The translations under genes were made by a program, and so were the position numbers. A DNA stretch of 45,512 bases. Source: Burkholderiales bacterium. GTDB lineage: Bacteria > Pseudomonadota > Gammaproteobacteria > Burkholderiales > Burkholderiaceae_C. Positions within the stretch are counted from its first letter, which is position 1. Each line of letters begins with the position of its first letter. The notes below the pieces were generated by a model, which was not told the DNA's origin, did not search any database, and saw nothing but the letters and a program-made list of their open reading frames with translations. This document shows positions 1 through 45,512 of the stretch, piece by piece. The stretch lies in contig JANPNF010000263.1 of assembly GCA_031427315.1 (NCBI GenBank), positions 1-45,512 of the forward strand, in the 5' to 3' direction.

Positions 1-1107
<1,107 letters not shown>

Positions 1108-1363
1108 TTATGAGCTCAACCCTCGTGCTGCGCTGAGAGACAAAGCGTTGGCAAAGCGAACGCTGTGCGGCGCAACGACATGTGCAGGCAACCCCGCAGT
1201 TCGGGGAAACGTTACCGAGAATGCGCGTGATAACGTAACAATTCGTATCCGGATTTCCATCACTCACTTGGTTTCAAACGCTTAAGGCCCTACGCAAACC
1301 ACAAAGCTCTGTTCGCAAACCGCTCCTATCCGTGCTCTTGCCGGCGCATTCATCGGTGCGGCC

Positions 1364-1843
1364 GTGCTGGCCGCGTGTGGGGGCGGCGGGGGCTCCTCGG
1401 GCACGGCATCGGGCGGCGGAAGCGCCAGCACCACCGTGTCGGGCTCGGTGGTGAAGGGGCCGGTCAACGGCGCGCAGGTTTGTGCTTACGCCGTGGCCGG
1501 CAGTGCTCGTGGCGCGGCCGTCGGCAGCTGCACCACGACGAATGCCAACGGCGCTTACAGTTTCAGCGTGCCGGTCGGCACAGGGGCACTGTGGGTCGAG
1601 GCCACCGACGGCACCTACACCGATGAAGCCACATCGACCACGGTGACGCTGCCTCTCGGTTCGCCACTGGTGAGTCTCATCAGCGCCAATGGCGCCACGG
1701 TGACGAGCATGCTGACCCCGCTGACGACGCTGGCGCTGAATGCGGCCCGTGCCACCGTCGGCAGCAGCGGAACGCTCGACGCTGCGGCGTTTGCAGCTGC
1801 AGCCACGCAGTTGCTCAGCACCTTCAACCTGCCCCCTAACTGA
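1364..1843 (+). CDS. Putative lipoprotein, N-terminal segment (possibly one gene with 1864..3150)
   Basis: Lipobox L-A-A-C is followed by a Gly/Ser linker and a Thr/Ala/Gly-rich body. In-frame codons 1328-1363 read IRALAGAFIGAA, so the signal peptide extends upstream of the listed GTG, but no ATG, GTG or TTG is available there. Confidence 0.6.
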   Translation: MLAACGGGGGSSGTASGGGSASTTVSGSVVKGPVNGAQVCAYAVAGSARGAAVGSCTTTNANGAYSFSVPVGTGALWVEATDGTYTDEATSTTVTLPLGSPLVSLISANGATVTSMLTPLTTLALNAARATVGSSGTLDAAAFAAAATQLLSTFNLPPN

Positions 1844-1863
1844 ACATCGCGACCACGCCGCCA

Positions 1864-3150
1864 GTGTTCGGCAGCAGCCTCAACCCCTACGGCACCGCAC
1901 TCACCGCCATCTCGCAGATGGTGGCCAATGGCAGCACGTTGGCAAGCATCCTCGCGACCACGTCGCCGTCCACGCCGGCGGCGGCGTACGCCACGGCGGC
2001 AGCCGGTGGCAGTGGTGGCGGTGGCGGCATTAACGTTGGCTCACCCACCGCCAGCGGCACGTTAACGGCCACAGGCGTCACCGCAGCCGGTGCAGCCACT
2101 CGCCTCACACCGTCGGCCGCCGGTTTCGAGGTGTCGCTGGAGGACGGCGTCACCGCTTACCAGTTCTCCCAGGCGCCGCCGGGCTCGGCCAGTCAGGTGC
2201 TCGTGAAGGTGAGTGTGACAGTCACTGGCGCCATGACAGTCGCCTACAGCGATGTGGCCTCCCGCACCTTCACCTTCTGCAGCAGCAACTGCGGCGTCAC
2301 CATCACCACCGCCAGCGGCACCACGCACCCGGTGACGGTGGCGTTCGCCAACACGCCGCTGAGCGACCTCCGCGGCCTTAGCCTCGGCCTCAGCCTCAAT
2401 GGCACCTTGGTCGGCGACGCGCCCGGTGCCGCCTGGACCTTTGCCGATCTGCCCGGCGCCAGCAGCGGCAGCCTCACGGTGGGCGGCGCGAGCGTGCGGG
2501 TGTTAGCCGCCCAAGACAGCGTCTTCGATGCCGGTGGTGGCAACACGACTCGCTCGATCTCGGTTCAACTGTCCGACGGCTCGCTGCTGGCACTGAACAA
2601 GATGGGCAACTCGCCGTTCACCGCCAGGCGCGTGGTGCCGCCCAGCACCTTCAACAACTGCAATTCGAGTTGCGGCATCACCGTCGCTGATGGTGTCGGC
2701 ACCCGCATCACCCTTGTCAACACTGCGCTTGTCACCGGACCGGTGCTGAACGGCACCATCGATTTCGCCCGCACCAGTGGCAGCCTCAGCACCAACGACG
2801 CCATCGGCGCCATCACACCGGTGACGAGCAACATCACGTCGGTCAACGCGGTGCGCACGCTCACCTTCAGTGTGCTTGGCACTGCCGCCCAGGGGGGCTT
2901 GAGCCTCGCGACGCTGGATGTGGTCGGCGGCCGCGTGACACGGGCGCAGGCCACGGTCGGCATTGGGGCTCAGGTGCTGAGCTGCTTCGACAACGGCAGC
3001 GTTATCGGCATTCCTGCGTGCAGCGGCATCACGGTGGCCTCCGACGGGCGTACCGTGACTTTCACCAACGCCGTGCTGCGCGGTGGCGCCGTGGGCGCAG
3101 CGGCACGCAACGTCACCCTTAACGGCACGCTGGTAGTCAAGGGGCCTTGA
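1864..3150 (+). CDS. Secreted/surface repeat protein with three Cys-containing modules; has no signal peptide of its own
   Basis: 428-aa ORF with G/C-rich third codon positions. A module is repeated three times: C-x3-C-G-[VI]-T-[IV] ... [VI]T-x-x-N-[TA]-x-L ... LNGT[LI]. The reading frame is already open from 1840, immediately after the stop of the upstream lipoprotein ORF. Confidence 0.6.
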   Translation: MFGSSLNPYGTALTAISQMVANGSTLASILATTSPSTPAAAYATAAAGGSGGGGGINVGSPTASGTLTATGVTAAGAATRLTPSAAGFEVSLEDGVTAYQFSQAPPGSASQVLVKVSVTVTGAMTVAYSDVASRTFTFCSSNCGVTITTASGTTHPVTVAFANTPLSDLRGLSLGLSLNGTLVGDAPGAAWTFADLPGASSGSLTVGGASVRVLAAQDSVFDAGGGNTTRSISVQLSDGSLLALNKMGNSPFTARRVVPPSTFNNCNSSCGITVADGVGTRITLVNTALVTGPVLNGTIDFARTSGSLSTNDAIGAITPVTSNITSVNAVRTLTFSVLGTAAQGGLSLATLDVVGGRVTRAQATVGIGAQVLSCFDNGSVIGIPACSGITVASDGRTVTFTNAVLRGGAVGAAARNVTLNGTLVVKGP

Positions 3151-3289
3151 GCATCAGGCTGGTGATGCGGCGTGTGGATGAGGCCCGCAAGGCAAATGCT
3201 TTGCGACCGCAACCGACCGGCAATCACCTTTCTTTTGTGGGTTGCCGGCTTCGACTTGACGCCGCAACCCCACCTGTGCCCCAATCCGC

Positions 3290-5373
<2,084 letters not shown>

Positions 5374-5382
5374 CCGCCCGAA

Positions 5383-5407
5383 CCTGACGCGCCCCGAAGC
5401 CGTCAGG
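5383..5407. terminator. Hairpin between convergent thiC and the small zinc-ribbon gene (candidate bidirectional terminator)
   Basis: CCTGACG, an 11-nt loop, then CGTCAGG. A second 9-bp hairpin, GGCGGTCAG-N8-CTGACCGCC at 5353-5378, spans the thiC stop. No clear U tract follows either. Confidence 0.3.
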
Positions 5408-5708
5408 CGGCGATCTGCGTAGCCTGCGCTGCGGTGGCGGCATCCAGGCACTTGTTGCATTTGCCGAGGCCACGCAAGCGCGGGTCGGCGCGGCCTTCAC
5501 CGGTCTTGAAGTTGGCTTGGCAGCGGCGGCAAACGTACATCTTGGAGCTCGACATCATCGGCTTGATGCCGGGCTCCGACGACGGGCGAGCCGCCGAATA
5601 CTCGGCCTGGGTCTGCCGCAGCTTGATGCTTTCGGCGCTGGCGGCGACCGGAGCTGGCGTGGGCGTGGGTGGGGAATTGGCAGTGGTTTTGCTTCGTTGT
5701 GTGGCCAT
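5403..5708 (-). CDS. Small CxxC...CxxC zinc-ribbon protein, unknown function (paralog of 13287..13580)
   Basis: 101 aa. The core KLRQTQAEYSAARP...MMSSSKMYVCRRCQANFKTGEGR...GLGKCNKC is shared almost residue for residue with the second copy. Confidence 0.65.
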   Translation of the reverse strand: MATQRSKTTANSPPTPTPAPVAASAESIKLRQTQAEYSAARPSSEPGIKPMMSSSKMYVCRRCQANFKTGEGRADPRLRGLGKCNKCLDAATAAQATQIAA

Positions 5709-5983
5709 GGCGCGGGAGTGAACCTCTCAGGTTGAGCCGGCACGTCGGGATGGGAACATGCCAACGAAAACTTCGATTGTCCCTGCTGTGAACAATTCCC
5801 GCCGAGTCGGGGTGATCTTCGAGATGTGAGCAGGAGTTACGGGCGCAGGCGTAGGGCGCCGTCAGACGCCCCAAAGGGTCGGTCCACACACTGGGTGCAT
5901 GGAGCAATCATTGATGGTGACGCCTATAAACGCGCTGCGTCTGGTGTGAGTCAACGCGCGCCTGCAGAGGTTGGTGCGACTTG

Positions 5984-6958
5984 TCAGGGCCGCCGCGCAT
6001 CGACCGGCAGTGCCACGCCGCTGGCTTCCAGCGCCTGGGCCACTGCGCCGCGGCTCACCGGCTTGTGCAGGAAGGCATCGCAGCCCGCCAGTTCAGCGCG
6101 CACGCGTTCGAGCGGGCGGGCCGAACCGGTGACGACGATCAGCACGCACACGGTGTCGTTGGCGTGGGTGGGTGGCGCTTTGACGCGGGCACACAGGTCC
6201 TGACTGGCCGGCGCGGCGGAGCCGTCGAAAATGATGCTCAGGAAGGCCACCGCGTAGCGCTTGGCGGCCAGCATGCGCACCGCCTGCATCGTGCTTTGCA
6301 CCGGGTGCGTGCGAAAACCGAACGCTTCAAGCAACGCGCACAGCTGCTCGCGAGCAGCGTCGTCGCCCTCCAGCACCAGCACATCAGCGGGTGCTGGTGC
6401 TGCGTCCGGCTGCCCCTTGTTGGCCTGCAGGCTGCGCCGCACCTGCGCGCGCCGCAGGGCCTTGGTGGCGGCCTTGGCGACCGGTGACAGGTTCCGGGGC
6501 GCCGCGGCCGGTGCCGCGCCGAGGCGTGCTGCAGGTGCGGCTGGCTGGTGCTCAGGCGGCACGTAGAGCGGCGACGCCTGTGGGTCCGCCAGGATCACGC
6601 CTGGTGGCAGCGGGTTGGCCGGTGCCACATCGTCATCGCTGGGCGGCGGCGCCTCGAACTCGCGCAGCGTCAGCGGTGTGTCGGGCTCAGGAGTTTCGGC
6701 AGGGAGGGTCGGCTCCGTGCGGCCATCGAGCGCGCCGGTGCGCGAATTGAACCAGCGCTGCAGTTCAGGGGCGTCCAGGTGCACCGACGGCGTGGTGTCG
6801 GCATCGAGCTCCATCTCGGTCAGGTCGACGAAGGCCTCGGAGTCGTCCTCAGCGCCCGGCTGCACTGCGCCGTGCAGCGCGGCTCCGCACGTGGTGCACA
6901 CGCGGGCATCGGGCAGATTCAACCGAACACAGGCTGGACACACGTTGAACGGGGTCAT
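5984..6958 (-). CDS. Zinc-ribbon / Pro-Ala linker / receiver-domain protein (response regulator without a recognisable output domain)
   Basis: N-terminus CPAC-x13-CTTC. The C-terminus has receiver landmarks: VLVLEGDD, FLSIIFDG, LIVVTGS, FLHKP. Confidence 0.7.
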   Translation of the reverse strand: MTPFNVCPACVRLNLPDARVCTTCGAALHGAVQPGAEDDSEAFVDLTEMELDADTTPSVHLDAPELQRWFNSRTGALDGRTEPTLPAETPEPDTPLTLREFEAPPPSDDDVAPANPLPPGVILADPQASPLYVPPEHQPAAPAARLGAAPAAAPRNLSPVAKAATKALRRAQVRRSLQANKGQPDAAPAPADVLVLEGDDAAREQLCALLEAFGFRTHPVQSTMQAVRMLAAKRYAVAFLSIIFDGSAAPASQDLCARVKAPPTHANDTVCVLIVVTGSARPLERVRAELAGCDAFLHKPVSRGAVAQALEASGVALPVDARRP

Positions 6959-7016
6959 ACCCCATTCTGGCCGAGCTGTTGCTCACCGCAATCCCCTTTT
7001 GATGAGCCGTGCCGCG

Positions 7017-7691
7017 CTACCCGATCAGGCTCGCGCTGATCTGCTCAGGATGGGTGACATGCCACGGGATCAATCGGGCCGGTACGGCGTGCGCGCCGTA
7101 GCCCCAGCTGACCAGCGCCGCGGGGCAGCCGGCGGCCAACGCGGCCAGGATGTCGGGCGGTGCATCGCCCACCATCAGCAGCTTCGTTGGCACGACGCCC
7201 AGGTGCGCGGCCGTGGTCTGCAGCATCAGCGGCGAGGGCTTGCGCTGCGCAGGGGTATCAGCGCCTTGCACATGCGCGAGCCAGGGCAGCAGGCCTGCCG
7301 CCTCGACGACCGCGCGCGCCAGGCGCGTCGGCTTGTTGGTGACCACCGCCAGCGGGTAGCGGTGCGCGCTCAGCTGGCGCAGCAGTTCGGCGATGCCGGG
7401 GTACACCTGGCCATGCGCCAGCGGCGCGGCCAGCGTCGCCGCGTCGAAGGTGGCGCGCAGGGTTTGGCACAGCGCCATGTCGTCCGGCGAGATGCCTTGC
7501 GCTGTCAGCGCGCGGGCGATCAGCGCGTCCGGCCCGTCGCCGATCCAGCTGCGCACCGTCGCCAGATCGAAACGCTGGAGCCCTGCGGCCGCCAGCGCGG
7601 TGTTGACCGCATGGCCGATGTCGGGCGCGCTGTCGATCAGCGTGCCGTCGAGATCGAAGGCGACCGCGTGGATGAAACGGTGGTCGGCCAC
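7017..7691 (-). CDS. gph: Phosphoglycolate phosphatase (HAD family)
   Basis: AVAFDLDGTLIDS, VVTNKP and MVGDAPPDI HAD motifs, and the gene lies directly downstream of rpe. The start was taken as the GTG at complement 7689-7691, because the longer listed ORF would overlap rpe. Confidence 0.8.
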   Translation of the reverse strand: MADHRFIHAVAFDLDGTLIDSAPDIGHAVNTALAAAGLQRFDLATVRSWIGDGPDALIARALTAQGISPDDMALCQTLRATFDAATLAAPLAHGQVYPGIAELLRQLSAHRYPLAVVTNKPTRLARAVVEAAGLLPWLAHVQGADTPAQRKPSPLMLQTTAAHLGVVPTKLLMVGDAPPDILAALAAGCPAALVSWGYGAHAVPARLIPWHVTHPEQISASLIG

Positions 7692-7707
7692 TCGCGCTGT
7701 GCCGGCG

Positions 7708-8412
7708 TCAGCCGCGCCGCGCCTGTGCCCCGGCGAGCGCATTCGCTCGGATCGCGGCAATCGATTCGGCATAACGCCCGCCGCCAAACACCGCCGAGCC
7801 GGCGACCAGCGTGTCGGCACCGGCGTTGCCGACGCGCTGGGCGTTGTCGGCCTTGACGCCGCCATCGACCTCCAGCCAGATGTCACGCCCGGTCGCGTCG
7901 ATGCGCTTGCGCACCGCGTCGATCTTCGGCAGCACCTGCTCGATGAAGCTCTGGCCGCCGAAGCCGGGGTTGACCGACATCAGCAGCACCAAATCGAGTT
8001 GATCGAGCACGTGGTCGAGGCAGTTCAGCGGCGTGGCCGGGTTGAGCACCAGCCCGGCCTTCAGGCCGAAGGAATGAATCAGCTGGATCGTGCGGTCGAC
8101 GTGCTCGCTGGCCTCGGGGTGAAACGAGATGATGGCCGCGCCGGCCTGCGCGAACATCGGGATCAACGCATCGACCGGCTTGACCATCAGGTGCACATCG
8201 ATCGGCACCGGCTGGCCGCCGTTTACCGCGTAGGGCTTGATCGCCTGGCAGACCACGGGCCCCACCGTCAGGTTGGGCACGTAGTGGTTGTCCATCACGT
8301 CGAAATGAATCACATCGGCACCGGCGGCGATCACCGCGGTGACCTCTTCGCCAAGACGGGCGAAGTCGGCAGACAGCAGGCTGGGCGCGATGCGCAGGGT
8401 CGGGCTGGGCAT
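7708..8412 (-). CDS. rpe: Ribulose-phosphate 3-epimerase
   Basis: [24 protein letters not shown]...[14 protein letters not shown]...DVHLMV...[12 protein letters not shown]...VDGG is canonical Rpe. The ATG is at complement 8410-8412. The rest of the 515-aa listed ORF is a spurious extension. Confidence 0.93.
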
Positions 8413-8552
8413 GGGGGCTCTTTTCCAAAGGCGTGCAAAGCGGACTGAGGCGGCCGCGTCGTGCACCGGAGATGCCGACGGGTTCAGGCCTCGATTTTCT
8501 CGCCGTTCGTGCCACGCCGTGTCGGCTTTTGCGTCAAGCCAGCGCCGCCGCG

Positions 8553-10235
8553 TCAATGCGGCAGGGCGCGGCAGGCTTTGACCAGGTCCAGCGCGGGCTC
8601 GTAGACGTTGGTCTGCACATCGAGCAGCCCCAGCATCGTGTGGAACAGGTTGTCGTGCGTGGCGCGCTGGGTGGCGCGGGTGCGCAGGCAGGCAAGGTCG
8701 ATCTGGCGGCTGTCGGCGAACGACGGCGACAGCCACATCACCATCGGCACCTGCGTTTGCTGGAGCGGCGCGATGGCGTACGGCAGGCCATGCAAGAACA
8801 AGTTGTTCTCGCCGAGGGACTCGCCGTGGTCGGACACGTAGAGCAAGGCGATGTCGTAGCGCGCGCTTTGCGATTGCAGGAAGCGGATGGCGTTGACCAG
8901 CACGTGGTCGGTGTAGCTGATCGAGTTGTCGTAGGCGTTGACGACCGCCTCCGTCGTGCACTTGCGCAGCTCGGCGGTCTCGCAGCTGGGTTTGAAACGC
9001 TGGAATTTCTCGGGCGCACGCCGGTGGTAGGCCGGACCATGGCTGCCCATCTGGTGCAGCACGATCAGGTGGTTGACTTTGTCCGGGCCCTGGTCTTTGA
9101 CCTTGCCACCACCAAGTTGCGCCTCCAGGTCCTTCAGCAAAATTTCGTCCATGCATTCGGCGCCGTCGCACAGCGCGGGGTCGGCTGTGTCGATCATTTT
9201 CTGGGCCGGCAGACCGGCGCACACACCCTTGCAGCCCGACTGGTTGTCGCGCCACTGCACGGCGATGCCGGCGCGGTGCACCACATGCAGCAACGACTCC
9301 TCACCGCGGATGCGGTCCTCGTCGTAATCGCGGCGGCCGATGCGCGAGAACATGCAGGGCAACGAGGTTTCGGTGTTGGTGCCGCAGCTGCCCACATCGG
9401 TGAAGTTGATGACATTGAGTGCCGCCAGTTCCGGCGTGGTTTGCCGCGCATAGCCGTTGAGCCCCCAGTTCATCGCGCGTGCGGTTTCGCCGACGACCAG
9501 CACGAACAACAACGGCTTGCTGCGCCCGGCCCAGGCGGGGCCGGCCACTGCGTCCACGCCGACGGGCACCAGTGGCTTGGTCGCTGTGACCGCATCGGCC
9601 GTGGCCACCCGCGCCAGCGAATACACATAGTTGCCCGGCGTGATCAGGTAGCGCATCGACTTGTTCGAGCGCATCAGCGACGACAGGTCTTGCGACACCG
9701 CCATGAAGGCACCGATGCCGACGCCCAGCGCCAGCGCCATCGCCCCCAGTCGCCAGGCCATCGCGCTGCGCCAGCGTCGCTCGCGCAGCGGCGTGCGCCA
9801 GACCAGCCAGATCGGCAACGCGGCCTGCCAGGCGAAGTGGGGCAGCATGTCCCACGCCAGCAGATCGCGTGCCTCGCCGACGTCGGTGGACACCAGGTTG
9901 CGCAGCATCGTCGGGTCGAGGAACACCGAGTACTTGCCCATGAAGTAGGTGGCGAAAGCGGTGCACACCAGCAGCAGCGTCAGTAGCGGCTTGGTCGTGC
10001 GCCGGGTGGCGACGACGCACAGCGCGACGAAATGCAGCACCACCAGCAGCACGAACACGCCCGCGACGAAGCGCCAGGTGCCCGAGTCGCTGGCCGATAG
10101 ATCCGCCAGCGCGCTGGTCCAGAACGAGCGGTTGCAGACCGCGATGAAATACACGCAGACGAACAGCACCAGGGCCTCGGTCGACAGCATCCAGGTCTTG
10201 CGCGCGCCTTGCGGCGTGCTGGTTGATGAACGCAT
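8553..10235 (-). CDS. eptA: Phosphoethanolamine transferase (EptA/MCR-type, membrane-anchored sulfatase fold)
   Basis: N-terminal transmembrane segments are followed by [22 protein letters not shown]...[15 protein letters not shown]...[11 protein letters not shown]. The start was taken at MRSSTSTP (complement 10233-10235). Confidence 0.85.
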
Positions 10236-10386
10236 GATCGTGACCAAGGGAACGTGGGAGGGAAAAGGCGAGCCTGTCAACAACCGGCGCGCCAATCCAG
10301 CGCTGGCGGGCATTGACCCGGACGCAAAAAAAGCGATGGTGGCGGCCGGGCCTTAATTCTGGATGAATGCCCGGCGCGCGGTGGCG

Positions 10387-11568
10387 TCAGTTGGCGAAGG
10401 CGGCAATTCCCGTCATTGCCCGGCCCAGGATCAGCGCGTGGATGTCGTGCGTGCCTTCGTAGGTGTTGACCACTTCGAGGTTCACCATATGCCTTGCGAT
10501 GCCGTACTCGTCGCTGATGCCGTTGCCGCCCAGCATGTCGCGCGCCATGCGGGCGATGTCGAGCGACTTGCCGCAGGAGTTGCGCTTGAGCATCGAGGTG
10601 ATCTCGGGTGCGGCCGTGCCCTCGTCCTTCATTCGGCCCAATCGCAAGCAGGCTTGCAGGCCGAGCGCGATCTCGGTCTGCATGTCGGCGAGCTTTTTCT
10701 GGACCAGCTGGTTGGCCGCCAGCGGCCGGCCGAACTGATGCCGATCCAGCACGTACTGGCGCGCACGCAGCCAGCAGTCTTCGGCCGCACCGAGCGCGCC
10801 CCAGGCAATGCCGTAGCGCGCGCTGTTGAGGCAAGTGAACGGGCCCTTCAGCCCGCGGATGTCGGGGAAGGCGTTTTCCTCGGGGCAGAACACCCCGTCC
10901 ATCACGATCTGCCCGGTGACGCTGGCGCGCAGCCCGACCTTGCCGTGCAGCACAGGGGCGCTGAGGCCCGCAGCGCCTTTGTCGAGGACGAAGCCGCGGA
11001 TCTCACCGGCGTCGTCTTTCGCCCAGACCACGAACACATCGGCGATCGGGCTGTTGGTGATCCAGGTCTTGCATCCGCTGAGTCGATAGCCGCCGGGCAC
11101 CGCGCGCGCCCGCGTCAGCATGCTGACGGGATCTGAGCCGTGGTCGGGCTCGGTCAGGCCGAAGCAACCGATGGCCTCGCCGGTGGCCAGCGTGGGCAGC
11201 AAGCGTTGCTTCTGCGCTTCGGTGCCGAAGGTGTAAATCGGCAGCATCACCAGCGAGCTCTGCACGCTCATCATCGAGCGGTAGCCGGAATCAACACGCT
11301 CGACCTCGCGCGCCACCAGGCCGTAGCAGACGTGGTTCATGCCCGCGCCGCCGTACTCGGGCGGGATCACGATCCCCAGCAGGCCGAGCGCGCCCATCTC
11401 GCGGAAGATGGCCACGTCGGTCGTCTCGTGACGGAAGGCGCTCTGCACGCGCGGGGCCAGCCGTTGCTGGCAGTAGACGGCGGCCGCCTCGCGCACCGCG
11501 CGCTCGTCGTCGGCCAGCTGTGCGTCGAGCTGCAACGGGTCGTCCCACTGGAATCGGGCGTTGGTCAT
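10387..11568 (-). CDS. gcdH: Glutaryl-CoA dehydrogenase (acyl-CoA dehydrogenase family)
   Basis: [18 protein letters not shown]...[14 protein letters not shown]...[10 protein letters not shown]...[18 protein letters not shown]. Start at complement 11566-11568. Confidence 0.88.
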
Positions 11569-11705
11569 GCAAAAACTCTGGGAAAGCGCTGCGGACGGCG
11601 CCTGATGATGCCCTTGAAACCCGCATACCGTTCTGCGCAACAGGTTGAGTCCGGCGGGTGGGGAATTAGCGGGAAAATACGTGTTTTGTCGATCCGGCCC
11701 CACCC

Positions 11706-12479
11706 ATGAGTGCATTCAACGAAGAGCGCGTGCTGAGCGTCCACCACTGGACCGACCGCCTGTTCAGCTTCACCACCACCCGCGACCCGAGCCTGCGTTT
11801 TTCCAACGGCCATTTCACGATGATCGGCCTGCGTGTCGACGGCAAGCCCTTGCTGCGCGCCTACAGCATCGTCAGCCCGAACCATGACGACACGCTCGAA
11901 TTCCTCAGCATCAAGGTGCCCGACGGCCCGCTGACTTCGCGGCTGCAGCACATCCAGGTGGGCGACACGGTCATCGTCGGCAAGAAGCCCACCGGCACGC
12001 TGCTGATCGACTACCTGCTGCCCGGCAAGCGGTTGTATTTGATCGGCACCGGCACTGGCGTGGCGCCTTTTCTCAGCATCATTCGCGACCCCGACACCTA
12101 CGAGCGCTTCGAGAAGGTCGTGCTGATCCACGGCGTGCGCGAGGTCAAGGAGCTGGCGTACCACAGCTACTTGAACGACGACCTGCCGGTACACGAATTC
12201 CTGGGCGAGATGGTGTCCAGCCAGCTGCTGTACTACCCGACGGTGACGCGTGAGCCCTTCGTCAACCAGGGCCGCATCACCACGCTGATCGAGACCGGCA
12301 AGCTGACCGCTGACCTCGGCCTGCCCGCGCTCGACCCCGAACACGACCGCATCATGCTGTGCGGCAGCCCCGAAATGCTGCGCGACCTGAAGGCCATGTT
12401 GGAAGCGCGTCGGTTCAAGGAAGGCAACACCTCCAAGCCGGGCGATTACGTGATCGAGCGGGCTTTCGTGGAGCAGTGA
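11706..12479 (+). CDS. fpr: Ferredoxin-NADP+ reductase
   Basis: 257 aa, with RAYSIVS, GTGVAPF and a C-terminus ending ERAFVEQ, typical of bacterial Fpr. Confidence 0.88.
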
Positions 12480-12498
12480 CCGCCGCGTGAAGGGCGCG

Positions 12499-13275
12499 TC
12501 ACCACGGCAGCACCTCACCGTGGTGGTTGAAAAAACCGCCGTTGTCTTTGGTGCTCAACCCGTCGATCACCGCCAGCAACCGTACCGCGGCGGCCTCCGG
12601 CGTCTGCACCTCCAGCCCGGACTTGGCGAACCGGGCTGACAGGCCTGTGTCGACCGTGCCGGGGTGCAGCGCGACGCAAATCGCCTGCGGCTTCTGGCGA
12701 GCCAGCTCAATCGCTGCGGTGTGTACCAGCTGGTTCAGCGCGGCTTTCGACGCGCGGTAGCTGTACCAGCCGCCCAGCCTGTTGTCGCCGATGCTGCCGA
12801 CCTTGGCCGACAGCGTGGCGAACACCGCCTTGCCTGATCGCGGCAGCAACGGCAGGAAGTGCTTCATCAGCAGCGCCGGGCCGATCGCGTTGATGGCAAA
12901 GGCGTGCGCCATGTGGGCCGCGTCGAGGTCGCGCCACGATTTCTCCGGCTCGAAACCACTGCCGTGCAGGAAACCGGTGGCGTCGATCAGCAGGCGCAGC
13001 GGAGGGCCTGTGCGCACCAGTTCACCGACGTGTGCGGCGGCGGCAGCGACGCGGGATTCGTCAGTGAGCTCGATGTCGAGATCGATGCCGGGGACAGCGG
13101 TTGTCGTCGGCTCGGTGCGTCGTCCTCCGGCCAGCACCCGGCTGAATCGGGGATCGCTGCGCAGCCGTTGGCACAGCGCGGCACCTAAGCCACCCCGCGC
13201 ACCGACCACGAGCGCCAAGCCGCCAGGAAAATCGATTCCACCGGGGACCCCGGCTGCAGCAGGGTCCGGCGGCAC
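12499..13275 (-). CDS. Short-chain dehydrogenase/reductase (start uncertain)
   Basis: ALVVGARGGLGAAL glycine motif and YRASKAALN (YxxxK). The listed ATG at 13368 would overlap the upstream small gene by about 80 nt. Alternative starts are the GTG at 13275 and the TTG at 13218. Confidence 0.75.
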   Translation of the reverse strand: MPPDPAAAGVPGGIDFPGGLALVVGARGGLGAALCQRLRSDPRFSRVLAGGRRTEPTTTAVPGIDLDIELTDESRVAAAAAHVGELVRTGPPLRLLIDATGFLHGSGFEPEKSWRDLDAAHMAHAFAINAIGPALLMKHFLPLLPRSGKAVFATLSAKVGSIGDNRLGGWYSYRASKAALNQLVHTAAIELARQKPQAICVALHPGTVDTGLSARFAKSGLEVQTPEAAAVRLLAVIDGLSTKDNGGFFNHHGEVLPW

Positions 13276-13286
13276 GGCCTGGTGCG

Positions 13287-13580
13287 TCAGGTCGATGCCG
13301 GGTCCAGCGAGGCGGTGGAGGCCGCCGATGCCGAGGCCGCTGCTGCCAGGGCCAGGCAGGGGTTGCATTTGCCCAGCCCGGCCATGCGCACATCGGGCCT
13401 GCCGTCACCGGTTTTGAAGTTGGCCTGACAGCGTCGGCAGACATACATCTTCGAGCTGGACATCATCGTCTTGGCACCGGGTGCTGTCGGCGGGCGCGCA
13501 GCGGAGTATTCAGCCTGCGTCTGCCGCAGTTTCTGGGCAGCGTCTGTGGATTTGACGGTCTTGGCGTTGCGTGTGGTCAT
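13287..13580 (-). CDS. Small CxxC...CxxC zinc-ribbon protein, unknown function (paralog of 5403..5708)
   Basis: 97 aa: MTTRNAKTVKSTDAAQKLRQTQAEYSAARPPTAPGAKTMMSSSKMYVCRRCQANFKTGDGRPDVRMAGLGKCNPC... ATG at complement 13578-13580. The listed 307-aa ORF is an over-extension. Confidence 0.65.
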   Translation of the reverse strand: MTTRNAKTVKSTDAAQKLRQTQAEYSAARPPTAPGAKTMMSSSKMYVCRRCQANFKTGDGRPDVRMAGLGKCNPCLALAAAASASAASTASLDPAST

Positions 13581-13599
13581 GGCAAACAGAGGAGTCGTG

Positions 13600-14690
13600 T
13601 TGCCCGCGCCGGACGATAAGGCCATCTGCGGAATGAGAATTGTCCATGCAATCAGCATGCCGTGTCCCTCCCCGTCAAGGGGGAAGTCAGACCACCCCAG
13701 CCGCGCTGCGCAGCCAACAGCGAGGCGCCACGATGGCCGCTCCGCGTGATCGACGTGTGCCAGTCCTTCGACCCGTGCCGTCACGCCAGCAGCGCGCGCC
13801 TGCGCCACGGCGCGTTCGACTCGCTCAGCCTCAGCGCCGCTGGAGACAATGACGCGGGCCCGGCAGCCGCGCGGGTTTGGCGGGTCGTCACCCCGGCCAG
13901 CTGTCGCTCGTTGAGCCCGCCGGGCATCACGACGTCGGTGAACAGCAGGTCGAAGACACTGCGTCCGCGCAGGATGGCGAGTGCCGCCACGCCGGTGCCG
14001 GCCACCGTGACGCAGAAGTCGTGTTCGGAGCGCACTGCGGTCGGCGGCGCCTCGGGCTGCCCCTCGGCGCGCGGCTGGTACAGCCTGGCTACGCCACGCC
14101 GGCCTGGCTGTACCTGCCGCGCGCAGTGTCAGGTGCCCGGCCCGTTCACCAGGCTCAGCTCCAGCTGCGGCGAGTGTTTGGGGCGCAGTCGAGGATGGTG
14201 CGCAACGCATCGGACCTGCGCGCCACCGGCTTCGCGTTGTCGGCGGGCGCGTCGATCGCCCAGCCGCCGAGGCCGGCCATGCGGCCCGCCAGCCCGATCA
14301 GCTGGTGGCGTTGTTGCAGCCGCAGCTGCGCCGTCTTCTCGGTGTTGATGTCGATCATCACCGCACCAGCTGGGCCTCGCCTGGCGCTGTCGCCGCCTGC
14401 ATCAGCGAGACCGTGGCGCGCGCCCAAATGGCCAGTCCGTTCGGCCGCAGGTAGCGTTTGTCGAAACTGACACTGTCGACTTCGCCGGCCAGCAGACGAA
14501 GCAATTGCTGGCCGCATGGTGCGATGTCATCGGGGTGGGTGAACGCCAGGAAATCGGTGCCCCGCAACTCGTCTGCGCTGCGGCCGGCCAGCGCGCAGGA
14601 CACCGGGTGGTCGGTTTCGGTCCAGGCCACACCGTGCACCGATTTGAACCACTGGCGGCGGCTGTCGACCAAGTTGATCGGCGATGGGCG
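13600..14690 (-). pseudogene. Decayed GAF/PAS/receiver sensor gene remnant
   Basis: Minus-strand fragments lie in different frames and are interrupted by stops. They are a GAF-like start (INLVDSRRQWFKSVHGVAWTETDHPVS), a PAS core (DFLAFTHPDDIAPCGQQLLRLLAGEVDSVSFDKRYLRPNGLAIWARATVSLM), a second PAS start (VMIDINTEKTAQLRLQQRHQLIGLAGRMAGLGGWAID), and a receiver core (FDLLFTDVVMPGGLNERQLAG, then RVIVSSG after a frame change). No HisKA or HATPase segment lies between them. Confidence 0.5.
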
Positions 14691-14908
14691 CTTCGCAGGG
14701 GTGCGCCTGCAGAAGGGTCAGGCGGGGCTTCGTGTGGGAAAAGAAATGCCCGGCTGCCTCTCACTGTGGGGCGTGCCAGGCGCCAGACGCCGGCGCCCCA
14801 TTGCAGTGCGGGCCTGTCCACTTTGGTGGGCGCCCCTCTACTTGGGCCCGAGACACGGCCGGTACCGGCGCCTTCCGTCCCGTGTGTTGTTGCCATGCTA
14901 AAGACGTC

Positions 14909-14924
14909 TGGCATCGATTTTGCT
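14909..14924 (+). promoter_or_regulatory. Sigma-54 (RpoN) type -24/-12 promoter
   Basis: TGGCAT-CGATT-TTGCT compared with the consensus TGGCAC-N5-TTGCW. It is intergenic, about 60 nt upstream of the riboswitch, in the same orientation. Confidence 0.55.
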
Positions 14925-14982
14925 TAATACATGGTGCGAGAGTGGCATCTGCATTAGCAGCGCCGCTTGATCTGCAAGACAG

Positions 14983-15080
14983 CTAGGGTTCCGTGCCCGG
15001 CCCTGTGCCGGGTGGACTGGTCCGAGAGCGGTCGGCCGCAATGCATCGCGGTTCCACGGAGGGACAAAAGCCCGGGAGGA
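14983..15080 (+). promoter_or_regulatory. Guanidine-I riboswitch (ykkC-yxkD motif), copy 1
   Basis: CTAGGGTTCCG ... CTGGTCCGAGAG ... CCACGGAGGGACAAAAGCCCGGGAGG reproduces the invariant ykkC blocks. It is followed by the classical guanidine regulon genes. Confidence 0.9.
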
Positions 15081-15141
15081 AGTTGTCGTCAGCGGACGGC
15101 GGCTGCCCCTCTCGCTTTGTGCCACTGCCCTGGAGCGATTG

Positions 15142-16002
15142 ATGTCTGCCACAGCACCTCCCGTCGGATCCAGTTTCGTGGCGCCAGCGCGCGTTCTCAA
15201 CCCGCTGCCCACTCCCAGCATCTGGGCTATCGCAGGTCGGCTCTCCCGCCTGCAGTACTGGGGGTTTGCCGCCTTGGGCTTGATGGTGCCGTTCGTGGCC
15301 TGGGCGGCGCTGTCAGCCTCGGGCTGGATCGATCCGGTCTTCATGCCGGGCCCGGCTGCTGTGTCCAGGCGGCTCGCCACCTGGTTGATGGAAGACGACC
15401 TGCTCGCCGACACCAGCATCAGCGTCTACAGGGTTCTCGCCGGCTTTGCGCTGTCGGCCGCGCTGGCGCTGCCGATCGGGCTGCTGATCGGGGCTTTCAG
15501 GCCGGTCGAAGCACTGCTCGAGCCGCAGACCGACTTCATACTCTACATGCCGGCGGTGGCCTTCATTCCGCTGGTGATGCTGTGGTTCGGCATCGAGGAG
15601 AGCGCCAAGATCGCGATCATCTTCATCGGCACCTTTTTCCAGATGGTGTTGATGGTGGCGGAAAACGTGCGGCTGGTGCCCACCGCACAGATCGAAGCGG
15701 CGCAGACGATGGGCGCAACGCGCGACGAAACCATCCGGCTGGTGCTGCTGCAGTCCGCCAAGCCGGCGATCCTGGACACGCTGCGCATCACGATGGGCTG
15801 GGCCTGGACCTATCTGGTGGTGGCCGAACTGGTGGCCAGCAATTCGGGCCTGGGCTATGCGATCCTCAAAGCACAGCGCTTCCTGAAAACCGACACGATC
15901 TTTGGCGGCATCCTGTTGATCGGAGTCATCGGATTGCTGATGGACCAGGCGTTCCGCTGGTTGCATCGCCGGGCGTTCCCCTACATGCACTTCAAACGCT
16001 GA
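15142..16002 (+). CDS. ABC transporter permease (NitT/TauT family)
   Basis: Multi-pass membrane protein with the segment [24 protein letters not shown]...MGATR. GGAG lies 6 nt before the ATG at 15142 (the listed TTG is at 15139). Confidence 0.88.
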   Translation: MSATAPPVGSSFVAPARVLNPLPTPSIWAIAGRLSRLQYWGFAALGLMVPFVAWAALSASGWIDPVFMPGPAAVSRRLATWLMEDDLLADTSISVYRVLAGFALSAALALPIGLLIGAFRPVEALLEPQTDFILYMPAVAFIPLVMLWFGIEESAKIAIIFIGTFFQMVLMVAENVRLVPTAQIEAAQTMGATRDETIRLVLLQSAKPAILDTLRITMGWAWTYLVVAELVASNSGLGYAILKAQRFLKTDTIFGGILLIGVIGLLMDQAFRWLHRRAFPYMHFKR

Positions 16003-16016
16003 GCCGGAGCGCCGCC

Positions 16017-16883
16017 ATGCTGTCCATCGTCTCCCCAATCAGCGCCCCGAAGGTGGAGATCCGCCGCCTCGGCAAGGTGTTCGGCGGTGTCGCAGTCGGA
16101 ACGCCGGCCGCGCTGCACAACGTCGACCTGTCGATCGAAGACAACGAGTTCGTCACCCTGGTCGGTGCCTCCGGCTGCGGCAAGTCCACGCTGCTGCGCA
16201 TCCTGGCTGGGCTCGAACACCACACCGCGGGCGAGGTGATCTGCAGCGGGCGGCCCATCACCGGCCCCGGCGCCGAGCGGGCGATGGTGTTCCAGCACTA
16301 CAGCCTGTACCCGTGGCTCAACGTGATGGAGAACATCAAGTTCAGCCGCACGCTGAAGGTCAACCGCGAAGACCTGAGCTCGTCGGACGTCGAGGTTGCA
16401 TCGGGCCGCGCAGATGCCTTGCTGAACCTGATCGGCCTGGCCAAGGTCGCCCGGTCGTACCCGAGCCAGTTGTCGGGCGGCATGCAGCAGCGGGTGGCGA
16501 TCGCCCGCGCGTTGATGGGCCGCCCGCAGGTGCTGCTGATGGACGAACCCTTCGGTGCGCTCGACGCGCAGACCCGCGAGGTGATGCATGACCTGATCCT
16601 GCACATCCACCGCAGCGAGAAGACCACCATCGTCTTCGTCACCCACGATGTCGATGAAGCGATCTACCTCGGCCAGCGGGTCGTGTTGATGGAGCCGCGC
16701 CCGGGTCGCATCCACAGCATCTACTCGGTGCCGCTGCCGACCCGGCGCCAGCAGGACATGAAGCACAGCGCACCGTTCCGCGACCTGAAGGCCGAGATCC
16801 TGAAACACATCCGCATGAGTTCGGGCATGGCCACCGACCTCGATCTGTTGACGCAGATTTCCCAGCAGGGCGAGCCGGTCTGA
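16017..16883 (+). CDS. ABC transporter ATP-binding protein (NitT/TauT family)
   Basis: Walker A GASGCGKST, signature [15 protein letters not shown], Walker [16 protein letters not shown] precedes the ATG at 16017. The upstream 350 codons of the listed 638-aa ORF are spurious. Confidence 0.9.
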   Translation: MLSIVSPISAPKVEIRRLGKVFGGVAVGTPAALHNVDLSIEDNEFVTLVGASGCGKSTLLRILAGLEHHTAGEVICSGRPITGPGAERAMVFQHYSLYPWLNVMENIKFSRTLKVNREDLSSSDVEVASGRADALLNLIGLAKVARSYPSQLSGGMQQRVAIARALMGRPQVLLMDEPFGALDAQTREVMHDLILHIHRSEKTTIVFVTHDVDEAIYLGQRVVLMEPRPGRIHSIYSVPLPTRRQQDMKHSAPFRDLKAEILKHIRMSSGMATDLDLLTQISQQGEPV

Positions 16884-16910
16884 CCGGGCGCGCCCAACAC
16901 CCCGAACCGC

Positions 16911-17693
16911 ATGCAAACCAACTTCCAGACCCTGACCGCGCTGGCCCGCGCCGCCGTGCCCGACCATTCGACCGCGTATTCATCCGAGCTCGTGCTGTGG
17001 GACGACACACTGCCCGGCGGCGCCCACTGGTCGGGCGTGCTGCGGCGTGGCACCACGCTGCGGCTGACCGACCTGGAGGGCCGCGCCAATGTGTCGGCGC
17101 TGTTCTTCAATCAGGAGCAGACGACCGAGCGCTACAACATGCCCGACACGCTGAAGGCGCAGCACACCGCGCACCTGACGCGCGGCCACGCGCTGTATTC
17201 CGACATGGGCCGGGTGCTGTGCTCGATCCCCGATGACAGCTGCGGCTGGCACGACACGGTGTGCGGCGTGATCGATGCCGACACCGTGCGCCGCCGCTAC
17301 GGCGAGGCGAATTACCAGGCCCATCGCAACGCGATGTACCGCAATGGTCGCGACGGCTTTCTCGTTGAGCTGGCCAAGTGGGGCCTGGATCGGCGCGACC
17401 TGGTCGCCAACGTCAATTTCTTCAGCAAGGCGGTCGCCGACGAGGCCGGCCGGCTGCGTTTCGACACCGCGCACCGCGCGCCCGGCCAGCATGTCGATGT
17501 GCGCTTCGAAATGAACGTGCTGGTCGTGCTGTCGGCGGCGGCGCATCCGCTCGATCCGGCGACGAGTTATTCACCGACCCCGGTGGGCTTGACCGCCTGG
17601 CGCTCCGGCACCGCCGGGGCCAGCGATGTGTGCCGCCGGCTGTGCCCCGAAAACGACCGGGGCTACATCAACACCGAGCGGGGATTCCTGTGA
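16911..17693 (+). CDS. Urea-carboxylase-associated family protein (DUF1989; candidate carboxyguanidine deiminase subunit)
   Basis: 260 aa. It is a paralog of the next gene (both share NVNFF/NINFF and a xVExRxEMxxxVVLS-type block) and sits between the transporter and the carboxylase, as in described guanidine/urea carboxylase clusters. Confidence 0.8.
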
Positions 17694-18367
17694 TGCTTGC
17701 CACTGTCGAAAGCCTGCTGAACCCCGCCAATGCGGTGATCGACGAGGTGTGCCTGGCCGGTGACCCGTGGGCGAAAGTCTTAAAGCAAGGCCAAACGTTT
17801 CGCATCGTTGACCTCGAAGGCAACCAAGCCGTCGACACGATTTTCTACAGCGCCACCGATGTCGGCGAGCGCTACAGCCTGACGCACACGATCCAGGCTC
17901 AGGGCGCGCTGTACCTGACGGCGGGCTCGGTGCTGATGTCGAGCGAGGCGCGCCCGATGTTGACGATCACAGCAGACACCTGCGGCCGCCACGACACGCT
18001 GGGTGGCGCCTGTTCGTGCGAGAGCAACACCGTGCGCTACGCACTGGAAAAGCGAACCATGCACAGCTGCCGCGACAGCTTCATGCTGGCGCTGGCGCAA
18101 ATCGATGCGGGCAGCGAGGCAACGGCAGGCGTGCCGCGCCTGAGCAAGCGCGACGTGGTGTCGAACATCAATTTCTTCATGAACGTGCCGGTCACTCCTG
18201 AAGGCAGGCTGACCTTCGAGGACGGCATCTCCGCACCCGGCAAGTACGTCGAGATGCGTGCCGAGATGGACATGGTCGTGCTGGTGTCGAACTGCCCGCA
18301 GCTGAACAACCCGTGCAACGGCTACAACCCGACGCCGGTGCGCTTTCTGGTCTGGGACCCGGCCTAG
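17693..18367 (+). CDS. Urea-carboxylase-associated family protein (DUF1989; candidate carboxyguanidine deiminase subunit)
   Basis: 224 aa. The ATG overlaps the previous stop (TGATG). Contains [12 protein letters not shown]...NINFFMNVP...[19 protein letters not shown]. Confidence 0.8.
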
Positions 18368-18462
18368 GGCAACGTTGCCCTTAGGCCACGCCACGCCGCG
18401 CCGGACGACCGGAGTGTGCATCCGATGAGCGCAGGACGACCTGCTTTGCCGCTGAGCCCGCC

Positions 18463-21400
18463 ATGTTCACCAAGGTCCTGATTGCCAACCGCGGCGCCAT
18501 TGCCTGCCGCATCATTCGCACGCTCAAGCGCCTCGGCGTCGCCTCGGTCGCGGTGTATTCCGAAGCGGATGCTGGTGCTCTGCACGTGGCGACGGCCGAC
18601 GCGTCGGTGTGCATCGGCCCGGCACCAGTTGCGGCTAGCTACCTGAACCACGCGCGAATCATTGAAGCGGCGCAGGCGACCGGCGCACAGGCGATCCACC
18701 CTGGCTACGGCTTCCTGTCCGAGAACGCCGGCTTCGTCGATGCCTGCGAAGCCGCTGGCCTGGTCTTTCTGGGGCCGACGCCGCAGCAGATGCGGCTGTT
18801 CGGCCTGAAGCACACCGCGCGCGCACTGGCCACCACCAGCGGCGTGCCGCTGCTGCCAGGCACCGGCTTGCTGTCCGACCTGAACGACGCGCTCGCGAGT
18901 GCCGAACGCATCGGCTACCCGGTGATGCTCAAGAGCAGCGCCGGCGGCGGCGGCATCGGCATGCAGATGTGCACTGGCGCCGACGAGCTGCGTGCCGCGT
19001 TCGACACCGTGCGGCGGCTCGCGCAAAGCAATTTCTCGGATGCGGGCGTGTTCATCGAGCGCTACATCACCGACGCGCGCCACATCGAGGTGCAGGTGTT
19101 CGGCGATGGCGCCGGTGGCGTGCTGGCGCTCGGCGACCGCGACTGTTCGCTGCAGCGGCGCCACCAGAAGGTCGTCGAGGAAGCGCCCGCGCCGAACCTG
19201 CGGCCCGAGGTGCGCGCTGCGTTGCATGACACCGCACGCCGACTGGCGCAGGCGGCCTGCTACCGATCGGCCGGCACCGTCGAGTTCGTCGTCGATGCGC
19301 GCACGCAGGACTTCTATTTCCTCGAAGTCAACGCGCGGCTGCAGGTCGAGCACGGCGTGACCGAAGCCGTCACCGGCATCGACATCGTCGAATGGATGGT
19401 GAAGCTCGGCGCAGGCGACATGCCGGCACTGGACAGCCTGCACATCGCCACCACCGGTCATGCGGTGCAGGCACGGCTTTATGCCGAAGACCCGTACAAG
19501 AACTTCCAGCCGGCCACCGGTGTGCTGACGCACGTGCAGTTTCCCGATGACCTGCGGGTCGACACCTGGGTCGAGCGCGGCACCGAGGTCAGCGCCCACT
19601 ACGACCCGATGCTGGCCAAGCTGATTGCGCACGGCAGCGATCGCGACGACGCGATCGCCAAGCTGTCGAAGGCGTTGCAAGAGACCCGCGTTGATGGCCT
19701 CGAATCGAACCTCGAGTACCTGCGCGGCGTGATGTCATTCGCGCCGTTTGCGCAGGCGACGCACACCACGCGCAGCCTCGCGTCGTTCAGTGCACCCAGC
19801 CGCGCCTTCGACGTGATCAGCCCCGGCGTGCAGACCTCGGTGCAGGACTGGCCAGGTCGGCTGGGCTACTGGGATGTCGGCGTGCCGCCGTCCGGCCCGA
19901 TGGACCCGCTGGCGCTGCGGCTGGCGAACCGGCTGGTCGGCAATGCACAGGGCGTGGCCGGGCTGGAAATCACCGTCGCCGGGCCGACGCTGCGCTTTCG
20001 CTGTGCGACGCGTGTCGCGGTGTGCGGGGCGCCGATGGATGTCACGCTGGATGGCGAAGCGGCGGCCATGGGCCGTGTGCTGACCATCGAGGCGGGCCAA
20101 ACGCTGCGCATCGGCCGCGTTGGCCCGACCGGCGGCAGTCGCGCTTACGTCGCGGTGCACGGCGGCATCGATGTGGCCGACTACCTGGGCAGCGCATCGA
20201 CCTTCACGCTGGGCCAGTTCGGTGGCCACGGCGGACGCGTGCTGCGCGGCGGCGATGTGCTGCACATCGGGTCCGTGTCGACGCTGGTGGCACCGCTCGA
20301 TGCCGTCGCCGCTGCGGCGCTCACGCCGGCCTGCGCCACGCACTGGGACATCGGCGTGCTGATCGGCCCGCACGCGGCGCCCGACTTCTTCACGCCCGAC
20401 GACATCACCACCTTCTTCGCGACCGACTGGCAGGTGCACTACAACTCCAGCCGCACCGGAGTGCGGCTGATCGGCCCGAAGCCTACCTGGGCGCGCCGCG
20501 ACGGCGGCGAAGCCGGGCTGCACCCGTCGAACATTCACGACAACGCGTATGCAATCGGTGCGATCGACTTCACCGGCGACATGCCGGTGATCCTCGGTCC
20601 CGATGGCCCGAGCCTCGGCGGCTTCGTCTGCCCGGCCACCGTGGTGCAGGCCGAGCTGTGGAAGCTGGGGCAGCTGTCGCCGGGCAACACGGTGCGCTTC
20701 AAGCCATGGACGCTGGCGCAGGCACGCGCGTTGGCCGACTCACAGGACGCCGTGCTGGCACCCGAGGCGCCGCCGCGCATTGCGGCACCCCGCGCACGTG
20801 CTGAACTTGCCGAGGCGGCCGTGTTGCATCGCCGCGCCGCGCTGGATGGACAAGGAAGCGACGGCATCGAGATCGTCTACCGCCGCGCGGGTGATGCCTA
20901 TGTGTTGATCGAGTTCGGCGAGCTGAAACTTGACTTGACGCTGCGCTTCCATGTCCATGCACTGATGCAACGGCTGCAATCCTGGCGCGATGAAGGACAA
21001 CTCGACGGCATCGTCGATCTGACGCCGGGCATCCGCTCGCTGCAGGTGCACTACGACCCGTCGCGCATCGCGCTGCCCACGCTGATGGACGCCCTGCTCG
21101 ATGCACAGCACGGCGTGGGCTCGACTGCCGACATCGAGGTGCCGAGCCGCACCGTGTGGCTGCCGCTGTCGTGGGACGATGCGGCGACGCGGCTCGCGAT
21201 CGACAAGTACATGCAGTCGGTGCGTGCCGACGCGCCCTGGTGCCCGAGCAACATCGAGTTCATCCGGCGCATCAACGGGCTGGACGACATTCAGACCGTC
21301 TATGACACGGTGTTCGAGGCCAGCTACCTGGTGCTGGGCCTGGGCGACGTTTACCTCGGTGCGCCGGTCGCCACGCCGCTCGATCCGCGGCATCGGCTGG

Positions 21401-22095
21401 TCACCACCAAGTACAACCCGGCGCGCACCTGGACGCCGGAGAACGCGGTGGGCATCGGCGGTGCCTACCTGTGCGTCTACGGCATGGAAGGCCCGGGTGG
21501 CTACCAGTTCGTCGGCCGTACGGTGCAGATGTGGAACCGCTGGAAGGCCACGAGGGATTTCGAGCCCGGCAAGCCCTGGCTGCTGCGCTTCTTCGACCGG
21601 CTGCGCTTCTATCCTGTCGGTGCCGACGAGCTGCTGACGCTGCGCGCCGACTTCGTGGCGGGTCGGTCCTCTCTGCGCATCGAGGAGGGCACTTTCAAGC
21701 TCGCCGACTATCAGCGCTACCTGGTCGACAACGCAGCGGAGATCACCGCCTTCAAGGCCCGGCAACAAGCGGCCTTCGAGGCCGAGCGTGAGCGTTGGCG
21801 TGAGGCAGGCGTCGCCGACACGGTGGATGACACCGCCGACAACGATGCCGAAGCGCGCGCCGCGGCCGCCAGTGCCTTCGACGGCGAGGTCGTCACCTCC
21901 GAGGTGTCGGGCGGCGTCTGGTCGGTGCCGGTGGCGAAGGGCAGCGTGGTTCAGGCCGGTGACACGCTGATCGTCGTCGAGTCGATGAAGATGGAGATCA
22001 CCGTGCTGGCGCCACGCGATGGCGTGGTGCACGAGGTGCTGTGTGCCGAAGGGCAGCCGGTCACCGCGGGTCAGCCGCTGGTGTTGCTGCGCTGA
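18463..22095 (+). CDS. Biotin-dependent urea/guanidine carboxylase (biotin carboxylase, carboxyltransferase and BCCP in one chain)
   Basis: 1210 aa. N-terminus MFTKVLIANRGAIACRIIRT with an ATP-grasp domain, central KipA/KipI-like carboxyltransferase domains, and a C-terminal biotinyl motif VVESMKMEI. The riboswitch context suggests guanidine is the physiological substrate. Confidence 0.92.
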   Translation: MFTKVLIANRGAIACRIIRTLKRLGVASVAVYSEADAGALHVATADASVCIGPAPVAASYLNHARIIEAAQATGAQAIHPGYGFLSENAGFVDACEAAGLVFLGPTPQQMRLFGLKHTARALATTSGVPLLPGTGLLSDLNDALASAERIGYPVMLKSSAGGGGIGMQMCTGADELRAAFDTVRRLAQSNFSDAGVFIERYITDARHIEVQVFGDGAGGVLALGDRDCSLQRRHQKVVEEAPAPNLRPEVRAALHDTARRLAQAACYRSAGTVEFVVDARTQDFYFLEVNARLQVEHGVTEAVTGIDIVEWMVKLGAGDMPALDSLHIATTGHAVQARLYAEDPYKNFQPATGVLTHVQFPDDLRVDTWVERGTEVSAHYDPMLAKLIAHGSDRDDAIAKLSKALQETRVDGLESNLEYLRGVMSFAPFAQATHTTRSLASFSAPSRAFDVISPGVQTSVQDWPGRLGYWDVGVPPSGPMDPLALRLANRLVGNAQGVAGLEITVAGPTLRFRCATRVAVCGAPMDVTLDGEAAAMGRVLTIEAGQTLRIGRVGPTGGSRAYVAVHGGIDVADYLGSASTFTLGQFGGHGGRVLRGGDVLHIGSVSTLVAPLDAVAAAALTPACATHWDIGVLIGPHAAPDFFTPDDITTFFATDWQVHYNSSRTGVRLIGPKPTWARRDGGEAGLHPSNIHDNAYAIGAIDFTGDMPVILGPDGPSLGGFVCPATVVQAELWKLGQLSPGNTVRFKPWTLAQARALADSQDAVLAPEAPPRIAAPRARAELAEAAVLHRRAALDGQGSDGIEIVYRRAGDAYVLIEFGELKLDLTLRFHVHALMQRLQSWRDEGQLDGIVDLTPGIRSLQVHYDPSRIALPTLMDALLDAQHGVGSTADIEVPSRTVWLPLSWDDAATRLAIDKYMQSVRADAPWCPSNIEFIRRINGLDDIQTVYDTVFEASYLVLGLGDVYLGAPVATPLDPRHRLVTTKYNPARTWTPENAVGIGGAYLCVYGMEGPGGYQFVGRTVQMWNRWKATRDFEPGKPWLLRFFDRLRFYPVGADELLTLRADFVAGRSSLRIEEGTFKLADYQRYLVDNAAEITAFKARQQAAFEAERERWREAGVADTVDDTADNDAEARAAAASAFDGEVVTSEVSGGVWSVPVAKGSVVQAGDTLIVVESMKMEITVLAPRDGVVHEVLCAEGQPVTAGQPLVLLR

Positions 22096-22110
22096 CATCG
22101 AATCCAAAGG

Positions 22111-23946
22111 ATGGCTTTCATGCGACTCGACCTGTCCCTGCCCGCGCTACGGGCGCGCTACCACAGCGGCGCGCTGACGCCGGTGCAACTCGTCACCGAA
22201 CTGCACGCGCAGATCGAGGCCGAGGAGGCGGCTTCGCCGCGCAACGTCTGGATCCACCGCGTGTCGCTTGCGGCGCTGACGCGCTACGCCCACGCAGTGC
22301 AAGGCCGCGACCCGGCCACGTTGCCGCTGTACGGCATCCCGTTCGCGATCAAGGACAACATCGACCTGGCCGGCGTGCCCACCACCGCCGGCTGCCCGGC
22401 CTACGCCTACATCCCCGATCAAAGTGCCACGGTGGTGCAGCGGCTGATCGATGCCGGCGCGATCCCCGTCGGCAAGACCAACCTCGACCAGTTCGCCACC
22501 GGGTTGGTCGGGGTGCGCTCACCGTACGGCGCCTGCGGCAATGCGATCGACCCCGCTTTCATCTCCGGTGGCTCGTCGTCGGGCTCGGCGGTGTCGGTGG
22601 CGCTCGGCATGGCCAGTTTTTCGCTCGGCACCGATACCGCGGGCTCGGGCCGCGTGCCGGCGGCATTCAACAACCTGATCGGCCTGAAGCCCAGCCTGGG
22701 CCGCATCCCGACCACCGGCGTCGTGCCGGCCTGCCGCACGCTCGATGTGGTGTCGGTGTTCGCGCTGACCGCCGCCGATGCGGCGGTCGTGCTGGCCTGC
22801 GCGCAAGGGCCGGACCAGAGGGATGCCTATGCGCGCGCCATGCCGCCCCATGGGCACAACTTCGGCGCGACCGCATCGTTTCGCTTCGGCGTGCCGCGTC
22901 CGCAAGACCTGGTCTTCTACGGCAACGCCTTCGGCGCGGCGCATTACTCGCAGGCCACCGTGCATCTGCAAGCCCTCGGCGGTGTGCCGGTCGAGATCGA
23001 CCTGACTTCGTTTCGCAGCGTCGCCACGCTGCTCTACGAAGGCCCGTGGGTGGCCGAGCGCTATGCGGCGATCCGCGCGTTCATCGAGGCGCAGCCCGAG
23101 GCACTGCACCCGGTCACGCGCGCGATCACCGAAGCCGGGGCACGCCTCTCCGCTGCAGACACCTTTGCCGCGCTGTACCGGCTGAAGGCACTCGAACACG
23201 AGACGCGCGCTGCCTGGGGCGACATCGATTGCCTGGTCGTACCGACCGCACCGACGATTCACACGATCGCGGCCGTCGAGGCCGACCCGATCGGGTTGAA
23301 TTCGCAACTCGGCTGTTACACCAACTTCGTCAACCTGCTTGATTTGTCCGCCGTCGCGGTGCCGGTCGGTTTCGCCGCCGACGGCCCGGCGCGCGGGCTG
23401 CCCCACGGCGTCACGCTGATTGGCCGCTGCGGTCACGACCTGCCCTTGCTGACGCTGGCCGCGCGGCTGCATGCGCGCACGGTCGCCACTGTCGGCGCGA
23501 TGCCGCATTCACCGCACGTGACTGCGGGCGCGCCCAGCGAAGCTGCCTTCCCTTCAGGCCAGGTGCGGGTCGCGGTGTGCGGCGCGCACCTGAATGGGCT
23601 GCCGTTGAACCGGCAGCTGACGCAGCGCGGGGCCATGCTGGTGCGCGCGGTGCGCAGCGCGCCGGTCTACCGCTTCTATGCCTTGCCCGGAGGCCCGCCG
23701 TTTCGTCCCGGCATGGTTCGCGTCGAAGAGGGCGGTGGCGCCGTTGAGCTGGAAGTGTGGGAGCTGCCGGCGCGCGAGTTCGGCTCGTTCGTCGCGGGCA
23801 TCCCGGCGCCACTGGGCATCGGCACCGTGTGGCTCGAGGACGGGTCGTCGGTGCAAGGCTTCGTCTGCGAAAGCCACGCCGTGGCGGATGCGAAGGACAT
23901 TACCGCGCTCGGTGGCTGGCGCGCTTATCTGGCGACGCTGGTGTGA
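22111..23946 (+). CDS. Allophanate hydrolase (amidase-signature enzyme with C-terminal domain)
   Basis: Amidase signature GGSSSGSAVSVALG...GTDTAGSGRVPAAFN. 611 aa. The ATG at 22120 has better spacing to the AAAGGA Shine-Dalgarno than the listed ATG at 22111. Confidence 0.88.
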   Translation: MAFMRLDLSLPALRARYHSGALTPVQLVTELHAQIEAEEAASPRNVWIHRVSLAALTRYAHAVQGRDPATLPLYGIPFAIKDNIDLAGVPTTAGCPAYAYIPDQSATVVQRLIDAGAIPVGKTNLDQFATGLVGVRSPYGACGNAIDPAFISGGSSSGSAVSVALGMASFSLGTDTAGSGRVPAAFNNLIGLKPSLGRIPTTGVVPACRTLDVVSVFALTAADAAVVLACAQGPDQRDAYARAMPPHGHNFGATASFRFGVPRPQDLVFYGNAFGAAHYSQATVHLQALGGVPVEIDLTSFRSVATLLYEGPWVAERYAAIRAFIEAQPEALHPVTRAITEAGARLSAADTFAALYRLKALEHETRAAWGDIDCLVVPTAPTIHTIAAVEADPIGLNSQLGCYTNFVNLLDLSAVAVPVGFAADGPARGLPHGVTLIGRCGHDLPLLTLAARLHARTVATVGAMPHSPHVTAGAPSEAAFPSGQVRVAVCGAHLNGLPLNRQLTQRGAMLVRAVRSAPVYRFYALPGGPPFRPGMVRVEEGGGAVELEVWELPAREFGSFVAGIPAPLGIGTVWLEDGSSVQGFVCESHAVADAKDITALGGWRAYLATLV

Positions 23947-23988
23947 CACCGGCATGGCTCAACTTGGTGCAAATTGACCGCCAGCAAC

Positions 23989-24004
23989 TGGCATGCGGAT
24001 TGCG
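23989..24004 (+). promoter_or_regulatory. Sigma-54 (RpoN) type -24/-12 promoter
   Basis: TGGCAT-GCGGA-TTGCG, intergenic, about 65 nt upstream of riboswitch copy 2. Confidence 0.55.
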
Positions 24005-24069
24005 TGGACGTGTGGGCAGGTGGAGCGAGTTCGCAGAGTCAAACCGTGCACTCCTCACACTCAGGGTCA

Positions 24070-24182
24070 CTAGGGTTCCGATTGGCAGTAATGCCGGTGC
24101 TGGTCCGAGAGTGCCCCGGCTTCGAAGGCTGCCGTGACAACGGCCGCGTCGAGGCTCCACGGAGGGATAAAAGCCCGGGAGA
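24070..24182 (+). promoter_or_regulatory. Guanidine-I riboswitch (ykkC-yxkD motif), copy 2
   Basis: CTAGGGTTCCG ... CTGGTCCGAGAG ... CCACGGAGGGATAAAAGCCCGGGAGA. Downstream, TCTCC (24203-24207) can pair with the aptamer-closing GGAGA (24178-24182), and a T-rich run lies at 24216-24223. Confidence 0.9.
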
Positions 24183-24239
24183 TTGACGCATCGAACACGT
24201 CTTCTCCTGCGCCCGTTTCTTTTACCTGGAGCTCTCGAC

Positions 24240-25292
24240 ATGGAATTCTTCTGTTCCCTTCGCTCTTCCCCTTCGTTCCCTGCGACGCTGCTGCGTCGAT
24301 TCAGTCACACCCTGGCCAAGCCGCTGGCTGGTGTGGCACTGGCTGCATTCGCGGTGGCCGGTCACGCGGCCGACGTCACGTCGATGAAGATCGGCACGGT
24401 CGTGTGGATCGGCTACGGGCCGTTCTATGTGGCCGAGAAGCTCGACCTGTTCAAGAAATACAAACTGAAGGTCAGCCTGCAGGTCTTCACCGACCCGGCG
24501 TTGATCCCCTCAGCCATTGCCAGCGGTGCGGTCGACGGCGGCATGCTGACCTATGACCAGGTCATCGGGCAAGTCGCCGCTGGTCGGTCGCAGAAGGTGG
24601 TGATGCCGATTGACTACTCGAATGGCGGCGACGCGATCGTGGCCGACAAAAGCATCGTCAAAGTGGCTGACTTCAAGGGCAAGAAGGTCGGTTTCAACCC
24701 GCTGTCGCCGTCCGACTTCCTGCTGTCGTACGCGCTCAAAGTCAACGGCCTGACCGACAAGGACATCACGCCGATCAACATGACTCCCGAATCCGTACCT
24801 GCGGCGATGGCGTCGGGCAAGCTGCAGATCGGCGTCACCTACGAGCCCAGCCTGTCGCAGATCATCAGCCAGGGCGGCGGCAAAAAGTTCAAGGTGGTGT
24901 TCTCGTCGAAGGACGCCCCGGGGCTGATCGCCGACGTGCTGGTGTTCGATGAGAAGGTCATCAAGGCCAAGCCGACCGAGATCTCCGGTGTCATCCAGGC
25001 CTACCTCGACGGCATGGCCTACATCAAGGCCAAGCCGGACGAGGCGGCCAAGATCATCGGCAAGGCAATGGGTGTGTCGGCGAAAGAAGTCAAAGAGCAG
25101 TGGTCGGGCGTCTACAACATCCCGCTGGCCGAGATGCCGAAGGCTTTCACCAAGGCGACCGAGACCACCTCGTACTACGCCAGCAGCGAAATCATTTCCG
25201 AGTTGCTGAAGGCCAAGGGCCAGATCACCACGGCGCCTGCCACCGAGGCGACGATGGATGCGCAATTCGTCACCGCGTTGGTGAAGAAGTGA
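24240..25292 (+). CDS. ABC transporter substrate-binding protein (NMT1/THI5-like, NitT/TauT family)
   Basis: GGAG lies 8 nt before the ATG at 24240. The signal peptide has a twin-arginine-like LLRRFSH motif and an AGHA-AD cleavage context. The mature part is homologous to the binding protein at 36671..37660. The listed TTG at 24183 would lie inside the riboswitch. Confidence 0.85.
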   Translation: MEFFCSLRSSPSFPATLLRRFSHTLAKPLAGVALAAFAVAGHAADVTSMKIGTVVWIGYGPFYVAEKLDLFKKYKLKVSLQVFTDPALIPSAIASGAVDGGMLTYDQVIGQVAAGRSQKVVMPIDYSNGGDAIVADKSIVKVADFKGKKVGFNPLSPSDFLLSYALKVNGLTDKDITPINMTPESVPAAMASGKLQIGVTYEPSLSQIISQGGGKKFKVVFSSKDAPGLIADVLVFDEKVIKAKPTEISGVIQAYLDGMAYIKAKPDEAAKIIGKAMGVSAKEVKEQWSGVYNIPLAEMPKAFTKATETTSYYASSEIISELLKAKGQITTAPATEATMDAQFVTALVKK

Positions 25293-26296
25293 GCTTCCGC
25301 GCCCCGGACGGCGCCGCGCCCAACATGGCGGCGCTGGCCTTCACCCTCATCGGCTACCCGGTCGGCATCGCCTTGTTGACCGTGCCGTCCTGGGCGCTCA
25401 ACGCGATCGGATTCGTGCTGCTGACGCTGACCCTCGTCTGGTCGGCCTACTACATCCATGAGTTCGCGCACCAGGCCATTTTCCGCAACCCAGCGCTCAA
25501 CGAACGCTGGGGCACGCTGATGAGCTGGCTCAACGGCAGCTGCTACGCACGCTTCGCCGACCTGCGGCGCAAGCACATGCGCCACCACGTCGAGCGCGCC
25601 GACGTGATCACCTTCGATGCACGCGGCTTCCTGCTGGCCGCCCCGGCCTGGCTGCGCCGCAGCGTGCTGGCGCTGGAGTGGGCCTACTTCCCGGCGGTCG
25701 AATTCCTGATGCGCGGCTTCGTGGTCGCGCTGCCGTTCAAGCCCGGCGGCTCGAATGCGACACGGGCCCGCATCGTCAGCATTGCCTTGCTGAGATTCGG
25801 CGCCTTCGCCGCGCTCGGCTGGTATTCGCCGAAGGCGCTGGTGCTGTACTTCACCGCCTACCTGGCATTCGTCACGGTGCTGCGTTTCGCCGACTGTTTC
25901 CAGCACACCTACGACGCGTACCCGATCCTGGATGACGCGCCGATCCCGAACGACAAGGTGCGTGACCGCGCCTACGAACAGGCCAACACCTTCAGCAACG
26001 TCGTCGGGCTCGACAGCTTCTGGCTGAACTTGCTGTGGCTGAACTTCGGCTACCACAACGCCCACCACGAGCGCCCCACCGTGCCCTGGCACCGCTTGCC
26101 GGCCTATCACCGTGAGCTCTACGGTGAGGGCTACCGCCAGGTGGTGCCGATGAGTCAGCTGCTGAAGGCGTTTCACCGGCACCGCCTCACCCGTGTGCTG
26201 TCGGGCGATTACGGCGAGGTTCGCGACCCCGAAGTGTCTGGGCGTGCCGATGGCTTCGTCGGCGCGGTCGGCGTGTCGTTCCTGACGGCGGTCTGA
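25289..26296 (+). CDS. Membrane fatty-acid-desaturase-family di-iron enzyme (desaturase/hydroxylase-like)
   Basis: Three histidine boxes, HEFAH, HMRHH and HNAHH, with hydrophobic N-terminal and central segments. The start is either the GTG at 25289, overlapping the upstream stop (GTGA), or the ATG at 25325. Confidence 0.8.
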   Translation: MSFRAPDGAAPNMAALAFTLIGYPVGIALLTVPSWALNAIGFVLLTLTLVWSAYYIHEFAHQAIFRNPALNERWGTLMSWLNGSCYARFADLRRKHMRHHVERADVITFDARGFLLAAPAWLRRSVLALEWAYFPAVEFLMRGFVVALPFKPGGSNATRARIVSIALLRFGAFAALGWYSPKALVLYFTAYLAFVTVLRFADCFQHTYDAYPILDDAPIPNDKVRDRAYEQANTFSNVVGLDSFWLNLLWLNFGYHNAHHERPTVPWHRLPAYHRELYGEGYRQVVPMSQLLKAFHRHRLTRVLSGDYGEVRDPEVSGRADGFVGAVGVSFLTAV

Positions 26297-26297
26297 T

Positions 26298-27122
26298 GTG
26301 ACCGTCAACGTCGCTTCGCGGGGTGGCCCGCGGACTGAGCCGTGCCACGGCCTGCAAGGCCTCACCGTGGTGTTGACCGGTGCGGCCGGCGGCATCGGTC
26401 GCGCGCTGGCGACGGCGTTCGCCGAACAGGGCGTGCGCTTGATCGTGACCGATCGCGATACGCAAGCCCTGCACCGCCTGGCCGACGGGCTGGCGGCCAG
26501 CGCACAGGTGACAGCGATCGCCGCCGACCTCGGGCTGGACCACGACCTGAACGCCTTCGCAGCCGATGTGCAAGCCAGCCACGGTCGGGTCGACGTGCTG
26601 GTCAACAACGCCGGTACCGAGTACCCGACACCGCTGGCCGATGTGGCGCCGGACGCCGCAGCGCGCTGGTCGGCACTGCTCGACAACAACGTCGGCAGCA
26701 TGGCTCGGCTCACCCGTGCGCTGTTGCCGCTGATGACCGAGGGCGCCAGCGTCATCAACCAATCGTCGATCTGGGGGCTGACCGGTGTGGCGGACTTCTC
26801 GGCCTATGTGGCGAGCAAACATGCGGTGATCGGCCTCACGCGTTCACTGGCCTGGGAGCTGGCGCCGCGCGGCATCCGTGTCAATGCGGTGTGTCTGGGC
26901 TGGATCCGCACCGAGGCAGCGCTGCGCTCGCTGGCCAGCATGGCCGCCGTGCAAGGGCGCAGCGAAGCCGAGGTGGAACGCGAGATCCTGTCGCGGCAGG
27001 CCAACCCGACGATGCTGGACGCGTCCGACATCGCCGGCGTGTTTCTGTTCCTGGCGAGTCGCGACGCGCTCTCGCTGACCGGCCAGGCGATCAGTGCCAG
27101 CCATGGCGAGGTCATGAATTGA
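26298..27122 (+). CDS. Short-chain dehydrogenase/reductase
   Basis: TGAAGGIGRA, NNAG and YVASKHA (YxxxK). The GTG lies 1 nt after the upstream stop. Confidence 0.85.
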   Translation: MTVNVASRGGPRTEPCHGLQGLTVVLTGAAGGIGRALATAFAEQGVRLIVTDRDTQALHRLADGLAASAQVTAIAADLGLDHDLNAFAADVQASHGRVDVLVNNAGTEYPTPLADVAPDAAARWSALLDNNVGSMARLTRALLPLMTEGASVINQSSIWGLTGVADFSAYVASKHAVIGLTRSLAWELAPRGIRVNAVCLGWIRTEAALRSLASMAAVQGRSEAEVEREILSRQANPTMLDASDIAGVFLFLASRDALSLTGQAISASHGEVMN

Positions 27123-27904
27123 TGGCGACCGAAACAGCGCTCACCGACACCCTTCGGCTGACCCTCGTCGGCCGCGTCGTGCTGGTGACGGGTGCCGCAA
27201 CCGGCATCGGCCGGGCCATCGCCCTGGCCTGCGGCCGCGCCGGGGCGGCGGTCGCGGTCAACCACCTGGGCCGCGCGGCAGAGGCCGAGTCCGTCGTGAG
27301 GCAACTCGCGGCGGCGGGGGCATCAGCACTGGCCTTCGAGGCCGATGTGACCCAGGCCGCCGCGGTGACCGCCATGGTCAGCGCGGTGGAGCGCGCCTTC
27401 GGGCCGATCGATGCGCTGGTCAACAACGCCGGCATCCTGCAGGAAAAGCCCTTCCTCGACACCACGGAAGCCGATTGGGATCGCATGCTCGACACGGACC
27501 TGAAGTCGGTCTTCCTGATGTGCAAGGCGGTGCTGCCCGGTATGGTCGCCCGCAGTACTGGGGTGATCGTCAACATCGCCTCCGACCTCGGCGTGCTGGG
27601 CCGTGCGCAGTTCGCGCCCTACTGCGCCGCCAAGGCCGGCGTGATCGGCCTGACGCGTTCGCTGGCGCGCGAGTTCGCACCGCACATCCGCGTCAATGCG
27701 ATCGCGCCGGGGGCGGTTGCCACTGCGATGCTGTCGACCGAACACATGAGCCCGGAATGGATCGCCAAGGAACTCGACATCCCGCAGCACCGCTTCGGCG
27801 AACCCGACGAAATCGCCGCCACCGCGTTGTTTTTGCTGTCCGACCTGTCGCGCTTCTATTGCGGGCAGGTGCTGAGCCCGAACGGCGGCTCGCTGATGGC
27901 ATGA
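27122..27904 (+). CDS. Short-chain dehydrogenase/reductase (FabG-like)
   Basis: TGAATGIGRA, NNAG and YCAAKAG. The start overlaps the upstream stop (TGATG). Confidence 0.88.
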   Translation: MATETALTDTLRLTLVGRVVLVTGAATGIGRAIALACGRAGAAVAVNHLGRAAEAESVVRQLAAAGASALAFEADVTQAAAVTAMVSAVERAFGPIDALVNNAGILQEKPFLDTTEADWDRMLDTDLKSVFLMCKAVLPGMVARSTGVIVNIASDLGVLGRAQFAPYCAAKAGVIGLTRSLAREFAPHIRVNAIAPGAVATAMLSTEHMSPEWIAKELDIPQHRFGEPDEIAATALFLLSDLSRFYCGQVLSPNGGSLMA

Positions 27905-27920
27905 GTCCACGGCGTCAACG

Positions 27921-28850
27921 ATGTTTCCCGCCACCTCGCCCGTGATCGTGGCCGCGAACCCGACGCCGCGCGATACCCGCGGGCCCACGCTGGTGCTGCT
28001 CACCTCGACCGTGTTGTGGGGCCTGCTGTGGTGGCCGCTGAAGGGCTTCTCCGCCGCCGGCTTGTCGGGGCCGGTGTTGTCCTTGCTGACCTATGGCGCG
28101 GTCGGTGTCTGCAGCATCGGTTTTTTGTGGCGCCAACGCCGGGCCTGGCGACCGCAGACCGGTTTGCTGCTGTTGCTGATGGCGGTCGGCGGCTGGGCCA
28201 ATTCCGCTTTCGTGCAGGCGCTGGTGCTCGGCGACGTGGTGCGGGTGATGCTGCTGTTCTACTTGGCGCCGGTGTGGTCGGTGCTGGGTGGGCGATTGTT
28301 CCTGGGCGAGGCGATCAGCCGCCGTCGCGGGTTCGCGGTGGCGCTGGCGCTGGTCGGCCTGTGGTTCGTGATCGGTGGCAGCGCGGCCTGGGCGCGGCCC
28401 TTGGGCACCGCCGACTGGCTGGCGTTGACGGCGGGTCTCGCCTTCGCCGGCAACAACCTGATCTCGCGCGCCGCACAGGCGATCCCAATGCTGTCGAAGA
28501 CGGTGGCGGTGTTCTTCGGTTGCGGCGTGGTGTCGGCGGCCAGCGCGCTGCTGACCGGCGCGGTCGTGCCAGTGATCAGCGTGCCGCTCGCGCTGGGCCT
28601 GGCGGGCTACGCCTTCGTCTGGCTGGTGCTGGCGACCGTCACCTGGCAGTACGGCGTGACGCACCTCGAAAGCGGCCGTGCGGGCGTGATCCTGACCATC
28701 GAATTGCTGGTGTCGGTGGTGTCGGCCGTGCTGCTGGGCGGGGAATCGCTGCGGCCGAGTGAATGGGCTGGTGGCGTGCTGATAGCCGTTGCGGCATTGA
28801 TCGAGGCCACCGATTCGAACGAGTCTGTACATAAGGAGATCTCTGTATGA
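27921..28850 (+). CDS. EamA/DMT-family membrane transporter
   Basis: 309 aa, about 10 hydrophobic helices, and the two-fold internal EamA architecture. Confidence 0.8.
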   Translation: MFPATSPVIVAANPTPRDTRGPTLVLLTSTVLWGLLWWPLKGFSAAGLSGPVLSLLTYGAVGVCSIGFLWRQRRAWRPQTGLLLLLMAVGGWANSAFVQALVLGDVVRVMLLFYLAPVWSVLGGRLFLGEAISRRRGFAVALALVGLWFVIGGSAAWARPLGTADWLALTAGLAFAGNNLISRAAQAIPMLSKTVAVFFGCGVVSAASALLTGAVVPVISVPLALGLAGYAFVWLVLATVTWQYGVTHLESGRAGVILTIELLVSVVSAVLLGGESLRPSEWAGGVLIAVAALIEATDSNESVHKEISV

Positions 28851-29611
28851 GCACTGTCTGGATGAACCAGCTGTCGTGGGTCGACTACGAGGCGCGGCTG
28901 AAGCAGGACCAGCCTGCGATCCTGCTGCCGGTCGGTGCGCTCGAACAACACGGTCCCCACCTGCCGCTGGGCACCGACGGCCTGCTGTCCGCTGCGGTCG
29001 CCGCCGATACCGCCGCGCGCATCGGCGCGCTGGTCGCGCCGACGCTGTCGTATGGCTACAAATCGCAGCCGAAGTGCGGCGGAGGTCAGCATTTCTGCGG
29101 CACCACCAGTGTCGACGCGGCGACTTTGATCGGCTCGGTGCGTGATGCGGTGCGCGAGTTCGCACGGCACGGTGCCACCAAACTGGTGTTCGTCAACGGC
29201 CACTACGAGAACCAGTGGTTCCTGACCGAAGGCATCGACCTCGGCCTGCGCGACCTCGGCGCGCGCTCGACGCTGCAGGTGATGCGCCTCGAATACTGGG
29301 ACTTCCTGTCGGAGGCCACGCTGGCCAGCGTGTTCCCCGACGGCTTCCCCGGCTTCGCACTGGAGCATGCGGCGGTGATCGAGACCTCGATGATGCTGCA
29401 CTACCACCCGAGCCTGGTGCGGCTGGATTTGATCCCCGACGAGTCGCCGGCCGACTTCCCGCCCTACGACGTCTACCCGACGCGCAAGCACTGGGTGCCG
29501 CTGTCGGGCGTGCTGTCGTCGGCGCGCGGTTCCAGCGCCGAGAAGGGTGCAGCGATGGCGGCCGAGCTGTCGATGCGCATCGCCGCAGCGATCACGCACG
29601 AATTCGGCTGA
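28847..29611 (+). CDS. Creatinine amidohydrolase (creatininase)
   Basis: LSWVDYEARL, LPVGALEQHGPHLPLGTD, YGYKSQPKCGGGQHFCGTTS, VNGHYEN and FPPYDVYP follow the Pseudomonas putida creatininase sequence, as I remember it, block by block. AAGGAG Shine-Dalgarno, and the ATG overlaps the upstream stop (ATGA). Confidence 0.85.
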   Translation: MSTVWMNQLSWVDYEARLKQDQPAILLPVGALEQHGPHLPLGTDGLLSAAVAADTAARIGALVAPTLSYGYKSQPKCGGGQHFCGTTSVDAATLIGSVRDAVREFARHGATKLVFVNGHYENQWFLTEGIDLGLRDLGARSTLQVMRLEYWDFLSEATLASVFPDGFPGFALEHAAVIETSMMLHYHPSLVRLDLIPDESPADFPPYDVYPTRKHWVPLSGVLSSARGSSAEKGAAMAAELSMRIAAAITHEFG

Positions 29612-29625
29612 CGAGTTCGACCGAG

Positions 29626-30294
29626 ATGAGCAAGCCGATGTTCGACGTGTCCCGCACTGCGCTGCTGGTGATCGACCTGCAGCGCGATTTCCTCGATTCG
29701 CGCGGCTACGCGGCACAGGCGGGTGTCGATGTGTCGCGGCTGCGCGCCACGCTGGCCCCGGTGTGCGCACTGATCGACGCGGGGCGAGAGGCCGGTCTGC
29801 GCATCGCCTACACCCGCGAAGGGCACCGGCCCGACCTGTTGGATTGCCCGCCGGCCAAGCTGGCGCGCAGCCGCCACGCGGGCGCCGAAATCGGCTCGAC
29901 CGGGCCGCTCGGCCGCTTGCTGGTGCGTGGCGAACCGGGCCATGGGCTGGTCGACGAGCTGCAGCCGCGCGCCGATGAGCCGGTGATCGACAAACCCGGC
30001 TACAGCGCCTTCCACCAGACCGATCTCGACCAGATTTTGCGCGGCTGGGGCACCGACACCCTGATCGTCTGCGGCGTCACCACCGAGGTCTGTGTGCACA
30101 CCACGCTGCGAGCGGCTACCGACCACGGTCTGCGCTGCATCACCGTCAGCGATGCCTGTGCCGCCTCTGATCCGGCGCTGCAGCAACCCGCGCTGGCGAT
30201 GATTGCGGTCGAAGGCGGCATCTTTGGTGTGGTGATCGACAGCGCCACACTGATTGCGCAACTGCAGCGCCCCCACGACAAGGAGATCCGATGA
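29626..30294 (+). CDS. Isochorismatase-family cysteine hydrolase (biuret/guanylurea/N-carbamoylsarcosine amidase-like)
   Basis: Asp-Lys-Cys triad context: LLVIDLQRDF, VIDKPGYSAF, LIVCGVTTEVCVHTT. Confidence 0.8.
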   Translation: MSKPMFDVSRTALLVIDLQRDFLDSRGYAAQAGVDVSRLRATLAPVCALIDAGREAGLRIAYTREGHRPDLLDCPPAKLARSRHAGAEIGSTGPLGRLLVRGEPGHGLVDELQPRADEPVIDKPGYSAFHQTDLDQILRGWGTDTLIVCGVTTEVCVHTTLRAATDHGLRCITVSDACAASDPALQQPALAMIAVEGGIFGVVIDSATLIAQLQRPHDKEIR

Positions 30295-31097
30295 CACAGG
30301 TACGCAAACTCACGCCGCTGCTGACAGCCACGCATCGGTACGACAAATCGATCTCGACCTGGCAGCGCGGGCGCGGTCAGCAAATCGAGGCGCCGATCCT
30401 CGCCTACCTGATCGAGACTGCGAACGGCCGCATCCTGTACGACGTGGGCTGCGACCACGCGAAGATTGCTGATCCGGTTGCCCGCAATCGCCACTACAAC
30501 CCGGCGACCTTCGAGTTTGGCGCGCCCGACATGCGCGAGGAGCAGCGCCTTCCGCGCCATCTGGCGCGGCTCGGCCTGACGCCGGCCGATGTCGACGTGA
30601 TCTTCATCGGCCACCTGCATTTCGACCACGCCGGCGGGTTGCGCGAGCTGCGCCGCTGCGGCTGTGGTGCCGAAATCCATGTGCAGCGTGACGAGATGGA
30701 AGTCGCACTCAGCGGCGCCGACCCGGCGGTGTTCGCCGACGACCTGATCGACGACGTTGGCGCGCCGCTGCAGTTCAGGCTGCAGTCGGGCGAGTACAGC
30801 GTGCTGCCCGGCGTGCAGGCGGTGGCAACGCCTGGCCACACGGTCGGCCACATGTCGATGTGGATCGAGATGCCGAAAGGCCCACCGGTCCTGCTGGCCG
30901 GTGATGCGGCCGATCTGCAGGAAAACATCGACGACGAGGTTGCGCCTGGAACACTGTGGCAGGGCAGCGAGGCGCAGGCCATCGCCAGCATCCGCAAGTT
31001 GAAGGCGCTGGCCGCCGACACCGGCGCCTGGCTGTGGCCGAACCACGATTTCGCGTTCTACCGCTCGCTGCCGGCGTTTCCGCAGTTTGTGGAATGA
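30291..31097 (+). CDS. Metallo-beta-lactamase-fold hydrolase (lactonase-like)
   Basis: HLHFDHAGG (HxHxDH), TPGHTVGH, LLAGD. AAGGAG Shine-Dalgarno and an ATGA overlap with the upstream gene. Confidence 0.82.
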   Translation: MTQVRKLTPLLTATHRYDKSISTWQRGRGQQIEAPILAYLIETANGRILYDVGCDHAKIADPVARNRHYNPATFEFGAPDMREEQRLPRHLARLGLTPADVDVIFIGHLHFDHAGGLRELRRCGCGAEIHVQRDEMEVALSGADPAVFADDLIDDVGAPLQFRLQSGEYSVLPGVQAVATPGHTVGHMSMWIEMPKGPPVLLAGDAADLQENIDDEVAPGTLWQGSEAQAIASIRKLKALAADTGAWLWPNHDFAFYRSLPAFPQFVE

Positions 31098-31897
31098 CCG
31101 TGGGCGACACCGTTCCCGACGTCCCCGAGCGCTACCGCGGGGTGTGGCGGCGCACGCTGCTCGAAACGCCGAATCACCGTGACACCACAACCTGGGTGCA
31201 CTGGCTGCAGACCACGCGCTGGCACGCCGACCTGCGCGTGCCCGCCGCAGCGGAGGCGGGGCGGTCGGCAATCGCGCTCGATGCAATGGGCCCGGCGCAG
31301 CACCTCGCGCTGGCGCAGCAGCAAGGCTTTTTCGGCCGCACCGAGGTTCAGTCGCAGGGGCCGCGCGACATATGCACCTGGCACCGCCGACTCGACCTGC
31401 AGCCGCCAGGGCTGACGCCCGATGCCGGCTGGATGGCCTTCGACGGTGATGACCGCGTCATCGAAACCGGTGTGCACGGCGTGTACCGCGAGGTGTGGGA
31501 ACGCCTACCCGGCTCGACGGGGCGCACGCTGGTGCTGGCCGACACGGCTGCGCCGCCGGGTGACGACGCTGAAGCGACCGCGACAGCACGCGCCTACCTG
31601 CTGCTCGCCGGTGACTGGTTGATGCGCGTGCGACCGCGGCGGGTCGGCTGGCCACCAGGCACGGCCCCGGGCGACACGCTGGGCAGGCTGCTCGCCCTGC
31701 ATCCGGCCTCGGCCACGGCGCTGCTCGACTTCGAGATTTCGTTTGGTCGGCTGCGCAACGGTGCGTGGCACATCGAGCGATCCAGCCTGCCCGAGCTTGA
31801 AGGCCGCACCGAAGCGATGCACTGGCAGCCACTCGATGACCTGCGCACCGAGGTGCGCTGTGACTTGAGCACCTCCGTTTGGTGCATGCTGGACTGA
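31094..31897 (+). CDS. Hypothetical protein, last gene of the riboswitch-2 operon
   Basis: 267 aa, with an ATGA overlap with the MBL gene and codon usage like its neighbours. I recognise no motif in it. Confidence 0.6.
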   Translation: MTVGDTVPDVPERYRGVWRRTLLETPNHRDTTTWVHWLQTTRWHADLRVPAAAEAGRSAIALDAMGPAQHLALAQQQGFFGRTEVQSQGPRDICTWHRRLDLQPPGLTPDAGWMAFDGDDRVIETGVHGVYREVWERLPGSTGRTLVLADTAAPPGDDAEATATARAYLLLAGDWLMRVRPRRVGWPPGTAPGDTLGRLLALHPASATALLDFEISFGRLRNGAWHIERSSLPELEGRTEAMHWQPLDDLRTEVRCDLSTSVWCMLD

Positions 31898-31914
31898 TTT
31901 CCAAGCGGACAGGC

Positions 31915-31930
31915 AGGCACGCCTGTTGCT
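31915..31930 (+). promoter_or_regulatory. Sigma-54 (RpoN) type -24/-12 promoter
   Basis: AGGCAC-GCCTG-TTGCT, intergenic. The predicted transcription start falls inside the palindromic operator that follows. Confidence 0.5.
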
Positions 31931-31937
31931 TCTAGTG

Positions 31938-31965
31938 GTATTACGAATCAAGTAATTCGTAATAC
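31938..31965 (+). promoter_or_regulatory. Perfect palindromic operator with NikR-type geometry
   Basis: GTATTACGAAT-caagta-ATTCGTAATAC has perfect 11-bp arms and can be read as GTATTA-N16-TAATAC (the E. coli NikR box is GTATGA-N16-TCATAC). It is an AT-rich island in GC-rich DNA. TAATAC is repeated directly at 31966-31971. Confidence 0.6.
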
Positions 31966-32035
31966 TAATACGTGCATCGATCGCCTCACGCCGGAATCGA
32001 TTCCATTGCCAAGAAGGCCTCCGCCGTCACCCACC

Positions 32036-33001
32036 ATGAGGGCGCTCCAAATGCTCTTGCCACGCCGGCGACTGATGCCCCGCACCCACTGGTTGCTGGG
32101 CCTGGGGTCGTTCATCGTGCCGCTGCTGATCTGGTGTGTGGTCAGTTACGTGCCCGGCGTCTGGCATCCGCAGATGCGCATCGTCGATGCGGGCGATGTC
32201 GACTACTTCCAGCCGGGCATGCGCGCAGATGTCGACCAGTTCGACAGCGAGGTTCAGGGCCTGCGCGCGAAGGGTGGCCGCGTGCCCATCGGCGTGCTGT
32301 CGAACCCGATCTACCTGCCGGCGCCGCACGAGGTGGCGATCGCTTTCGTGCGCGCGTTCTCGAACACGCCGAAGCAGACCGGCGGCAAGGGCATCCTCGA
32401 CAGCATGGGCGACAGCATCCGGCTGATCGTCTTCGGCTTCCTGCTGTCATCGGTGATTGCGGTGCCGCTGGGCATCGTCTGCGGCACGTATTCAGCGCTG
32501 TCGCGGCTCAACGAGCCCTTCGTCGAGTTCTTCCGCTACCTGCCGGCACCGGCGTTCGGCGCGCTGGCCGTTGCGGTGCTCGGCATCTACGAAGGCCCGA
32601 AGGTGGCGATCATCTTCATCGGCACCTTTTTCCAGCAGGTGCTGGTGGTGGCCAACACCGCGCGCAAGCTCGATTACGCGCTGCTCGAAGCGGCGCTGAC
32701 GTTGGGCACCAAACCCCTGAAGCTGCTGACGCATGTGGTGGTGCCCGGCATCCTGCCCAACCTTTACCGCGACCAGCGCATCCTGCTGGGCTGGGCCTGG
32801 ACGTATCTGGTCGTGGCCGAGCTGATCGGCACCAGCTCGGGCATCACGCTGTTTATCACGCAACAGGCGCGCTTCCAGAATTTCGATGACGTCTACGCCG
32901 CGATCCTGATGATCGGCGTGATCGGCTTCGGCTCCGACCTGCTGCTGGCGCGGCTAGAGCGGGTGCTGTTCCCGTGGGACCGCGGCGCGCTGACCGACTG
33001 A
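32036..33001 (+). CDS. ABC transporter permease (NitT/TauT family), paralog of 15142..16002
   Basis: [24 protein letters not shown]...LGTKP matches the equivalent block of the first permease. Alternative starts are at 32051 (GAGGG Shine-Dalgarno) and 32072. Confidence 0.85.
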
Positions 33002-33003
33002 CC

Positions 33004-33912
33004 ATGCAGAACCCCGCCGACATTCCGTCGTACCTGACGCAATCGCAGCCGGTGCGCGAGCGCTTCGACCGCCTGAAGCAGCGCAAGGTGATCCTCGACG
33101 TGCAGCAGCTCGGCAAGCGCTTCAGCACCGGGCAGGGCGAGGTCGTGGCGCTGAGGGGCATCGACTTCAAGACCTACCGGCGCGAATTCGTCTGCATCAT
33201 CGGCCCGTCGGGCTGCGGAAAATCGACGCTGATCCGCATCCTGGCCGGACTGGAGACGCAGTCCGAGGGCCGTGTGCTGCTCGACGGCCAGGCGGTCTCC
33301 GGCCCGTGCCGCGACCGCGGCATGGTGTTCCAGGGCTACACGCTGTTCCCGTGGCTCAACGTCAAGCGCAATGTGATGTTCGGTCTGCGGATGAACGGCG
33401 CGAGTTACGGTCAGGCCGAACAGAACGCGATGCAGTGGCTAGATCTGGTGGGCCTGTCGAAATTTGCCGACGCCTACCCGCACCAACTCTCCGGCGGCAT
33501 GAAGCAGCGCGTGGCCATCGCGCGGGCCCTGGCCAACCAGCCACGCATCTTGTTGATGGATGAGCCGTTTGGCGCGCTCGACGCGCAGACGCGCGCCAAG
33601 ATGCAGTCGTACCTGCTGGAGATCTGGAAGAACATCGACATCACCATCGTGTTCATCACCCACGACCTCGACGAAGCGATCTTTCTGGCCGACCGCATCC
33701 TGGTGCTGAAGGCCCACCCGGGCGAGATGCAAGAGCTGATCGAGGTGCCGGTGCCGCGCCCGCGCAGCCCGGGGCAGGTCACCTCGCCGGAGTTCCGCGC
33801 GACCAAGGCGCGGCTCGAAGCGCTGATTCACACGCCGAGCGAGGCCACCGATGAAGACATCGTGCTGCCGCCGATCACCCGTTTGACCGACGTCAGCGAC
33901 AACGTGGAATGA
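33004..33912 (+). CDS. ABC transporter ATP-binding protein (NitT/TauT family)
   Basis: Walker [10 protein letters not shown], signature [15 protein letters not shown], Walker [12 protein letters not shown]. Confidence 0.9.
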
Positions 33913-33930
33913 CGATGGATCGGAGCCACC

Positions 33931-34701
33931 ATGCAATGGTCTGAACTGACCTGGTCGGAAGTTCCGGACGCGCTCAAATCGGCGATGAGTGCCGCCATCC
34001 TGCCGGTCGGTGCCACCGAACAGCACGGTCCGCACATGGGCTGCGGCATGGACTTCGTGCTCGCCGACAAGCTCTGTCGCGAGGTCGCACAGCGCACCGG
34101 TGTGCCGATGCTGCCGACGCTGCCCTACGGCTGCTCGGTCGGCCACAGCCGGCGCTGGCCCGGCACGCTGGCGGTGCAGCCGATCACGCTGATCGAGCTG
34201 GTCAAGCAGATCGGCGACTGGGCCCACCACAGCGGTGTGCGGCGGCTGTTCATCGTCAACACCCACGTGACGAACGCCGCGCCGCTGCGCTGTGCGCTGG
34301 AAATGCTGCGCGCCGAACACGACGAGATGATGGTGTCGGTCATCAACTCGGCCACGATCAGCCCGCGGGTGCGCCAGTTTCATTTCGCCGACGGCGACGA
34401 CTGGCACGCCAACGACGCCGAGACCTCGCTGATGCTGGCGCTGGCACCGACCATGGTGCGCCCCGAGCGCCTCGGCCAGGCCGACGACATCGATCGCACC
34501 GGCAGCCTGGTGTTCTCGCACCCGGTCAACCGCACCAGCCTGAACGGCGTGACCGGTGCGCCCAGCCTGGCGGCTGCCGATAAGGGCCGTGAATGGTTCG
34601 GCTGGATGGTCGAGGACCTGAGCGAACTGATCACCCGCGGCCTGCACGAAGAACCGCCGCTGGCGCATTCCTATTTCTCCACACACCACCACGAAGGCTG
34701 A
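33931..34701 (+). CDS. Creatininase-family amidohydrolase (divergent second copy)
   Basis: [18 protein letters not shown] keeps the family metal motif, but NTHVTN replaces NGHYEN and the YGYKSQ substrate-side block is absent. GGAG lies 5 nt before the ATG. Confidence 0.8.
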
Positions 34702-34706
34702 ACCCC

Positions 34707-36068
34707 ATGCACGCATCCGAAGAAGTCCTGGCCGTCCGCGACCGCTTGAAGGGGCAAGGTGTCAAGTACTGCATCGGCGCCTATGTGGACATCCACGGCA
34801 TCCCGAAAGCCAAGGTGGTGCCGATCGACCACCTGCCTCAGATGGCTGCCGGCTCCGAGCGCTACACCGGCTATGCGCTCGACGGCCTGGGCCAGGCGCC
34901 AAGCGACGACGAGCTGTCGTCGGTGCCCGATCTGGGCCACATCATCCAGTTGCCGTGGGAGCCGAAGATCGCCTGGATGCCGGCTGACAACACCTTTCAA
35001 GGCCGGCCCTACCCGTTGAGCACCCGCGTTGCGCTGAAGAACGTGCTGGCGCAGGCCGCCGAGATGGGGCTGGGCATGAACCTCGGCATCGAGTGCGAAA
35101 TCTACCTGCTGAAGCAGGCAGCCGACGGTACGCTGCAGGTGCCGAACCCGGACGACAAGCTGGTCAAGCCCTGTTACGACGTGCGCGGCTTCGTCGACCA
35201 GTTCAGCTGGCTCGACAAGATGGCCACCGCGATCGACGGCCTGGGCTGGGATCTGTACTCGTTCGACCATGAAGACGGCAACGGCCAGTTCGAGTTCGAC
35301 TTCGCCTACAGCGACGCGCTGCGCACGTGCGACCGCCTGATCTTCTTCCGCTTCATGGCCAAGCACTATGCCAAGGAAGAAGGCCTGCTGGCGACGATGA
35401 TGCCCAAGCCCTTCGGCAACCGCACTGGCACCGGCGCGCATTTCAACATGTCGCTGTACGACCTGAAGACCGGGGCCAACCGCTTCGCCTGCGACCCGAA
35501 GGACGACCCGCGCGGGCTGGGCCTGACCACGATGGGCTACCAGTTCATCGCCGGCATCCTGAAGCACGGTCCGGCACTGTGCGCGGCCTTCGCGCCGACG
35601 GTCAATAGCTACAAGCGGCTGGTGCGCCAGGGCGCGATGAGCTACTTCACCTGGGCGCCGGTGTTCAACTCCTTCGGCTCGAACAACCGGACCAACTCGG
35701 TGCGCGTGCCGGCCGGCGGCGGCCGCTGCGAATCACGCAATGCCGACGGCGCGGTGAATCCGTACCTGGCGGCCACACTGGCTTTGGCCGCCGGCCTTGA
35801 AGGCATCCGCGAGAACCTCGACCCCGGCAAGCCGAACGAGGACAACCTGTACGCGATGTCGGAGGCCGAGCGCCGCGAGCGCGGCATCGCGTTCCTGCCG
35901 CAGACGCTGCACGAGGCGGTCGAGGCTTTCGCGGCCGACCCGCTGGTCGAGAAGACGTTGGGCACCGAGTTGCGCAATGAGTTCATCAAGTACAAGACCG
36001 AGGAGTGGAACGCCTACCACCTGACGGTGAGCCAGTGGGAGGTCGATCGCTACAGCTACATGTTCTGA
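34707..36068 (+). CDS. Glutamine-synthetase-family ATP-dependent ligase (GS-like, 453 aa)
   Basis: GS catalytic blocks are present: [48 protein letters not shown]. It starts 5 nt after the creatininase-family stop. Confidence 0.85.
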
Positions 36069-36079
36069 GTTGGCTGTCC

Positions 36080-36097
36080 GCGCGCCAACTGGCGCGC
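36080..36097. terminator. GC hairpin between convergent GS-like and NikR-like genes
   Basis: GCGCGCC-aact-GGCGCGC. No U tract follows. Confidence 0.3.
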
Positions 36098-36184
36098 AGT
36101 GCTGCCGAGGGCGTGGGGTAACCGACCCGGGGGACACGAACGCAACACAGCGGCCCGCCGCAGCGTTCTTGCGCCAACCCAAGA

Positions 36185-36661
36185 TCAGCGCTTCTTAGCG
36201 TGAGGCGGTGGCGATGAATGCAGCGGCGGGATCACCGCGGCCATCAATTGAAGGCGCGCTGTGATCACGCCTTTCAGTGACGTCATGGCATCGACAATGC
36301 CCTGCAGCTTCGGCGCCGGGCCCTGCACCAGGATCACTTCCATCATCTTGTCTTCGGTCAGGTGCACGTGCAGCGAGCTGATGACCTCGGCAATGTTGTC
36401 GTACTGCAGGTCGGACAGCCGCCGCTGCAGGCCGCGCGTGCCGCGGTCGTAGAACAAGGTGATAGTGCCCGCCATCACCTCGTCGCCGAGTTCACGCTTG
36501 TGTTCGACCAGCTGCTGGTTGACCATGTCGCTGATCGCCTGCGAGCGGCTTTCATAGCCGCGGCTGCTGGCCATCTCATCGAGTTCGAGCAGCAGGTCCG
36601 GGTTCATCGAGATGCTGATGCGCACGACGAAACCGTTGGACTTGACGCTCGATCGGGGCAC
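36185..36661 (-). CDS. NikR-family ribbon-helix-helix regulator with an altered metal site
   Basis: The ribbon-helix-helix part RISISMNPDLLLELDEMASSRGYESRSQAISDMV aligns with E. coli NikR [34 protein letters not shown]. The C-terminal ACT-like domain retains LHVH. The GTG start lies 9 nt after the binding-protein stop (alternative GTG at 36625). Confidence 0.8.
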   Translation of the reverse strand: MPRSSVKSNGFVVRISISMNPDLLLELDEMASSRGYESRSQAISDMVNQQLVEHKRELGDEVMAGTITLFYDRGTRGLQRRLSDLQYDNIAEVISSLHVHLTEDKMMEVILVQGPAPKLQGIVDAMTSLKGVITARLQLMAAVIPPLHSSPPPHAKKR

Positions 36662-36670
36662 GACCGGACC

Positions 36671-37660
36671 TTACTTGGGCAGGTACGACGCATCGATGTA
36701 GCTGTCGACATCCTGCGCTGCCTTGTAGACCCCGTTGGCCACATTGAAGTCGTCGGCCACCTTCGACGAGCCCGACAACGAGCCGAAGCCCGGCGCCTTG
36801 ACGAAGATCTTCTTGCTGTCCGCCAGCGTCAGTAGCTTCGTGCCCTTGAGCAGCGGCAGGTATTCGGCCGGCTTCAGACCGACGCGCGCCGACATGATCT
36901 TCAGCGCGTCGGGCTGCGTCTTCGGGTCGTTGATGTAGGCCACCACCTTGTCCCAGACCAGCACGACTTTCTTCCAGTCTTCCTTGCGCTTCGCCAGGCT
37001 GGTCGGGTTGACGCCAACGATGTCGTAGATCAGGCCGGGTTCTTCCGCGGAGGTGTAGAGCGGTTTCGCGCCGGGCGAGCCCTTCATCGCCTGACCCGAG
37101 ATCGGCTGCCAGGCGCCGATGGCCGAGATGTCTTTCGAAGCCAGAATCTGCGGCATCTCGTTGGTCTTGGCGTTGACCAGCGTGACATCGGCTTCCTTCA
37201 TGCCGGCCTTCTTCAGCCCGTTGAGCAGCAGCAGGTGCTCGACCAGCCCGAATTCAACCGCGACCTTCTTGCCCTTCAGGTCTTTCAGCGTCTTGATGCC
37301 TGGCTTGCCGACAATCATGTCGTTGCCGTTGGAGTAGTCGGTCAGCACGATCGCCACGCTTTTGCCGCCACCGGCACCTGTCACCAGTGCGTCGCCGTTG
37401 GTCATGCACACCGCGTCGATCTTGCCGGCGGTGAACGCGTCCAGCGAAGCCGAGTAGTCGAACCACTCCAGCTTCACGTCGACACCGGCGTCCTTGAAAA
37501 ACCCCTTGTCCTGCGCCACCTGCCAAGCAACCCAGCCTGGCCAGTCGCTGTAGCCGATCTTCAGCGGCTCGGCCGCCCGCGTGGGCAGCACGGTCAGCGA
37601 CAGCGCCGCCGGGATCAAGGACGTAAAGAGCCGGCGGCTCACGCGAAACATGGAAGTCAT
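36671..37660 (-). CDS. ABC transporter substrate-binding protein (NMT1/THI5-like), paralog of 24240..25292
   Basis: MTSMFRVSRRLFTSLIPAALSLTVLPTRAAEPLKIGYSDWPGW... has a twin-arginine-like SRRLF motif. A GGAA Shine-Dalgarno precedes the ATG at complement 37658-37660. The rest of the listed 519-aa ORF is an extension. Confidence 0.85.
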   Translation of the reverse strand: MTSMFRVSRRLFTSLIPAALSLTVLPTRAAEPLKIGYSDWPGWVAWQVAQDKGFFKDAGVDVKLEWFDYSASLDAFTAGKIDAVCMTNGDALVTGAGGGKSVAIVLTDYSNGNDMIVGKPGIKTLKDLKGKKVAVEFGLVEHLLLLNGLKKAGMKEADVTLVNAKTNEMPQILASKDISAIGAWQPISGQAMKGSPGAKPLYTSAEEPGLIYDIVGVNPTSLAKRKEDWKKVVLVWDKVVAYINDPKTQPDALKIMSARVGLKPAEYLPLLKGTKLLTLADSKKIFVKAPGFGSLSGSSKVADDFNVANGVYKAAQDVDSYIDASYLPK

Positions 37661-37677
37661 TGCGGGGTTCCTTTGTC

Positions 37678-37705
37678 GTGTTACGGGGGCGTCTGTCGGT
37701 AATAC
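37678..37705 (-). promoter_or_regulatory. Second NikR-geometry operator
   Basis: GTGTTA-N16-TAATAC, with extended arms GTGTTAC / GTAATAC. It lies 18-45 nt upstream of the binding-protein start codon. Confidence 0.5.
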
Positions 37706-37724
37706 CGAGAACGCCAAAAGCGTA

Positions 37725-37740
37725 AGCAATACTGAGGCCA
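37725..37740 (-). promoter_or_regulatory. Sigma-54 (RpoN) type -24/-12 promoter
   Basis: The minus strand reads TGGCCT-CAGTA-TTGCT. It faces the binding-protein/NikR-like operon, and the operator lies just downstream of it. Confidence 0.45.
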
Positions 37741-37774
37741 CCATCGTCTGCCTTTCTTTTTTCAGGATCTCCCC

Positions 37775-38065
37775 ATGATCGTTCGCATTGAAATTGACAC
37801 CCCGCCGGGCGGCCTGTTCGACTACCGGGTCACCGACGAAGGCGAGACGCTCTACACCGATGCTGAACTGCCGTCGCTTGCCGACGCGCTGGTCGCGGCG
37901 GTGGAAGGGCTGGCGCCTGAGGTCGTCGGAGCCGAGGTCTGGTTCCGCGGCGTGGTGTCGGGCACCTATCCGCTGCATGTCATTGCCGTCAACCACGCGC
38001 AGATCGCCACCCATGCGGCCAACACCACCGCGGCGATTTTCGAAGGTCTCGCGCGGCCCGACTGA
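37775..38065 (+). CDS. Small hypothetical protein (96 aa)
   Basis: AGGA lies 8 nt upstream of the ATG and codon bias is coding-like. It is divergent from the binding-protein operon. No motif recognised. Confidence 0.55.
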   Translation: MIVRIEIDTPPGGLFDYRVTDEGETLYTDAELPSLADALVAAVEGLAPEVVGAEVWFRGVVSGTYPLHVIAVNHAQIATHAANTTAAIFEGLARPD

Positions 38066-38069
38066 ACGA

Positions 38070-39197
38070 TTAGTCGGTGTGGGCTGGCACGTGGTCGAGG
38101 GGGGCCACGGTGTCGGCGCCGTCGGCCGCGCACACCCGGTTGCGACCCTGCCGTTTGGCCCGGTACAGGGCAGCGTCGGCGCGCTCGACGGTCGCGAGGA
38201 ACGGTTCGCCGGTCTCCAGCCCGGCGACACCGATCGACACCGTCTTCATCATCGAGAGGCCATCGGGCAGTGGGTGCCGGTGCATCGCCACCGCCTCCAG
38301 CATCTTGTGCGCCACCAGCGTGGCTGAGGCGATGTCGGTCGCCGCCAAGCACACCATAAATTCCTCGCCACCCCAGCGCAGCACGTTGTCGCCCTTGCGC
38401 AGTTCGCGGCGCAGCAGATCGGCCATGCCGCACAGCAGCTGGTCGCCGCAGGCGTGCCCGTGGTCATCGTTGACGCGCTTGAAATGGTCGATGTCGATCA
38501 TCAACACGGCAGCCGGGGGATCGAACGGGCTGCTACGCAGGATCGGCCGCGCAACCACATCGACCGCATGCCGGTTCAGCAGGCCGGTCAGGGCGTCGGA
38601 ATAAGCCGCCTCGCGCAGCAGCGTGCGTTCGGCGGCCACCGACAGCACTGAGCTGAACATGTCCGCCAAGGCCTGGAACAGGCCGATGCCGACCTGTTCG
38701 AAATAGTCCGGCACATCGGCATACAGCGCCAGCAAGCCCCGGTCGGCGTTGACCGTCGAGGCCAACGGCAGTGACACCGCGCTGCGGATGCCGTGCATCG
38801 CCGCCGCCTCGCGCCAGGGGCCGTACAACGACATCCGCGACACATTGAAAGGCTCGACCCGCTTGCCCGCCAACGTGCGGAAGGCCGGGCCGATTTCGGT
38901 CAGGAAGCTGCGATCGATCGCCAGCTTGTGGGCGTAGGCCGCAGCCGGCCCGACGACGATCTGCGGCACGATGGAAGGGGTTTCGACCGGACCGAACCAA
39001 GTCCACGCCAGGCGCACATGCGGCGTGGCCAGCGTCAGTGCCTCGCACACCCGGTGGATGATGTCGCGGTCATTGCGCTGCTCCAGCAGGCGAGACGCGC
39101 TGCGCACCAGCGATTCGGCAACGCAGGCTTTCTCCCGGCTGGCGTCGAAGTGGGGCGTCTCGGCGGGGAGCTGTTGAAAGGGCAGGCGCAGCTTCAT
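38070..39197 (-). CDS. GAF-like sensor diguanylate cyclase (GGDEF domain, GGEEF active site)
   Basis: DALTGLLNRH, IDIDHFKRVNDDHGHACGD, LRWGGEEFMV, RADAALYRAKRQGRNR. The start is MKLRLPF at complement 39195-39197. Confidence 0.85.
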   Translation of the reverse strand: MKLRLPFQQLPAETPHFDASREKACVAESLVRSASRLLEQRNDRDIIHRVCEALTLATPHVRLAWTWFGPVETPSIVPQIVVGPAAAYAHKLAIDRSFLTEIGPAFRTLAGKRVEPFNVSRMSLYGPWREAAAMHGIRSAVSLPLASTVNADRGLLALYADVPDYFEQVGIGLFQALADMFSSVLSVAAERTLLREAAYSDALTGLLNRHAVDVVARPILRSSPFDPPAAVLMIDIDHFKRVNDDHGHACGDQLLCGMADLLRRELRKGDNVLRWGGEEFMVCLAATDIASATLVAHKMLEAVAMHRHPLPDGLSMMKTVSIGVAGLETGEPFLATVERADAALYRAKRQGRNRVCAADGADTVAPLDHVPAHTD

Positions 39198-39366
39198 GGG
39201 AAAGCGGTCATCATGACGACGGTCGCGCCGCGTGGGAGCGACAGTGAAGAATGGACTGCAAGGCAGCTTTATGGAGGCTTCGTTTGGTTGATATCGGCAC
39301 TTTTCGGTCCGACCCAATGGGCGAGCCCATCCGCTCGGCCGTCGGAAGCAGCTTTGCCCTGGCGGA

Positions 39367-39978
39367 ATGCGCCCTCTGAAGCCCCGTCGCTTGCTGGGCA
39401 CGGCACTGGCTGTCGCGCTGTTGTTCAGCGTTCCCGCGGCGGCGCGGGCTCAGCCCGCGCCGCCGCTGGGTGAGTTGACGCTGTATGGCGTGCGCCTCAA
39501 GGGCGCGTCTTTTGAGGCCTTCATTGCGGCGGCGCTGAAGGCTGGCGCCACACCGCTCGCACAGCGCACCGACGGGCCGCCGAGCTTCGACACCCGGGCC
39601 GCTGGCGTGCCAGCGCTGCAGCGCCTGACGGTGGTGAGCGATGCTGCGGGGCTGGTGAGTGCGCAGTTCGTCATCAAGGCGTACGGTCAGGAAAACGAGG
39701 CGCTGCGCCAGTTGCTGGTCAGCAAATACGGATTGCCCACCACCGCCGATGGCGCGCGTCGGCCGTTCCCCGCGTTCGCCGCCCGTTTCGCGCCACGTGG
39801 CAGCTTCGACTGGGATTTCGTCGGCGGCATGAAGCTGATCTACCGTCAGCCGGCACTCGGCGATGCCACGCTGTCGTACACCGATGCCGAGCGGGCGCGG
39901 CGCCTGCCCGTCTCGATCCCAATCCCGATCCCGACGCCCAGCGCCACTGGCCCGGGACCGCTGGTCAACCGGTTTTGA
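39367..39978 (+). CDS. Secreted hypothetical protein
   Basis: Signal peptide MRPLKPRRLLGTALAVALLFSVPAAARA-QP, with a Pro-rich C-terminus (IPIPIPTP). Confidence 0.6.
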   Translation: MRPLKPRRLLGTALAVALLFSVPAAARAQPAPPLGELTLYGVRLKGASFEAFIAAALKAGATPLAQRTDGPPSFDTRAAGVPALQRLTVVSDAAGLVSAQFVIKAYGQENEALRQLLVSKYGLPTTADGARRPFPAFAARFAPRGSFDWDFVGGMKLIYRQPALGDATLSYTDAERARRLPVSIPIPIPTPSATGPGPLVNRF

Positions 39979-40008
39979 GCCCGGCACAGCGGCTGTAGAG
40001 TCCGCTCC

Positions 40009-40566
40009 ATGGTGAACGCCGCGCCGCTGTTCCTCGACGAGCTGACCGGCTTGCACCACCGGGCGTATTTTCTCGATCGCCTCAGTGAAGCTGCCGAGGC
40101 GGCACAGACCGGGCAACACGCGCTGGCGCTGTTGCTGGTGGACCTCGACAACCTGTTTCTGATCAACATGGAGCGCGGTCGGCAACACGGCGACCGGGCA
40201 TTGGTGGCTTTGGCAATGACGCTTCAGCGCTCGGCTCGGCCGGGCGACACGGTGGCGCGGCTCGGCGGCGATCAATTCGTTATGTTGCTGCCGGGCACTT
40301 CGCTGGTCACCGCAACCCAGTTCGCCTGTGGCATCCGCAGCCTGGTCGGCCGCGCGCACGACGTACATCTGGACCTCGGCACGATCGACGTGTGCATCGG
40401 CGTGGCTGCATGCCCGGAACGTGCGCCGTGGCGCGCTCACGAGCTGCTGTCGCTGGCCGACCTGCGGCTGGATTCCGCGAAGCGCTCGCGCCACCGGCCG
40501 GGTTGCCCGCAACAGGTGTGGGCGGGGCCCCCCGAGCTGCCGGACGAAGCCGACGGCGACGGCTGA
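40009..40566 (+). CDS. Stand-alone GGDEF-domain protein with a degenerate GGDQF site
   Basis: DELTGLHHRAYF, LLVDLDNLFLINMERGRQHGD, ARLGGDQFVMLL. There is no sensory domain. Confidence 0.7.
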   Translation: MVNAAPLFLDELTGLHHRAYFLDRLSEAAEAAQTGQHALALLLVDLDNLFLINMERGRQHGDRALVALAMTLQRSARPGDTVARLGGDQFVMLLPGTSLVTATQFACGIRSLVGRAHDVHLDLGTIDVCIGVAACPERAPWRAHELLSLADLRLDSAKRSRHRPGCPQQVWAGPPELPDEADGDG

Positions 40567-40598
40567 GGCACCACGGCGTGCCGGGGCACCGAGTCGGC

Positions 40599-40880
40599 TC
40601 AGTGCGCCAGCGTCAGCTGCCAACGGGCCATCGCCGCTTCGCTGATTTCACTGGCCCGCACCAGGTCGCCGAGGAACAGGTGAGCGGATTGGTCGATGCA
40701 TTGGTGCAGTTCCTTCGAATCGACATACACATGGCGCTCGGGGTCGATGGCCAGCGAGAGCAAGGTGGTGCGTTTGAGCAGGATCGATTGGATGAGTCGG
40801 CAGACCACGTAGTCGAAGACGAGCGACTGGTCGATGCCCACCTTCGCGGCCACGGCAAAAACGATGTGCTCGAGTTTCAT
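40599..40880 (-). CDS. Small hypothetical protein (93 aa)
   Basis: GGAG lies 6 nt before the ATG at complement 40878-40880. No motif recognised. Confidence 0.5.
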   Translation of the reverse strand: MKLEHIVFAVAAKVGIDQSLVFDYVVCRLIQSILLKRTTLLSLAIDPERHVYVDSKELHQCIDQSAHLFLGDLVRASEISEAAMARWQLTLAH

Positions 40881-41089
40881 GAAGACTCCGGTTGGCGCTG
40901 ACAGCCTCAAATCGATGCGGCCGCGGCCGCCATGCCGAAGTTATCGGCCGCGTGGTTTGGCTTATGAGGGTATTCCGCACCGAGCGGCCGGGAAAAGGCG
41001 TGAACGCCGATGTCCGAGTCGTGGGCGCCACCCTGCTTTTTACTGGTCTGGAGGCGCGAAGCGGCGGGTGAGGCCGCACGGGGCAAGGT

Positions 41090-43105
41090 TCATGCAGTGA
41101 TCACCTGGGCCGAAAGGGTGCCACGCAAGGCATTGCACACCATGACGGCTTCAGCGCGAGAAAGGTCGGCGGCGCTGAGGCGGCGTTCCGTGGCCTGCCA
41201 CGACGGATCGGTCAGCACCAGGCCGCGCATCACGCCCGGCAGCGCGCCATCGGCGACCGGTGGCGTGTACCAGCGGCCCGCCAGCTTCAGGAACACCGTG
41301 CTGCGCCCGCCTTCGACCAGCCGCCCGTCCTCGGTGAAGAACAGGCTGTCGAACGCACCGACGTGCTCGGCCGCGCGCACGCCCTCGTCGTAGGGCTGGC
41401 GCAGCGTGGTCTTGTGGGCCGACAAGGGTTGCTTGTTCGGCAGGCGGTGCGGTGCGATCAGCAGCAATACCGCGGCGCCGTCGGGGCCGGGCCGCAGGTC
41501 GGCAAGCGCGGCCTGCGTCAGCTGCAGGCGGCCGTCGTGGGCCAGCGACAGCCGCAGCCGATGGTGCTCGTTTGGGTCGTCGAGCGGGCCGTGCAGGTGC
41601 AACTCAACGCGGCGCTGCGCCGCATCGCGGTCGAAGGTGAAGCCCAGCACCTGCGCGCTGCGGCCGAGTCGGCCCAGGTGCAAATCGAGGTGATCGACGC
41701 CCACACCGCGCGTCGCCCGCATCGTCTCGAACAGCTCGAAGCCCGGTGGCAACCCGGTCAGAAAGCGCGCCTTCAGGCGGCACTCGTCGAACTCCTCGTC
41801 GGCGCGGCTGTCCTGCACGATGCCCGCGCCGATGCCCAGCCGCGCCGGGCGCAGGCCATAGGCCTCGGCACCGAGGGTGATCGTGCGGATCGCGACCGAC
41901 AGGCAGAAGGCGCCGAGCTTGTCATCGCCCTGCGGCGCATCGACCCAGCCGATCGTGCCGCAGTACAGCCCGCGCGGTGTCGACTCCAGTTGGGCGATCA
42001 ACGCCATCGTGTGGTGCTTCGGCGCGCCGGTGATCGAGCCGCAGGGAAACACCGCGCGCAGCAGCGCCGGAAAGTCCACCTCGGGCCGCACGCGCGCCTG
42101 CACCGTCGAGGTCATTTGGAACACCGTCGAGTAAGGCTCGATGGCAAACAGCTTGGGCACCTGCACCGAGCCGGTCTGCGCGATGCGGCCGAGGTCGTTG
42201 CGCAGCAGGTCGACGATCATCAGGTTCTCGGCCCGGTTCTTCACATCCAACGACAGGTGGCGAGCCGTCTCGCTGTCGGCCTCCGGCATGCGGGTGCGTG
42301 ACGCGGTGCCCTTCATCGGCCGTGCGGTCAGCAGCCCGCTCTCGTGGCGCAGGAACAACTCGGGCGAGCACGACAGCACATGCGTCGTCGCGTCCTCGTC
42401 GGGGTGTTCTGCCTCGGCGATCGGCAACTGGATGTAGGCACCGAACGCCACCGGCTGCAGCGCGCGCAAGCGGCGGTACAGCCCCACCGGCGAGCCATAC
42501 GCCTGCCCGTGCAGCCGGTAGCTGTAGTTGACCTGGTAGGTCTCGCCAGCACCAATCGCTTCGTGAATGCGGTGGATCGCCTGCGTGAAGGCCCGCTTGT
42601 CGACACTGGGGTCGAGGTTCATCACGCCAGCGGCATCTTGCACGCTGGCGTTGTCGGCAGACTCCGCGGCCGAGCGCTCTTGCAGCCACTGGTCGGCCTC
42701 GGCGCGCGACAGTTTGGTGCGATCGGCAAACATCAGCACCCGCAACGCTGAGCCGTCGCCGGTGGTCAACGCCTGGTGACCGGCCTGCAGCAGTTTGGCG
42801 CCCCATTCGTAGTCGGCCAGCAACAGCGCATGCAGTCCGCTGCGCAGGTCGGCATCGACGGCGGCCCAGGTGGCCGCGAGGGTGGTCGGGTAAGCGCACC
42901 GGTGCTCGCGCACGAAGCCGCTGTAGGCCCGGCTGGTCGGCCGCTCGGGTGAGGCGTCGCGGTCGTCGAGCAGGGCGACGCAGTGGAGCCCGCTAGGCTG
43001 CGCGGCCTGCCGCACGACCGTGGGCACGCTCAACGCGCCTCGGTGGCCAGCGCCCGACCCAGCAGATCGATCATTGACTGCATCATGGTTTGGTGCGTTG
43101 CCCAA
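41090..43105 (-). CDS. pabB: Fused aminodeoxychorismate synthase component I / aminodeoxychorismate lyase (PabB-PabC)
   Basis: Chorismate-binding core (PYSTVFQMTSTV, FPCGSITGAPK, RGLYCGTIGW) followed by a class-IV aminotransferase-like C-terminal domain. An alternative GTG start at 43027 lies just after the upstream stop and avoids a 76-nt overlap. Confidence 0.85.
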   Translation of the reverse strand: MGNAPNHDAVNDRSAGSGAGHRGALSVPTVVRQAAQPSGLHCVALLDDRDASPERPTSRAYSGFVREHRCAYPTTLAATWAAVDADLRSGLHALLLADYEWGAKLLQAGHQALTTGDGSALRVLMFADRTKLSRAEADQWLQERSAAESADNASVQDAAGVMNLDPSVDKRAFTQAIHRIHEAIGAGETYQVNYSYRLHGQAYGSPVGLYRRLRALQPVAFGAYIQLPIAEAEHPDEDATTHVLSCSPELFLRHESGLLTARPMKGTASRTRMPEADSETARHLSLDVKNRAENLMIVDLLRNDLGRIAQTGSVQVPKLFAIEPYSTVFQMTSTVQARVRPEVDFPALLRAVFPCGSITGAPKHHTMALIAQLESTPRGLYCGTIGWVDAPQGDDKLGAFCLSVAIRTITLGAEAYGLRPARLGIGAGIVQDSRADEEFDECRLKARFLTGLPPGFELFETMRATRGVGVDHLDLHLGRLGRSAQVLGFTFDRDAAQRRVELHLHGPLDDPNEHHRLRLSLAHDGRLQLTQAALADLRPGPDGAAVLLLIAPHRLPNKQPLSAHKTTLRQPYDEGVRAAEHVGAFDSLFFTEDGRLVEGGRSTVFLKLAGRWYTPPVADGALPGVMRGLVLTDPSWQATERRLSAADLSRAEAVMVCNALRGTLSAQVITA

Positions 43106-44142
43106 TGTTCCCGTGCCAGTTGGCGGTGGTGCAGTGCGGCGTCGATGTCGCCCAGCGCCTCGAACACCTGATCGAGCCGCCCGCAGGCGATGGCCAGGTC
43201 TTCCACGTACATGCCGGGGTCGATCAGAGCCGCGGCGGTGTCTGCATCTGCGCGTGCTCCGTTCGCATCACCGATGTGAAAGCGGCACCAGGCCTGGTCG
43301 GACAGGTGCACAGCACGCATGTGCGCCAAGCCTTGACGGTCGGCATCGGCCAAGTGGGTTTCATACAAGGCCAGGGCCTGCGCATGCTGGCCTTCAGCCG
43401 CATACAGCTGGGCGCGCAGGGTGCAGACGAAACTGTCTTGGGGGGCCGACCCGACCCACTGGTCCAAGTTGACTGACGCATCCAGCCACGCCTGCGCGCG
43501 GTGGGCTTCAACACGGTCGACGCTGCCGAAGATCGACGCCCGCGCGGCGTGGTTGCAACGGTGACACGCCATCATGAAAGTGACGATGCTGAGCAGTGCC
43601 TCGTCGGCATCGGCCACCGCATGCTTTCGGGCACGGGTGTACCAAGGCTGCGCGAGGTCAAGGCGGTTGGCCCAGTGATAGCCGGAGGCAGCGACCAGCG
43701 CGGCGCGCGCCTGTGCGGCGTGGTGATCCGGAGCGGCGAGCTGCAGCGCCAGCGTCAGGTACTTCGCCATGTCGTCGAAGTCGTCCTGCATGTAGCCGAG
43801 GTGAGCCAGCCAGGCGGCGCTCAAGGCCTGCAGCGGTTTCAGCCGCGCGGCCGCACTCAGCGCCTGGGCGCGCCGCATCTTGTCGCGGCCGACCGCAGGG
43901 CGGCCGCTGTACTGCTCGATCCACGCCTCGACGATGCAGACCCACACCGTGACGGCCGCCGCCGGCCGATCGGCGAAATTGCGACGCAGGACTTGCAGCT
44001 CCGCGAGGGCCTCGTCCAGGCTGCCTTGCCGCGCCAGCAAACCCGCCCGCTCGGCCCGCACGCACGCCGCATCGACCGGGTGCCTGGAGGCAGCCAGCGC
44101 AGCGTCGAGCCGCGCCATCATCGGCGAAGAGGGCGGCTTCAT
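43030..44142 (-). CDS. Hypothetical helical-repeat (TPR-like) protein, translationally coupled to purC
   Basis: The start ATG overlaps the purC stop (ATGA at 44139-44142). 370 aa, rich in Ala/Leu/Asp/His, with repeated helix-pair character. No catalytic motif recognised. Confidence 0.6.
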
Positions 44143-45047
44143 CGGGTCAGGCGTTGCAGCGCTTCCCGGTACGTCGCCGCGGTGTGCGCCACCACCGATG
44201 CCGGCAGGGCCGGTGCCGGGGCTTGCTTGTTCCACGGCCTGCCATCGACCACCGCTTGTTCCAGCCAGTCGCGCACGAACTGTTTGTCGTAGCTCGGCGG
44301 GTTGAGCCCGGAGGCAAATGCCTTGTCGTACCCTTCCAGCGGCCAAAAGCGTGAGGAATCTGGCGTCAGCACCTCGTCCATCAGCGTCAGCGTGCCATCG
44401 GCATCGAGGCCGAATTCAAACTTGGTGTCGGCAATGATGATGCCCTGGGTCAGCGCATAGGCGGCGGCAGTTTGGTACAGCGCGATCGCCACCTCGCGCA
44501 CCTGCGCTGCCAGCGGCGCGCCGATGATTTCGGCCATGCGCTCAAACGAGATGTTTTCGTCGTGGTCGCCCATCTCGGCCTTGGTGGCCGGCGTGAAGAT
44601 CGGCTGCGGCAGCTTGGCTGCATTGACCAGCCCCGCGGGCAGCGCTACGCCACACACCGAGCGGCTGCGCTGGTATTCCTTCCAGCCACTGCCCGCCAGG
44701 TAGCCGCGCACCACCGCCTCGACCGGCAGTGGTTTCAAGCGCTTGACCAGCATCGATCGGCCCACCACCTGGGCGCGCTCATCGGCGGCGACCACGCTTT
44801 CCGGCGCCTCGCCGGTCAAGTGATTCGGCACGATGCCCCCCAGCCGCTCGAACCAGAATAGCGTCATCTCGGTCAGCAGCTGGCCTTTGCCCGGAATCGG
44901 CTCGCCCATCACTACATCGAAGGCGCTCAGCCGGTCGCTGGCGATCATCAACAGCCGGTCACTGCCGACGGCATAGTTGTCGCGCACCTTGCCGCGCGCC
45001 AGCAGGGGCAGGCTGTGCAGGCGGCTTTCGAGCAGGGCTTCGGTCAT
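44139..45047 (-). CDS. purC: Phosphoribosylaminoimidazole-succinocarboxamide (SAICAR) synthase
   Basis: [20 protein letters not shown] and [10 protein letters not shown] are canonical PurC blocks. 302 aa. Confidence 0.93.
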
Positions 45048-45082
45048 GGCGCGGGGTGGTCGTTGGGTGATTCAGGAAGGCA

Positions 45083-45512
45083 TCAGACCACGGTCTGTGC
45101 CAGCTCGCCTTGGGCGTAACGCGCGGCCACCACCGACAAGGTCTGCGGCTTGATCTTCGCCGCCTGGCCCTCGCAATTGAATTCGAGGTAACGCTGCTTG
45201 CAGATCTGCTTGGCGGCTTCGCGAGCCGGCTTCAGGTAGTCGCGCGGGTCGAACTTGTCGGGGTTCTGCGCCATGTACTGGCGGATGGCGGCGGTCATCG
45301 CCAGGCGCACATCGGTGTCGATGTTGATCTTGCGCACGCCGAACTTGATCGCTTCCTGGATCTCGCTGACCGGCACGCCGTAGGTCTCTTTCATGTCGCC
45401 GCCGTACTGGCGAATGATGGCCAGCAACTCTTGCGGCACGCTGGAGCTGCCGTGCATCACCAGGTGGGTGTTCGGGATGCGTTCGTGGATCTGCGCGATG
45501 CGCGCGATGTCC
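45083..45512 (-). CDS. fba: Class II fructose-bisphosphate aldolase, C-terminal part (gene continues past the right edge)
   Basis: [51 protein letters not shown] is the typical C-terminal region of class II FBA. Confidence 0.85.

What the first reader, a model, noticed from the sequence alone, without database searches (positions are those of the whole stretch)
23989..31897. Second guanidine-I riboswitch heads a nine-gene operon that matches no described pathway
A complete ykkC/guanidine-I aptamer (24070-24182) sits behind its own sigma-54-type promoter and in front of nine same-strand genes. These genes are joined by overlapping or abutting stop and start codons: GTGA at 25289/25292, a stop followed 1 nt later by GTG at 26296/26298, TGATG at 27122, and ATGA at 28847, 30291 and 31094. 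They therefore look like one translationally coupled transcript. Binding proteins and creatininase-family genes are known companions of guanidine riboswitches. I cannot name a pathway that combines them with the other seven products. Those are a His-box membrane di-iron enzyme, two SDRs, an EamA carrier, an HxHxDH MBL-fold hydrolase, an orphan protein, and an Asp-Lys-Cys cysteine hydrolase. That hydrolase family contains biuret, triuret and guanylurea hydrolases and N-carbamoylsarcosine amidase. Working hypothesis (inference only): the operon is a funnel that opens or oxidises cyclic or N-substituted guanidines, such as creatinine- or guanylurea-like compounds, to free guanidine. That guanidine would induce both riboswitches and be consumed by the carboxylase operon immediately upstream.
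Basis: partly seen in the sequence, partly recalled or inferred. Interest (0 to 1): 0.85.

Follow-up and report, generated by a model that had tools for sequence, protein, structure and literature searches.

The report
Riboswitch-controlled operon that releases free guanidine
A guanidine-sensing RNA switch controls nine genes, conserved across many freshwater and soil Burkholderiales, that most likely convert methylguanidine, guanylurea and creatinine-type compounds into free guanidine for the neighbouring nitrogen-assimilation genes, using a membrane iron enzyme not previously linked to this chemistry.

Summary
Rfam finds a full-length guanidine-I aptamer at 24059-24183 (76 bits, cut-off 63) with a competing terminator, behind a sigma-54-like motif. 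Nine intact, tightly coupled genes follow (24240-31897).

The block is real and conserved:
- g1-g9 keep the same order in about 56 Burkholderiales loci.
- 52 of 53 testable loci have the riboswitch in front of g1.
- The block repeatedly lies next to, or inside, the guanidine carboxylase operon.

- The "orphan" g9 is a homologue of MgdL, the N-(hydroxymethyl)guanidine lyase described in October 2025 (hhalign 99.95%; catalytic Asp/Arg invariant).
- g7 is 60% identical to a validated guanylurea hydrolase.
- g6 passes the creatininase equivalog model.

So the closest characterised relatives of two products, g9 and g7, release free guanidine, and "matches no described pathway" is only partly true.

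What looks new is the partner. In place of the 2-oxoglutarate dioxygenase MgdH, every block carries a membrane His-box di-iron enzyme (g2), the inferred hydroxylase. The roles of the SDRs, EamA carrier, creatininase and lactonase-like hydrolase, and the true substrates, are inferred only.

Verdict: a new variant of a known kind; interest about 0.66.

The parts
23989..24003 (+). Sigma-54-type promoter motif, TGGCAT-N5-TTGC (GG-N10-GC)
   Evidence: Sequence read. One of only two matches in the window (0.42 expected), each upstream of a guanidine-I aptamer. Conserved at a fixed distance upstream of the riboswitch in 15 of 52 g1 leaders and 12 of 16 carboxylase-operon leaders. Function not tested.
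24059..24183 (+). Guanidine-I (ykkC subtype 1) riboswitch aptamer
   Evidence: Rfam RF00442, 76.0 bits against a gathering score of 63, model positions 1-107. The same element lies 19-191 nt before g1 in 52 of 53 related loci (Rfam confirmation).
24173..24223 (+). Expression platform: terminator hairpin plus T-run that shares its 5' arm with the aptamer's 3' strand
   Evidence: RNA fold of 24150-24245 gives -38.2 kcal/mol, z = -3.4. The sequence GTTTCTTTT follows the stem.
24240..25292 (+). g1: periplasmic NMT1/SsuA-type substrate-binding protein. Inferred partner of the permease and ATPase of the carboxylase operon.
   Evidence: PF09084 and PF13379. The carboxylase operon here and in relatives starts with the permease and has no binding protein. 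In L085, a g1 orthologue (71% identity) and an A_perm orthologue (70%) bracket the block within one operon.
25289..26296 (+). g2: integral-membrane His-box di-iron enzyme of the FA_desaturase family. Inferred hydroxylase acting on an N-alkyl group of a guanidine, a functional stand-in for MgdH.
   Evidence: PF00487 at 128.6 bits. Weak NCBIfam hit to GntB, the arginine gamma-hydroxylase. His boxes H57EFAH, H96MRHH and H256NAHH plus H206 are invariant in 28 homologues. Present in 56 of 56 loci that carry g1 and g9. No MgdH homologue in the window or in 80 loci.
26298..27122 (+). g3: SDR oxidoreductase, role unknown
   Evidence: PF13561 and PF00106. Resembles 3-hydroxybutyrate dehydrogenase but scores below the cut-off. 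Present in 49 of 56 loci.
27122..27904 (+). g4: SDR oxidoreductase, role unknown
   Evidence: PF13561 and PF00106, FabG-like. Present in 52 of 56 loci.
27921..28850 (+). g5: EamA/DMT membrane carrier
   Evidence: PF00892, two repeats. Present in 52 of 56 loci.
28847..29611 (+). g6: creatininase (creatinine amidohydrolase)
   Evidence: TIGR04448 equivalog at 354.9 bits against a cut-off of 235. E 1e-78 to Pseudomonas putida creatininase structures, with the LEQHG, D44 and GHYEN motifs kept. Present in 52 of 56 loci.
29626..30294 (+). g7: isochorismatase-like cysteine hydrolase, probable guanylurea hydrolase
   Evidence: PF00857. Scores 239 bits on the BiuH model against a cut-off of 370, so it is not BiuH. 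60.3% identical to the validated guanylurea hydrolase BB_00025 of plasmid pMET-2, against 44-50% to biuret hydrolases. The three best hits among 72,556 plasmids are plasmids of wastewater Pseudomonas, among them pMET-2 of the metformin degrader P. mendocina MET. Asp17, Lys123 and Cys156 sit in the conserved motifs. Present in 52 of 56 loci.
30291..31097 (+). g8: MBL-fold hydrolase resembling AiiA and 4-pyridoxolactonase (HLHFDH at residue 108), substrate unknown
   Evidence: PF00753. NCBIfam AiiA and 4-pyridoxolactonase models score below their cut-offs. PDB AiiA E 5e-30. Present in 39 of 56 loci.
31094..31897 (+). g9: MgdL-family lyase. Inferred to split an N-(1-hydroxyalkyl)guanidine into guanidine plus an aldehyde.
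   Evidence: BLASTP to V. boliviensis MgdL: 33% identity, E 2e-24. hhalign 99.95%, E 1.9e-37, covering the full length. WHADLR with D46 and R48 invariant, matching catalytic D49 and R51. AlphaFold model is a beta-barrel with pLDDT 93.
31909..31928 (+). Hairpin GACAGGC-aggcac-GCCTGT just after the g9 stop codon. Probable 3' end of the operon, but weak because no T-run follows.
   Evidence: Read from the sequence. Not reported by the terminator scan.
14909..23946 (+). Linked upstream operon, the sink for the guanidine: sigma-54-like motif, guanidine-I riboswitch, ABC permease and ATPase, CgdA and CgdB, guanidine-II riboswitch, guanidine (urea) carboxylase, allophanate hydrolase.
   Evidence: The same arrangement is described for Raoultella and Klebsiella in PMC12186494.

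Best explanation
The nine genes form one guanidine-induced transcription unit. It probably also depends on sigma-54, and so on nitrogen limitation. It acts as an accessory module of the guanidine carboxylase pathway: it imports substituted guanidines and converts them to free guanidine.

Proposed mechanism:
1. At low guanidine, transcription stops at the terminator at 24173-24223. Guanidine stabilises the aptamer and transcription reads through.
2. g1 is the periplasmic binding protein that works with the permease and ATPase encoded in the neighbouring carboxylase operon.
3. The invariant core is g2 plus g9. g2, a membrane His-box di-iron monooxygenase, hydroxylates the carbon attached to a guanidine nitrogen. 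The most likely target is the methyl group of methylguanidine. g9, an MgdL-type lyase, then splits the resulting stable hemiaminal into guanidine plus an aldehyde (formaldehyde). g2 would therefore be a non-homologous replacement for the 2-oxoglutarate dioxygenase MgdH.
4. Variable feeder enzymes widen the substrate range. g7 hydrolyses guanylurea to guanidine. g6 interconverts creatinine and creatine. The two SDRs and the lactonase-like g8 process oxidised or cyclic intermediates. g5 moves a substrate or a toxic intermediate across the membrane.
5. The released guanidine sustains induction of both riboswitches. It is then assimilated by guanidine carboxylase, CgdAB and allophanate hydrolase.

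Shown: the riboswitch, the operon anatomy, the conservation and the family memberships.
Inferred: every catalytic step, the pairing of g2 with g9, and the substrates.
For: Riboswitch and terminator. Coupled junctions with no internal signals.

Conservation:
- g1-g9 are collinear in Rhizobacter, Rubrivivax, Aquabacterium, Leptothrix, Hydrogenophaga, Polaromonas, Rhodoferax, Hylemonella and Actimicrobium.
- The riboswitch precedes g1 in 52 of 53 loci, with Rfam confirmation in L023, L085 and L087.
- g2 is present in 56 of 56 loci that carry both g1 and g9. Accessory genes vary: the full set occurs 29 times, the set lacking g8 17 times, the set lacking g7 3 times, and the minimal set g1-g2-g7-g8-g9 twice.

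g9 is an MgdL homologue: hhalign 99.95%, with the catalytic Asp and Arg invariant. MgdL biochemistry comes from PMC12508155.

MgdL-family genes sit directly after a 2-OG dioxygenase in Vreelandella and Roseibium. In Burkholderiales they sit in the block behind the FA_desaturase gene. No MgdH homologue lies in the window or in 80 loci.

In metagenome contig L085 the block (SBP, FA_desaturase, SDR, EamA, creatininase, MgdL-like) lies inside a single carboxylase operon, between the binding protein and the permease. This is the same slot that MgdH and MgdL occupy in Roseibium.

g7 is 60% identical to a validated guanylurea hydrolase. g6 passes the creatininase equivalog model.

One FA_desaturase-family enzyme, GntB, is known to hydroxylate a free guanidino compound. 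NCBIfam gives a weak hit to it.
Against: - No biochemical or expression data exist for any gene of this block.
- g2 has no informative characterised relative. The GntB hit is only 19.9 bits against a cut-off of 380. Its structure model is poor (pLDDT 63), and no electron donor is encoded nearby.
- FA_desaturase enzymes usually act on lipophilic substrates.
- g9 is only about 30-33% identical to MgdL, and MgdL itself is narrowly specific, so g9's substrate may differ.
- A methylguanidine-only role would need just g1, g2 and g9. No locus is that minimal, so the accessory enzymes are not explained.
- Gallionella has an MgdL-like gene with no adjacent oxygenase.
- One locus (L026) shows no riboswitch.
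- The loci were retrieved through g9, so "g2 always accompanies g9" is conditional on that sampling. Stand-alone g9 paralogues do exist.
Confidence: 0.58

Rival explanations
1. All nine products form a single linear pathway from creatinine to guanidine. It would be an enzymatic version of the known chemical route from creatinine through creatol (5-hydroxycreatinine) to methylguanidine.
1. g6 equilibrates creatine with creatinine (or guanidinoacetate with glycocyamidine).
2. g2 hydroxylates ring carbon C5.
3. g9 opens or cleaves the cyclic hemiaminal.
4. The SDRs oxidise the resulting aldehyde or carbinol.
5. g7 and g8 hydrolyse the acyl-guanidine to methylguanidine or guanidine plus a C2 acid.
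6. A second round through g2 and g9 removes the methyl group.
For: - g6 is a creatininase by equivalog score and is present in 52 of 56 loci.
- Oxidation of creatinine through creatol to methylguanidine is established chemistry (PMC3775425).
- The authors who described MgdH and MgdL name creatinine as the only known (abiotic) source of methylguanidine.
- This reading gives a task to the hydroxylase, the dehydrogenases and the three hydrolases.
- The SDR-plus-MBL-lactonase pairing resembles the steps from pyridoxal to 4-pyridoxolactone to 4-pyridoxate (NCBIfam hits).
Against: - The accessory genes are lost independently. Seventeen loci lack g8, three lack g7, and four lack both g6 and the SDRs. 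That fits parallel feeders better than one obligatory chain.
- Only one oxygenase is present for two chemically different hydroxylations.
- g7's nearest characterised relative acts on guanylurea, which is not an intermediate of this route.
- No enzymatic precedent exists for any of the middle steps.
Confidence: 0.22
2. The block protects against guanidine rather than feeding it. In this reading guanidine induces enzymes that remove adducts of guanidine with cellular carbonyls (cyclic hydroxy-imidazolidines or hydro-imidazolones, which resemble creatinine), or that remodel membrane lipids through g2. g5 would export the products.
For: - Induction by guanidine itself is the logic of the detoxification genes known under these riboswitches (review PMC12186494).
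- FA_desaturase-family enzymes normally modify lipids or other hydrophobic molecules.
- g9 has a calycin/lipocalin-like beta-barrel fold.
- An EamA carrier is present.
Against: - g9 is homologous over its full length to a lyase that acts on a small polar guanidine, and it keeps that enzyme's catalytic residues.
- g7 is closest to a guanidine-producing hydrolase.
- The block is headed by an uptake binding protein and is embedded in, or adjacent to, the assimilation operon. It is not linked to a Gdx exporter.
- A sigma-54-type promoter points to nitrogen scavenging.
Confidence: 0.1
3. Only g1 (with the transporter) is functionally tied to guanidine. In this reading g2-g9 are a hitch-hiking cassette for an unrelated substrate that happens to be inserted between the binding-protein gene and the permease gene.
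For: - The substrates of g2, g3, g4, g5 and g8 are unknown.
- The block looks like an insertion into a binding-protein/permease operon.
Against: - The arrangement is kept across at least nine genera, with sequence divergence down to about 45-70% identity.
- Three of the eight cassette products (g6, g7, g9) have their closest characterised relatives in guanidino-compound metabolism.
- A separate riboswitch copy is maintained in front of the block even when it is detached from the carboxylase operon.
Confidence: 0.05

Closest known systems
MgdH/MgdL methylguanidine demethylation module in the guanidine-I/-II-controlled guanidine carboxylase operon of Vreelandella (Halomonas) boliviensis (Sinn et al., Nat Commun 2025, PMC12508155)
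   Same: - A guanidine-I riboswitch controls guanidine-producing enzymes together with ABC uptake and the carboxylase pathway.
- An MgdL-family beta-barrel lyase with the same Asp-x-Arg catalytic pair is present (g9).
- An oxygenase gene lies upstream of the lyase gene: directly before it in Vreelandella and Roseibium, and at the head of the block (g2) here.
- In both cases the product, guanidine, is the inducer.
   Different: - The oxygenase is not a soluble 2-OG/Fe(II) dioxygenase. It is an integral-membrane His-box di-iron FA_desaturase-family protein, and no MgdH homologue is nearby.
- The module is a separate nine-gene operon with its own riboswitch.
- It carries six further genes: two SDRs, EamA, creatininase, a GuuH-like hydrolase and an MBL.
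- g9 is only about 30-33% identical to MgdL.
- The hosts are Burkholiales-order betaproteobacteria (Burkholderiales), not halophilic gammaproteobacteria.
Guanylurea hydrolases: GuuH of Pseudomonas mendocina GU, and BB_00025 of plasmid pMET-2 in P. mendocina MET (PMC9800807)
   Same: - g7 is an isochorismatase-like cysteine hydrolase, 60.3% identical to BB_00025.
- The pMET-2 gene also sits among an NMT1-type binding protein, a permease (57% identical to this window's operon-A permease) and an ATPase.
   Different: - The pMET-2 cluster is LysR-associated, flanked by insertion sequences and plasmid-borne. It has a deaminase neighbour, and no riboswitch is reported for it.
- g7's activity is untested. 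It could prefer biuret-like or other ureido substrates.
Creatininase (CrnA) of the Pseudomonas putida pathway from creatinine through creatine to sarcosine plus urea
   Same: - g6 passes the TIGR04448 equivalog model.
- It aligns end to end with the solved enzyme and keeps the metal-binding motifs.
   Different: - No creatinase or sarcosine oxidase accompanies it here.
- The context predicts a route that ends in guanidine rather than urea.
- g6 has Phe in the GF(L/P)G(W/F) flap motif. Its best PDB match is an entry with Phe at that position. That this position corresponds to Trp174 is my recollection and was not checked.
GntB, the transmembrane L-arginine gamma-hydroxylase of guanitoxin biosynthesis (NCBIfam NF041365)
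   Same: It is a member of the same His-box membrane di-iron superfamily, and it hydroxylates a small polar guanidino compound. This shows that such chemistry is possible in the family (papers listed).
   Different: - The similarity is marginal: 19.9 bits against a cut-off of 380.
- GntB is biosynthetic, cyanobacterial and not riboswitch-linked.
- It hydroxylates a carbon remote from the guanidine nitrogen and does not release guanidine.
Canonical guanidine-I/guanidine-II-controlled guanidine carboxylase operon (Raoultella, Klebsiella; review PMC12186494)
   Same: The upstream operon in this window has that architecture: guanidine-I, then importer and CgdAB, then guanidine-II, then carboxylase and allophanate hydrolase.
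   Different: Here the binding-protein gene has been separated from the permease and ATPase genes. It heads the extra nine-gene operon under a second guanidine-I copy.

Membership tests
Guanidine-I riboswitch (Rfam RF00442) | Covariance-model score at or above the curated gathering score, over the full model | tested here: met
   76.0 bits against 63, model positions 1-107, at 24059-24183
Guanidine-I riboswitch (Rfam RF00442) | Expression platform that competes with the aptamer (intrinsic terminator, ON switch) | tested here: met
   The hairpin at 24173-24212 plus a T-run shares GCCCGGGAG with the aptamer. The structure is predicted only.
Guanidine-I riboswitch (Rfam RF00442) | Selective binding of guanidine and ligand-dependent read-through | not testable with these tools
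   Needs in-line probing or a reporter assay. No other Rfam family reached its threshold at this site.
MgdL, N-(hydroxymethyl)guanidine lyase (Sinn et al. 2025) | Sequence homology to V. boliviensis MgdL over the whole protein | tested here: met
   BLASTP E 2e-24 at 33% identity. hhalign probability 99.95%, E 1.9e-37, 214 columns, residues 5-242 against 3-228. Burkholderiales homologues are already in the authors' alignment.
MgdL, N-(hydroxymethyl)guanidine lyase (Sinn et al. 2025) | Catalytic Asp49 and Arg51 (WHADxR) | tested here: met
   g9 has W43-H44-A45-D46-L47-R48. D46 and R48 are invariant in 24 homologues and align to D49 and R51.
MgdL, N-(hydroxymethyl)guanidine lyase (Sinn et al. 2025) | Beta-barrel fold with the conserved residues inside the barrel | tested here: inconclusive
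   The AlphaFold model is all-beta, pLDDT 93, pTM 0.90. Its only PDB resemblances are weak, to lipocalin/calycin barrels. The positions of the conserved residues in the model could not be inspected.
MgdL, N-(hydroxymethyl)guanidine lyase (Sinn et al. 2025) | Gene adjacent to an MgdH-type 2-OG/Fe(II) dioxygenase | tested here: not met
   No MgdH homologue in the window or in 80 related loci. The partner is an FA_desaturase-family gene in 56 of 56 loci.
MgdL, N-(hydroxymethyl)guanidine lyase (Sinn et al. 2025) | Accelerates fragmentation of N-(hydroxymethyl)guanidine to guanidine plus formaldehyde | not testable with these tools
   Requires an enzyme assay.
Guanylurea hydrolase (isochorismatase-like hydrolase family) | PF00857 domain with the Asp-Lys-Cys triad | tested here: met
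   PF00857 at 151 bits. D17, K123 and C156 lie in the motifs VIDLQ, DKPG and EVCVH, which are shared with BB_00025 and BiuH.
Guanylurea hydrolase (isochorismatase-like hydrolase family) | Closer to a validated guanylurea hydrolase than to biuret or triuret hydrolases | tested here: met
   60.3% identity to BB_00025 against 49.5% and 44.1% to BiuH 6xjm and 6azo. The NCBIfam BiuH equivalog scores 239, below its cut-off of 370. GuuH of strain GU itself was not available for comparison.
Guanylurea hydrolase (isochorismatase-like hydrolase family) | Guanylurea strongly preferred over biuret as substrate | not testable with these tools
   Requires an enzyme assay.
Creatininase (NCBIfam TIGR04448 equivalog) | Score above the curated equivalog cut-off | tested here: met
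   354.9 bits against 235
Creatininase (NCBIfam TIGR04448 equivalog) | Binuclear-metal ligands and catalytic His conserved | tested here: met
   E33, H35, D44, H119 and E121, plus the EH(A/G) motif, align with the P. putida enzyme. That these residues are the metal ligands is from my memory of the structures. The flap residue is Phe rather than Trp.
Membrane fatty-acid desaturase/hydroxylase superfamily (PF00487) | Pfam score above the gathering threshold, three His boxes and transmembrane helices | tested here: met
   128.6 bits against 29.7. HEFAH, HMRHH, HNAHH and H206 are invariant. Hydrophobic helices lie at 14-45 and 183-201.
GntB arginine gamma-hydroxylase (NF041365 equivalog) | Score above the equivalog cut-off | tested here: not met
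   19.9 bits against 380. This is a functional analogy only.
MgdH methylguanidine hydroxylase (2-OG/Fe(II) dioxygenase) | 2OG-FeII_Oxy fold | tested here: not met
   g2 has no 2OG-FeII_Oxy domain. tblastn with two MgdH sequences finds nothing in the window or the 80 loci. The proposal is that g2 works like MgdH, not that it is an MgdH.

The most novel reading that the evidence does not exclude
g2 is the first membrane His-box di-iron (FA_desaturase/AlkB-type) N-dealkylase for small guanidines. Together with creatininase, the SDRs, the lactonase-like hydrolase and the MgdL-type lyase, the operon would then encode a complete and so far unknown enzymatic route from creatinine or creatine, through methylguanidine, to free guanidine. 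That would be a biological source of methylguanidine and guanidine in freshwater and soil Burkholderiales.
Probability: 0.3. Interest if true: 0.82.

Novelty: new variant of a known kind. Interest (0 to 1): 0.66.

Why it matters
Where free guanidine and methylguanidine come from in nature is an acknowledged open question in the riboswitch and guanidine field. The authors who described MgdH and MgdL say it explicitly: the only source of methylguanidine they name is abiotic decay of creatinine, and they know of no experimental evidence for enzymatic production.

This block is conserved in many environmentally abundant Burkholiales-order genera (Burkholderiales). It places a creatininase, a guanylurea-hydrolase-like enzyme and an MgdL-type lyase under one guanidine riboswitch, next to the carboxylase pathway. 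It therefore offers concrete, clonable candidates for enzymatic guanidine release from creatinine, an abundant vertebrate waste product, and from guanylurea, the metformin and dicyandiamide breakdown product.

It also predicts a new catalytic role, N-demethylation of a small cation, for the membrane di-iron desaturase/hydroxylase superfamily. Cultured carriers exist for direct testing, including Hydrogenophaga pseudoflava NBRC 102511, H. laconesensis BE240, Polaromonas sp. CG9_12 and Aquabacterium sp. CECT 9606.

Tried and rejected
1. Fold search for g9. The AlphaFold model is confident (pLDDT 93), but Foldseek against the PDB gave no match with E below 0.001. It returned only weak lipocalin, FABP and AttH-like barrels. 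The function came from the literature, not from the fold.
2. Structure of g2. The model is poor (pLDDT 63), and Foldseek returned nothing significant. FtAlkB and a desaturase-like chloroplast subunit reach only TM about 0.36. phmmer against PDB sequences found nothing.
3. Names in the protein database. About 240 listed homologues of g2 and g9 are all called \"fatty acid desaturase\" or \"hypothetical protein\".
4. Literature searches combining guanidine riboswitch with desaturase, isochorismatase or creatininase found no description of this block. The review PMC12623156 offers only a speculative link between creatininase-like enzymes and oxidised guanine products. I considered that idea (opening of guanidinohydantoin or iminoallantoin rings) and set it aside, because it needs neither the oxygenase nor an MgdL-type lyase.
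5. Stand-alone g9 paralogues in Aquabacterium (L050, L061) sit beside SET-domain or methyltransferase genes and gave no functional hint.
6. g7 as a biuret hydrolase was rejected. It scores below the NCBIfam cut-off and is closer to a guanylurea hydrolase.
7. g10-g13 as part of the operon was rejected as the primary reading. A hairpin plus a unique palindrome separates them from g9, and they are conserved only in L001 and L002.
8. PMC8208167 (the GuuH paper) and PMC5360189 (Nelson 2017) are not held, so GuuH of strain GU and the original gene-association list could not be checked.

Full report

Yes. Rfam places a full-length guanidine-I aptamer at 24059-24183 on the + strand (76.0 bits, gathering score 63, model positions 1-107). 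The window also holds a second guanidine-I aptamer at 14972-15080, a guanidine-II aptamer at 18397-18444, and an unrelated TPP riboswitch.

Directly after the aptamer, a hairpin (24173-24212) re-uses the aptamer's 3' strand GCCCGGGAG and is followed by GTTTCTTTT. A GGAG Shine-Dalgarno sequence and the ATG of the first gene at 24240 come next. That is the standard terminator-type ON switch of this class.

The sigma-54-type motif TGGCATGCGGATTGC sits at 23989-24003. The pattern TGGCAYN5TTGC occurs only twice in the 45.5-kb window against 0.42 expected. The other copy (14909-14923) precedes the first guanidine-I aptamer. In related loci the motif recurs at a fixed distance upstream of the riboswitch in 15 of 52 leaders of the nine-gene block and in 12 of 16 leaders of the carboxylase operon. 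Most Hydrogenophaga leaders lack a strict match. So the promoter call is plausible and partly conserved, but untested.

- GTGA at 25289-25292
- TGA, one nt, then GTG at 26294-26300
- TGATG at 27120-27124
- ATGA at 28847, 30291 and 31094
- two short gaps of 16 nt and 14 nt

No sigma-70-like site lies inside the block. Terminator-like hairpins are no more frequent than in shuffled sequence.

**2. What the products are**

| Gene | Family assignment | Key evidence |
|---|---|---|
| g1 | NMT1/SsuA-type periplasmic binding protein | PF09084, PF13379 |
| g2 | FA_desaturase (PF00487) | His boxes H57EFAH, H96MRHH and H256NAHH plus H206, all invariant in 28 homologues |
| g3, g4 | SDRs | PF13561, PF00106 |
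| g5 | EamA carrier | PF00892 |
| g6 | creatininase | TIGR04448 equivalog 354.9 bits, cut-off 235 |
| g7 | isochorismatase-type cysteine hydrolase | PF00857 |
| g8 | MBL resembling AiiA and 4-pyridoxolactonase | HLHFDH motif |
| g9 | no Pfam or NCBIfam hit | see below |

Three refinements matter.

(a) g6 aligns end to end with the solved Pseudomonas putida creatininase (E 1e-78) and keeps the metal-binding motifs.

(b) g7 is not a biuret hydrolase by NCBI's cut-off (239 bits against 370). Among 72,556 plasmids, its three best matches are plasmids of wastewater Pseudomonas, among them pMET-2 of the metformin degrader P. mendocina MET. On pMET-2 the matching gene lies beside a deaminase gene, among binding-protein, permease and ATPase genes. 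That is the description of BB_00025, which was purified and shown to be a guanylurea hydrolase with negligible biuret activity (PMC9800807). g7 is 60.3% identical to it, against 44-50% to two crystallised biuret hydrolases.

(c) g9 is not an orphan. It has at least 504 homologues, all annotated as hypothetical. Its AlphaFold model is a very confident all-beta barrel (pLDDT 93), with no significant PDB neighbour.

The function of g9 came from a literature search. Sinn et al. (Nat Commun, October 2025, PMC12508155) showed that in Vreelandella boliviensis a guanidine-I-controlled guanidine carboxylase operon carries two extra genes:
- mgdH encodes a 2-OG/Fe(II) dioxygenase that hydroxylates methylguanidine.

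g9 matches MgdL by BLASTP (33% identity, E 2e-24). The match is profile-to-profile over essentially the whole length (hhalign 99.95%, E 1.9e-37). Its WHADLR motif supplies D46 and R48, which are invariant in my 24-sequence alignment and align to D49 and R51. The authors' own supplementary alignment already contains Aquabacterium, Polaromonas, Hydrogenophaga and Rhodoferax sequences of this type. However, their text discusses only the Vreelandella and Salinisphaera operons.

**3. Is the block a unit, and is it tied to guanidine?**

A genome scan seeded with the g9 alignment returned 80 loci, essentially all from Burkholderiales. They include Rhizobacter, Rubrivivax, Aquabacterium, Leptothrix, Hydrogenophaga, Polaromonas, Rhodoferax, Hylemonella, Azohydromonas and Actimicrobium.

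tblastn with the window's proteins shows g1 to g9 in the same order nearly everywhere. The gene content of the 56 loci that contain both ends is:

| Gene content | Loci |
|---|---|
| all nine genes | 29 |
| lacking only g8 | 17 |
| lacking only g7 | 3 |
| reduced forms, down to g1-g2-g7-g8-g9 | 7 |

g2 is present in 56 of 56 of these loci.

A motif search for the guanidine-I core finds the riboswitch 19-191 nt upstream of g1 in 52 of the 53 loci that have enough upstream sequence. Rfam confirmed every one of the four leaders of this kind that I re-checked and, like the motif search, found none in the exception L026.

The guanidine carboxylase genes lie in one of three positions:
- immediately upstream, as in this window
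- immediately downstream, behind their own riboswitch (Polaromonas, Rhodoferax)
- a few kb downstream (several Hydrogenophaga)

They fall within the fetched flanks in 26 of 59 block loci; many of these contigs are short.

In these genomes the carboxylase operon begins riboswitch-then-permease and has no binding-protein gene. In metagenome contig L085 everything is one uninterrupted operon: riboswitch, binding protein (71% identical to g1), FA_desaturase, SDR, EamA, creatininase, MgdL-like, permease (70% identical to the window's operon-A permease), ATPase, CgdAB, carboxylase. In Roseibium, MgdH and MgdL occupy the same slot between the binding-protein and permease genes.

I conclude that g1 is the binding protein of the transporter encoded in the carboxylase operon. 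The two riboswitch-controlled operons therefore form one functional system.

**4. How it most likely works**

The invariant core is g1, g2 and g9. MgdL-family genes follow a 2-OG dioxygenase in Vreelandella and Roseibium. In Burkholderiales they lie in the block behind the FA_desaturase gene. tblastn with two MgdH sequences finds nothing in the window or in the 80 loci.

The simplest reading is a non-homologous replacement. g2 would supply the hydroxylation of the carbon bound to a guanidine nitrogen, most likely the methyl group of methylguanidine. g9 would then release guanidine plus an aldehyde. A precedent exists for a His-box membrane di-iron enzyme acting on a small guanidino compound. 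This is GntB, the arginine gamma-hydroxylase, to which g2 gives only a weak NCBIfam hit (19.9 bits).

The variable genes look like parallel feeders:
- g7: guanylurea to guanidine.
- g6: interconversion of creatinine and creatine.
- The SDRs and the lactonase-like g8: unidentified oxidised or cyclic intermediates.

Guanidine as inducer of its own producers is what was found for mgdH and mgdL. There the guanidine-I aptamer rejects methylguanidine while the guanidine-II aptamer accepts it. This window has the same pair of riboswitch classes.

Shown: the RNA element, the operon anatomy, the conservation and the family memberships. Inferred: all catalytic steps, the partnership of g2 with g9, and the substrates.

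**5. Rivals**

(i) One linear pathway from creatinine through creatol and methylguanidine to guanidine, using all the enzymes. This is attractive because that chemistry is known abiotically (PMC3775425) and because it gives every enzyme a task. But the accessory genes are lost independently of one another, and g7's closest relative acts on guanylurea.

(ii) A protective or repair role: guanidine adducts, or lipid remodelling by g2.

(iii) A hitch-hiking cassette unrelated to guanidine.

Rivals (ii) and (iii) fit the uptake binding protein, the MgdL and GuuH homologies and the embedding in the assimilation operon poorly.

**6. Limits**

- g2 has no informative characterised relative. Its structure model is poor (pLDDT 63), so the Foldseek results are meaningless.
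- No electron donor for g2 is encoded nearby.
- g9 shares only about 30-33% identity with MgdL, which is narrowly specific.
- Gallionella has an MgdL-like gene with no oxygenase beside it.
- The loci were sampled through g9, so the co-occurrence statistics are conditional on that. Stand-alone g9 paralogues do exist.

**7. Comparison with what is known, and novelty**

The riboswitch, the carboxylase operon, creatininase, guanylurea hydrolase and, since late 2025, MgdL are all known kinds. I found no description in the searchable literature of three things:
- the conserved nine-gene operon as such
- the pairing of an MgdL-type lyase with a membrane di-iron oxygenase in place of MgdH
- the recruitment of creatininase, SDRs, an EamA carrier and a lactonase-like hydrolase under the same guanidine switch

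I rate it a new variant of a known kind. It bears directly on the open question of where methylguanidine and guanidine come from biologically, and cultured carriers make it testable. I score interest at 0.66.

**8. Operon boundary**

After the g9 stop codon (31897) come a short hairpin (31909-31928) and a perfect, unique AT-rich palindrome, GTATTACGAAT-N6-ATTCGTAATAC, at 31938-31965. Four more + strand genes follow:
- an ABC permease (ATG at 32036)
- an ATPase
- a second, divergent creatininase-family protein
- a type III glutamine-synthetase-like protein (TIGR03105, 640 bits)

A NikR-family regulator gene and another NMT1-type binding-protein gene lie on the opposite strand. These four genes accompany the block only in the two closest relatives. 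I therefore treat them as a separate unit (see the passing notes).

Noticed in passing
window 31938-31965 (palindrome); 32036-36068 (+); 36188-36661 (-); 36674-38230 (-): A unique perfect palindrome, GTATTACGAAT-N6-ATTCGTAATAC (= GTATTA-N16-TAATAC), lies between g9 and the next gene. From memory, this is the architecture of the E. coli NikR operator GTATGA-N16-TCATAC. Downstream on the + strand are an ABC permease, an ATPase, a divergent creatininase-family protein and a type III glutamine-synthetase-like protein. A NikR-family regulator gene and an NMT1-type binding-protein gene lie on the opposite strand. This looks like a separate, NikR-type-controlled unit.
   Followed up: partly
L084 (Gallionella acididurans) 9760-18759; window 33931-36661: In Gallionella the same trio lies in one gene row with cgdA, cgdB, guanidine carboxylase and allophanate hydrolase: a creatininase-family protein, a GS-like protein (80% identical to the window's) and a NikR-family protein (70% identical). 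An MgdL-like gene sits at the end of the row. This trio may therefore be another conserved, uncharacterised companion of the guanidine carboxylase pathway.
   Followed up: partly
window 14972-18367: The carboxylase operon starts riboswitch-then-permease and has no binding-protein gene of its own. The same holds in the related loci. Its guanidine-I leader carries the window's only other TGGCAYN5TTGC motif, at 14909-14923.
   Followed up: yes
window 28847-29611 (g6), residues about 165-172: g6 reads GFPGF where the P. putida creatininase entry it matches best (3a6e) reads GFLGF. I recall the wild-type enzyme having Trp174 in this flap, which would make 3a6e a W174F variant. If so, g6 naturally carries Phe at a substrate-contacting position, hinting at a substrate other than creatinine. 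This was not verified.
   Followed up: no
L026 (Comamonadaceae MAG), upstream of g1 at about 2900-3855: This is the only locus with a complete 5' flank in which neither the motif search nor Rfam finds a guanidine-I riboswitch before g1. This locus also lacks g7.
   Followed up: partly
L050 10001-10771; L061 10001-10723; L012 281-1099: Stand-alone g9/MgdL-like paralogues (47-53% identical to g9) occur outside any guanidine context. In Aquabacterium they lie next to a SET-domain gene or a methyltransferase gene. L012 is a second copy in a MAG that also has the full block.
   Followed up: partly
P0241 (V. boliviensis MgdL), name field: UniRef labels the MgdL cluster "DUF3445 domain-containing protein", although no Pfam domain is recorded for the protein. 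From memory, DUF3445 is the family of heme-dependent oxidative N-demethylases, so the label may be a mis-propagated name.
   Followed up: no
window 3288-3398 and 3466-5373: A TPP riboswitch (71.2 bits) lies directly upstream of thiC (PF01964). This is an ordinary arrangement. The rest of the window holds chromosomal housekeeping genes: EptA-type phosphoethanolamine transferase, a PabB-PabC fusion, PurC and a GGDEF protein.
   Followed up: yes
L081 (pMET-2) 4537-8245: The validated guanylurea hydrolase gene of pMET-2 is embedded in a row of binding protein, deaminase, hydrolase, permease and ATPase genes. Its permease is 57% identical to the permease of this window's carboxylase operon, which suggests a shared guanidine/guanylurea-type ABC importer lineage.
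   Followed up: partly

Follow-up and report, generated by a model that had tools for sequence, protein, structure and literature searches.

Sigma-54 promoters of a guanidine-linked importer appear to carry a NikR-class operator, paired with a NikR-like regulator whose sensor domain lacks the nickel site

The best described relatives of the inverted repeat discussed here are operators of the nickel regulator NikR. In Escherichia coli the operator of nikABCDE (2HZV; PMC7055735) overlaps a sigma-70 promoter, a position that implies repression, and the transporter operon ends with the regulator gene. The E. coli protein combines an RHH domain with a C-terminal tetramerisation and sensor domain, and it needs nickel on the ligands H76', H87, H89 and C95, which constitute the high-affinity site (PMC7055735). 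A second signal, GTGTTAC-[N13/14]-GTAACAC, including a GTaTTAC variant, was described for the delta-proteobacteria and contrasted with the enterobacterial signal GTATGAT-[N13/14]-ATCATAC (Rodionov et al. 2004, PMC545781). The published delta-class sites precede nickel transporters (nikMNQO etc.) and were assigned to a NikR with the full nickel site. NikR has so far been treated as a single-purpose nickel sensor, and in a preprint survey of 2026 the dominant NikR sequence cluster was assigned to nickel. For guanidine, a review of 2025 states that no receptors other than riboswitches are known and that regulatory proteins have yet to be found.

We have analysed a window of 45,512 nt (that is, the whole stretch of DNA, from a Burkholderiales bacterium); the runs that contain this stretch consist of metagenomic DNA only (sediment metagenome). 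At 31938-31965 the window reads GTATTACGAATCAAGTAATTCGTAATAC, which can be written as GTATTACGAAT-CAAGTA-ATTCGTAATAC and constitutes an 11-N6-11 inverted repeat without an assigned strand (box 1). The original prediction presented it as a perfect 28-bp palindrome, a slight overstatement: the 11-nt arms are exactly complementary, but the 6-nt centre CAAGTA is not palindromic. The remainder of that description agrees with the sequence. The repeat can be read as GTATTA-N16-TAATAC as well as GTATTAC-N14-GTAATAC, it has the spacing of the E. coli NikR box GTATGA-N16-TCATAC and deviates from it by one base per half-site, and it begins 8 nt past the -12 element (TTGC of aGGCACGcctgTTGCTt). The extra TAATAC that had been pointed out directly behind the repeat (31966-31971, plus strand) is indeed there, but it is not conserved, being missing from most of the aligned orthologous leaders, and is probably incidental. 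A chance origin of the repeat is excluded, because the full pattern, which occurs once in the window, was found in none of 100 shuffles, and because two sites of the form GTATTA-N16-TAATAC with at most two mismatches were found in the window versus an expectation of 0.03. The repeat coincides with a trough in GC content (0.50-0.55 locally versus 0.65-0.75 in the background).

A sigma-54 (-24/-12) element, aGGCACGcctgTTGCTt (31915-31931, plus strand), is predicted in front of the operon for permease, ATPase, hydrolase and ligase, and a second one, TGGCCTCAGTATTGCTT (37740-37724, minus strand), in front of the gene for the binding protein; both match TGGCAC-N5-TTGCW with the GG-N10-GC spacing. 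Transcription from sigma-54 promoters usually starts 11-12 nt past the GC of the -12 element, and box 1 should therefore extend from about -3 to +25 relative to the predicted start. Neither a sigma-70-like promoter nor an intrinsic terminator was predicted at box 1. A search with a relaxed pattern revealed a second copy of the repeat (box 2, 37678-37705, again without an assigned strand), which reads GTATTAC-N14-GTAACAC on the minus strand (GTGTTAC-N14-GTAATAC on the plus strand) and is located 17 nt 5' of the ATG of the binding-protein gene. The element TGGCCTCAGTATTGCTT lies 20 nt upstream of box 2, a layout that is repeated in L001, one of the closest relatives. Since box 2 and this element head the operon of the binding protein and the NikR-like regulator, the window holds two convergent transcription units, each with a promoter-plus-box of its own. 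About 30 nt upstream of the -24 element of the first promoter there is a GCACC-N7-GGTGC inverted repeat (31869-31886), which could be a candidate site for an NtrC-type activator, with a spacer two bases longer than the classical one.

The plus-strand operon encodes an ABC permease of the NitT/TauT type (32036-33001; the ATG at 32036 is in frame with the listed TTG at 32006), an ABC ATPase (32974-33912), a hydrolase of the creatininase family that scores under the creatininase equivalog cut-off (33931-34701) and a type III glutamine-synthetase-like (GS-III) ligase (34593-36068; TIGR03105, 640 bits). The limits given for the ligase are those of the open reading frame, and its true start is probably later than 34593, as the family match begins at residue 51. 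On the minus strand, the NikR-like regulator (36185-36661; 158 aa, RHH plus NikR_C according to Pfam) and a periplasmic binding protein, NMT1/SsuA-like and with a signal peptide (36671-37660, true ATG at 37660), converge on these four genes. The window also encodes a urea/guanidine carboxylase, an allophanate hydrolase, a DUF1989 protein, a true creatininase and a biuret-hydrolase-like isochorismatase, and a comparison with Rfam revealed riboswitches of three classes, Guanidine-I (two copies), Guanidine-II and TPP (one each); no known RNA family overlaps box 1. The neighbourhood around both operons is a guanidine island. The four riboswitches are located at 3288-3398, 14972-15080, 18397-18444 and 24059-24183; the TPP riboswitch precedes thiC, and the three guanidine riboswitches head neighbouring operons for an importer, a carboxylase and a hydrolase.

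By its sequence, box 1 belongs to the published NikR class GTGTTAC-N13/14-GTAACAC. The half-sites of 6-7 bp, the overall length of 27-28 bp and the spacing of N13/14 or N16 that characterize NikR boxes are all found, and the pair GTATTAC/GTAATAC is one base away from the GTGTTAC/GTAACAC or the GTATGA/TCATAC class. In common with the delta-proteobacterial operators, the boxes are 28-bp inverted repeats with 7-bp half-sites and N14, situated in the promoter of a transporter operon beside a gene of the nikR family; the half-site GTATTAC is one base off, and box 2 has the exact GTGTTAC. With the nikABCDE operator box 1 shares the total length and, as said, the half-site spacing, and with the nikABCDE system as a whole the domain layout of the regulator, the presence of its gene at the end of the transporter operon and the location over a promoter. 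The reading as an operator with NikR geometry that had been proposed for the site is thereby supported: it matches the published signals, there is a second copy in the promoter of the regulator itself, and box and regulator gene co-occur in some 180 loci. We consider it about 80% probable, on the basis of these comparisons, that the repeat is the operator for the NikR-like RHH repressor encoded at 36185-36661, acting at the sigma-54 promoters of guanidine-linked uptake operons.

The genes presumed to be controlled set these boxes apart from both described groups. The boxes are followed by a NitT/TauT importer, a creatininase-like hydrolase, a GS-III-like ligase, an allophanate hydrolase and a porin-like protein, and not by genes for nickel uptake or nickel-dependent enzymes. 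Unlike the delta-class sites, they belong to an importer that is accompanied by amide/amine enzymes, they are joined to a sigma-54 promoter with few exceptions, and they occur with a NikR-like protein that lacks the Cys ligand. As for E. coli, there the operator overlaps a sigma-70 promoter, whereas the promoters here are of the sigma-54 type, and the cargo of the importer is not nickel.

The regulator itself is a clear member of the NikR family. It contains the Pfam domains PF01402 (RHH) and PF08753 (NikR_C, ACT-like), it scores 116 bits against the NCBIfam NikR equivalog NF003381 (cut-off 105) and it aligns without gaps to NikR of Pyrococcus horikoshii (PDB 2bj1, E = 9e-28). Its residues R14, S16 and S18 correspond to R5, S7 and S9 of the latter protein, which are the DNA-reading residues of the beta-strand. 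We have retrieved 80 genome loci with an alignment of the regulator and ten relatives, and the three residues are nearly invariant among them, with substitutions in two loci, at position 16 in the one and at position 18 in the other. The nickel site presents a different picture. The four ligands of E. coli NikR are represented in P. horikoshii NikR by H78, H89, H91 and C97 according to the alignment, and in the regulator by Y87, H98, H100 and M106. Two of the four ligands required in E. coli are thus replaced (H76 by Y87 and C95 by M106), and the high-affinity site is not present as such. Among the 80 orthologues the position of C95 is occupied by M, T, V, I, L or A and never by Cys (0/80), that of H76 varies between Y, F, H, C, S and A, and in 79 loci Gln takes the place of E30 in the second metal site; the HVH pair (H98, H100) is retained in most members. 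A complete HHHC set occurs in 71 of the best 150 representatives at 50% identity, and these are the more distant ones, whereas in the nearest 25 or so family representatives HHHC is absent throughout and the positions vary. Judged from these alignments, the regulator belongs to a large Cys-less branch of the NikR family, and since the Cys ligand is missing throughout the clade it is very probably not a nickel sensor. In the literature searched for a Cys-less NikR branch, for NikR-like proteins and NikR paralogues, or for a NikR linked to guanidine, creatininase, allophanate hydrolase or urea carboxylase, no description of this system was found.

The alternative that survives best is that box 1 is a genuine nickel-responsive site. 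Nickel-loaded NikR, either the regulator or a canonical paralogue, would then shut off a nickel-independent route of nitrogen scavenging and act as a metal-sparing switch. This reading is in line with the class of the box, which was predicted for nickel regulons, and with the repression of a nickel-independent isozyme by NikR that was predicted in Desulfovibrio (PMC545781); moreover, the regulator scores above the equivalog cut-off and its HVH pair is mostly kept. It is nevertheless difficult to reconcile with a metal site in which the Cys is absent from all 80 orthologues, the position of H76 is variable and E30 has become Gln, or with the fact that it is the distant representatives, and not the nearest, that keep HHHC. 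In addition, genes for a nickel transporter, a urease or a hydrogenase were encountered neither in the window nor near the operon in the loci examined. We therefore consider a nickel-responsive site unlikely. A different NikR paralogue may nonetheless be the protein that binds the boxes.

The relation between box and regulator appears very general. The 80 loci include Thiobacillus, Sulfuriferula, Gallionella, Sideroxydans, Aquabacterium, Methylovorus, Methylobacillus, Hyphomicrobium, Parvibaculum, Mangrovitalea, Spongiibacteraceae and others, and a comparison by tblastn revealed one conserved operon that encodes the binding protein, permease, ATPase, creatininase-like, GS-III-like and NikR-like proteins. 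Some variants are shorter and lack both enzymes, and others have an allophanate hydrolase instead. A search with the creatininase-like protein matched only relatives of at least 75% identity. The N14 box was found just 5' of the binding-protein gene in 64 of the 66 usable upstream regions, and the two exceptions concern a truncated contig and a locus in which the box lies further upstream (L058). A GG-N10-GC sigma-54 element, with the GC of the -12 element 4-20 nt before the box, is present at 63 of the 65 box-aligned sites, the commonest distances being 14, 13, 8 and 4 nt, and in the orthologous loci a ribosome binding site and a start codon follow some 15-60 nt past the box. The split and convergent layout of the window recurs in its closest relatives (L001-L003); in L003, the equivalent of box 1 is located behind TGGCACGGGCGTTGCTT and before the permease gene. 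More generally, in the relatives with a split operon (L003, L020 and those of the L104/L166/L168/L184 type) each half has a separate box. In L020 there are even three promoter-box units, which precede the binding protein, the permease and a porin-like outer-membrane protein of the Gcw_chp family, respectively. The last of these (unit and gene at L020:17980-18891) is likely an extra member of the regulon and possibly provides an entry route through the outer membrane.

The variants in which an allophanate hydrolase replaces the creatininase-like/GS-like pair (L052:6209-8065 and L020:15896-17821) deserve separate mention. As the hydrolase stands in for the pair, they point to an importer substrate that yields allophanate, i.e. 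a compound of the urea, biuret or guanidine type.

The same association emerged when the search was started from the DNA. Metagenome contigs were scanned for TGGCAY-N6-TGC-N{4,22}-TATTAC-N14-GTAATA, a pattern that holds no protein information, and at least 119 stretches matched this promoter-plus-box. Among the matches listed, the first downstream gene encodes the binding protein in 83 cases, the permease in 20 and the NikR-like protein in two, while four matches are truncated and ten are followed by other genes, several of these ten without the flanking G/A. The transporter system (binding protein, permease or regulator) is thus found downstream in 105 of the 115 untruncated cases among the matches listed, and a NikR-like gene is present on 13 of the 15 associated contigs listed that extend at least 7.5 kb downstream. 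The scan also reached a distant clade (L104, L166, L168 and L184) in which the NikR-like protein is 43-45% identical, and in which box, permease and ATPase converge with NikR-like protein, allophanate hydrolase and binding protein. Box and regulator thus go together whether the search is started from the protein or from the DNA, and about 180 independent loci combine box, predicted sigma-54 promoter and NikR-like gene. On two near-identical contigs (L130 and L197) with box, importer, hydrolase and ligase, no NikR-like gene is seen in the 6-9 kb that follow; perhaps the regulator gene lies elsewhere, or perhaps it was lost.

The collected boxes also allow a distinction to be made between a site that acts as DNA and one that acts as RNA. 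A comparison of 61 distinct boxes yielded the consensus [G/A]TATTAC-N14-GTAATA[C/A/T], in which TATTAC (positions 2-7) and GTAATA (positions 22-27) show little or no variation. At position 1, 45 boxes have G and 16 have A; at position 28, C is found in 42, A in 10 and T in 9. Between the half-sites (positions 8-21) the sequence is rich in A/T and shows a weak preference for GAAT...(A/T)TTC. The core pattern matched 61 times in 1.30 Mb of loci, in all cases at promoters of the system, versus 0-1 times in 20 shuffles. The conserved unit is the pair of 7-nt half-sites with N14 spacing and not the 11-nt arms; the arms of box 1 are a near-ideal version of that 7-nt core.

Could the repeat, instead, function as a hairpin in the 5' leader of the mRNA, as a stabiliser, an attenuator or a translational element? 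The 11-bp stem of the window does fold well and dominates the centroid structure (-11.8 kcal/mol). However, what is conserved is the sequence of the 7-nt arms only. Positions 1 and 28 fail to pair in 23 of the 61 boxes, without compensation, positions 8-21 pair no better than expected by chance, and no compensatory change was observed in the arms of any of the 61 boxes. Moreover, in several loci the box starts 4 nt after the -12 element, so that its left arm falls before the start site and part of the box would not be transcribed, and in L168 the whole box is located upstream of the promoter. A U-tract or terminator following the repeat was not found. Given invariant half-sites and uncompensated changes, the evidence points to a protein-binding site on the DNA, and the hairpin, which is not conserved among the boxes, is very improbable and was rejected for its lack of covariation and for the position of the box in these loci.

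That another protein (a sigma-54 activator, IHF or an unrelated global regulator) binds the box, with the NikR-like gene as a passenger, is equally improbable, considering that this gene is the sole regulator gene that travels with the box, that 7-bp half-sites two turns apart represent the architecture of NikR, that activator sites are normally located far upstream and not over +1, and that no gene for a sigma-54 activator (bEBP) was found within the window.

If the repeat is indeed the operator of the NikR-like protein, each of its half-sites (TATTAC and GTAATA) would be occupied by one RHH dimer of a tetramer. The centres of the half-sites are 21 bp apart, which amounts to two helical turns as in the E. 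coli NikR-operator complex. As box 1 follows the -12 element at 8 nt and covers approximately -3 to +25, a tetramer bound there would be expected to block either the formation of the open complex by sigma-54 RNA polymerase or the escape from the promoter. Box 2 would mediate an equal block at the operon of the regulator itself, in other words negative autoregulation. Both operons would then be switched on only if a sigma-54 activator is active, presumably at nitrogen limitation, and the repressor has left the DNA. Promoters may differ in the way in which the box acts, considering that the distance between the -12 element and the box differs among the loci and that the box in L168 lies upstream of its promoter. 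NikR of Helicobacter pylori acts as a repressor of nixA from a comparable position and as an activator of ureA when bound upstream; the box that precedes the promoter in L168 therefore need not work as the others do.

The effector of such a repressor would probably be a small nitrogen metabolite of the guanidine-linked pathway, and not nickel. To our knowledge, all characterised NikRs bind DNA in the liganded state, and the simplest guess on grounds of homology is therefore a ligand-activated repressor that would keep the import of its own cargo, or else of a downstream product, in check. By analogy, the imported compound could be the co-repressor that restricts its own uptake. A repressor that is released by an inducer would be equally compatible with the data.

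A link with guanidine was found outside the window as well. Guanidine-I or -II riboswitches were identified with Rfam in the fetched flanks of L020, L029, L058 (two), L034, L011, L088, L135, L041, L038, L120, L168 and L128, and with a calibrated regular expression Guanidine-I was detected in 21 loci out of 199, in some ten of which it is transcribed divergently from the box promoter. The genes under control of these riboswitches are of the same kinds, i.e. NitT/TauT importers, DUF1989/CgdA-type genes and allophanate hydrolase neighbours, and the operons that they control are found next to the box, in tandem with it or in divergent orientation. For instance, in L058 (a Methyloradius MAG) the region 3590-3760 holds a sigma-54 promoter, the box (3610-3637) and a Guanidine-I aptamer (3654-3760), followed by the operon. 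In L168 the box (179-206) precedes the sigma-54 element (212-228) by 5 nt; Guanidine-I (241-336) and a DUF1989/CgdA-type gene follow, so that the predicted regulon extends to the guanidine carboxylase pathway. Also, the MBL hydrolase and a 313-aa protein that are riboswitch-controlled in the window have homologues that are both part of a box-controlled operon in L071, and in L058 the homologue of the 313-aa protein lies inside such an operon and that of the MBL hydrolase upstream of the box. The system is part of guanidine-type nitrogen scavenging. The control region of L058 can be described as three stacked layers.

The two modes of control differ in nature: the box is a predicted protein/DNA switch at transcription initiation, whereas the guanidine riboswitch is an RNA aptamer in the leader. 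The two leaders in which both are arranged in tandem (L058 and L168) suggest that control is not simply duplicated. Since box and riboswitch can stand in series, the signal of the regulator is probably not simply redundant with free guanidine, or is read with the opposite sign. We put forward, tentatively and as somewhat doubtful, that the Cys-less NikR-like protein might be a small-molecule sensor of guanidine, or of a guanidine-derived intermediate of the hydrolase and ligase. It would then represent the first protein-based switch of guanidine metabolism, an RHH roadblock at sigma-54 promoters that is layered with guanidine riboswitches.

Taken by their sequences, operator and regulator support the notion of a NikR-class pair whose sensor domain has lost the nickel site and which has been redeployed at the sigma-54 promoters of an importer linked to guanidine. 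The predicted operator constitutes a precise and widely conserved DNA target of 28 bp, with invariant half-sites and adjoining sigma-54 promoters, and the matching Cys-less regulator is found in many chemolithotrophs and methylotrophs, in loci for guanidine-linked nitrogen scavenging. The existence of such regulators raises the question what the NikR fold senses in place of nickel, and it opens testable questions on the repression of a sigma-54 promoter by an RHH tetramer and on the signal to which the module of importer, hydrolase and ligase responds. In addition, the box provides a practical marker to locate the regulon in genomes.

Two further genes in the window lie next to the promoters discussed. 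The 313-aa protein (30956-31897, plus strand), for which there was no family match, is encoded by the last gene of a riboswitch-controlled operon, and its homologues are found inside or beside box-controlled operons in L058, L067, L071, L072 and L150. An ORF of 96 aa (37775-38065, plus strand), without a match in Pfam or NCBIfam, is divergent from the promoter of the binding protein and is 97% conserved in L001.

Follow-up and report, generated by a model that had tools for sequence, protein, structure and literature searches.

A conserved pairing of a glutamine synthetase-like ligase with a creatininase-fold hydrolase: a candidate module for guanidine nitrogen assimilation

What compound is handled by an ABC importer operon that also encodes a glutamine synthetase (GS)-like ligase (hereafter GSL) and a divergent creatininase-fold hydrolase (hereafter CRNL)? 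The question is raised by six genes in the window analyzed here (the entire 45,512-nucleotide stretch of a Burkholderiales contig). The initial annotation of these genes proposed an ATP-dependent amide/amine assimilation module; the importer, the GS-like ligase and the divergent hydrolase stand, but the guanidine island in which they are embedded was overlooked. The reading that we favor, and regard as quite possible although short of probable, is that the six genes are a self-contained, guanidine-responsive nitrogen-assimilation module that works by glutamylation followed by hydrolysis.

Gene organization and guanidine context

The genes for the permease, the ATPase, CRNL and GSL follow one another on the plus strand with intergenic gaps of 2, 18 and 5 nt, and the minus strand carries the genes for the binding protein and for a NikR-family regulator, which face the end of the GSL gene in convergent orientation (Table 1). 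This layout, as described in the initial annotation, agrees with the ORF calls and family matches. GSL is a protein of 453 amino acids; the longer ORF that opens at 34593 is unlikely to represent the actual start. The best NCBIfam matches of the permease, SaoP and TauC, are both under their cut-offs; its orthologues in related loci show 51-67% identity, and the adjacency of the ATPase and permease genes is kept there. The binding protein is related to those associated with urea or guanidine carboxylase, and its gene is the first of the module in most of the related loci. A promoter and terminator scan of the GC-rich window was uninformative.

Table 1. Features of the module and of the neighboring guanidine-related loci in the window
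Feature	Position	Strand	Evidence or remark
Canonical guanidine carboxylase operon	14972..23946	+	TIGR03425, 352 bits; TIGR03424, 336 bits; TIGR02712, 1856 bits; TIGR02713, 790 bits
Guanidine-I riboswitch of the carboxylase operon	14972-15080	+	followed by permease and ATPase
CgdA/B-type DUF1989 pair	16911-18367	+	
Guanidine-II riboswitch	18397-18444	+	
Guanidine carboxylase	18463-22095	+	
Allophanate hydrolase	22096-23946	+	
Guanidine-I riboswitch heading the preceding plus-strand cluster (24240-31897)	24059..24183	+	RF00442, 76 bits (cut-off 63)
Operator-like palindrome GTATTA-N16-TAATAC	31938..31965	.	exact match; 71 nt upstream of the permease start
ABC permease, NitT/TauT type	32036..33001	+	PF00528 (BPD_transp_1), 75.9 bits
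ABC ATPase	33004..33912	+	PF00005 (ABC_tran), 117 bits
CRNL, creatininase-fold binuclear-metal hydrolase with remodelled substrate pocket	33931..34701	+	PF02633, 227.6 bits
GSL, predicted ATP-dependent glutamate-amine ligase of a clade sister to GmaS	34707..36068	+	PF00120 (Gln-synt_C), 287.9 bits; TIGR03105, 641 bits
NikR-family regulator (ribbon-helix-helix and NikR_C) without canonical nickel site	36185..36610	-	NikR_C, 83.4 bits; NF003381, 106.7 bits
Periplasmic binding protein, NMT1 family	36671..37660	-	PF09084, PF13379; TIGR03427, 160.8 bits (cut-off 333.9 not reached)
Second operator-like site GTGTTA-N16-TAATAC	37678..37705	.	1 mismatch; just upstream of the binding-protein/regulator operon

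The module lies in a guanidine island: besides the complete guanidine carboxylase pathway, the window has three guanidine riboswitches, two of them guanidine-I and one guanidine-II; a true creatininase cluster sits just upstream of the module. The module itself has no guanidine-I aptamer immediately in front of it but a NikR-type operator instead. The nearest riboswitch, 7.9 kb upstream, heads a different conserved cluster of nine genes that is found as an independent unit in two other loci (L104 and L106). Read-through from this riboswitch into the module is possible, but the conservation of the preceding unit and the module's own operator speak against it.

In related loci, a guanidine-I aptamer is located directly upstream of an operon that includes the CRNL-GSL pair (L012, L013, L014, L022, L026, L038, L051 and L082) or directly upstream of the bare pair (L087, L097 and L101). 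These 11 riboswitch-led orthologous modules favor guanidine over methylamine, polyamines, ethanolamine or isopropylamine, the amines put forward in the initial annotation. Methylguanidine and other close analogues may trigger the guanidine-I aptamer as well. Of the 34 loci that extend over 12 kb or more, 18 have the genes for CgdAB, the carboxylase and allophanate hydrolase adjacent, often as part of a single string of genes that includes the pair.

Conservation of the pair and its two modes of regulation

GSL adjoins CRNL in all 44 related loci that have flanks of 1.5 kb or more on each side, and the clade-specific ligase pocket is found in 43 of these. The pair loci span Beta-, Gamma- and Alphaproteobacteria as well as Verrucomicrobiota, with identity down to about 40% and with either gene order. 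Comparison shows that CRNL and GSL form an obligate two-enzyme unit, usually accompanied by a NitT/TauT-type ABC importer, so that the conservation of the pairing in related genomes, on which the initial annotation made its proposal depend, is borne out. One GSL-type gene (P0125) is found without a creatininase neighbor. No creatininase-GS fusions were detected among the long relatives checked, and a search for plasmid copies returned none. The initial annotation knew of no characterized pathway with this pairing; likewise, we found no description of it in the full-text literature searched, which did not extend to the founding riboswitch papers (PMC5360189, PMC5315402).

The arrangement resembles the known γ-glutamylation pathways (PuuA/PuuD for putrescine, IpuC/IpuF for isopropylamine and GlnA4 for ethanolamine), in which a GS-like ligase glutamylates the amine and a hydrolase acts later. 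Unlike in these systems, the constant partner of the ligase is a metal-dependent creatininase-fold enzyme rather than a class-I amidotransferase-type hydrolase, and no oxidizing step is conserved. The gene order in L087 and L097 (guanidine-I riboswitch, GSL, CRNL, PuuD-like γ-glutamyl hydrolase of the Peptidase_C26 family) is the pattern of the known γ-glutamylation pathways. The Peptidase_C26-type gene is absent from the window and present only in these two distant loci.

Comparison of the loci further shows two ways of turning the module on: a guanidine-I riboswitch or, in the window among others, a NikR-family regulator. Where a riboswitch leads the locus, both the NikR-like gene and the operator are missing; conversely, loci with the NikR-like gene have the operator and no riboswitch before the module. 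In 24 related loci, the palindrome GTATTA-N16-TAATAC precedes the module at a distance of 40-150 nt, and none of these is riboswitch-led; the window contains two matches, with 0.03 expected. The regulator is predicted to bind these operators, which precede the permease and the binding-protein genes. With the NikR nickel repressor, it shares the ribbon-helix-helix and NikR_C architecture, a marginal pass of NF003381 and an operator that is a 6-N16-6 palindrome (the E. coli NikR site is GTATGA-N16-TCATAC). In contrast to NikR, it does not retain the high-affinity nickel site and takes the place of the guanidine riboswitch at the same operon position. The positions of His76', His87, His89 and Cys95 are occupied by Tyr, His, His and Met in the window protein; among 33 NikR-like orthologues, Cys95 is kept in none, His76 is variable, and His87 and His89 are lost in some. 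Because the nickel ligands are not conserved, a nickel-responsive logic, such as the use of nickel-free pathways when nickel is scarce, is disfavored. The initial annotation listed a regulator but recognized neither the missing nickel site nor the conserved operator.

Active sites of the ligase and the hydrolase

The solved structures nearest to GSL are those of GmaS (9QUR and 7CQL; 40-42% identity, compared with 34% for true GS), the first enzyme of the N-methylglutamate pathway, which has the same fold and size. In a neighbor-joining tree without bootstrap values, the GSL clade is a sister to GmaS and is not nested inside it. The glutamate-, Mg- and most of the ATP-binding residues are invariant in the GSL clade, and E122, E124, E179, E186, H235, E325, R288, R312, R317 and R327 (RhGmaS numbering) are each present in 61-62 of the 62 ligases compared. 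Invariant in the clade are also the GmaS catalytic residues (Asp177, Glu186 and Arg312); Lys30' and Tyr147 are likewise shared with GmaS, as are the Trp that replaces the flap glutamate of GS and the lack of Asp50', which is Thr in GSL, so that the ammonium site of GS is absent. The view of the initial annotation that all catalytic blocks of GS are kept thus goes too far: it holds for the residues that bind metal, ATP and glutamate, whereas Asp50' and the flap glutamate are missing.

GSL scores below the cut-offs of the models for type I GlnA (TIGR00653, 269 bits against 429) and PuuA (NF045547, 242 bits against 650) and above that of the 'type III glutamate-ammonia ligase' equivalog (TIGR03105, 641 bits against 469.6). 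The latter match is no proof of ammonia specificity since the model evidently covers GmaS too: the molecule in 7CQL is named 'Type III glutamate--ammonia ligase' but described as GmaS (PMC7948447). A bona fide GS isoenzyme, the outcome against which the initial annotation had guarded, is rejected on the basis of the missing Asp50' and flap Glu, the model scores and the position in the tree. Canonical GmaS is rejected on the basis of the pocket residues and the gene neighborhood: GSL has a creatininase-fold hydrolase as its partner where GmaS has N-methylglutamate synthase and dehydrogenase, and no genes for the latter two were found in the window or in the annotated related neighborhoods. Regulation by guanidine riboswitches in orthologous loci is a further difference from GmaS.

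In the methylamine pocket of GmaS, Q175 is replaced by Ser and N188 by Asp in 62 of 62 pair-linked ligases; Thr at 48' (Ala in GmaS) and Phe at 176 and 189 are also invariant in the GSL clade. The GSL pocket comprises K36, T54, Y157, S185, F186, D187, E189, E196, D198, F199, W316 and R328 (window numbering), of which T54, S185, F186, D198 and F199 are altered and invariant in the sister clade. The replacements are predicted to make the pocket roomier, more acidic and aromatic-lined compared with GmaS. However, Q175 and N188 of GmaS also contact ATP, so that their replacement need not reflect amine specificity. Two lines of evidence, regulation and the pocket residues, suggest guanidine as the amine substrate.

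CRNL keeps the metal and catalytic residues of creatininase (E34, H36, D45, H120, H178 and E183), but S78, Y121, E122, W154, D155 and W174, which we take to be the creatinine-contact residues, are all replaced or deleted. According to PDB entry names, W154, W174 and E122 are studied mutant sites of creatininase. CRNL is below the TIGR04448 cut-off (113 bits against 235), in contrast to the creatininase copy at 28847-29611 (355 bits), so the real creatininase is encoded separately; these data agree with the earlier observation that CRNL retains the metal motif without the creatinine-side blocks of that copy. The best PDB matches of an AlphaFold model of CRNL (pLDDT 79.5) are creatininases (TM 0.74, 28-30% identity), a search that confirms only the fold. 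Thus, CRNL is similar to creatininase (1J2T, 1Q3K) in fold, metal ligands and the catalytic His178 and differs in the loss of the substrate-side residues, and the latter, together with the score, is the ground for rejecting a real creatininase. The substrate of creatininase, creatinine, is itself a cyclic acylguanidine. In addition, the complex of creatininase with 1-methylguanidine (PDB 3a6d) indicates that a creatininase-fold active site can accommodate a small guanidine.

Proposed guanidine route and alternative readings

A 2025 review names only two bacterial routes of guanidine degradation, the carboxylase pathway and nickel-dependent guanidinase (PMC12186494). The module described here is a strong candidate for a third, previously undescribed route for the use of guanidine as a nitrogen source. 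In this scheme, guanidine would be imported by the ABC importer, and GSL would use ATP to phosphorylate the γ-carboxylate of glutamate and transfer the γ-glutamyl group to guanidine, yielding γ-glutamylguanidine, an N-acylguanidine. CRNL would then hydrolyze the activated adduct at the amidino carbon to give either urea and glutamine, or γ-glutamylurea and ammonia and subsequently glutamate and urea; urea would be processed either by the neighboring carboxylase and allophanate hydrolase or by urease. The scheme follows the same kind of logic as the carboxylase route, namely ATP-driven N-acylation of guanidine at the cost of one ATP followed by hydrolysis of the destabilized product, with γ-glutamyl phosphate as the acyl donor instead of carboxybiotin. 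The two systems also share the inducer class (guanidine-I riboswitch), the transporter family and frequent physical linkage but differ in that the module has no biotin carboxylase and no DUF1989 proteins. Several considerations count against the guanidine route, among them the single GSL-type gene without a creatininase neighbor and the lack of a riboswitch of the module's own in the window. By strict analogy with creatininase, CRNL would cut the acyl-N bond, a futile cycle that gives back glutamate and guanidine; the model therefore needs a different regiochemistry for CRNL. Furthermore, a complete carboxylase pathway is often encoded beside the pair and would make it redundant. The full version of the proposal is more tentative: acting as a glutamate-guanidine ligase and as an acylguanidine hydrolase, respectively, GSL and CRNL might constitute a third, biotin- and nickel-free guanidine-assimilation pathway in which guanidine nitrogen could pass directly into glutamine. 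The NikR-like protein without a nickel site might then sense guanidine or an intermediate of the pathway, as the first protein known to do so, and be exchangeable for the guanidine-I riboswitch.

The order of the two reactions could also be reversed, with CRNL hydrolyzing a cyclic guanidine compound or a substituted one, such as methylguanidine, which would yield methylamine and urea, and a GmaS-like GSL trapping the amine as a γ-glutamyl amide. The methylamine ligases as the closest characterized relatives of GSL, the numerous methylotrophs among the hosts, the binding of 1-methylguanidine by creatininase, the creatininase cluster just upstream in the window and a published guanidine-riboswitch operon with methylguanidine feeder enzymes (PMC12508155) all fit this order. 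We nevertheless consider it unlikely given the universal replacement of Q175 and N188, the lack of N-methylglutamate-pathway genes in the annotated neighborhoods, the pair-only riboswitch operons (L101, L087 and L097), which would leave the γ-glutamyl amide without an outlet, and the PuuD-like hydrolase, which would reverse the ligation. Distinctly less probable is that CRNL is a nickel-independent guanidine hydrolase producing urea and ammonia and that GSL is a dedicated GS capturing the ammonia. The TIGR03105 match, the intact metal, ATP and glutamate residues and the guanidine regulation of related operons would be compatible with this function, but GSL lacks the two residues that bind and deprotonate ammonium in GS and groups with amine ligases, and the Km of GmaS for NH4Cl is much higher than that for methylamine (PMC7948447); moreover, ammonia, as a common metabolite, is dealt with by housekeeping GS anyway, and the obligate pairing would be left unexplained.

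A still smaller probability is assigned to the pair being an accessory of the guanidine carboxylase pathway that acts not on guanidine but on urea or another side product, for instance, by γ-glutamylation of urea and subsequent hydrolysis. In loci from several lineages (L022, L026, L035, L070, L091 and L096), the pair does lie in a single string between the importer and the cgdAB-carboxylase-allophanate hydrolase genes; yet many pair loci, including riboswitch-led minimal operons, have no carboxylase genes nearby, and the acidic pocket appears ill-suited to neutral urea. Finally, it is very improbable that the module is a generic amine/amide system for the amines originally suggested, with no link to guanidine, or a plain GS isoenzyme beside a creatinine hydrolase. 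Stand-alone GS paralogues offer a general precedent and the module in the window has no riboswitch of its own, but the 11 riboswitch-led orthologous operons, the PuuA and GlnA scores and the loss of the creatinine-contact residues from CRNL all argue against it.

If the guanidine route is correct, γ-glutamylation of guanidine would be a new reaction in nitrogen cycling, thousands of annotations ('type III glutamine synthetase', 'creatininase family protein' and 'NikR') would have to be corrected, and the module would provide a clear example of a riboswitch and a protein regulator exchanged before the same operon as well as a nickel- and biotin-free means to engineer guanidine use. The enzyme pair under direct guanidine-riboswitch control is widespread, with occurrences in methylotrophs, marine Gammaproteobacteria, soil Alphaproteobacteria and Verrucomicrobiota. 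Methylotrophic hosts of the pair are frequent (Methylovorus, Methylotenera, Hyphomicrobium and Hansschlegelia). In some loci, plausible feeder genes near the pair encode a MOSC reductase, arginase family proteins and Rieske oxygenases.

Organization of the module and conservation of the enzyme pair

The module consists of an ABC importer (permease, ATPase and binding protein), a creatininase-family protein (CRNL), a glutamine synthetase (GS)-like ligase (GSL) and a NikR-like regulator. The four plus-strand genes are closely packed, with intergenic gaps of 2, 18 and 5 nt, and the genes for the binding protein and the regulator converge on them from the opposite strand; this arrangement, described in the initial annotation, is borne out by the open reading frames and family matches. 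The convergent operons are 116 nt apart; a GC-rich inverted repeat between them (GCGCGCC-AACT-GGCGCGC, 36069-36100), which directly follows the stop codon of GSL, is possibly a bidirectional terminator without a T-run. Just past the binding-protein gene, there is a gene for a GGDEF-domain protein (38070-39401, minus strand), a neighbor that is also present in the related locus L004.

Coordinates of the module genes and of the guanidine riboswitches
Feature	Position	Strand	Source
Permease	32036-33001	+	
ATPase	33004-33912	+	
CRNL, creatininase-family protein	33931-34701	+	
GSL, GS-like protein, 453 aa	34707-36068	+	
NikR-family regulator	36185-36610	-	
NMT1-type binding protein	36671-37660	-	
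Guanidine-I riboswitch	14972-15080		Rfam
Guanidine-II riboswitch	18397-18444		Rfam
Guanidine-I riboswitch	24059-24183		Rfam

One genome per species was scanned for CRNL, metagenomes were scanned with a CRNL alignment, and the proteins from the window were mapped onto the 98 loci collected. A GS-like gene adjoins CRNL in all 44 loci in which 1.5 kb or more flanks CRNL on each side (38 downstream, 6 upstream), so that the pairing singled out in the initial annotation is conserved; in 43 of the 44, the adjacent gene encodes the clade-specific pocket. Hosts of the pair include Burkholderiales, Methylophilaceae, Spongiibacteraceae, Porticoccaceae, Hyphomicrobium, Acidisoma, Hansschlegelia and Coraliomargarita. 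Among the hosts in culture are Methylovorus glucosotrophus, Hansschlegelia plantiphila VKM B-2347, Hyphomicrobium sp. NDB2Meth4 and Acidisoma silvae. The reverse search, from divergent GSL-type ligases, identified an adjoining creatininase gene for P0121 and P0129 and none for P0125 or P0149. P0125 (loci L099 and L100) is a GS-like protein, 46% identical, with the same T-S-F-D-F pocket; its neighbors are an AllG/DUF1116 gene and a gene for a weakly Metallophos-like protein. Because P0125 is encoded beside AllG/DUF1116 rather than a creatininase, another type of partner may exist for this ligase clade.

Features of the ligase and the hydrolase

GSL passes the NCBIfam model for type III glutamate-ammonia ligase (641 bits) and falls below the cut-offs of the GlnA (269 vs 429) and PuuA (242 vs 650) models. 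The closest solved structures are methylamine ligases, 9QUR (378 bits) and 7CQL (324 bits), which are 40-42% identical to GSL, compared with 34% for true glutamine synthetases. Residue roles were taken from the structure of the γ-glutamylmethylamide synthetase (GmaS) RhGmaS (PMC7948447), the numbering of which is used here. The initial claim that GSL keeps all the catalytic blocks of GS turns out to be overstated: all glutamate- and Mg-binding residues and nearly all ATP-binding ones are retained, and the catalytic Asp177, Glu186 and Arg312 of GmaS are present, but Asp50' of GS is replaced by Thr and the flap glutamate by Trp. Within the pocket, Gln175 of GmaS is replaced by Ser and Asn188 by Asp, with Phe at positions 176 and 189; none of the 62 ligases encoded beside CRNL departs from this signature, even those with identities as low as 43%. 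In a neighbor-joining tree with GS as the outgroup, the CRNL-linked ligases form an assemblage sister to GmaS. Judging by its sequence, GSL is predicted to be a competent ATP-dependent glutamate ligase for some amine, and the model scores, residues and tree together argue that this amine is not ammonia and probably not methylamine, with the caveat that Gln175 and Asn188 of GmaS contact ATP as well (PMC7948447). The pocket is roomier than the ammonia and methylamine pockets, has one extra carboxylate and is lined by aromatic residues, features that would suit a planar guanidinium ion.

CRNL, for which the sole public name is 'creatininase family protein', is alignable with Pseudomonas creatininase across its full length and retains E34, H36, D45, H120, H178 and E183 of the latter; S78, Y121, E122, W154, D155 and W174 are all gone. 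CRNL scores under the creatininase equivalog cut-off, whereas the separate true creatininase at 28847 scores well over it. The AlphaFold model of CRNL (pLDDT 79.5) has only creatininase-fold matches (TM 0.74, 28-30% identity), one of them a creatininase with bound 1-methylguanidine.

Association with guanidine and regulation

The position of riboswitches is the strongest evidence for the guanidine link of the pair. Guanidine-I aptamers are located directly upstream of the module's binding-protein gene in several related loci (L012, L013, L014, L022, L026, L038, L051 and L082); in L087, L097 and L101, which are among the deepest branches of the family, the aptamer immediately precedes the bare pair. 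Those matches that were checked with the Rfam model all scored over its gathering score. In the window, positions 14972-23946 comprise a textbook guanidine carboxylase operon framed by the first guanidine-I and the guanidine-II riboswitches (in order: guanidine-I riboswitch, permease, ATPase, CgdA/B-type DUF1989 pair, guanidine-II riboswitch, carboxylase, allophanate hydrolase), a layout described for enterobacteria (PMC12186494). This operon lacks its own binding-protein gene; the nearest (24240-25292) is behind the second guanidine-I riboswitch. In Methylovorus, the DUF1989 pair, carboxylase and allophanate hydrolase genes directly follow the module, and of the 34 loci that span 12 kb or more, 18 carry genes of this kind, frequently in a single string with the pair. 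Other neighbors that fit a guanidine hub are a MOSC-domain protein (L103), of the family of N-hydroxyguanidine/amidoxime reductases, an arginase-family protein (L032), Rieske oxygenases (L016, L066 and L068) and APC permeases (L089 and L090).

The Rfam search detected no riboswitch of the module's own in this window. The 139-nt gap before the permease gene contains a perfect palindrome, GTATTA-N16-TAATAC (31938-31965), and a copy with one mismatch (37678-37705) is located just upstream of the binding-protein gene (2 matches in the window vs 0.03 expected). In 24 related loci, this motif (one mismatch or none) precedes the first gene of the module at a distance of 40-150 nt, and all 24 have the NikR-like gene or are cut before it; both motif and gene are absent from all riboswitch-led loci. 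The regulator has the domain architecture of NikR; the nickel ligand Cys95 is replaced in all 33 orthologs, His76 is variable, and His87 and His89 are gone in some. We conclude that the NikR-like protein is the predicted dedicated regulator of the module and not a canonical nickel sensor, and that it would do here what the riboswitch does elsewhere. In one metagenomic locus (L046, 13572-13599), the exact motif precedes the carboxylase gene, an indication that the NikR-like protein can act on the carboxylase pathway as well.

Candidate pathway, alternatives and the adjacent cluster

The obligate pairing of CRNL and GSL implies a private intermediate, and a two-enzyme scheme in which GSL acts on guanidine before CRNL is the most economical and most likely model. 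GSL would convert guanidine, glutamate and ATP to γ-glutamylguanidine, and CRNL would hydrolyze this acylguanidine at the amidino carbon, yielding urea and glutamine or, alternatively, γ-glutamylurea and ammonia, with urea released subsequently. A PuuD-like hydrolase gene lies beside the pair in L087 and L097, and its product would be rightly placed for this release. Either the carboxylase together with allophanate hydrolase or urease would then process the urea. Like the guanidine carboxylase route, the proposed one would couple ATP-driven N-acylation to deimination. The weak points of this putative scheme are that the regiochemistry required of CRNL differs from that of creatininase and that the route looks redundant beside the adjacent carboxylase pathway.

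The reverse order of reactions is an alternative for a substituted guanidine such as methylguanidine; guanidine itself is hydrolyzed only to urea and ammonia, so that a hydrolase acting first would leave the ligase no special amine. The pair could also be a guanidinase with a dedicated GS, a reading to be weighed against the predicted amine specificity of GSL, or an accessory to the guanidine carboxylase pathway, with which it often shares gene strings. A generic amine module with no guanidine connection is a further alternative, to be set against the riboswitch positions.

The enzyme superfamilies of the pair and the principle of amine γ-glutamylation are established. What is new is a creatininase-fold enzyme as the constant partner of a GS-like ligase, the guanidine regulation of a ligase-hydrolase pair, and the exchange of a riboswitch and a NikR-like regulator before the module. 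The pair was not found in the full-text literature searched, which included guanidine papers and excluded the two founding riboswitch papers; a 2025 review gives just two routes of guanidine degradation (PMC12186494).

Between the carboxylase operon and the module, a guanidine-I riboswitch heads a plus-strand cluster of nine genes (24059-31897) that encode a binding protein, an FA_desaturase-like membrane protein, two SDRs, an EamA transporter, the true creatininase (TIGR04448, 355 bits), a BiuH-like isochorismatase-family hydrolase, an MBL-fold lactonase-like protein and an unknown protein. Possibly a route from creatinine or a similar compound to a guanidine, this cluster is found again, riboswitch-led, in L104 and L106 (the latter without the MBL gene), and pieces of it adjoin the module in L044, L045, L047 and L072. 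A conserved protein of 267 aa (31094-31897) has 504 homologs and no Pfam or NCBIfam match; all source-named homologs are 'hypothetical protein'. Its confident AlphaFold model (pLDDT 93) is all-β, and its only PDB matches, which are lipocalin-like, are weak and partial; homologs are also present in the guanidine loci L031, L079 and L098. Elsewhere in the window (3288-5373), an ordinary TPP riboswitch (RF00059, 71 bits) is located directly upstream of thiC (ThiC_Rad_SAM).

Follow-up and report, generated by a model that had tools for sequence, protein, structure and literature searches.

What does a regulator with the fold of the nickel repressor NikR sense when it stands beside a NitT/TauT-type binding protein and not beside nickel genes? 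The question is raised by a gene in a 45,512-nt stretch of DNA from a Burkholderiales bacterium, here called the window, in which a sequence-only reading had suggested a NikR fold repurposed for another metal or a small nitrogenous ligand. The gene belongs to a cassette that is split in the window, with a permease–ATPase–hydrolase–ligase unit on the plus strand and an SBP–regulator unit on the minus strand:

36185..36661, minus strand: NikR-like regulator gene, 158 amino acids, GTG start
36671..37660, minus strand: gene for a NitT/TauT-type periplasmic substrate-binding protein (SBP, NMT1 family), directly upstream of the regulator gene
32036..33001, plus strand: ABC permease (BPD_transp_1, NitT/TauT type), start uncertain, reading frame open from 32006
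33004..33912, plus strand: ABC ATPase, start uncertain, reading frame open from 32974
33931..34701, plus strand: creatininase-fold hydrolase, an optional cassette member
34707..36068, plus strand: GlnT-like ligase of the type III glutamine-synthetase family (TIGR03105, 640 bits)

The SBP start was placed at the ATG at 37660, downstream of an AAGGAA ribosome-binding site, and the SBP stop codon at 36671 lies 9 nt from the regulator start on the same strand. Co-transcription of the two genes, which had been asserted at the outset, is plausible from this arrangement; RNA-seq support for it was sought, and the sequencing runs that contain the regulator sequence are DNA metagenomes only. The ligase gene converges on the regulator gene, and between the two we found no terminator consensus and no fold better than that of shuffled sequence (z = −0.08). 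Despite its fold, the hydrolase is not a genuine creatininase, since its TIGR04448 score is 113 bits and the cut-off is 235. No second NikR-like gene was found within the 45.5-kb window.

The regulator has the architecture of NikR. An N-terminal ribbon-helix-helix (RHH) domain, which matches Pfam RHH_1 over residues 14–51 (24.4 bits against a cut-off of 20.5) and had first been described as intact, is followed by a C-terminal ACT-like NikR_C domain (residues 64–139, 83 bits) and a conserved tail, AAVIPPLH. The R14-x-S16-x-S18 strand and the GYxSRSxAI helix of the RHH domain are conserved across the clade. An AF2 model has pLDDT above 90 for the C-domain (residues 65–140), and the top 50 Foldseek matches to this model are all NikR, with C-domain rmsd of 0.8–1.4 Å. 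The protein scores 116.1 against a cut-off of 105 with NCBIfam NF003381 and barely passes NF002815 (83.8 against 83), and it falls below TIGR02793 (76 against 175), NF002169 and NF001884. Because some of these curated NikR models pass, pipelines name the protein NikR, as the names in the source records show.

The high-affinity, square-planar nickel site of NikR is formed by His76′ from the neighbouring chain together with His87, His89 and Cys95 (E. coli numbering). A phmmer search against PDB chains aligned the regulator segment DLQYDNIAEVISSLHVHLTEDKMMEV without gaps to P. horikoshii NikR (2bj1), and a BLASTP alignment with the NikR of E. coli K-12, taken as the translation of its genome record, equates Y87 with H76, H98 with H87, H100 with H89 and M106 with C95. 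This is the register of the sequence-only reading, in which H76 had become Tyr and C95 Met while H87 and H89 were kept. That reading would have fallen to a corrected register bringing back all four ligands; no such shift exists, as the phmmer and BLASTP alignments to three solved NikRs are gap-free across the site. The statement that two of the four ligands are kept is correct for H87 and H89 but understates the change, because the second-shell His62 of NikR is also replaced, by Arg73. The regulator contains no cysteine at all. As judged from these alignments, the square-planar nickel site is absent.

Among the 120 closest cluster representatives, Tyr87 occurs in 114, His98 and His100 in every one and Cys106 in none. 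At the Cys95-equivalent position, members of the regulator clade carry M, L, I, V or T, a hydrophobic position whose variety led us to reject Met106 as a replacement ligand. Arg73 is found in 98% of clade members, against His62 in 99% of canonical representatives; the 69–72 canonical NikR representatives have the ligands H, H, H and C at 100%, and the five positions H62, H76, H87, H89 and C95 are kept at 99–100% in canonical NikRs where the query clade has R73, Y87 and M/L/I106. Over the wider clade, the residues at the four former nickel positions differ, reading RHQR, RHLV or YNNT. Ten polar residues are 94–100% conserved in the subclade of the regulator (R73, D84, Y87, E92, H98, H100, E103, E108, Q113 and H148), with H98 and H100 at 100% and H148, in the PPLH tail, at 97%; those specific to the whole site-degenerate clade are limited to E92, Q113 and the PP motif of the C terminus. 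That set was too small to define a common ligand pocket from a single-chain model.

The regulator is one of many such proteins. In a representative set of 131 NikR-fold sequences at 50% identity, 59 lack the HHHC site. On the tree, E. coli, H. pylori and P. horikoshii NikR group with the other HHHC sequences, 72 in all, in one clade (100/90), and the query falls in a separate clade of 61 rows with degenerate sites (99/91). Members of the regulator clade from different phyla are 58–70% identical, and by sequence comparison the C-domain is under strong purifying selection; an isolated, decayed NikR or a pseudogene was rejected, given a large conserved clade under such selection. In the literature on NikR, NikR-like proteins and guanidine-related enzymes, we found no description of this clade.

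The gene neighbourhood is conserved as well. At 75 further loci from several phyla, the regulator gene follows the same cassette of NitT/TauT ABC importer and GlnT-like ligase, with or without a creatininase-like hydrolase between them. The order SBP–permease–ATPase–(hydrolase)–GlnT-like–regulator is found in about 20 of 21 genome loci, which span Alpha-, Beta- and Gammaproteobacteria and Verrucomicrobia, and most of 80 metagenome loci likewise run from SBP to regulator; SBP orthologues head the cassette in these other loci. The same SBP-to-regulator order occurs in Gibbsiella and Thiobacillus, and Herminiimonas has a rearranged, divergent version. Three contigs (P0121, P0122 and P0150) were too short for informative gene context. 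No gene for nickel uptake, a nickel enzyme or a metal transporter was found in the window or in the loci with Pfam-annotated neighbours, in agreement with the original remark that the regulator adjoins a NitT/TauT binding-protein gene and not nickel genes; around 100 other loci were screened with the cassette proteins only and speak to synteny, not to the absence of nickel genes.

What the regulator is likely to bind can be read in the leaders of the two units, each of which has a sigma-54-type promoter element followed by an inverted repeat:

31915..31930, plus strand: sigma-54-type −24/−12 element AGGCACGCCTGTTGCT, a sequence match only, 7 nt upstream of dyad 1
31938..31965, plus strand: operator dyad 1, GTATTACGAATCAAGTAATTCGTAATAC, a perfect GTATTA-N16-TAATAC whose arms are 11 bp long, located in the leader of the permease–ATPase–hydrolase–ligase unit
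37725..37740, minus strand: sigma-54-type −24/−12 element TGGCCTCAGTATTGCT, a sequence match only, 19 nt upstream of dyad 2
37678..37705, minus strand: operator dyad 2, GTATTACCGACAGACGCCCCCGTAACAC as read on the minus strand, one mismatch to GTATTA-N16-TAATAC, in the leader of the SBP–regulator unit

The two palindromes of the sequence-only reading are thus real. At up to two mismatches, the 45.5 kb contain exactly two dyads, against 0.03 expected, and both are in cassette leaders. Across loci the consensus is GTATTAC-N14-GTAATAC, 28 bp long and 4–19 nt downstream of the sigma-54-type −12 element, and it therefore covers the transcription start region. The dyad is present in 47 of 48 leaders of cassettes with the regulator and in 1 of 8 without (Fisher p = 3e-7), and split cassettes (the window, L003 and L004) have one dyad per unit. 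GTATGA-N16-TCATAC, the nik operator as it stands in the E. coli K-12 genome, has the same architecture. We infer that the regulator binds the two dyads. Together with the phylogeny, the three lost invariants and the synteny, this co-occurring operator supports the original proposal of a NikR fold repurposed away from nickel.

Several observations link the clade to guanidine. The window itself contains two Guanidine-I riboswitches and one Guanidine-II riboswitch that drive a guanidine carboxylase operon. In Thiobacillus, the regulator gene lies mid-operon before two DUF1989 genes, a carboxylase gene and an allophanate hydrolase gene, with no riboswitch. The dyad heads guanidine carboxylase operons in some lineages; more distant clade members have the same dyad adjoining importer and carboxylase genes, and members with this operator and guanidine genes vary at all four former nickel positions. 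There is a published parallel for the NitT/TauT-type importer: GimABC, an ABC system of this type, takes up guanidine and binds it with a Kd of about 97 nM (PMC12704784).

A further link is an exchange. In five cassettes without the regulator (L028, L029, L091, L095 and L107), a Guanidine-I riboswitch lies directly before the SBP gene, with matches of 77–94 bits against a gathering score of 63, and in four of the five a sigma-54-type promoter precedes it; in L099 the riboswitch lies further upstream, again behind a sigma-54-type promoter. Such a riboswitch before the SBP gene was found in none of the 48 regulator-bearing leaders and in 4 of the 8 others (p = 2e-4), and the riboswitch and the pair of regulator and dyad are mutually exclusive in 55 of 56 informative leaders. 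One leader, L057, has a sigma-54 promoter, a dyad and a Guanidine-I riboswitch in tandem. The riboswitch-bearing cassettes are orthologous, their GlnT-like proteins being 73–96% identical, and on the tree of these proteins riboswitch-type cassettes are interspersed among regulator-type ones, which implies at least four switches; the nearest kin of the window on that tree are the near-identical L002 and then L028 and L029, both of the riboswitch type. Of the two ligand classes first proposed, a small nitrogenous ligand therefore fits much better and a metal fits worse, because sister-lineage cassettes stand under a Guanidine-I riboswitch and because distant members keep the operator and guanidine genes while varying at the nickel positions.

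We therefore favour, with reasonable but far from full confidence, a NikR-like autoregulated repressor of a nitrogen-scavenging cassette with guanidine as its effector. A tetramer-type RHH repressor of the NikR fold would bind the 28-bp dyad over the transcription start region. With one dyad before each half of the cassette, one of them in the SBP–regulator leader, the regulator would control its own gene as well. The cassette would serve as a nitrogen-scavenging module for guanidine, in which the sigma-54 promoter would supply the nitrogen-limitation input and the NikR-like protein the substrate-specific one; in the sister lineages, the Guanidine-I riboswitch would give the substrate-specific input at the same position. 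On binding to the C-terminal domain, guanidine or a very closely related compound would lower DNA affinity and so induce the cassette. The ligand of canonical NikR strengthens binding to DNA, so substrate induction requires the opposite sign; both repression and the direction of the effect are inferred here from sequence and context. The regulator is a strong candidate for a protein sensor of guanidine, and guanidine is probably the effector, on the evidence of gene neighbourhood and riboswitch exchange. The broader claim is that the clade is the first protein transcription factor to sense free guanidine: a metalloregulator fold would have been turned, with loss of its nickel site, into a sensor for a small organic cation, functionally interchangeable with the Guanidine-I riboswitch at the sigma-54 promoters of nitrogen-scavenging operons and repeatedly swapped with it in evolution. 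We regard this claim as about as likely as not.

The same dyads could instead report another nitrogen metabolite (glutamine, 2-oxoglutarate, urea, ammonium, a substituted guanidine or an intermediate of the route), the guanidine signal then coming from riboswitches only. The ACT-like fold commonly binds amino acids, and the C-domain of the regulator has this fold; ligand-promoted DNA binding of the NikR type would moreover suit feedback repression by a product. Dyad and riboswitch in series in L057 would be redundant if both sensed guanidine, and in this genome the neighbouring carboxylase operon is under guanidine riboswitches while the cassette has the protein, so that the two inputs could differ. 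However, nitrogen status would already have a route through the sigma-54 promoter, and in L111 and L112 clade members head operons without the GlnT-like and hydrolase genes, which rules out a product of those enzymes as the effector shared by the clade. The repeated one-for-one swap with a guanidine-specific riboswitch behind the same type of promoter points to the same input, and we judge a different nitrogen metabolite to be unlikely.

That the protein still responds to a metal through a rebuilt site, whether Ni, Zn, Cu or another on which the pathway enzymes depend, is less probable still. Because H98, H100 and H148 are strictly conserved in the subclade (the first two invariant, the third at 97%), a different metal site is possible, for example from H98, H100 and His148 with Tyr87 or Glu103. 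Enzymes of the creatininase fold have binuclear metal centres. GdmH, another enzyme that acts on guanidine, depends on nickel (PMC12704784). Yet H62, H76 and C95, invariant in the 69–72 canonical NikRs, are all replaced in a protein without cysteine; no metal transporter or nickel enzyme occurs in the window or the annotated-neighbour loci; not every cassette has the hydrolase, and the carboxylase route works without nickel; and wider-clade members with R/H/Q/R, R/H/L/V or Y/N/N/T at these positions have the same operator and the same operons. Such variation, and the lack of a definable pocket, would rather suit an autorepressor with no ligand, whose C-domain serves tetramerization only and which damps or sets sigma-54-driven expression, and a position at the tail of its own target operon would by itself give homeostatic autoregulation. 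This reading we consider very improbable, since purifying selection on the C-domain and its conserved polar residues exceed what a scaffold needs, and since repeated exchange with a ligand-sensing riboswitch argues for sensing. Guanidine sensing by a repressor that acts on its own cassette thus remains our preferred account.

To our knowledge, guanidine sensing in bacteria is carried out by RNA alone, in four riboswitch classes (guanidine-I to -IV), so a protein sensor, if confirmed, would be new biology; the repressor and its 28-bp operator could then become a part for guanidine biosensors and inducible expression. A 2026 survey still treats the NikR family as a single-function nickel family (10.64898/2026.05.01.721428); this case suggests that it is not. 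An NCBIfam 'equivalog' model passes the clade and so places the name 'nickel-responsive regulator NikR' in hundreds of genomes, where it misleads predictions of nickel regulons. Read as proposed here, the regulator instead marks cassettes of an importer, a creatininase-like hydrolase and a GlnT-like ligase as guanidine-linked.

Compared with characterized NikRs (E. coli, PDB 1q5v, 2hza and 2hzv; P. horikoshii, 2bj1–2bj9; H. pylori, 2ca9 and 6mrj), the regulator has the same RHH plus ACT-like NikR_C architecture, with a C-domain that superposes at 0.8–1.4 Å rmsd, and is 40% identical to P. horikoshii NikR and 29% identical to E. coli NikR. The pattern of the DNA-reading β-strand, Arg-x-Ser/Thr-x-Ser/Thr, is common to both, and both operators pair 6–7-bp half-sites at a spacing of two helical turns (GTATTA-N16-TAATAC for the cassette, GTATGA-N16-TCATAC for E. 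coli nikA). As with E. coli nikR, the gene comes last in an ABC-importer operon, of which its product is the predicted repressor. Unlike NikR, the regulator has Tyr in place of His76, Met/Leu/Ile in place of Cys95 and Arg in place of His62, has no cysteine, bears the conserved C-terminal extension AAVIPPLH and lies outside the clade of characterized NikRs; it accompanies guanidine-related nitrogen genes and sigma-54-type promoters in place of nickel uptake, hydrogenase or urease genes, and its ligand is predicted to induce, the opposite of the effect in NikR.

Another of the systems closest to the regulator is the Guanidine-I riboswitch (ykkC, RF00442), which stands in the same position, with a sigma-54-type promoter on one side and the SBP gene on the other. 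The riboswitch is a cis-acting RNA that works after initiation, on transcription or translation, whereas the regulator would be a trans-acting protein at the promoter; guanidine binding has been demonstrated for the former and is predicted for the latter. Cyanobacteria place guanidine genes under the nitrogen regulator NtcA together with a Guanidine-I riboswitch on gdmH (PMC12704784). In Synechocystis, this pairing applies the same two-input logic to a NitT/TauT-type guanidine importer and assimilation genes (gimABC, gdmH), but with NtcA at sigma-70-type promoters and RNA as the second input, and with the nickel-dependent GdmH as the enzyme in place of the GlnT-like ligase or the carboxylase (PMC12704784).

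The regulator gene is paired with the binding-protein gene of a NitT/TauT-type importer:

36185–36661, minus strand: regulator gene, an ORF with a GTG start, 158 aa
36671–37660, minus strand: NitT/TauT-type binding protein (SBP), NMT1 family, upstream of the regulator gene with a 9-nt gap

The regulator has the NikR fold. Pfam places RHH_1 at residues 14–51 (24.4 bits) and NikR_C at residues 64–139 (83 bits), and when all PDB chains were searched with phmmer the only significant matches were NikRs, led by P. horikoshii NikR 2bj1 (E = 9e-28), against which the metal-site stretch DLQYDNIAEVISSLHVHLTEDKMMEV aligns gap-free. An AF2 model, predicted as a single chain from a 70-sequence alignment, reaches a pLDDT above 90 at residues 65–140; its C-domain fits those of nickel-bound NikRs with an rmsd of 0.8–1.4 Å, and all of its top 50 Foldseek matches are NikR. 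BLASTP alignment to the translation of E. coli K-12 nikR, taken from the genome record, pairs Y87 with His76, H98 and H100 with His87 and His89, and M106 with Cys95, confirming the four pairings of the sequence-only reading. A register shift bringing back the four nickel ligands is ruled out by the query–NikR alignments, and the protein contains no cysteine. The sequencing runs in which the sequence occurs are all of metagenomic DNA.

These substitutions are shared by close relatives. Among the 120 closest 90%-identity clusters (65–97% identical to the query, from Thiobacillus, Herminiimonas, Parasulfuritortus, Gibbsiella and many metagenomes), Y-H-H-(M/L/I) stands at the four former nickel positions in 109; the first of these positions is Tyr in 114, and the fourth is never Cys. 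We compared residue conservation in 116 query-clade members and 69 canonical representatives. The canonical NikRs conserve H62 (99%), H76, H87, H89 and C95 (100% each) and E97 (97%), whereas the query clade has R73 at the H62 position (98%), Y87 (94%), H98 and H100 (100%), M, L or I at position 106 and E108 (99%). Also conserved in the clade are E92, E103, Q113, T134, R136 and a C-terminal extension, AAVIPPLH (P145 100%, H148 97%). A maximum-likelihood tree of 143 sequences, comprising 50%-identity representatives and three solved NikRs, has two main groups. One clade (support 100/90) holds all 72 sequences with the canonical ligand set (HHHC), including the E. coli, H. pylori and P. horikoshii NikRs; the query falls in a separate 61-row clade (99/91) with degenerate patterns such as RHQR, RHLV, RRLV, HHHT and YNNT, within which a Y/C-H-H subclade is nested (99/92). 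The HHHC site is missing from 59 of the 131 NikR-fold sequences in the 50%-identity representative set. Judged from these alignments and this tree, the query is a member of a conserved clade and no isolated accident.

We found no published description of this clade in the literature; a 2026 survey of metalloregulator families presents NikR as one dominant nickel-responsive cluster (10.64898/2026.05.01.721428), and a 2009 comparative study goes no further than to record NikR homologues in organisms without nickel use. Because the NCBIfam 'equivalog' NF003381 accepts the query (116 versus a cut-off of 105) and public sources call clade members nickel-responsive transcriptional regulator NikR, the naming of this clade without a nickel site is probably a systematic misannotation.

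The SBP–regulator pair converges on a plus-strand unit encoding an ABC permease, an ABC ATPase, a creatininase-fold hydrolase (scoring far below the true-creatininase cut-off) and a GlnT-like ligase of the type III glutamine-synthetase family (TIGR03105, 640 bits). These cassette genes are shared in about 20 of 21 loci from species-representative genomes, which span Beta-, Gamma- and Alphaproteobacteria and Verrucomicrobia. Usually they form a single operon arranged SBP–permease–ATPase–(hydrolase)–ligase–regulator, an order that also occurs in Gibbsiella quercinecans, in Thiobacillus and in most of 80 metagenome loci collected with the ligase as query. The next genes of the Thiobacillus operon, past the regulator, are a DUF1989 pair of the carboxyguanidine deiminase type and those for a urea/guanidine carboxylase and an allophanate hydrolase. 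In Herminiimonas arsenitoxidans (locus L024) the genes are in a different arrangement, the regulator being divergent from the others, and a Peptidase_C26/GATase gene of the gamma-glutamyl hydrolase type (3626–4381) closes the cassette, which hints that the ligase product may be a gamma-glutamyl adduct, hydrolysed later. No nickel transporter or nickel enzyme occurs in the window or in the loci with annotated neighbours, the remaining loci having been searched for cassette genes alone.

Both units carry a candidate operator, the dyad GTATTAC-N14-GTAATAC, and a promoter element:

31938–31965, upstream of the permease gene: dyad 1, GTATTACGAATCAAGTAATTCGTAATAC, a perfect dyad
7 nt upstream of dyad 1: sigma-54-type −24/−12 element, AGGCACGCCTGTTGCT
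37678–37705, leader of the SBP–regulator unit: dyad 2, within two mismatches of GTATTA-N16-TAATAC
19 nt upstream of dyad 2: sigma-54-type −24/−12 element, TGGCCTCAGTATTGCT

Allowing up to two mismatches, GTATTA-N16-TAATAC occurs exactly twice in the 45.5-kb window, versus 0.03 expected. Since a sigma-54-type element precedes each dyad, the dyads overlap the region where transcription is expected to start. In the K-12 genome the E. coli nikA operator reads GTATGACGAATACTTAAAATCGTCATAC, which has the same architecture. Across related loci, the SBP leader contains the dyad in 47 of 48 with the regulator gene versus 1 of 8 without it (Fisher p = 3e-7), strong comparative evidence for the dyad as the predicted binding site of the regulator. 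The dyad follows a sigma-54-type element by a few nucleotides in 41 leaders (4–19 nt in nearly all), and split cassettes (the window, L003 and L004) have a separate promoter and dyad for each of their two units. Just upstream of the SBP promoter is a 96-aa ORF without a Pfam family (37775–38065, plus strand). Two GGDEF diguanylate cyclase genes flank the cassette (38070–39401, minus strand; 40009–40566, plus strand), of which the first is also conserved beside the cassette in L001 and L002, its closest relatives.

Where the regulator is missing, a guanidine sensor can take its place. Five orthologous cassettes (L028, L029, L091, L095 and L107) lack both the regulator gene and the dyad and have a Guanidine-I riboswitch directly upstream of the SBP gene, scoring 77–94 bits against a gathering score of 63. 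A covariance model built from 14 of these Guanidine-I aptamers was run over 92 loci; the leader contains a riboswitch in none of 48 loci with the regulator versus 4 of 8 without (p = 2e-4). A sigma-54-type promoter opens four of the five riboswitch-type leaders (L028, L029, L091 and L095) and was not found in that of L107; L099 also has one, its riboswitch lying farther off, about 2.8 kb before the SBP gene. The promoter type is thus common to both kinds of cassette, and the exchanged element is only that between promoter and first gene. On the ligase tree, the six riboswitch-type cassettes are interspersed with 75 of the regulator type, a distribution that, on this tree, requires at least four switches; the window's nearest kin after the near-identical L002 are the riboswitch-type L028 and L029. 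Only one locus, L057 from a metagenome, has dyad and riboswitch in series: a sigma-54-type promoter, the dyad (1574–1601) and a Guanidine-I riboswitch (1650–1758) stand in tandem (1556–1758) on one leader, with a 230-aa gene of no clear family between these controls and the SBP gene.

Guanidine riboswitches are also found elsewhere in the window:

14972–15080: Guanidine-I riboswitch, heading an operon of permease, two DUF1989 genes, guanidine/urea carboxylase and allophanate hydrolase
18397–18444: Guanidine-II riboswitch, inside this operon, just before the carboxylase gene
24059–24183: Guanidine-I riboswitch, heading a second operon whose first gene encodes another NitT/TauT binding protein

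These riboswitches control the guanidine carboxylase operon, which is complete, and the second operon. Among 14 regulator-bearing sources searched with Rfam, nine have a guanidine riboswitch within 8–10 kb flanks, and in no case does the leader of the cassette itself contain one. The second operon (24183–31097) includes, besides its binding protein, an SDR, an EamA transporter, a metallo-beta-lactamase-fold protein, a membrane FA_desaturase-family protein (25289–26296), a true creatininase (28847–29611; TIGR04448, 355 bits) and an isochorismatase-family hydrolase (29626–30294), a combination that matches no described pathway known to us. A TPP riboswitch (3288–3398, 71 bits) precedes a long ORF on the plus strand (3466–5373).

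The association extends to distant clade members with other site patterns, which we located by exact sequence. P0126 (RHQR) heads a DUF1989–DUF1989–carboxylase–allophanate hydrolase operon, P0139 (RHLV) has a NitT/TauT importer on one side and those four genes on the other, and P0130 (YNNT) is downstream of an importer; the GTATTAC-N14-GTAATAC dyad is present at all three loci (L108, L111 and L112) and a Guanidine-I riboswitch at none. These NikR-fold relatives are about 45–50% identical to the query. The predicted operator and the guanidine link thus characterise the site-degenerate clade as a whole. The four positions vary across the clade, only E92, Q113 and the C-terminal PP motif are specific to all of it, and the clade-wide conserved residues define no shared ligand pocket.

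We propose that the regulator would bind the dyads as a tetramer and block sigma-54 holoenzyme at the start site, repressing the cassette and its own gene, and that guanidine on the C-domain would lift this repression. The proposal builds on the NikR fold, the loss of three canonical invariants, the separate clade, synteny, gene–dyad co-occurrence, the dyad's position at sigma-54-type promoters and the repeated swap with a guanidine-specific riboswitch.

Three other readings draw on the same facts: the tandem promoter, dyad and riboswitch of L057, the riboswitches next door in the window's own genome, and the sign of the response, for canonical NikR binds DNA in its liganded form whereas induction of the cassette needs the opposite. 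The effector may be a different nitrogen metabolite, which we consider unlikely. A metal site rebuilt from H98, H100 and H148 seems to us distinctly improbable, and is weakened by the variation of the former nickel positions across the clade while dyad and guanidine genes stay. That the protein is an autorepressor without any ligand we regard as very improbable.

The setting of the cassette fits published systems. GimABC, an ABC system of the NitT/TauT type, takes up guanidine (Kd about 97 nM), and cyanobacterial guanidine genes combine the nitrogen regulator NtcA with a Guanidine-I riboswitch (PMC12704784). A sigma-54 promoter joined to a NikR-like repressor would be the proteobacterial protein counterpart of this two-input logic.
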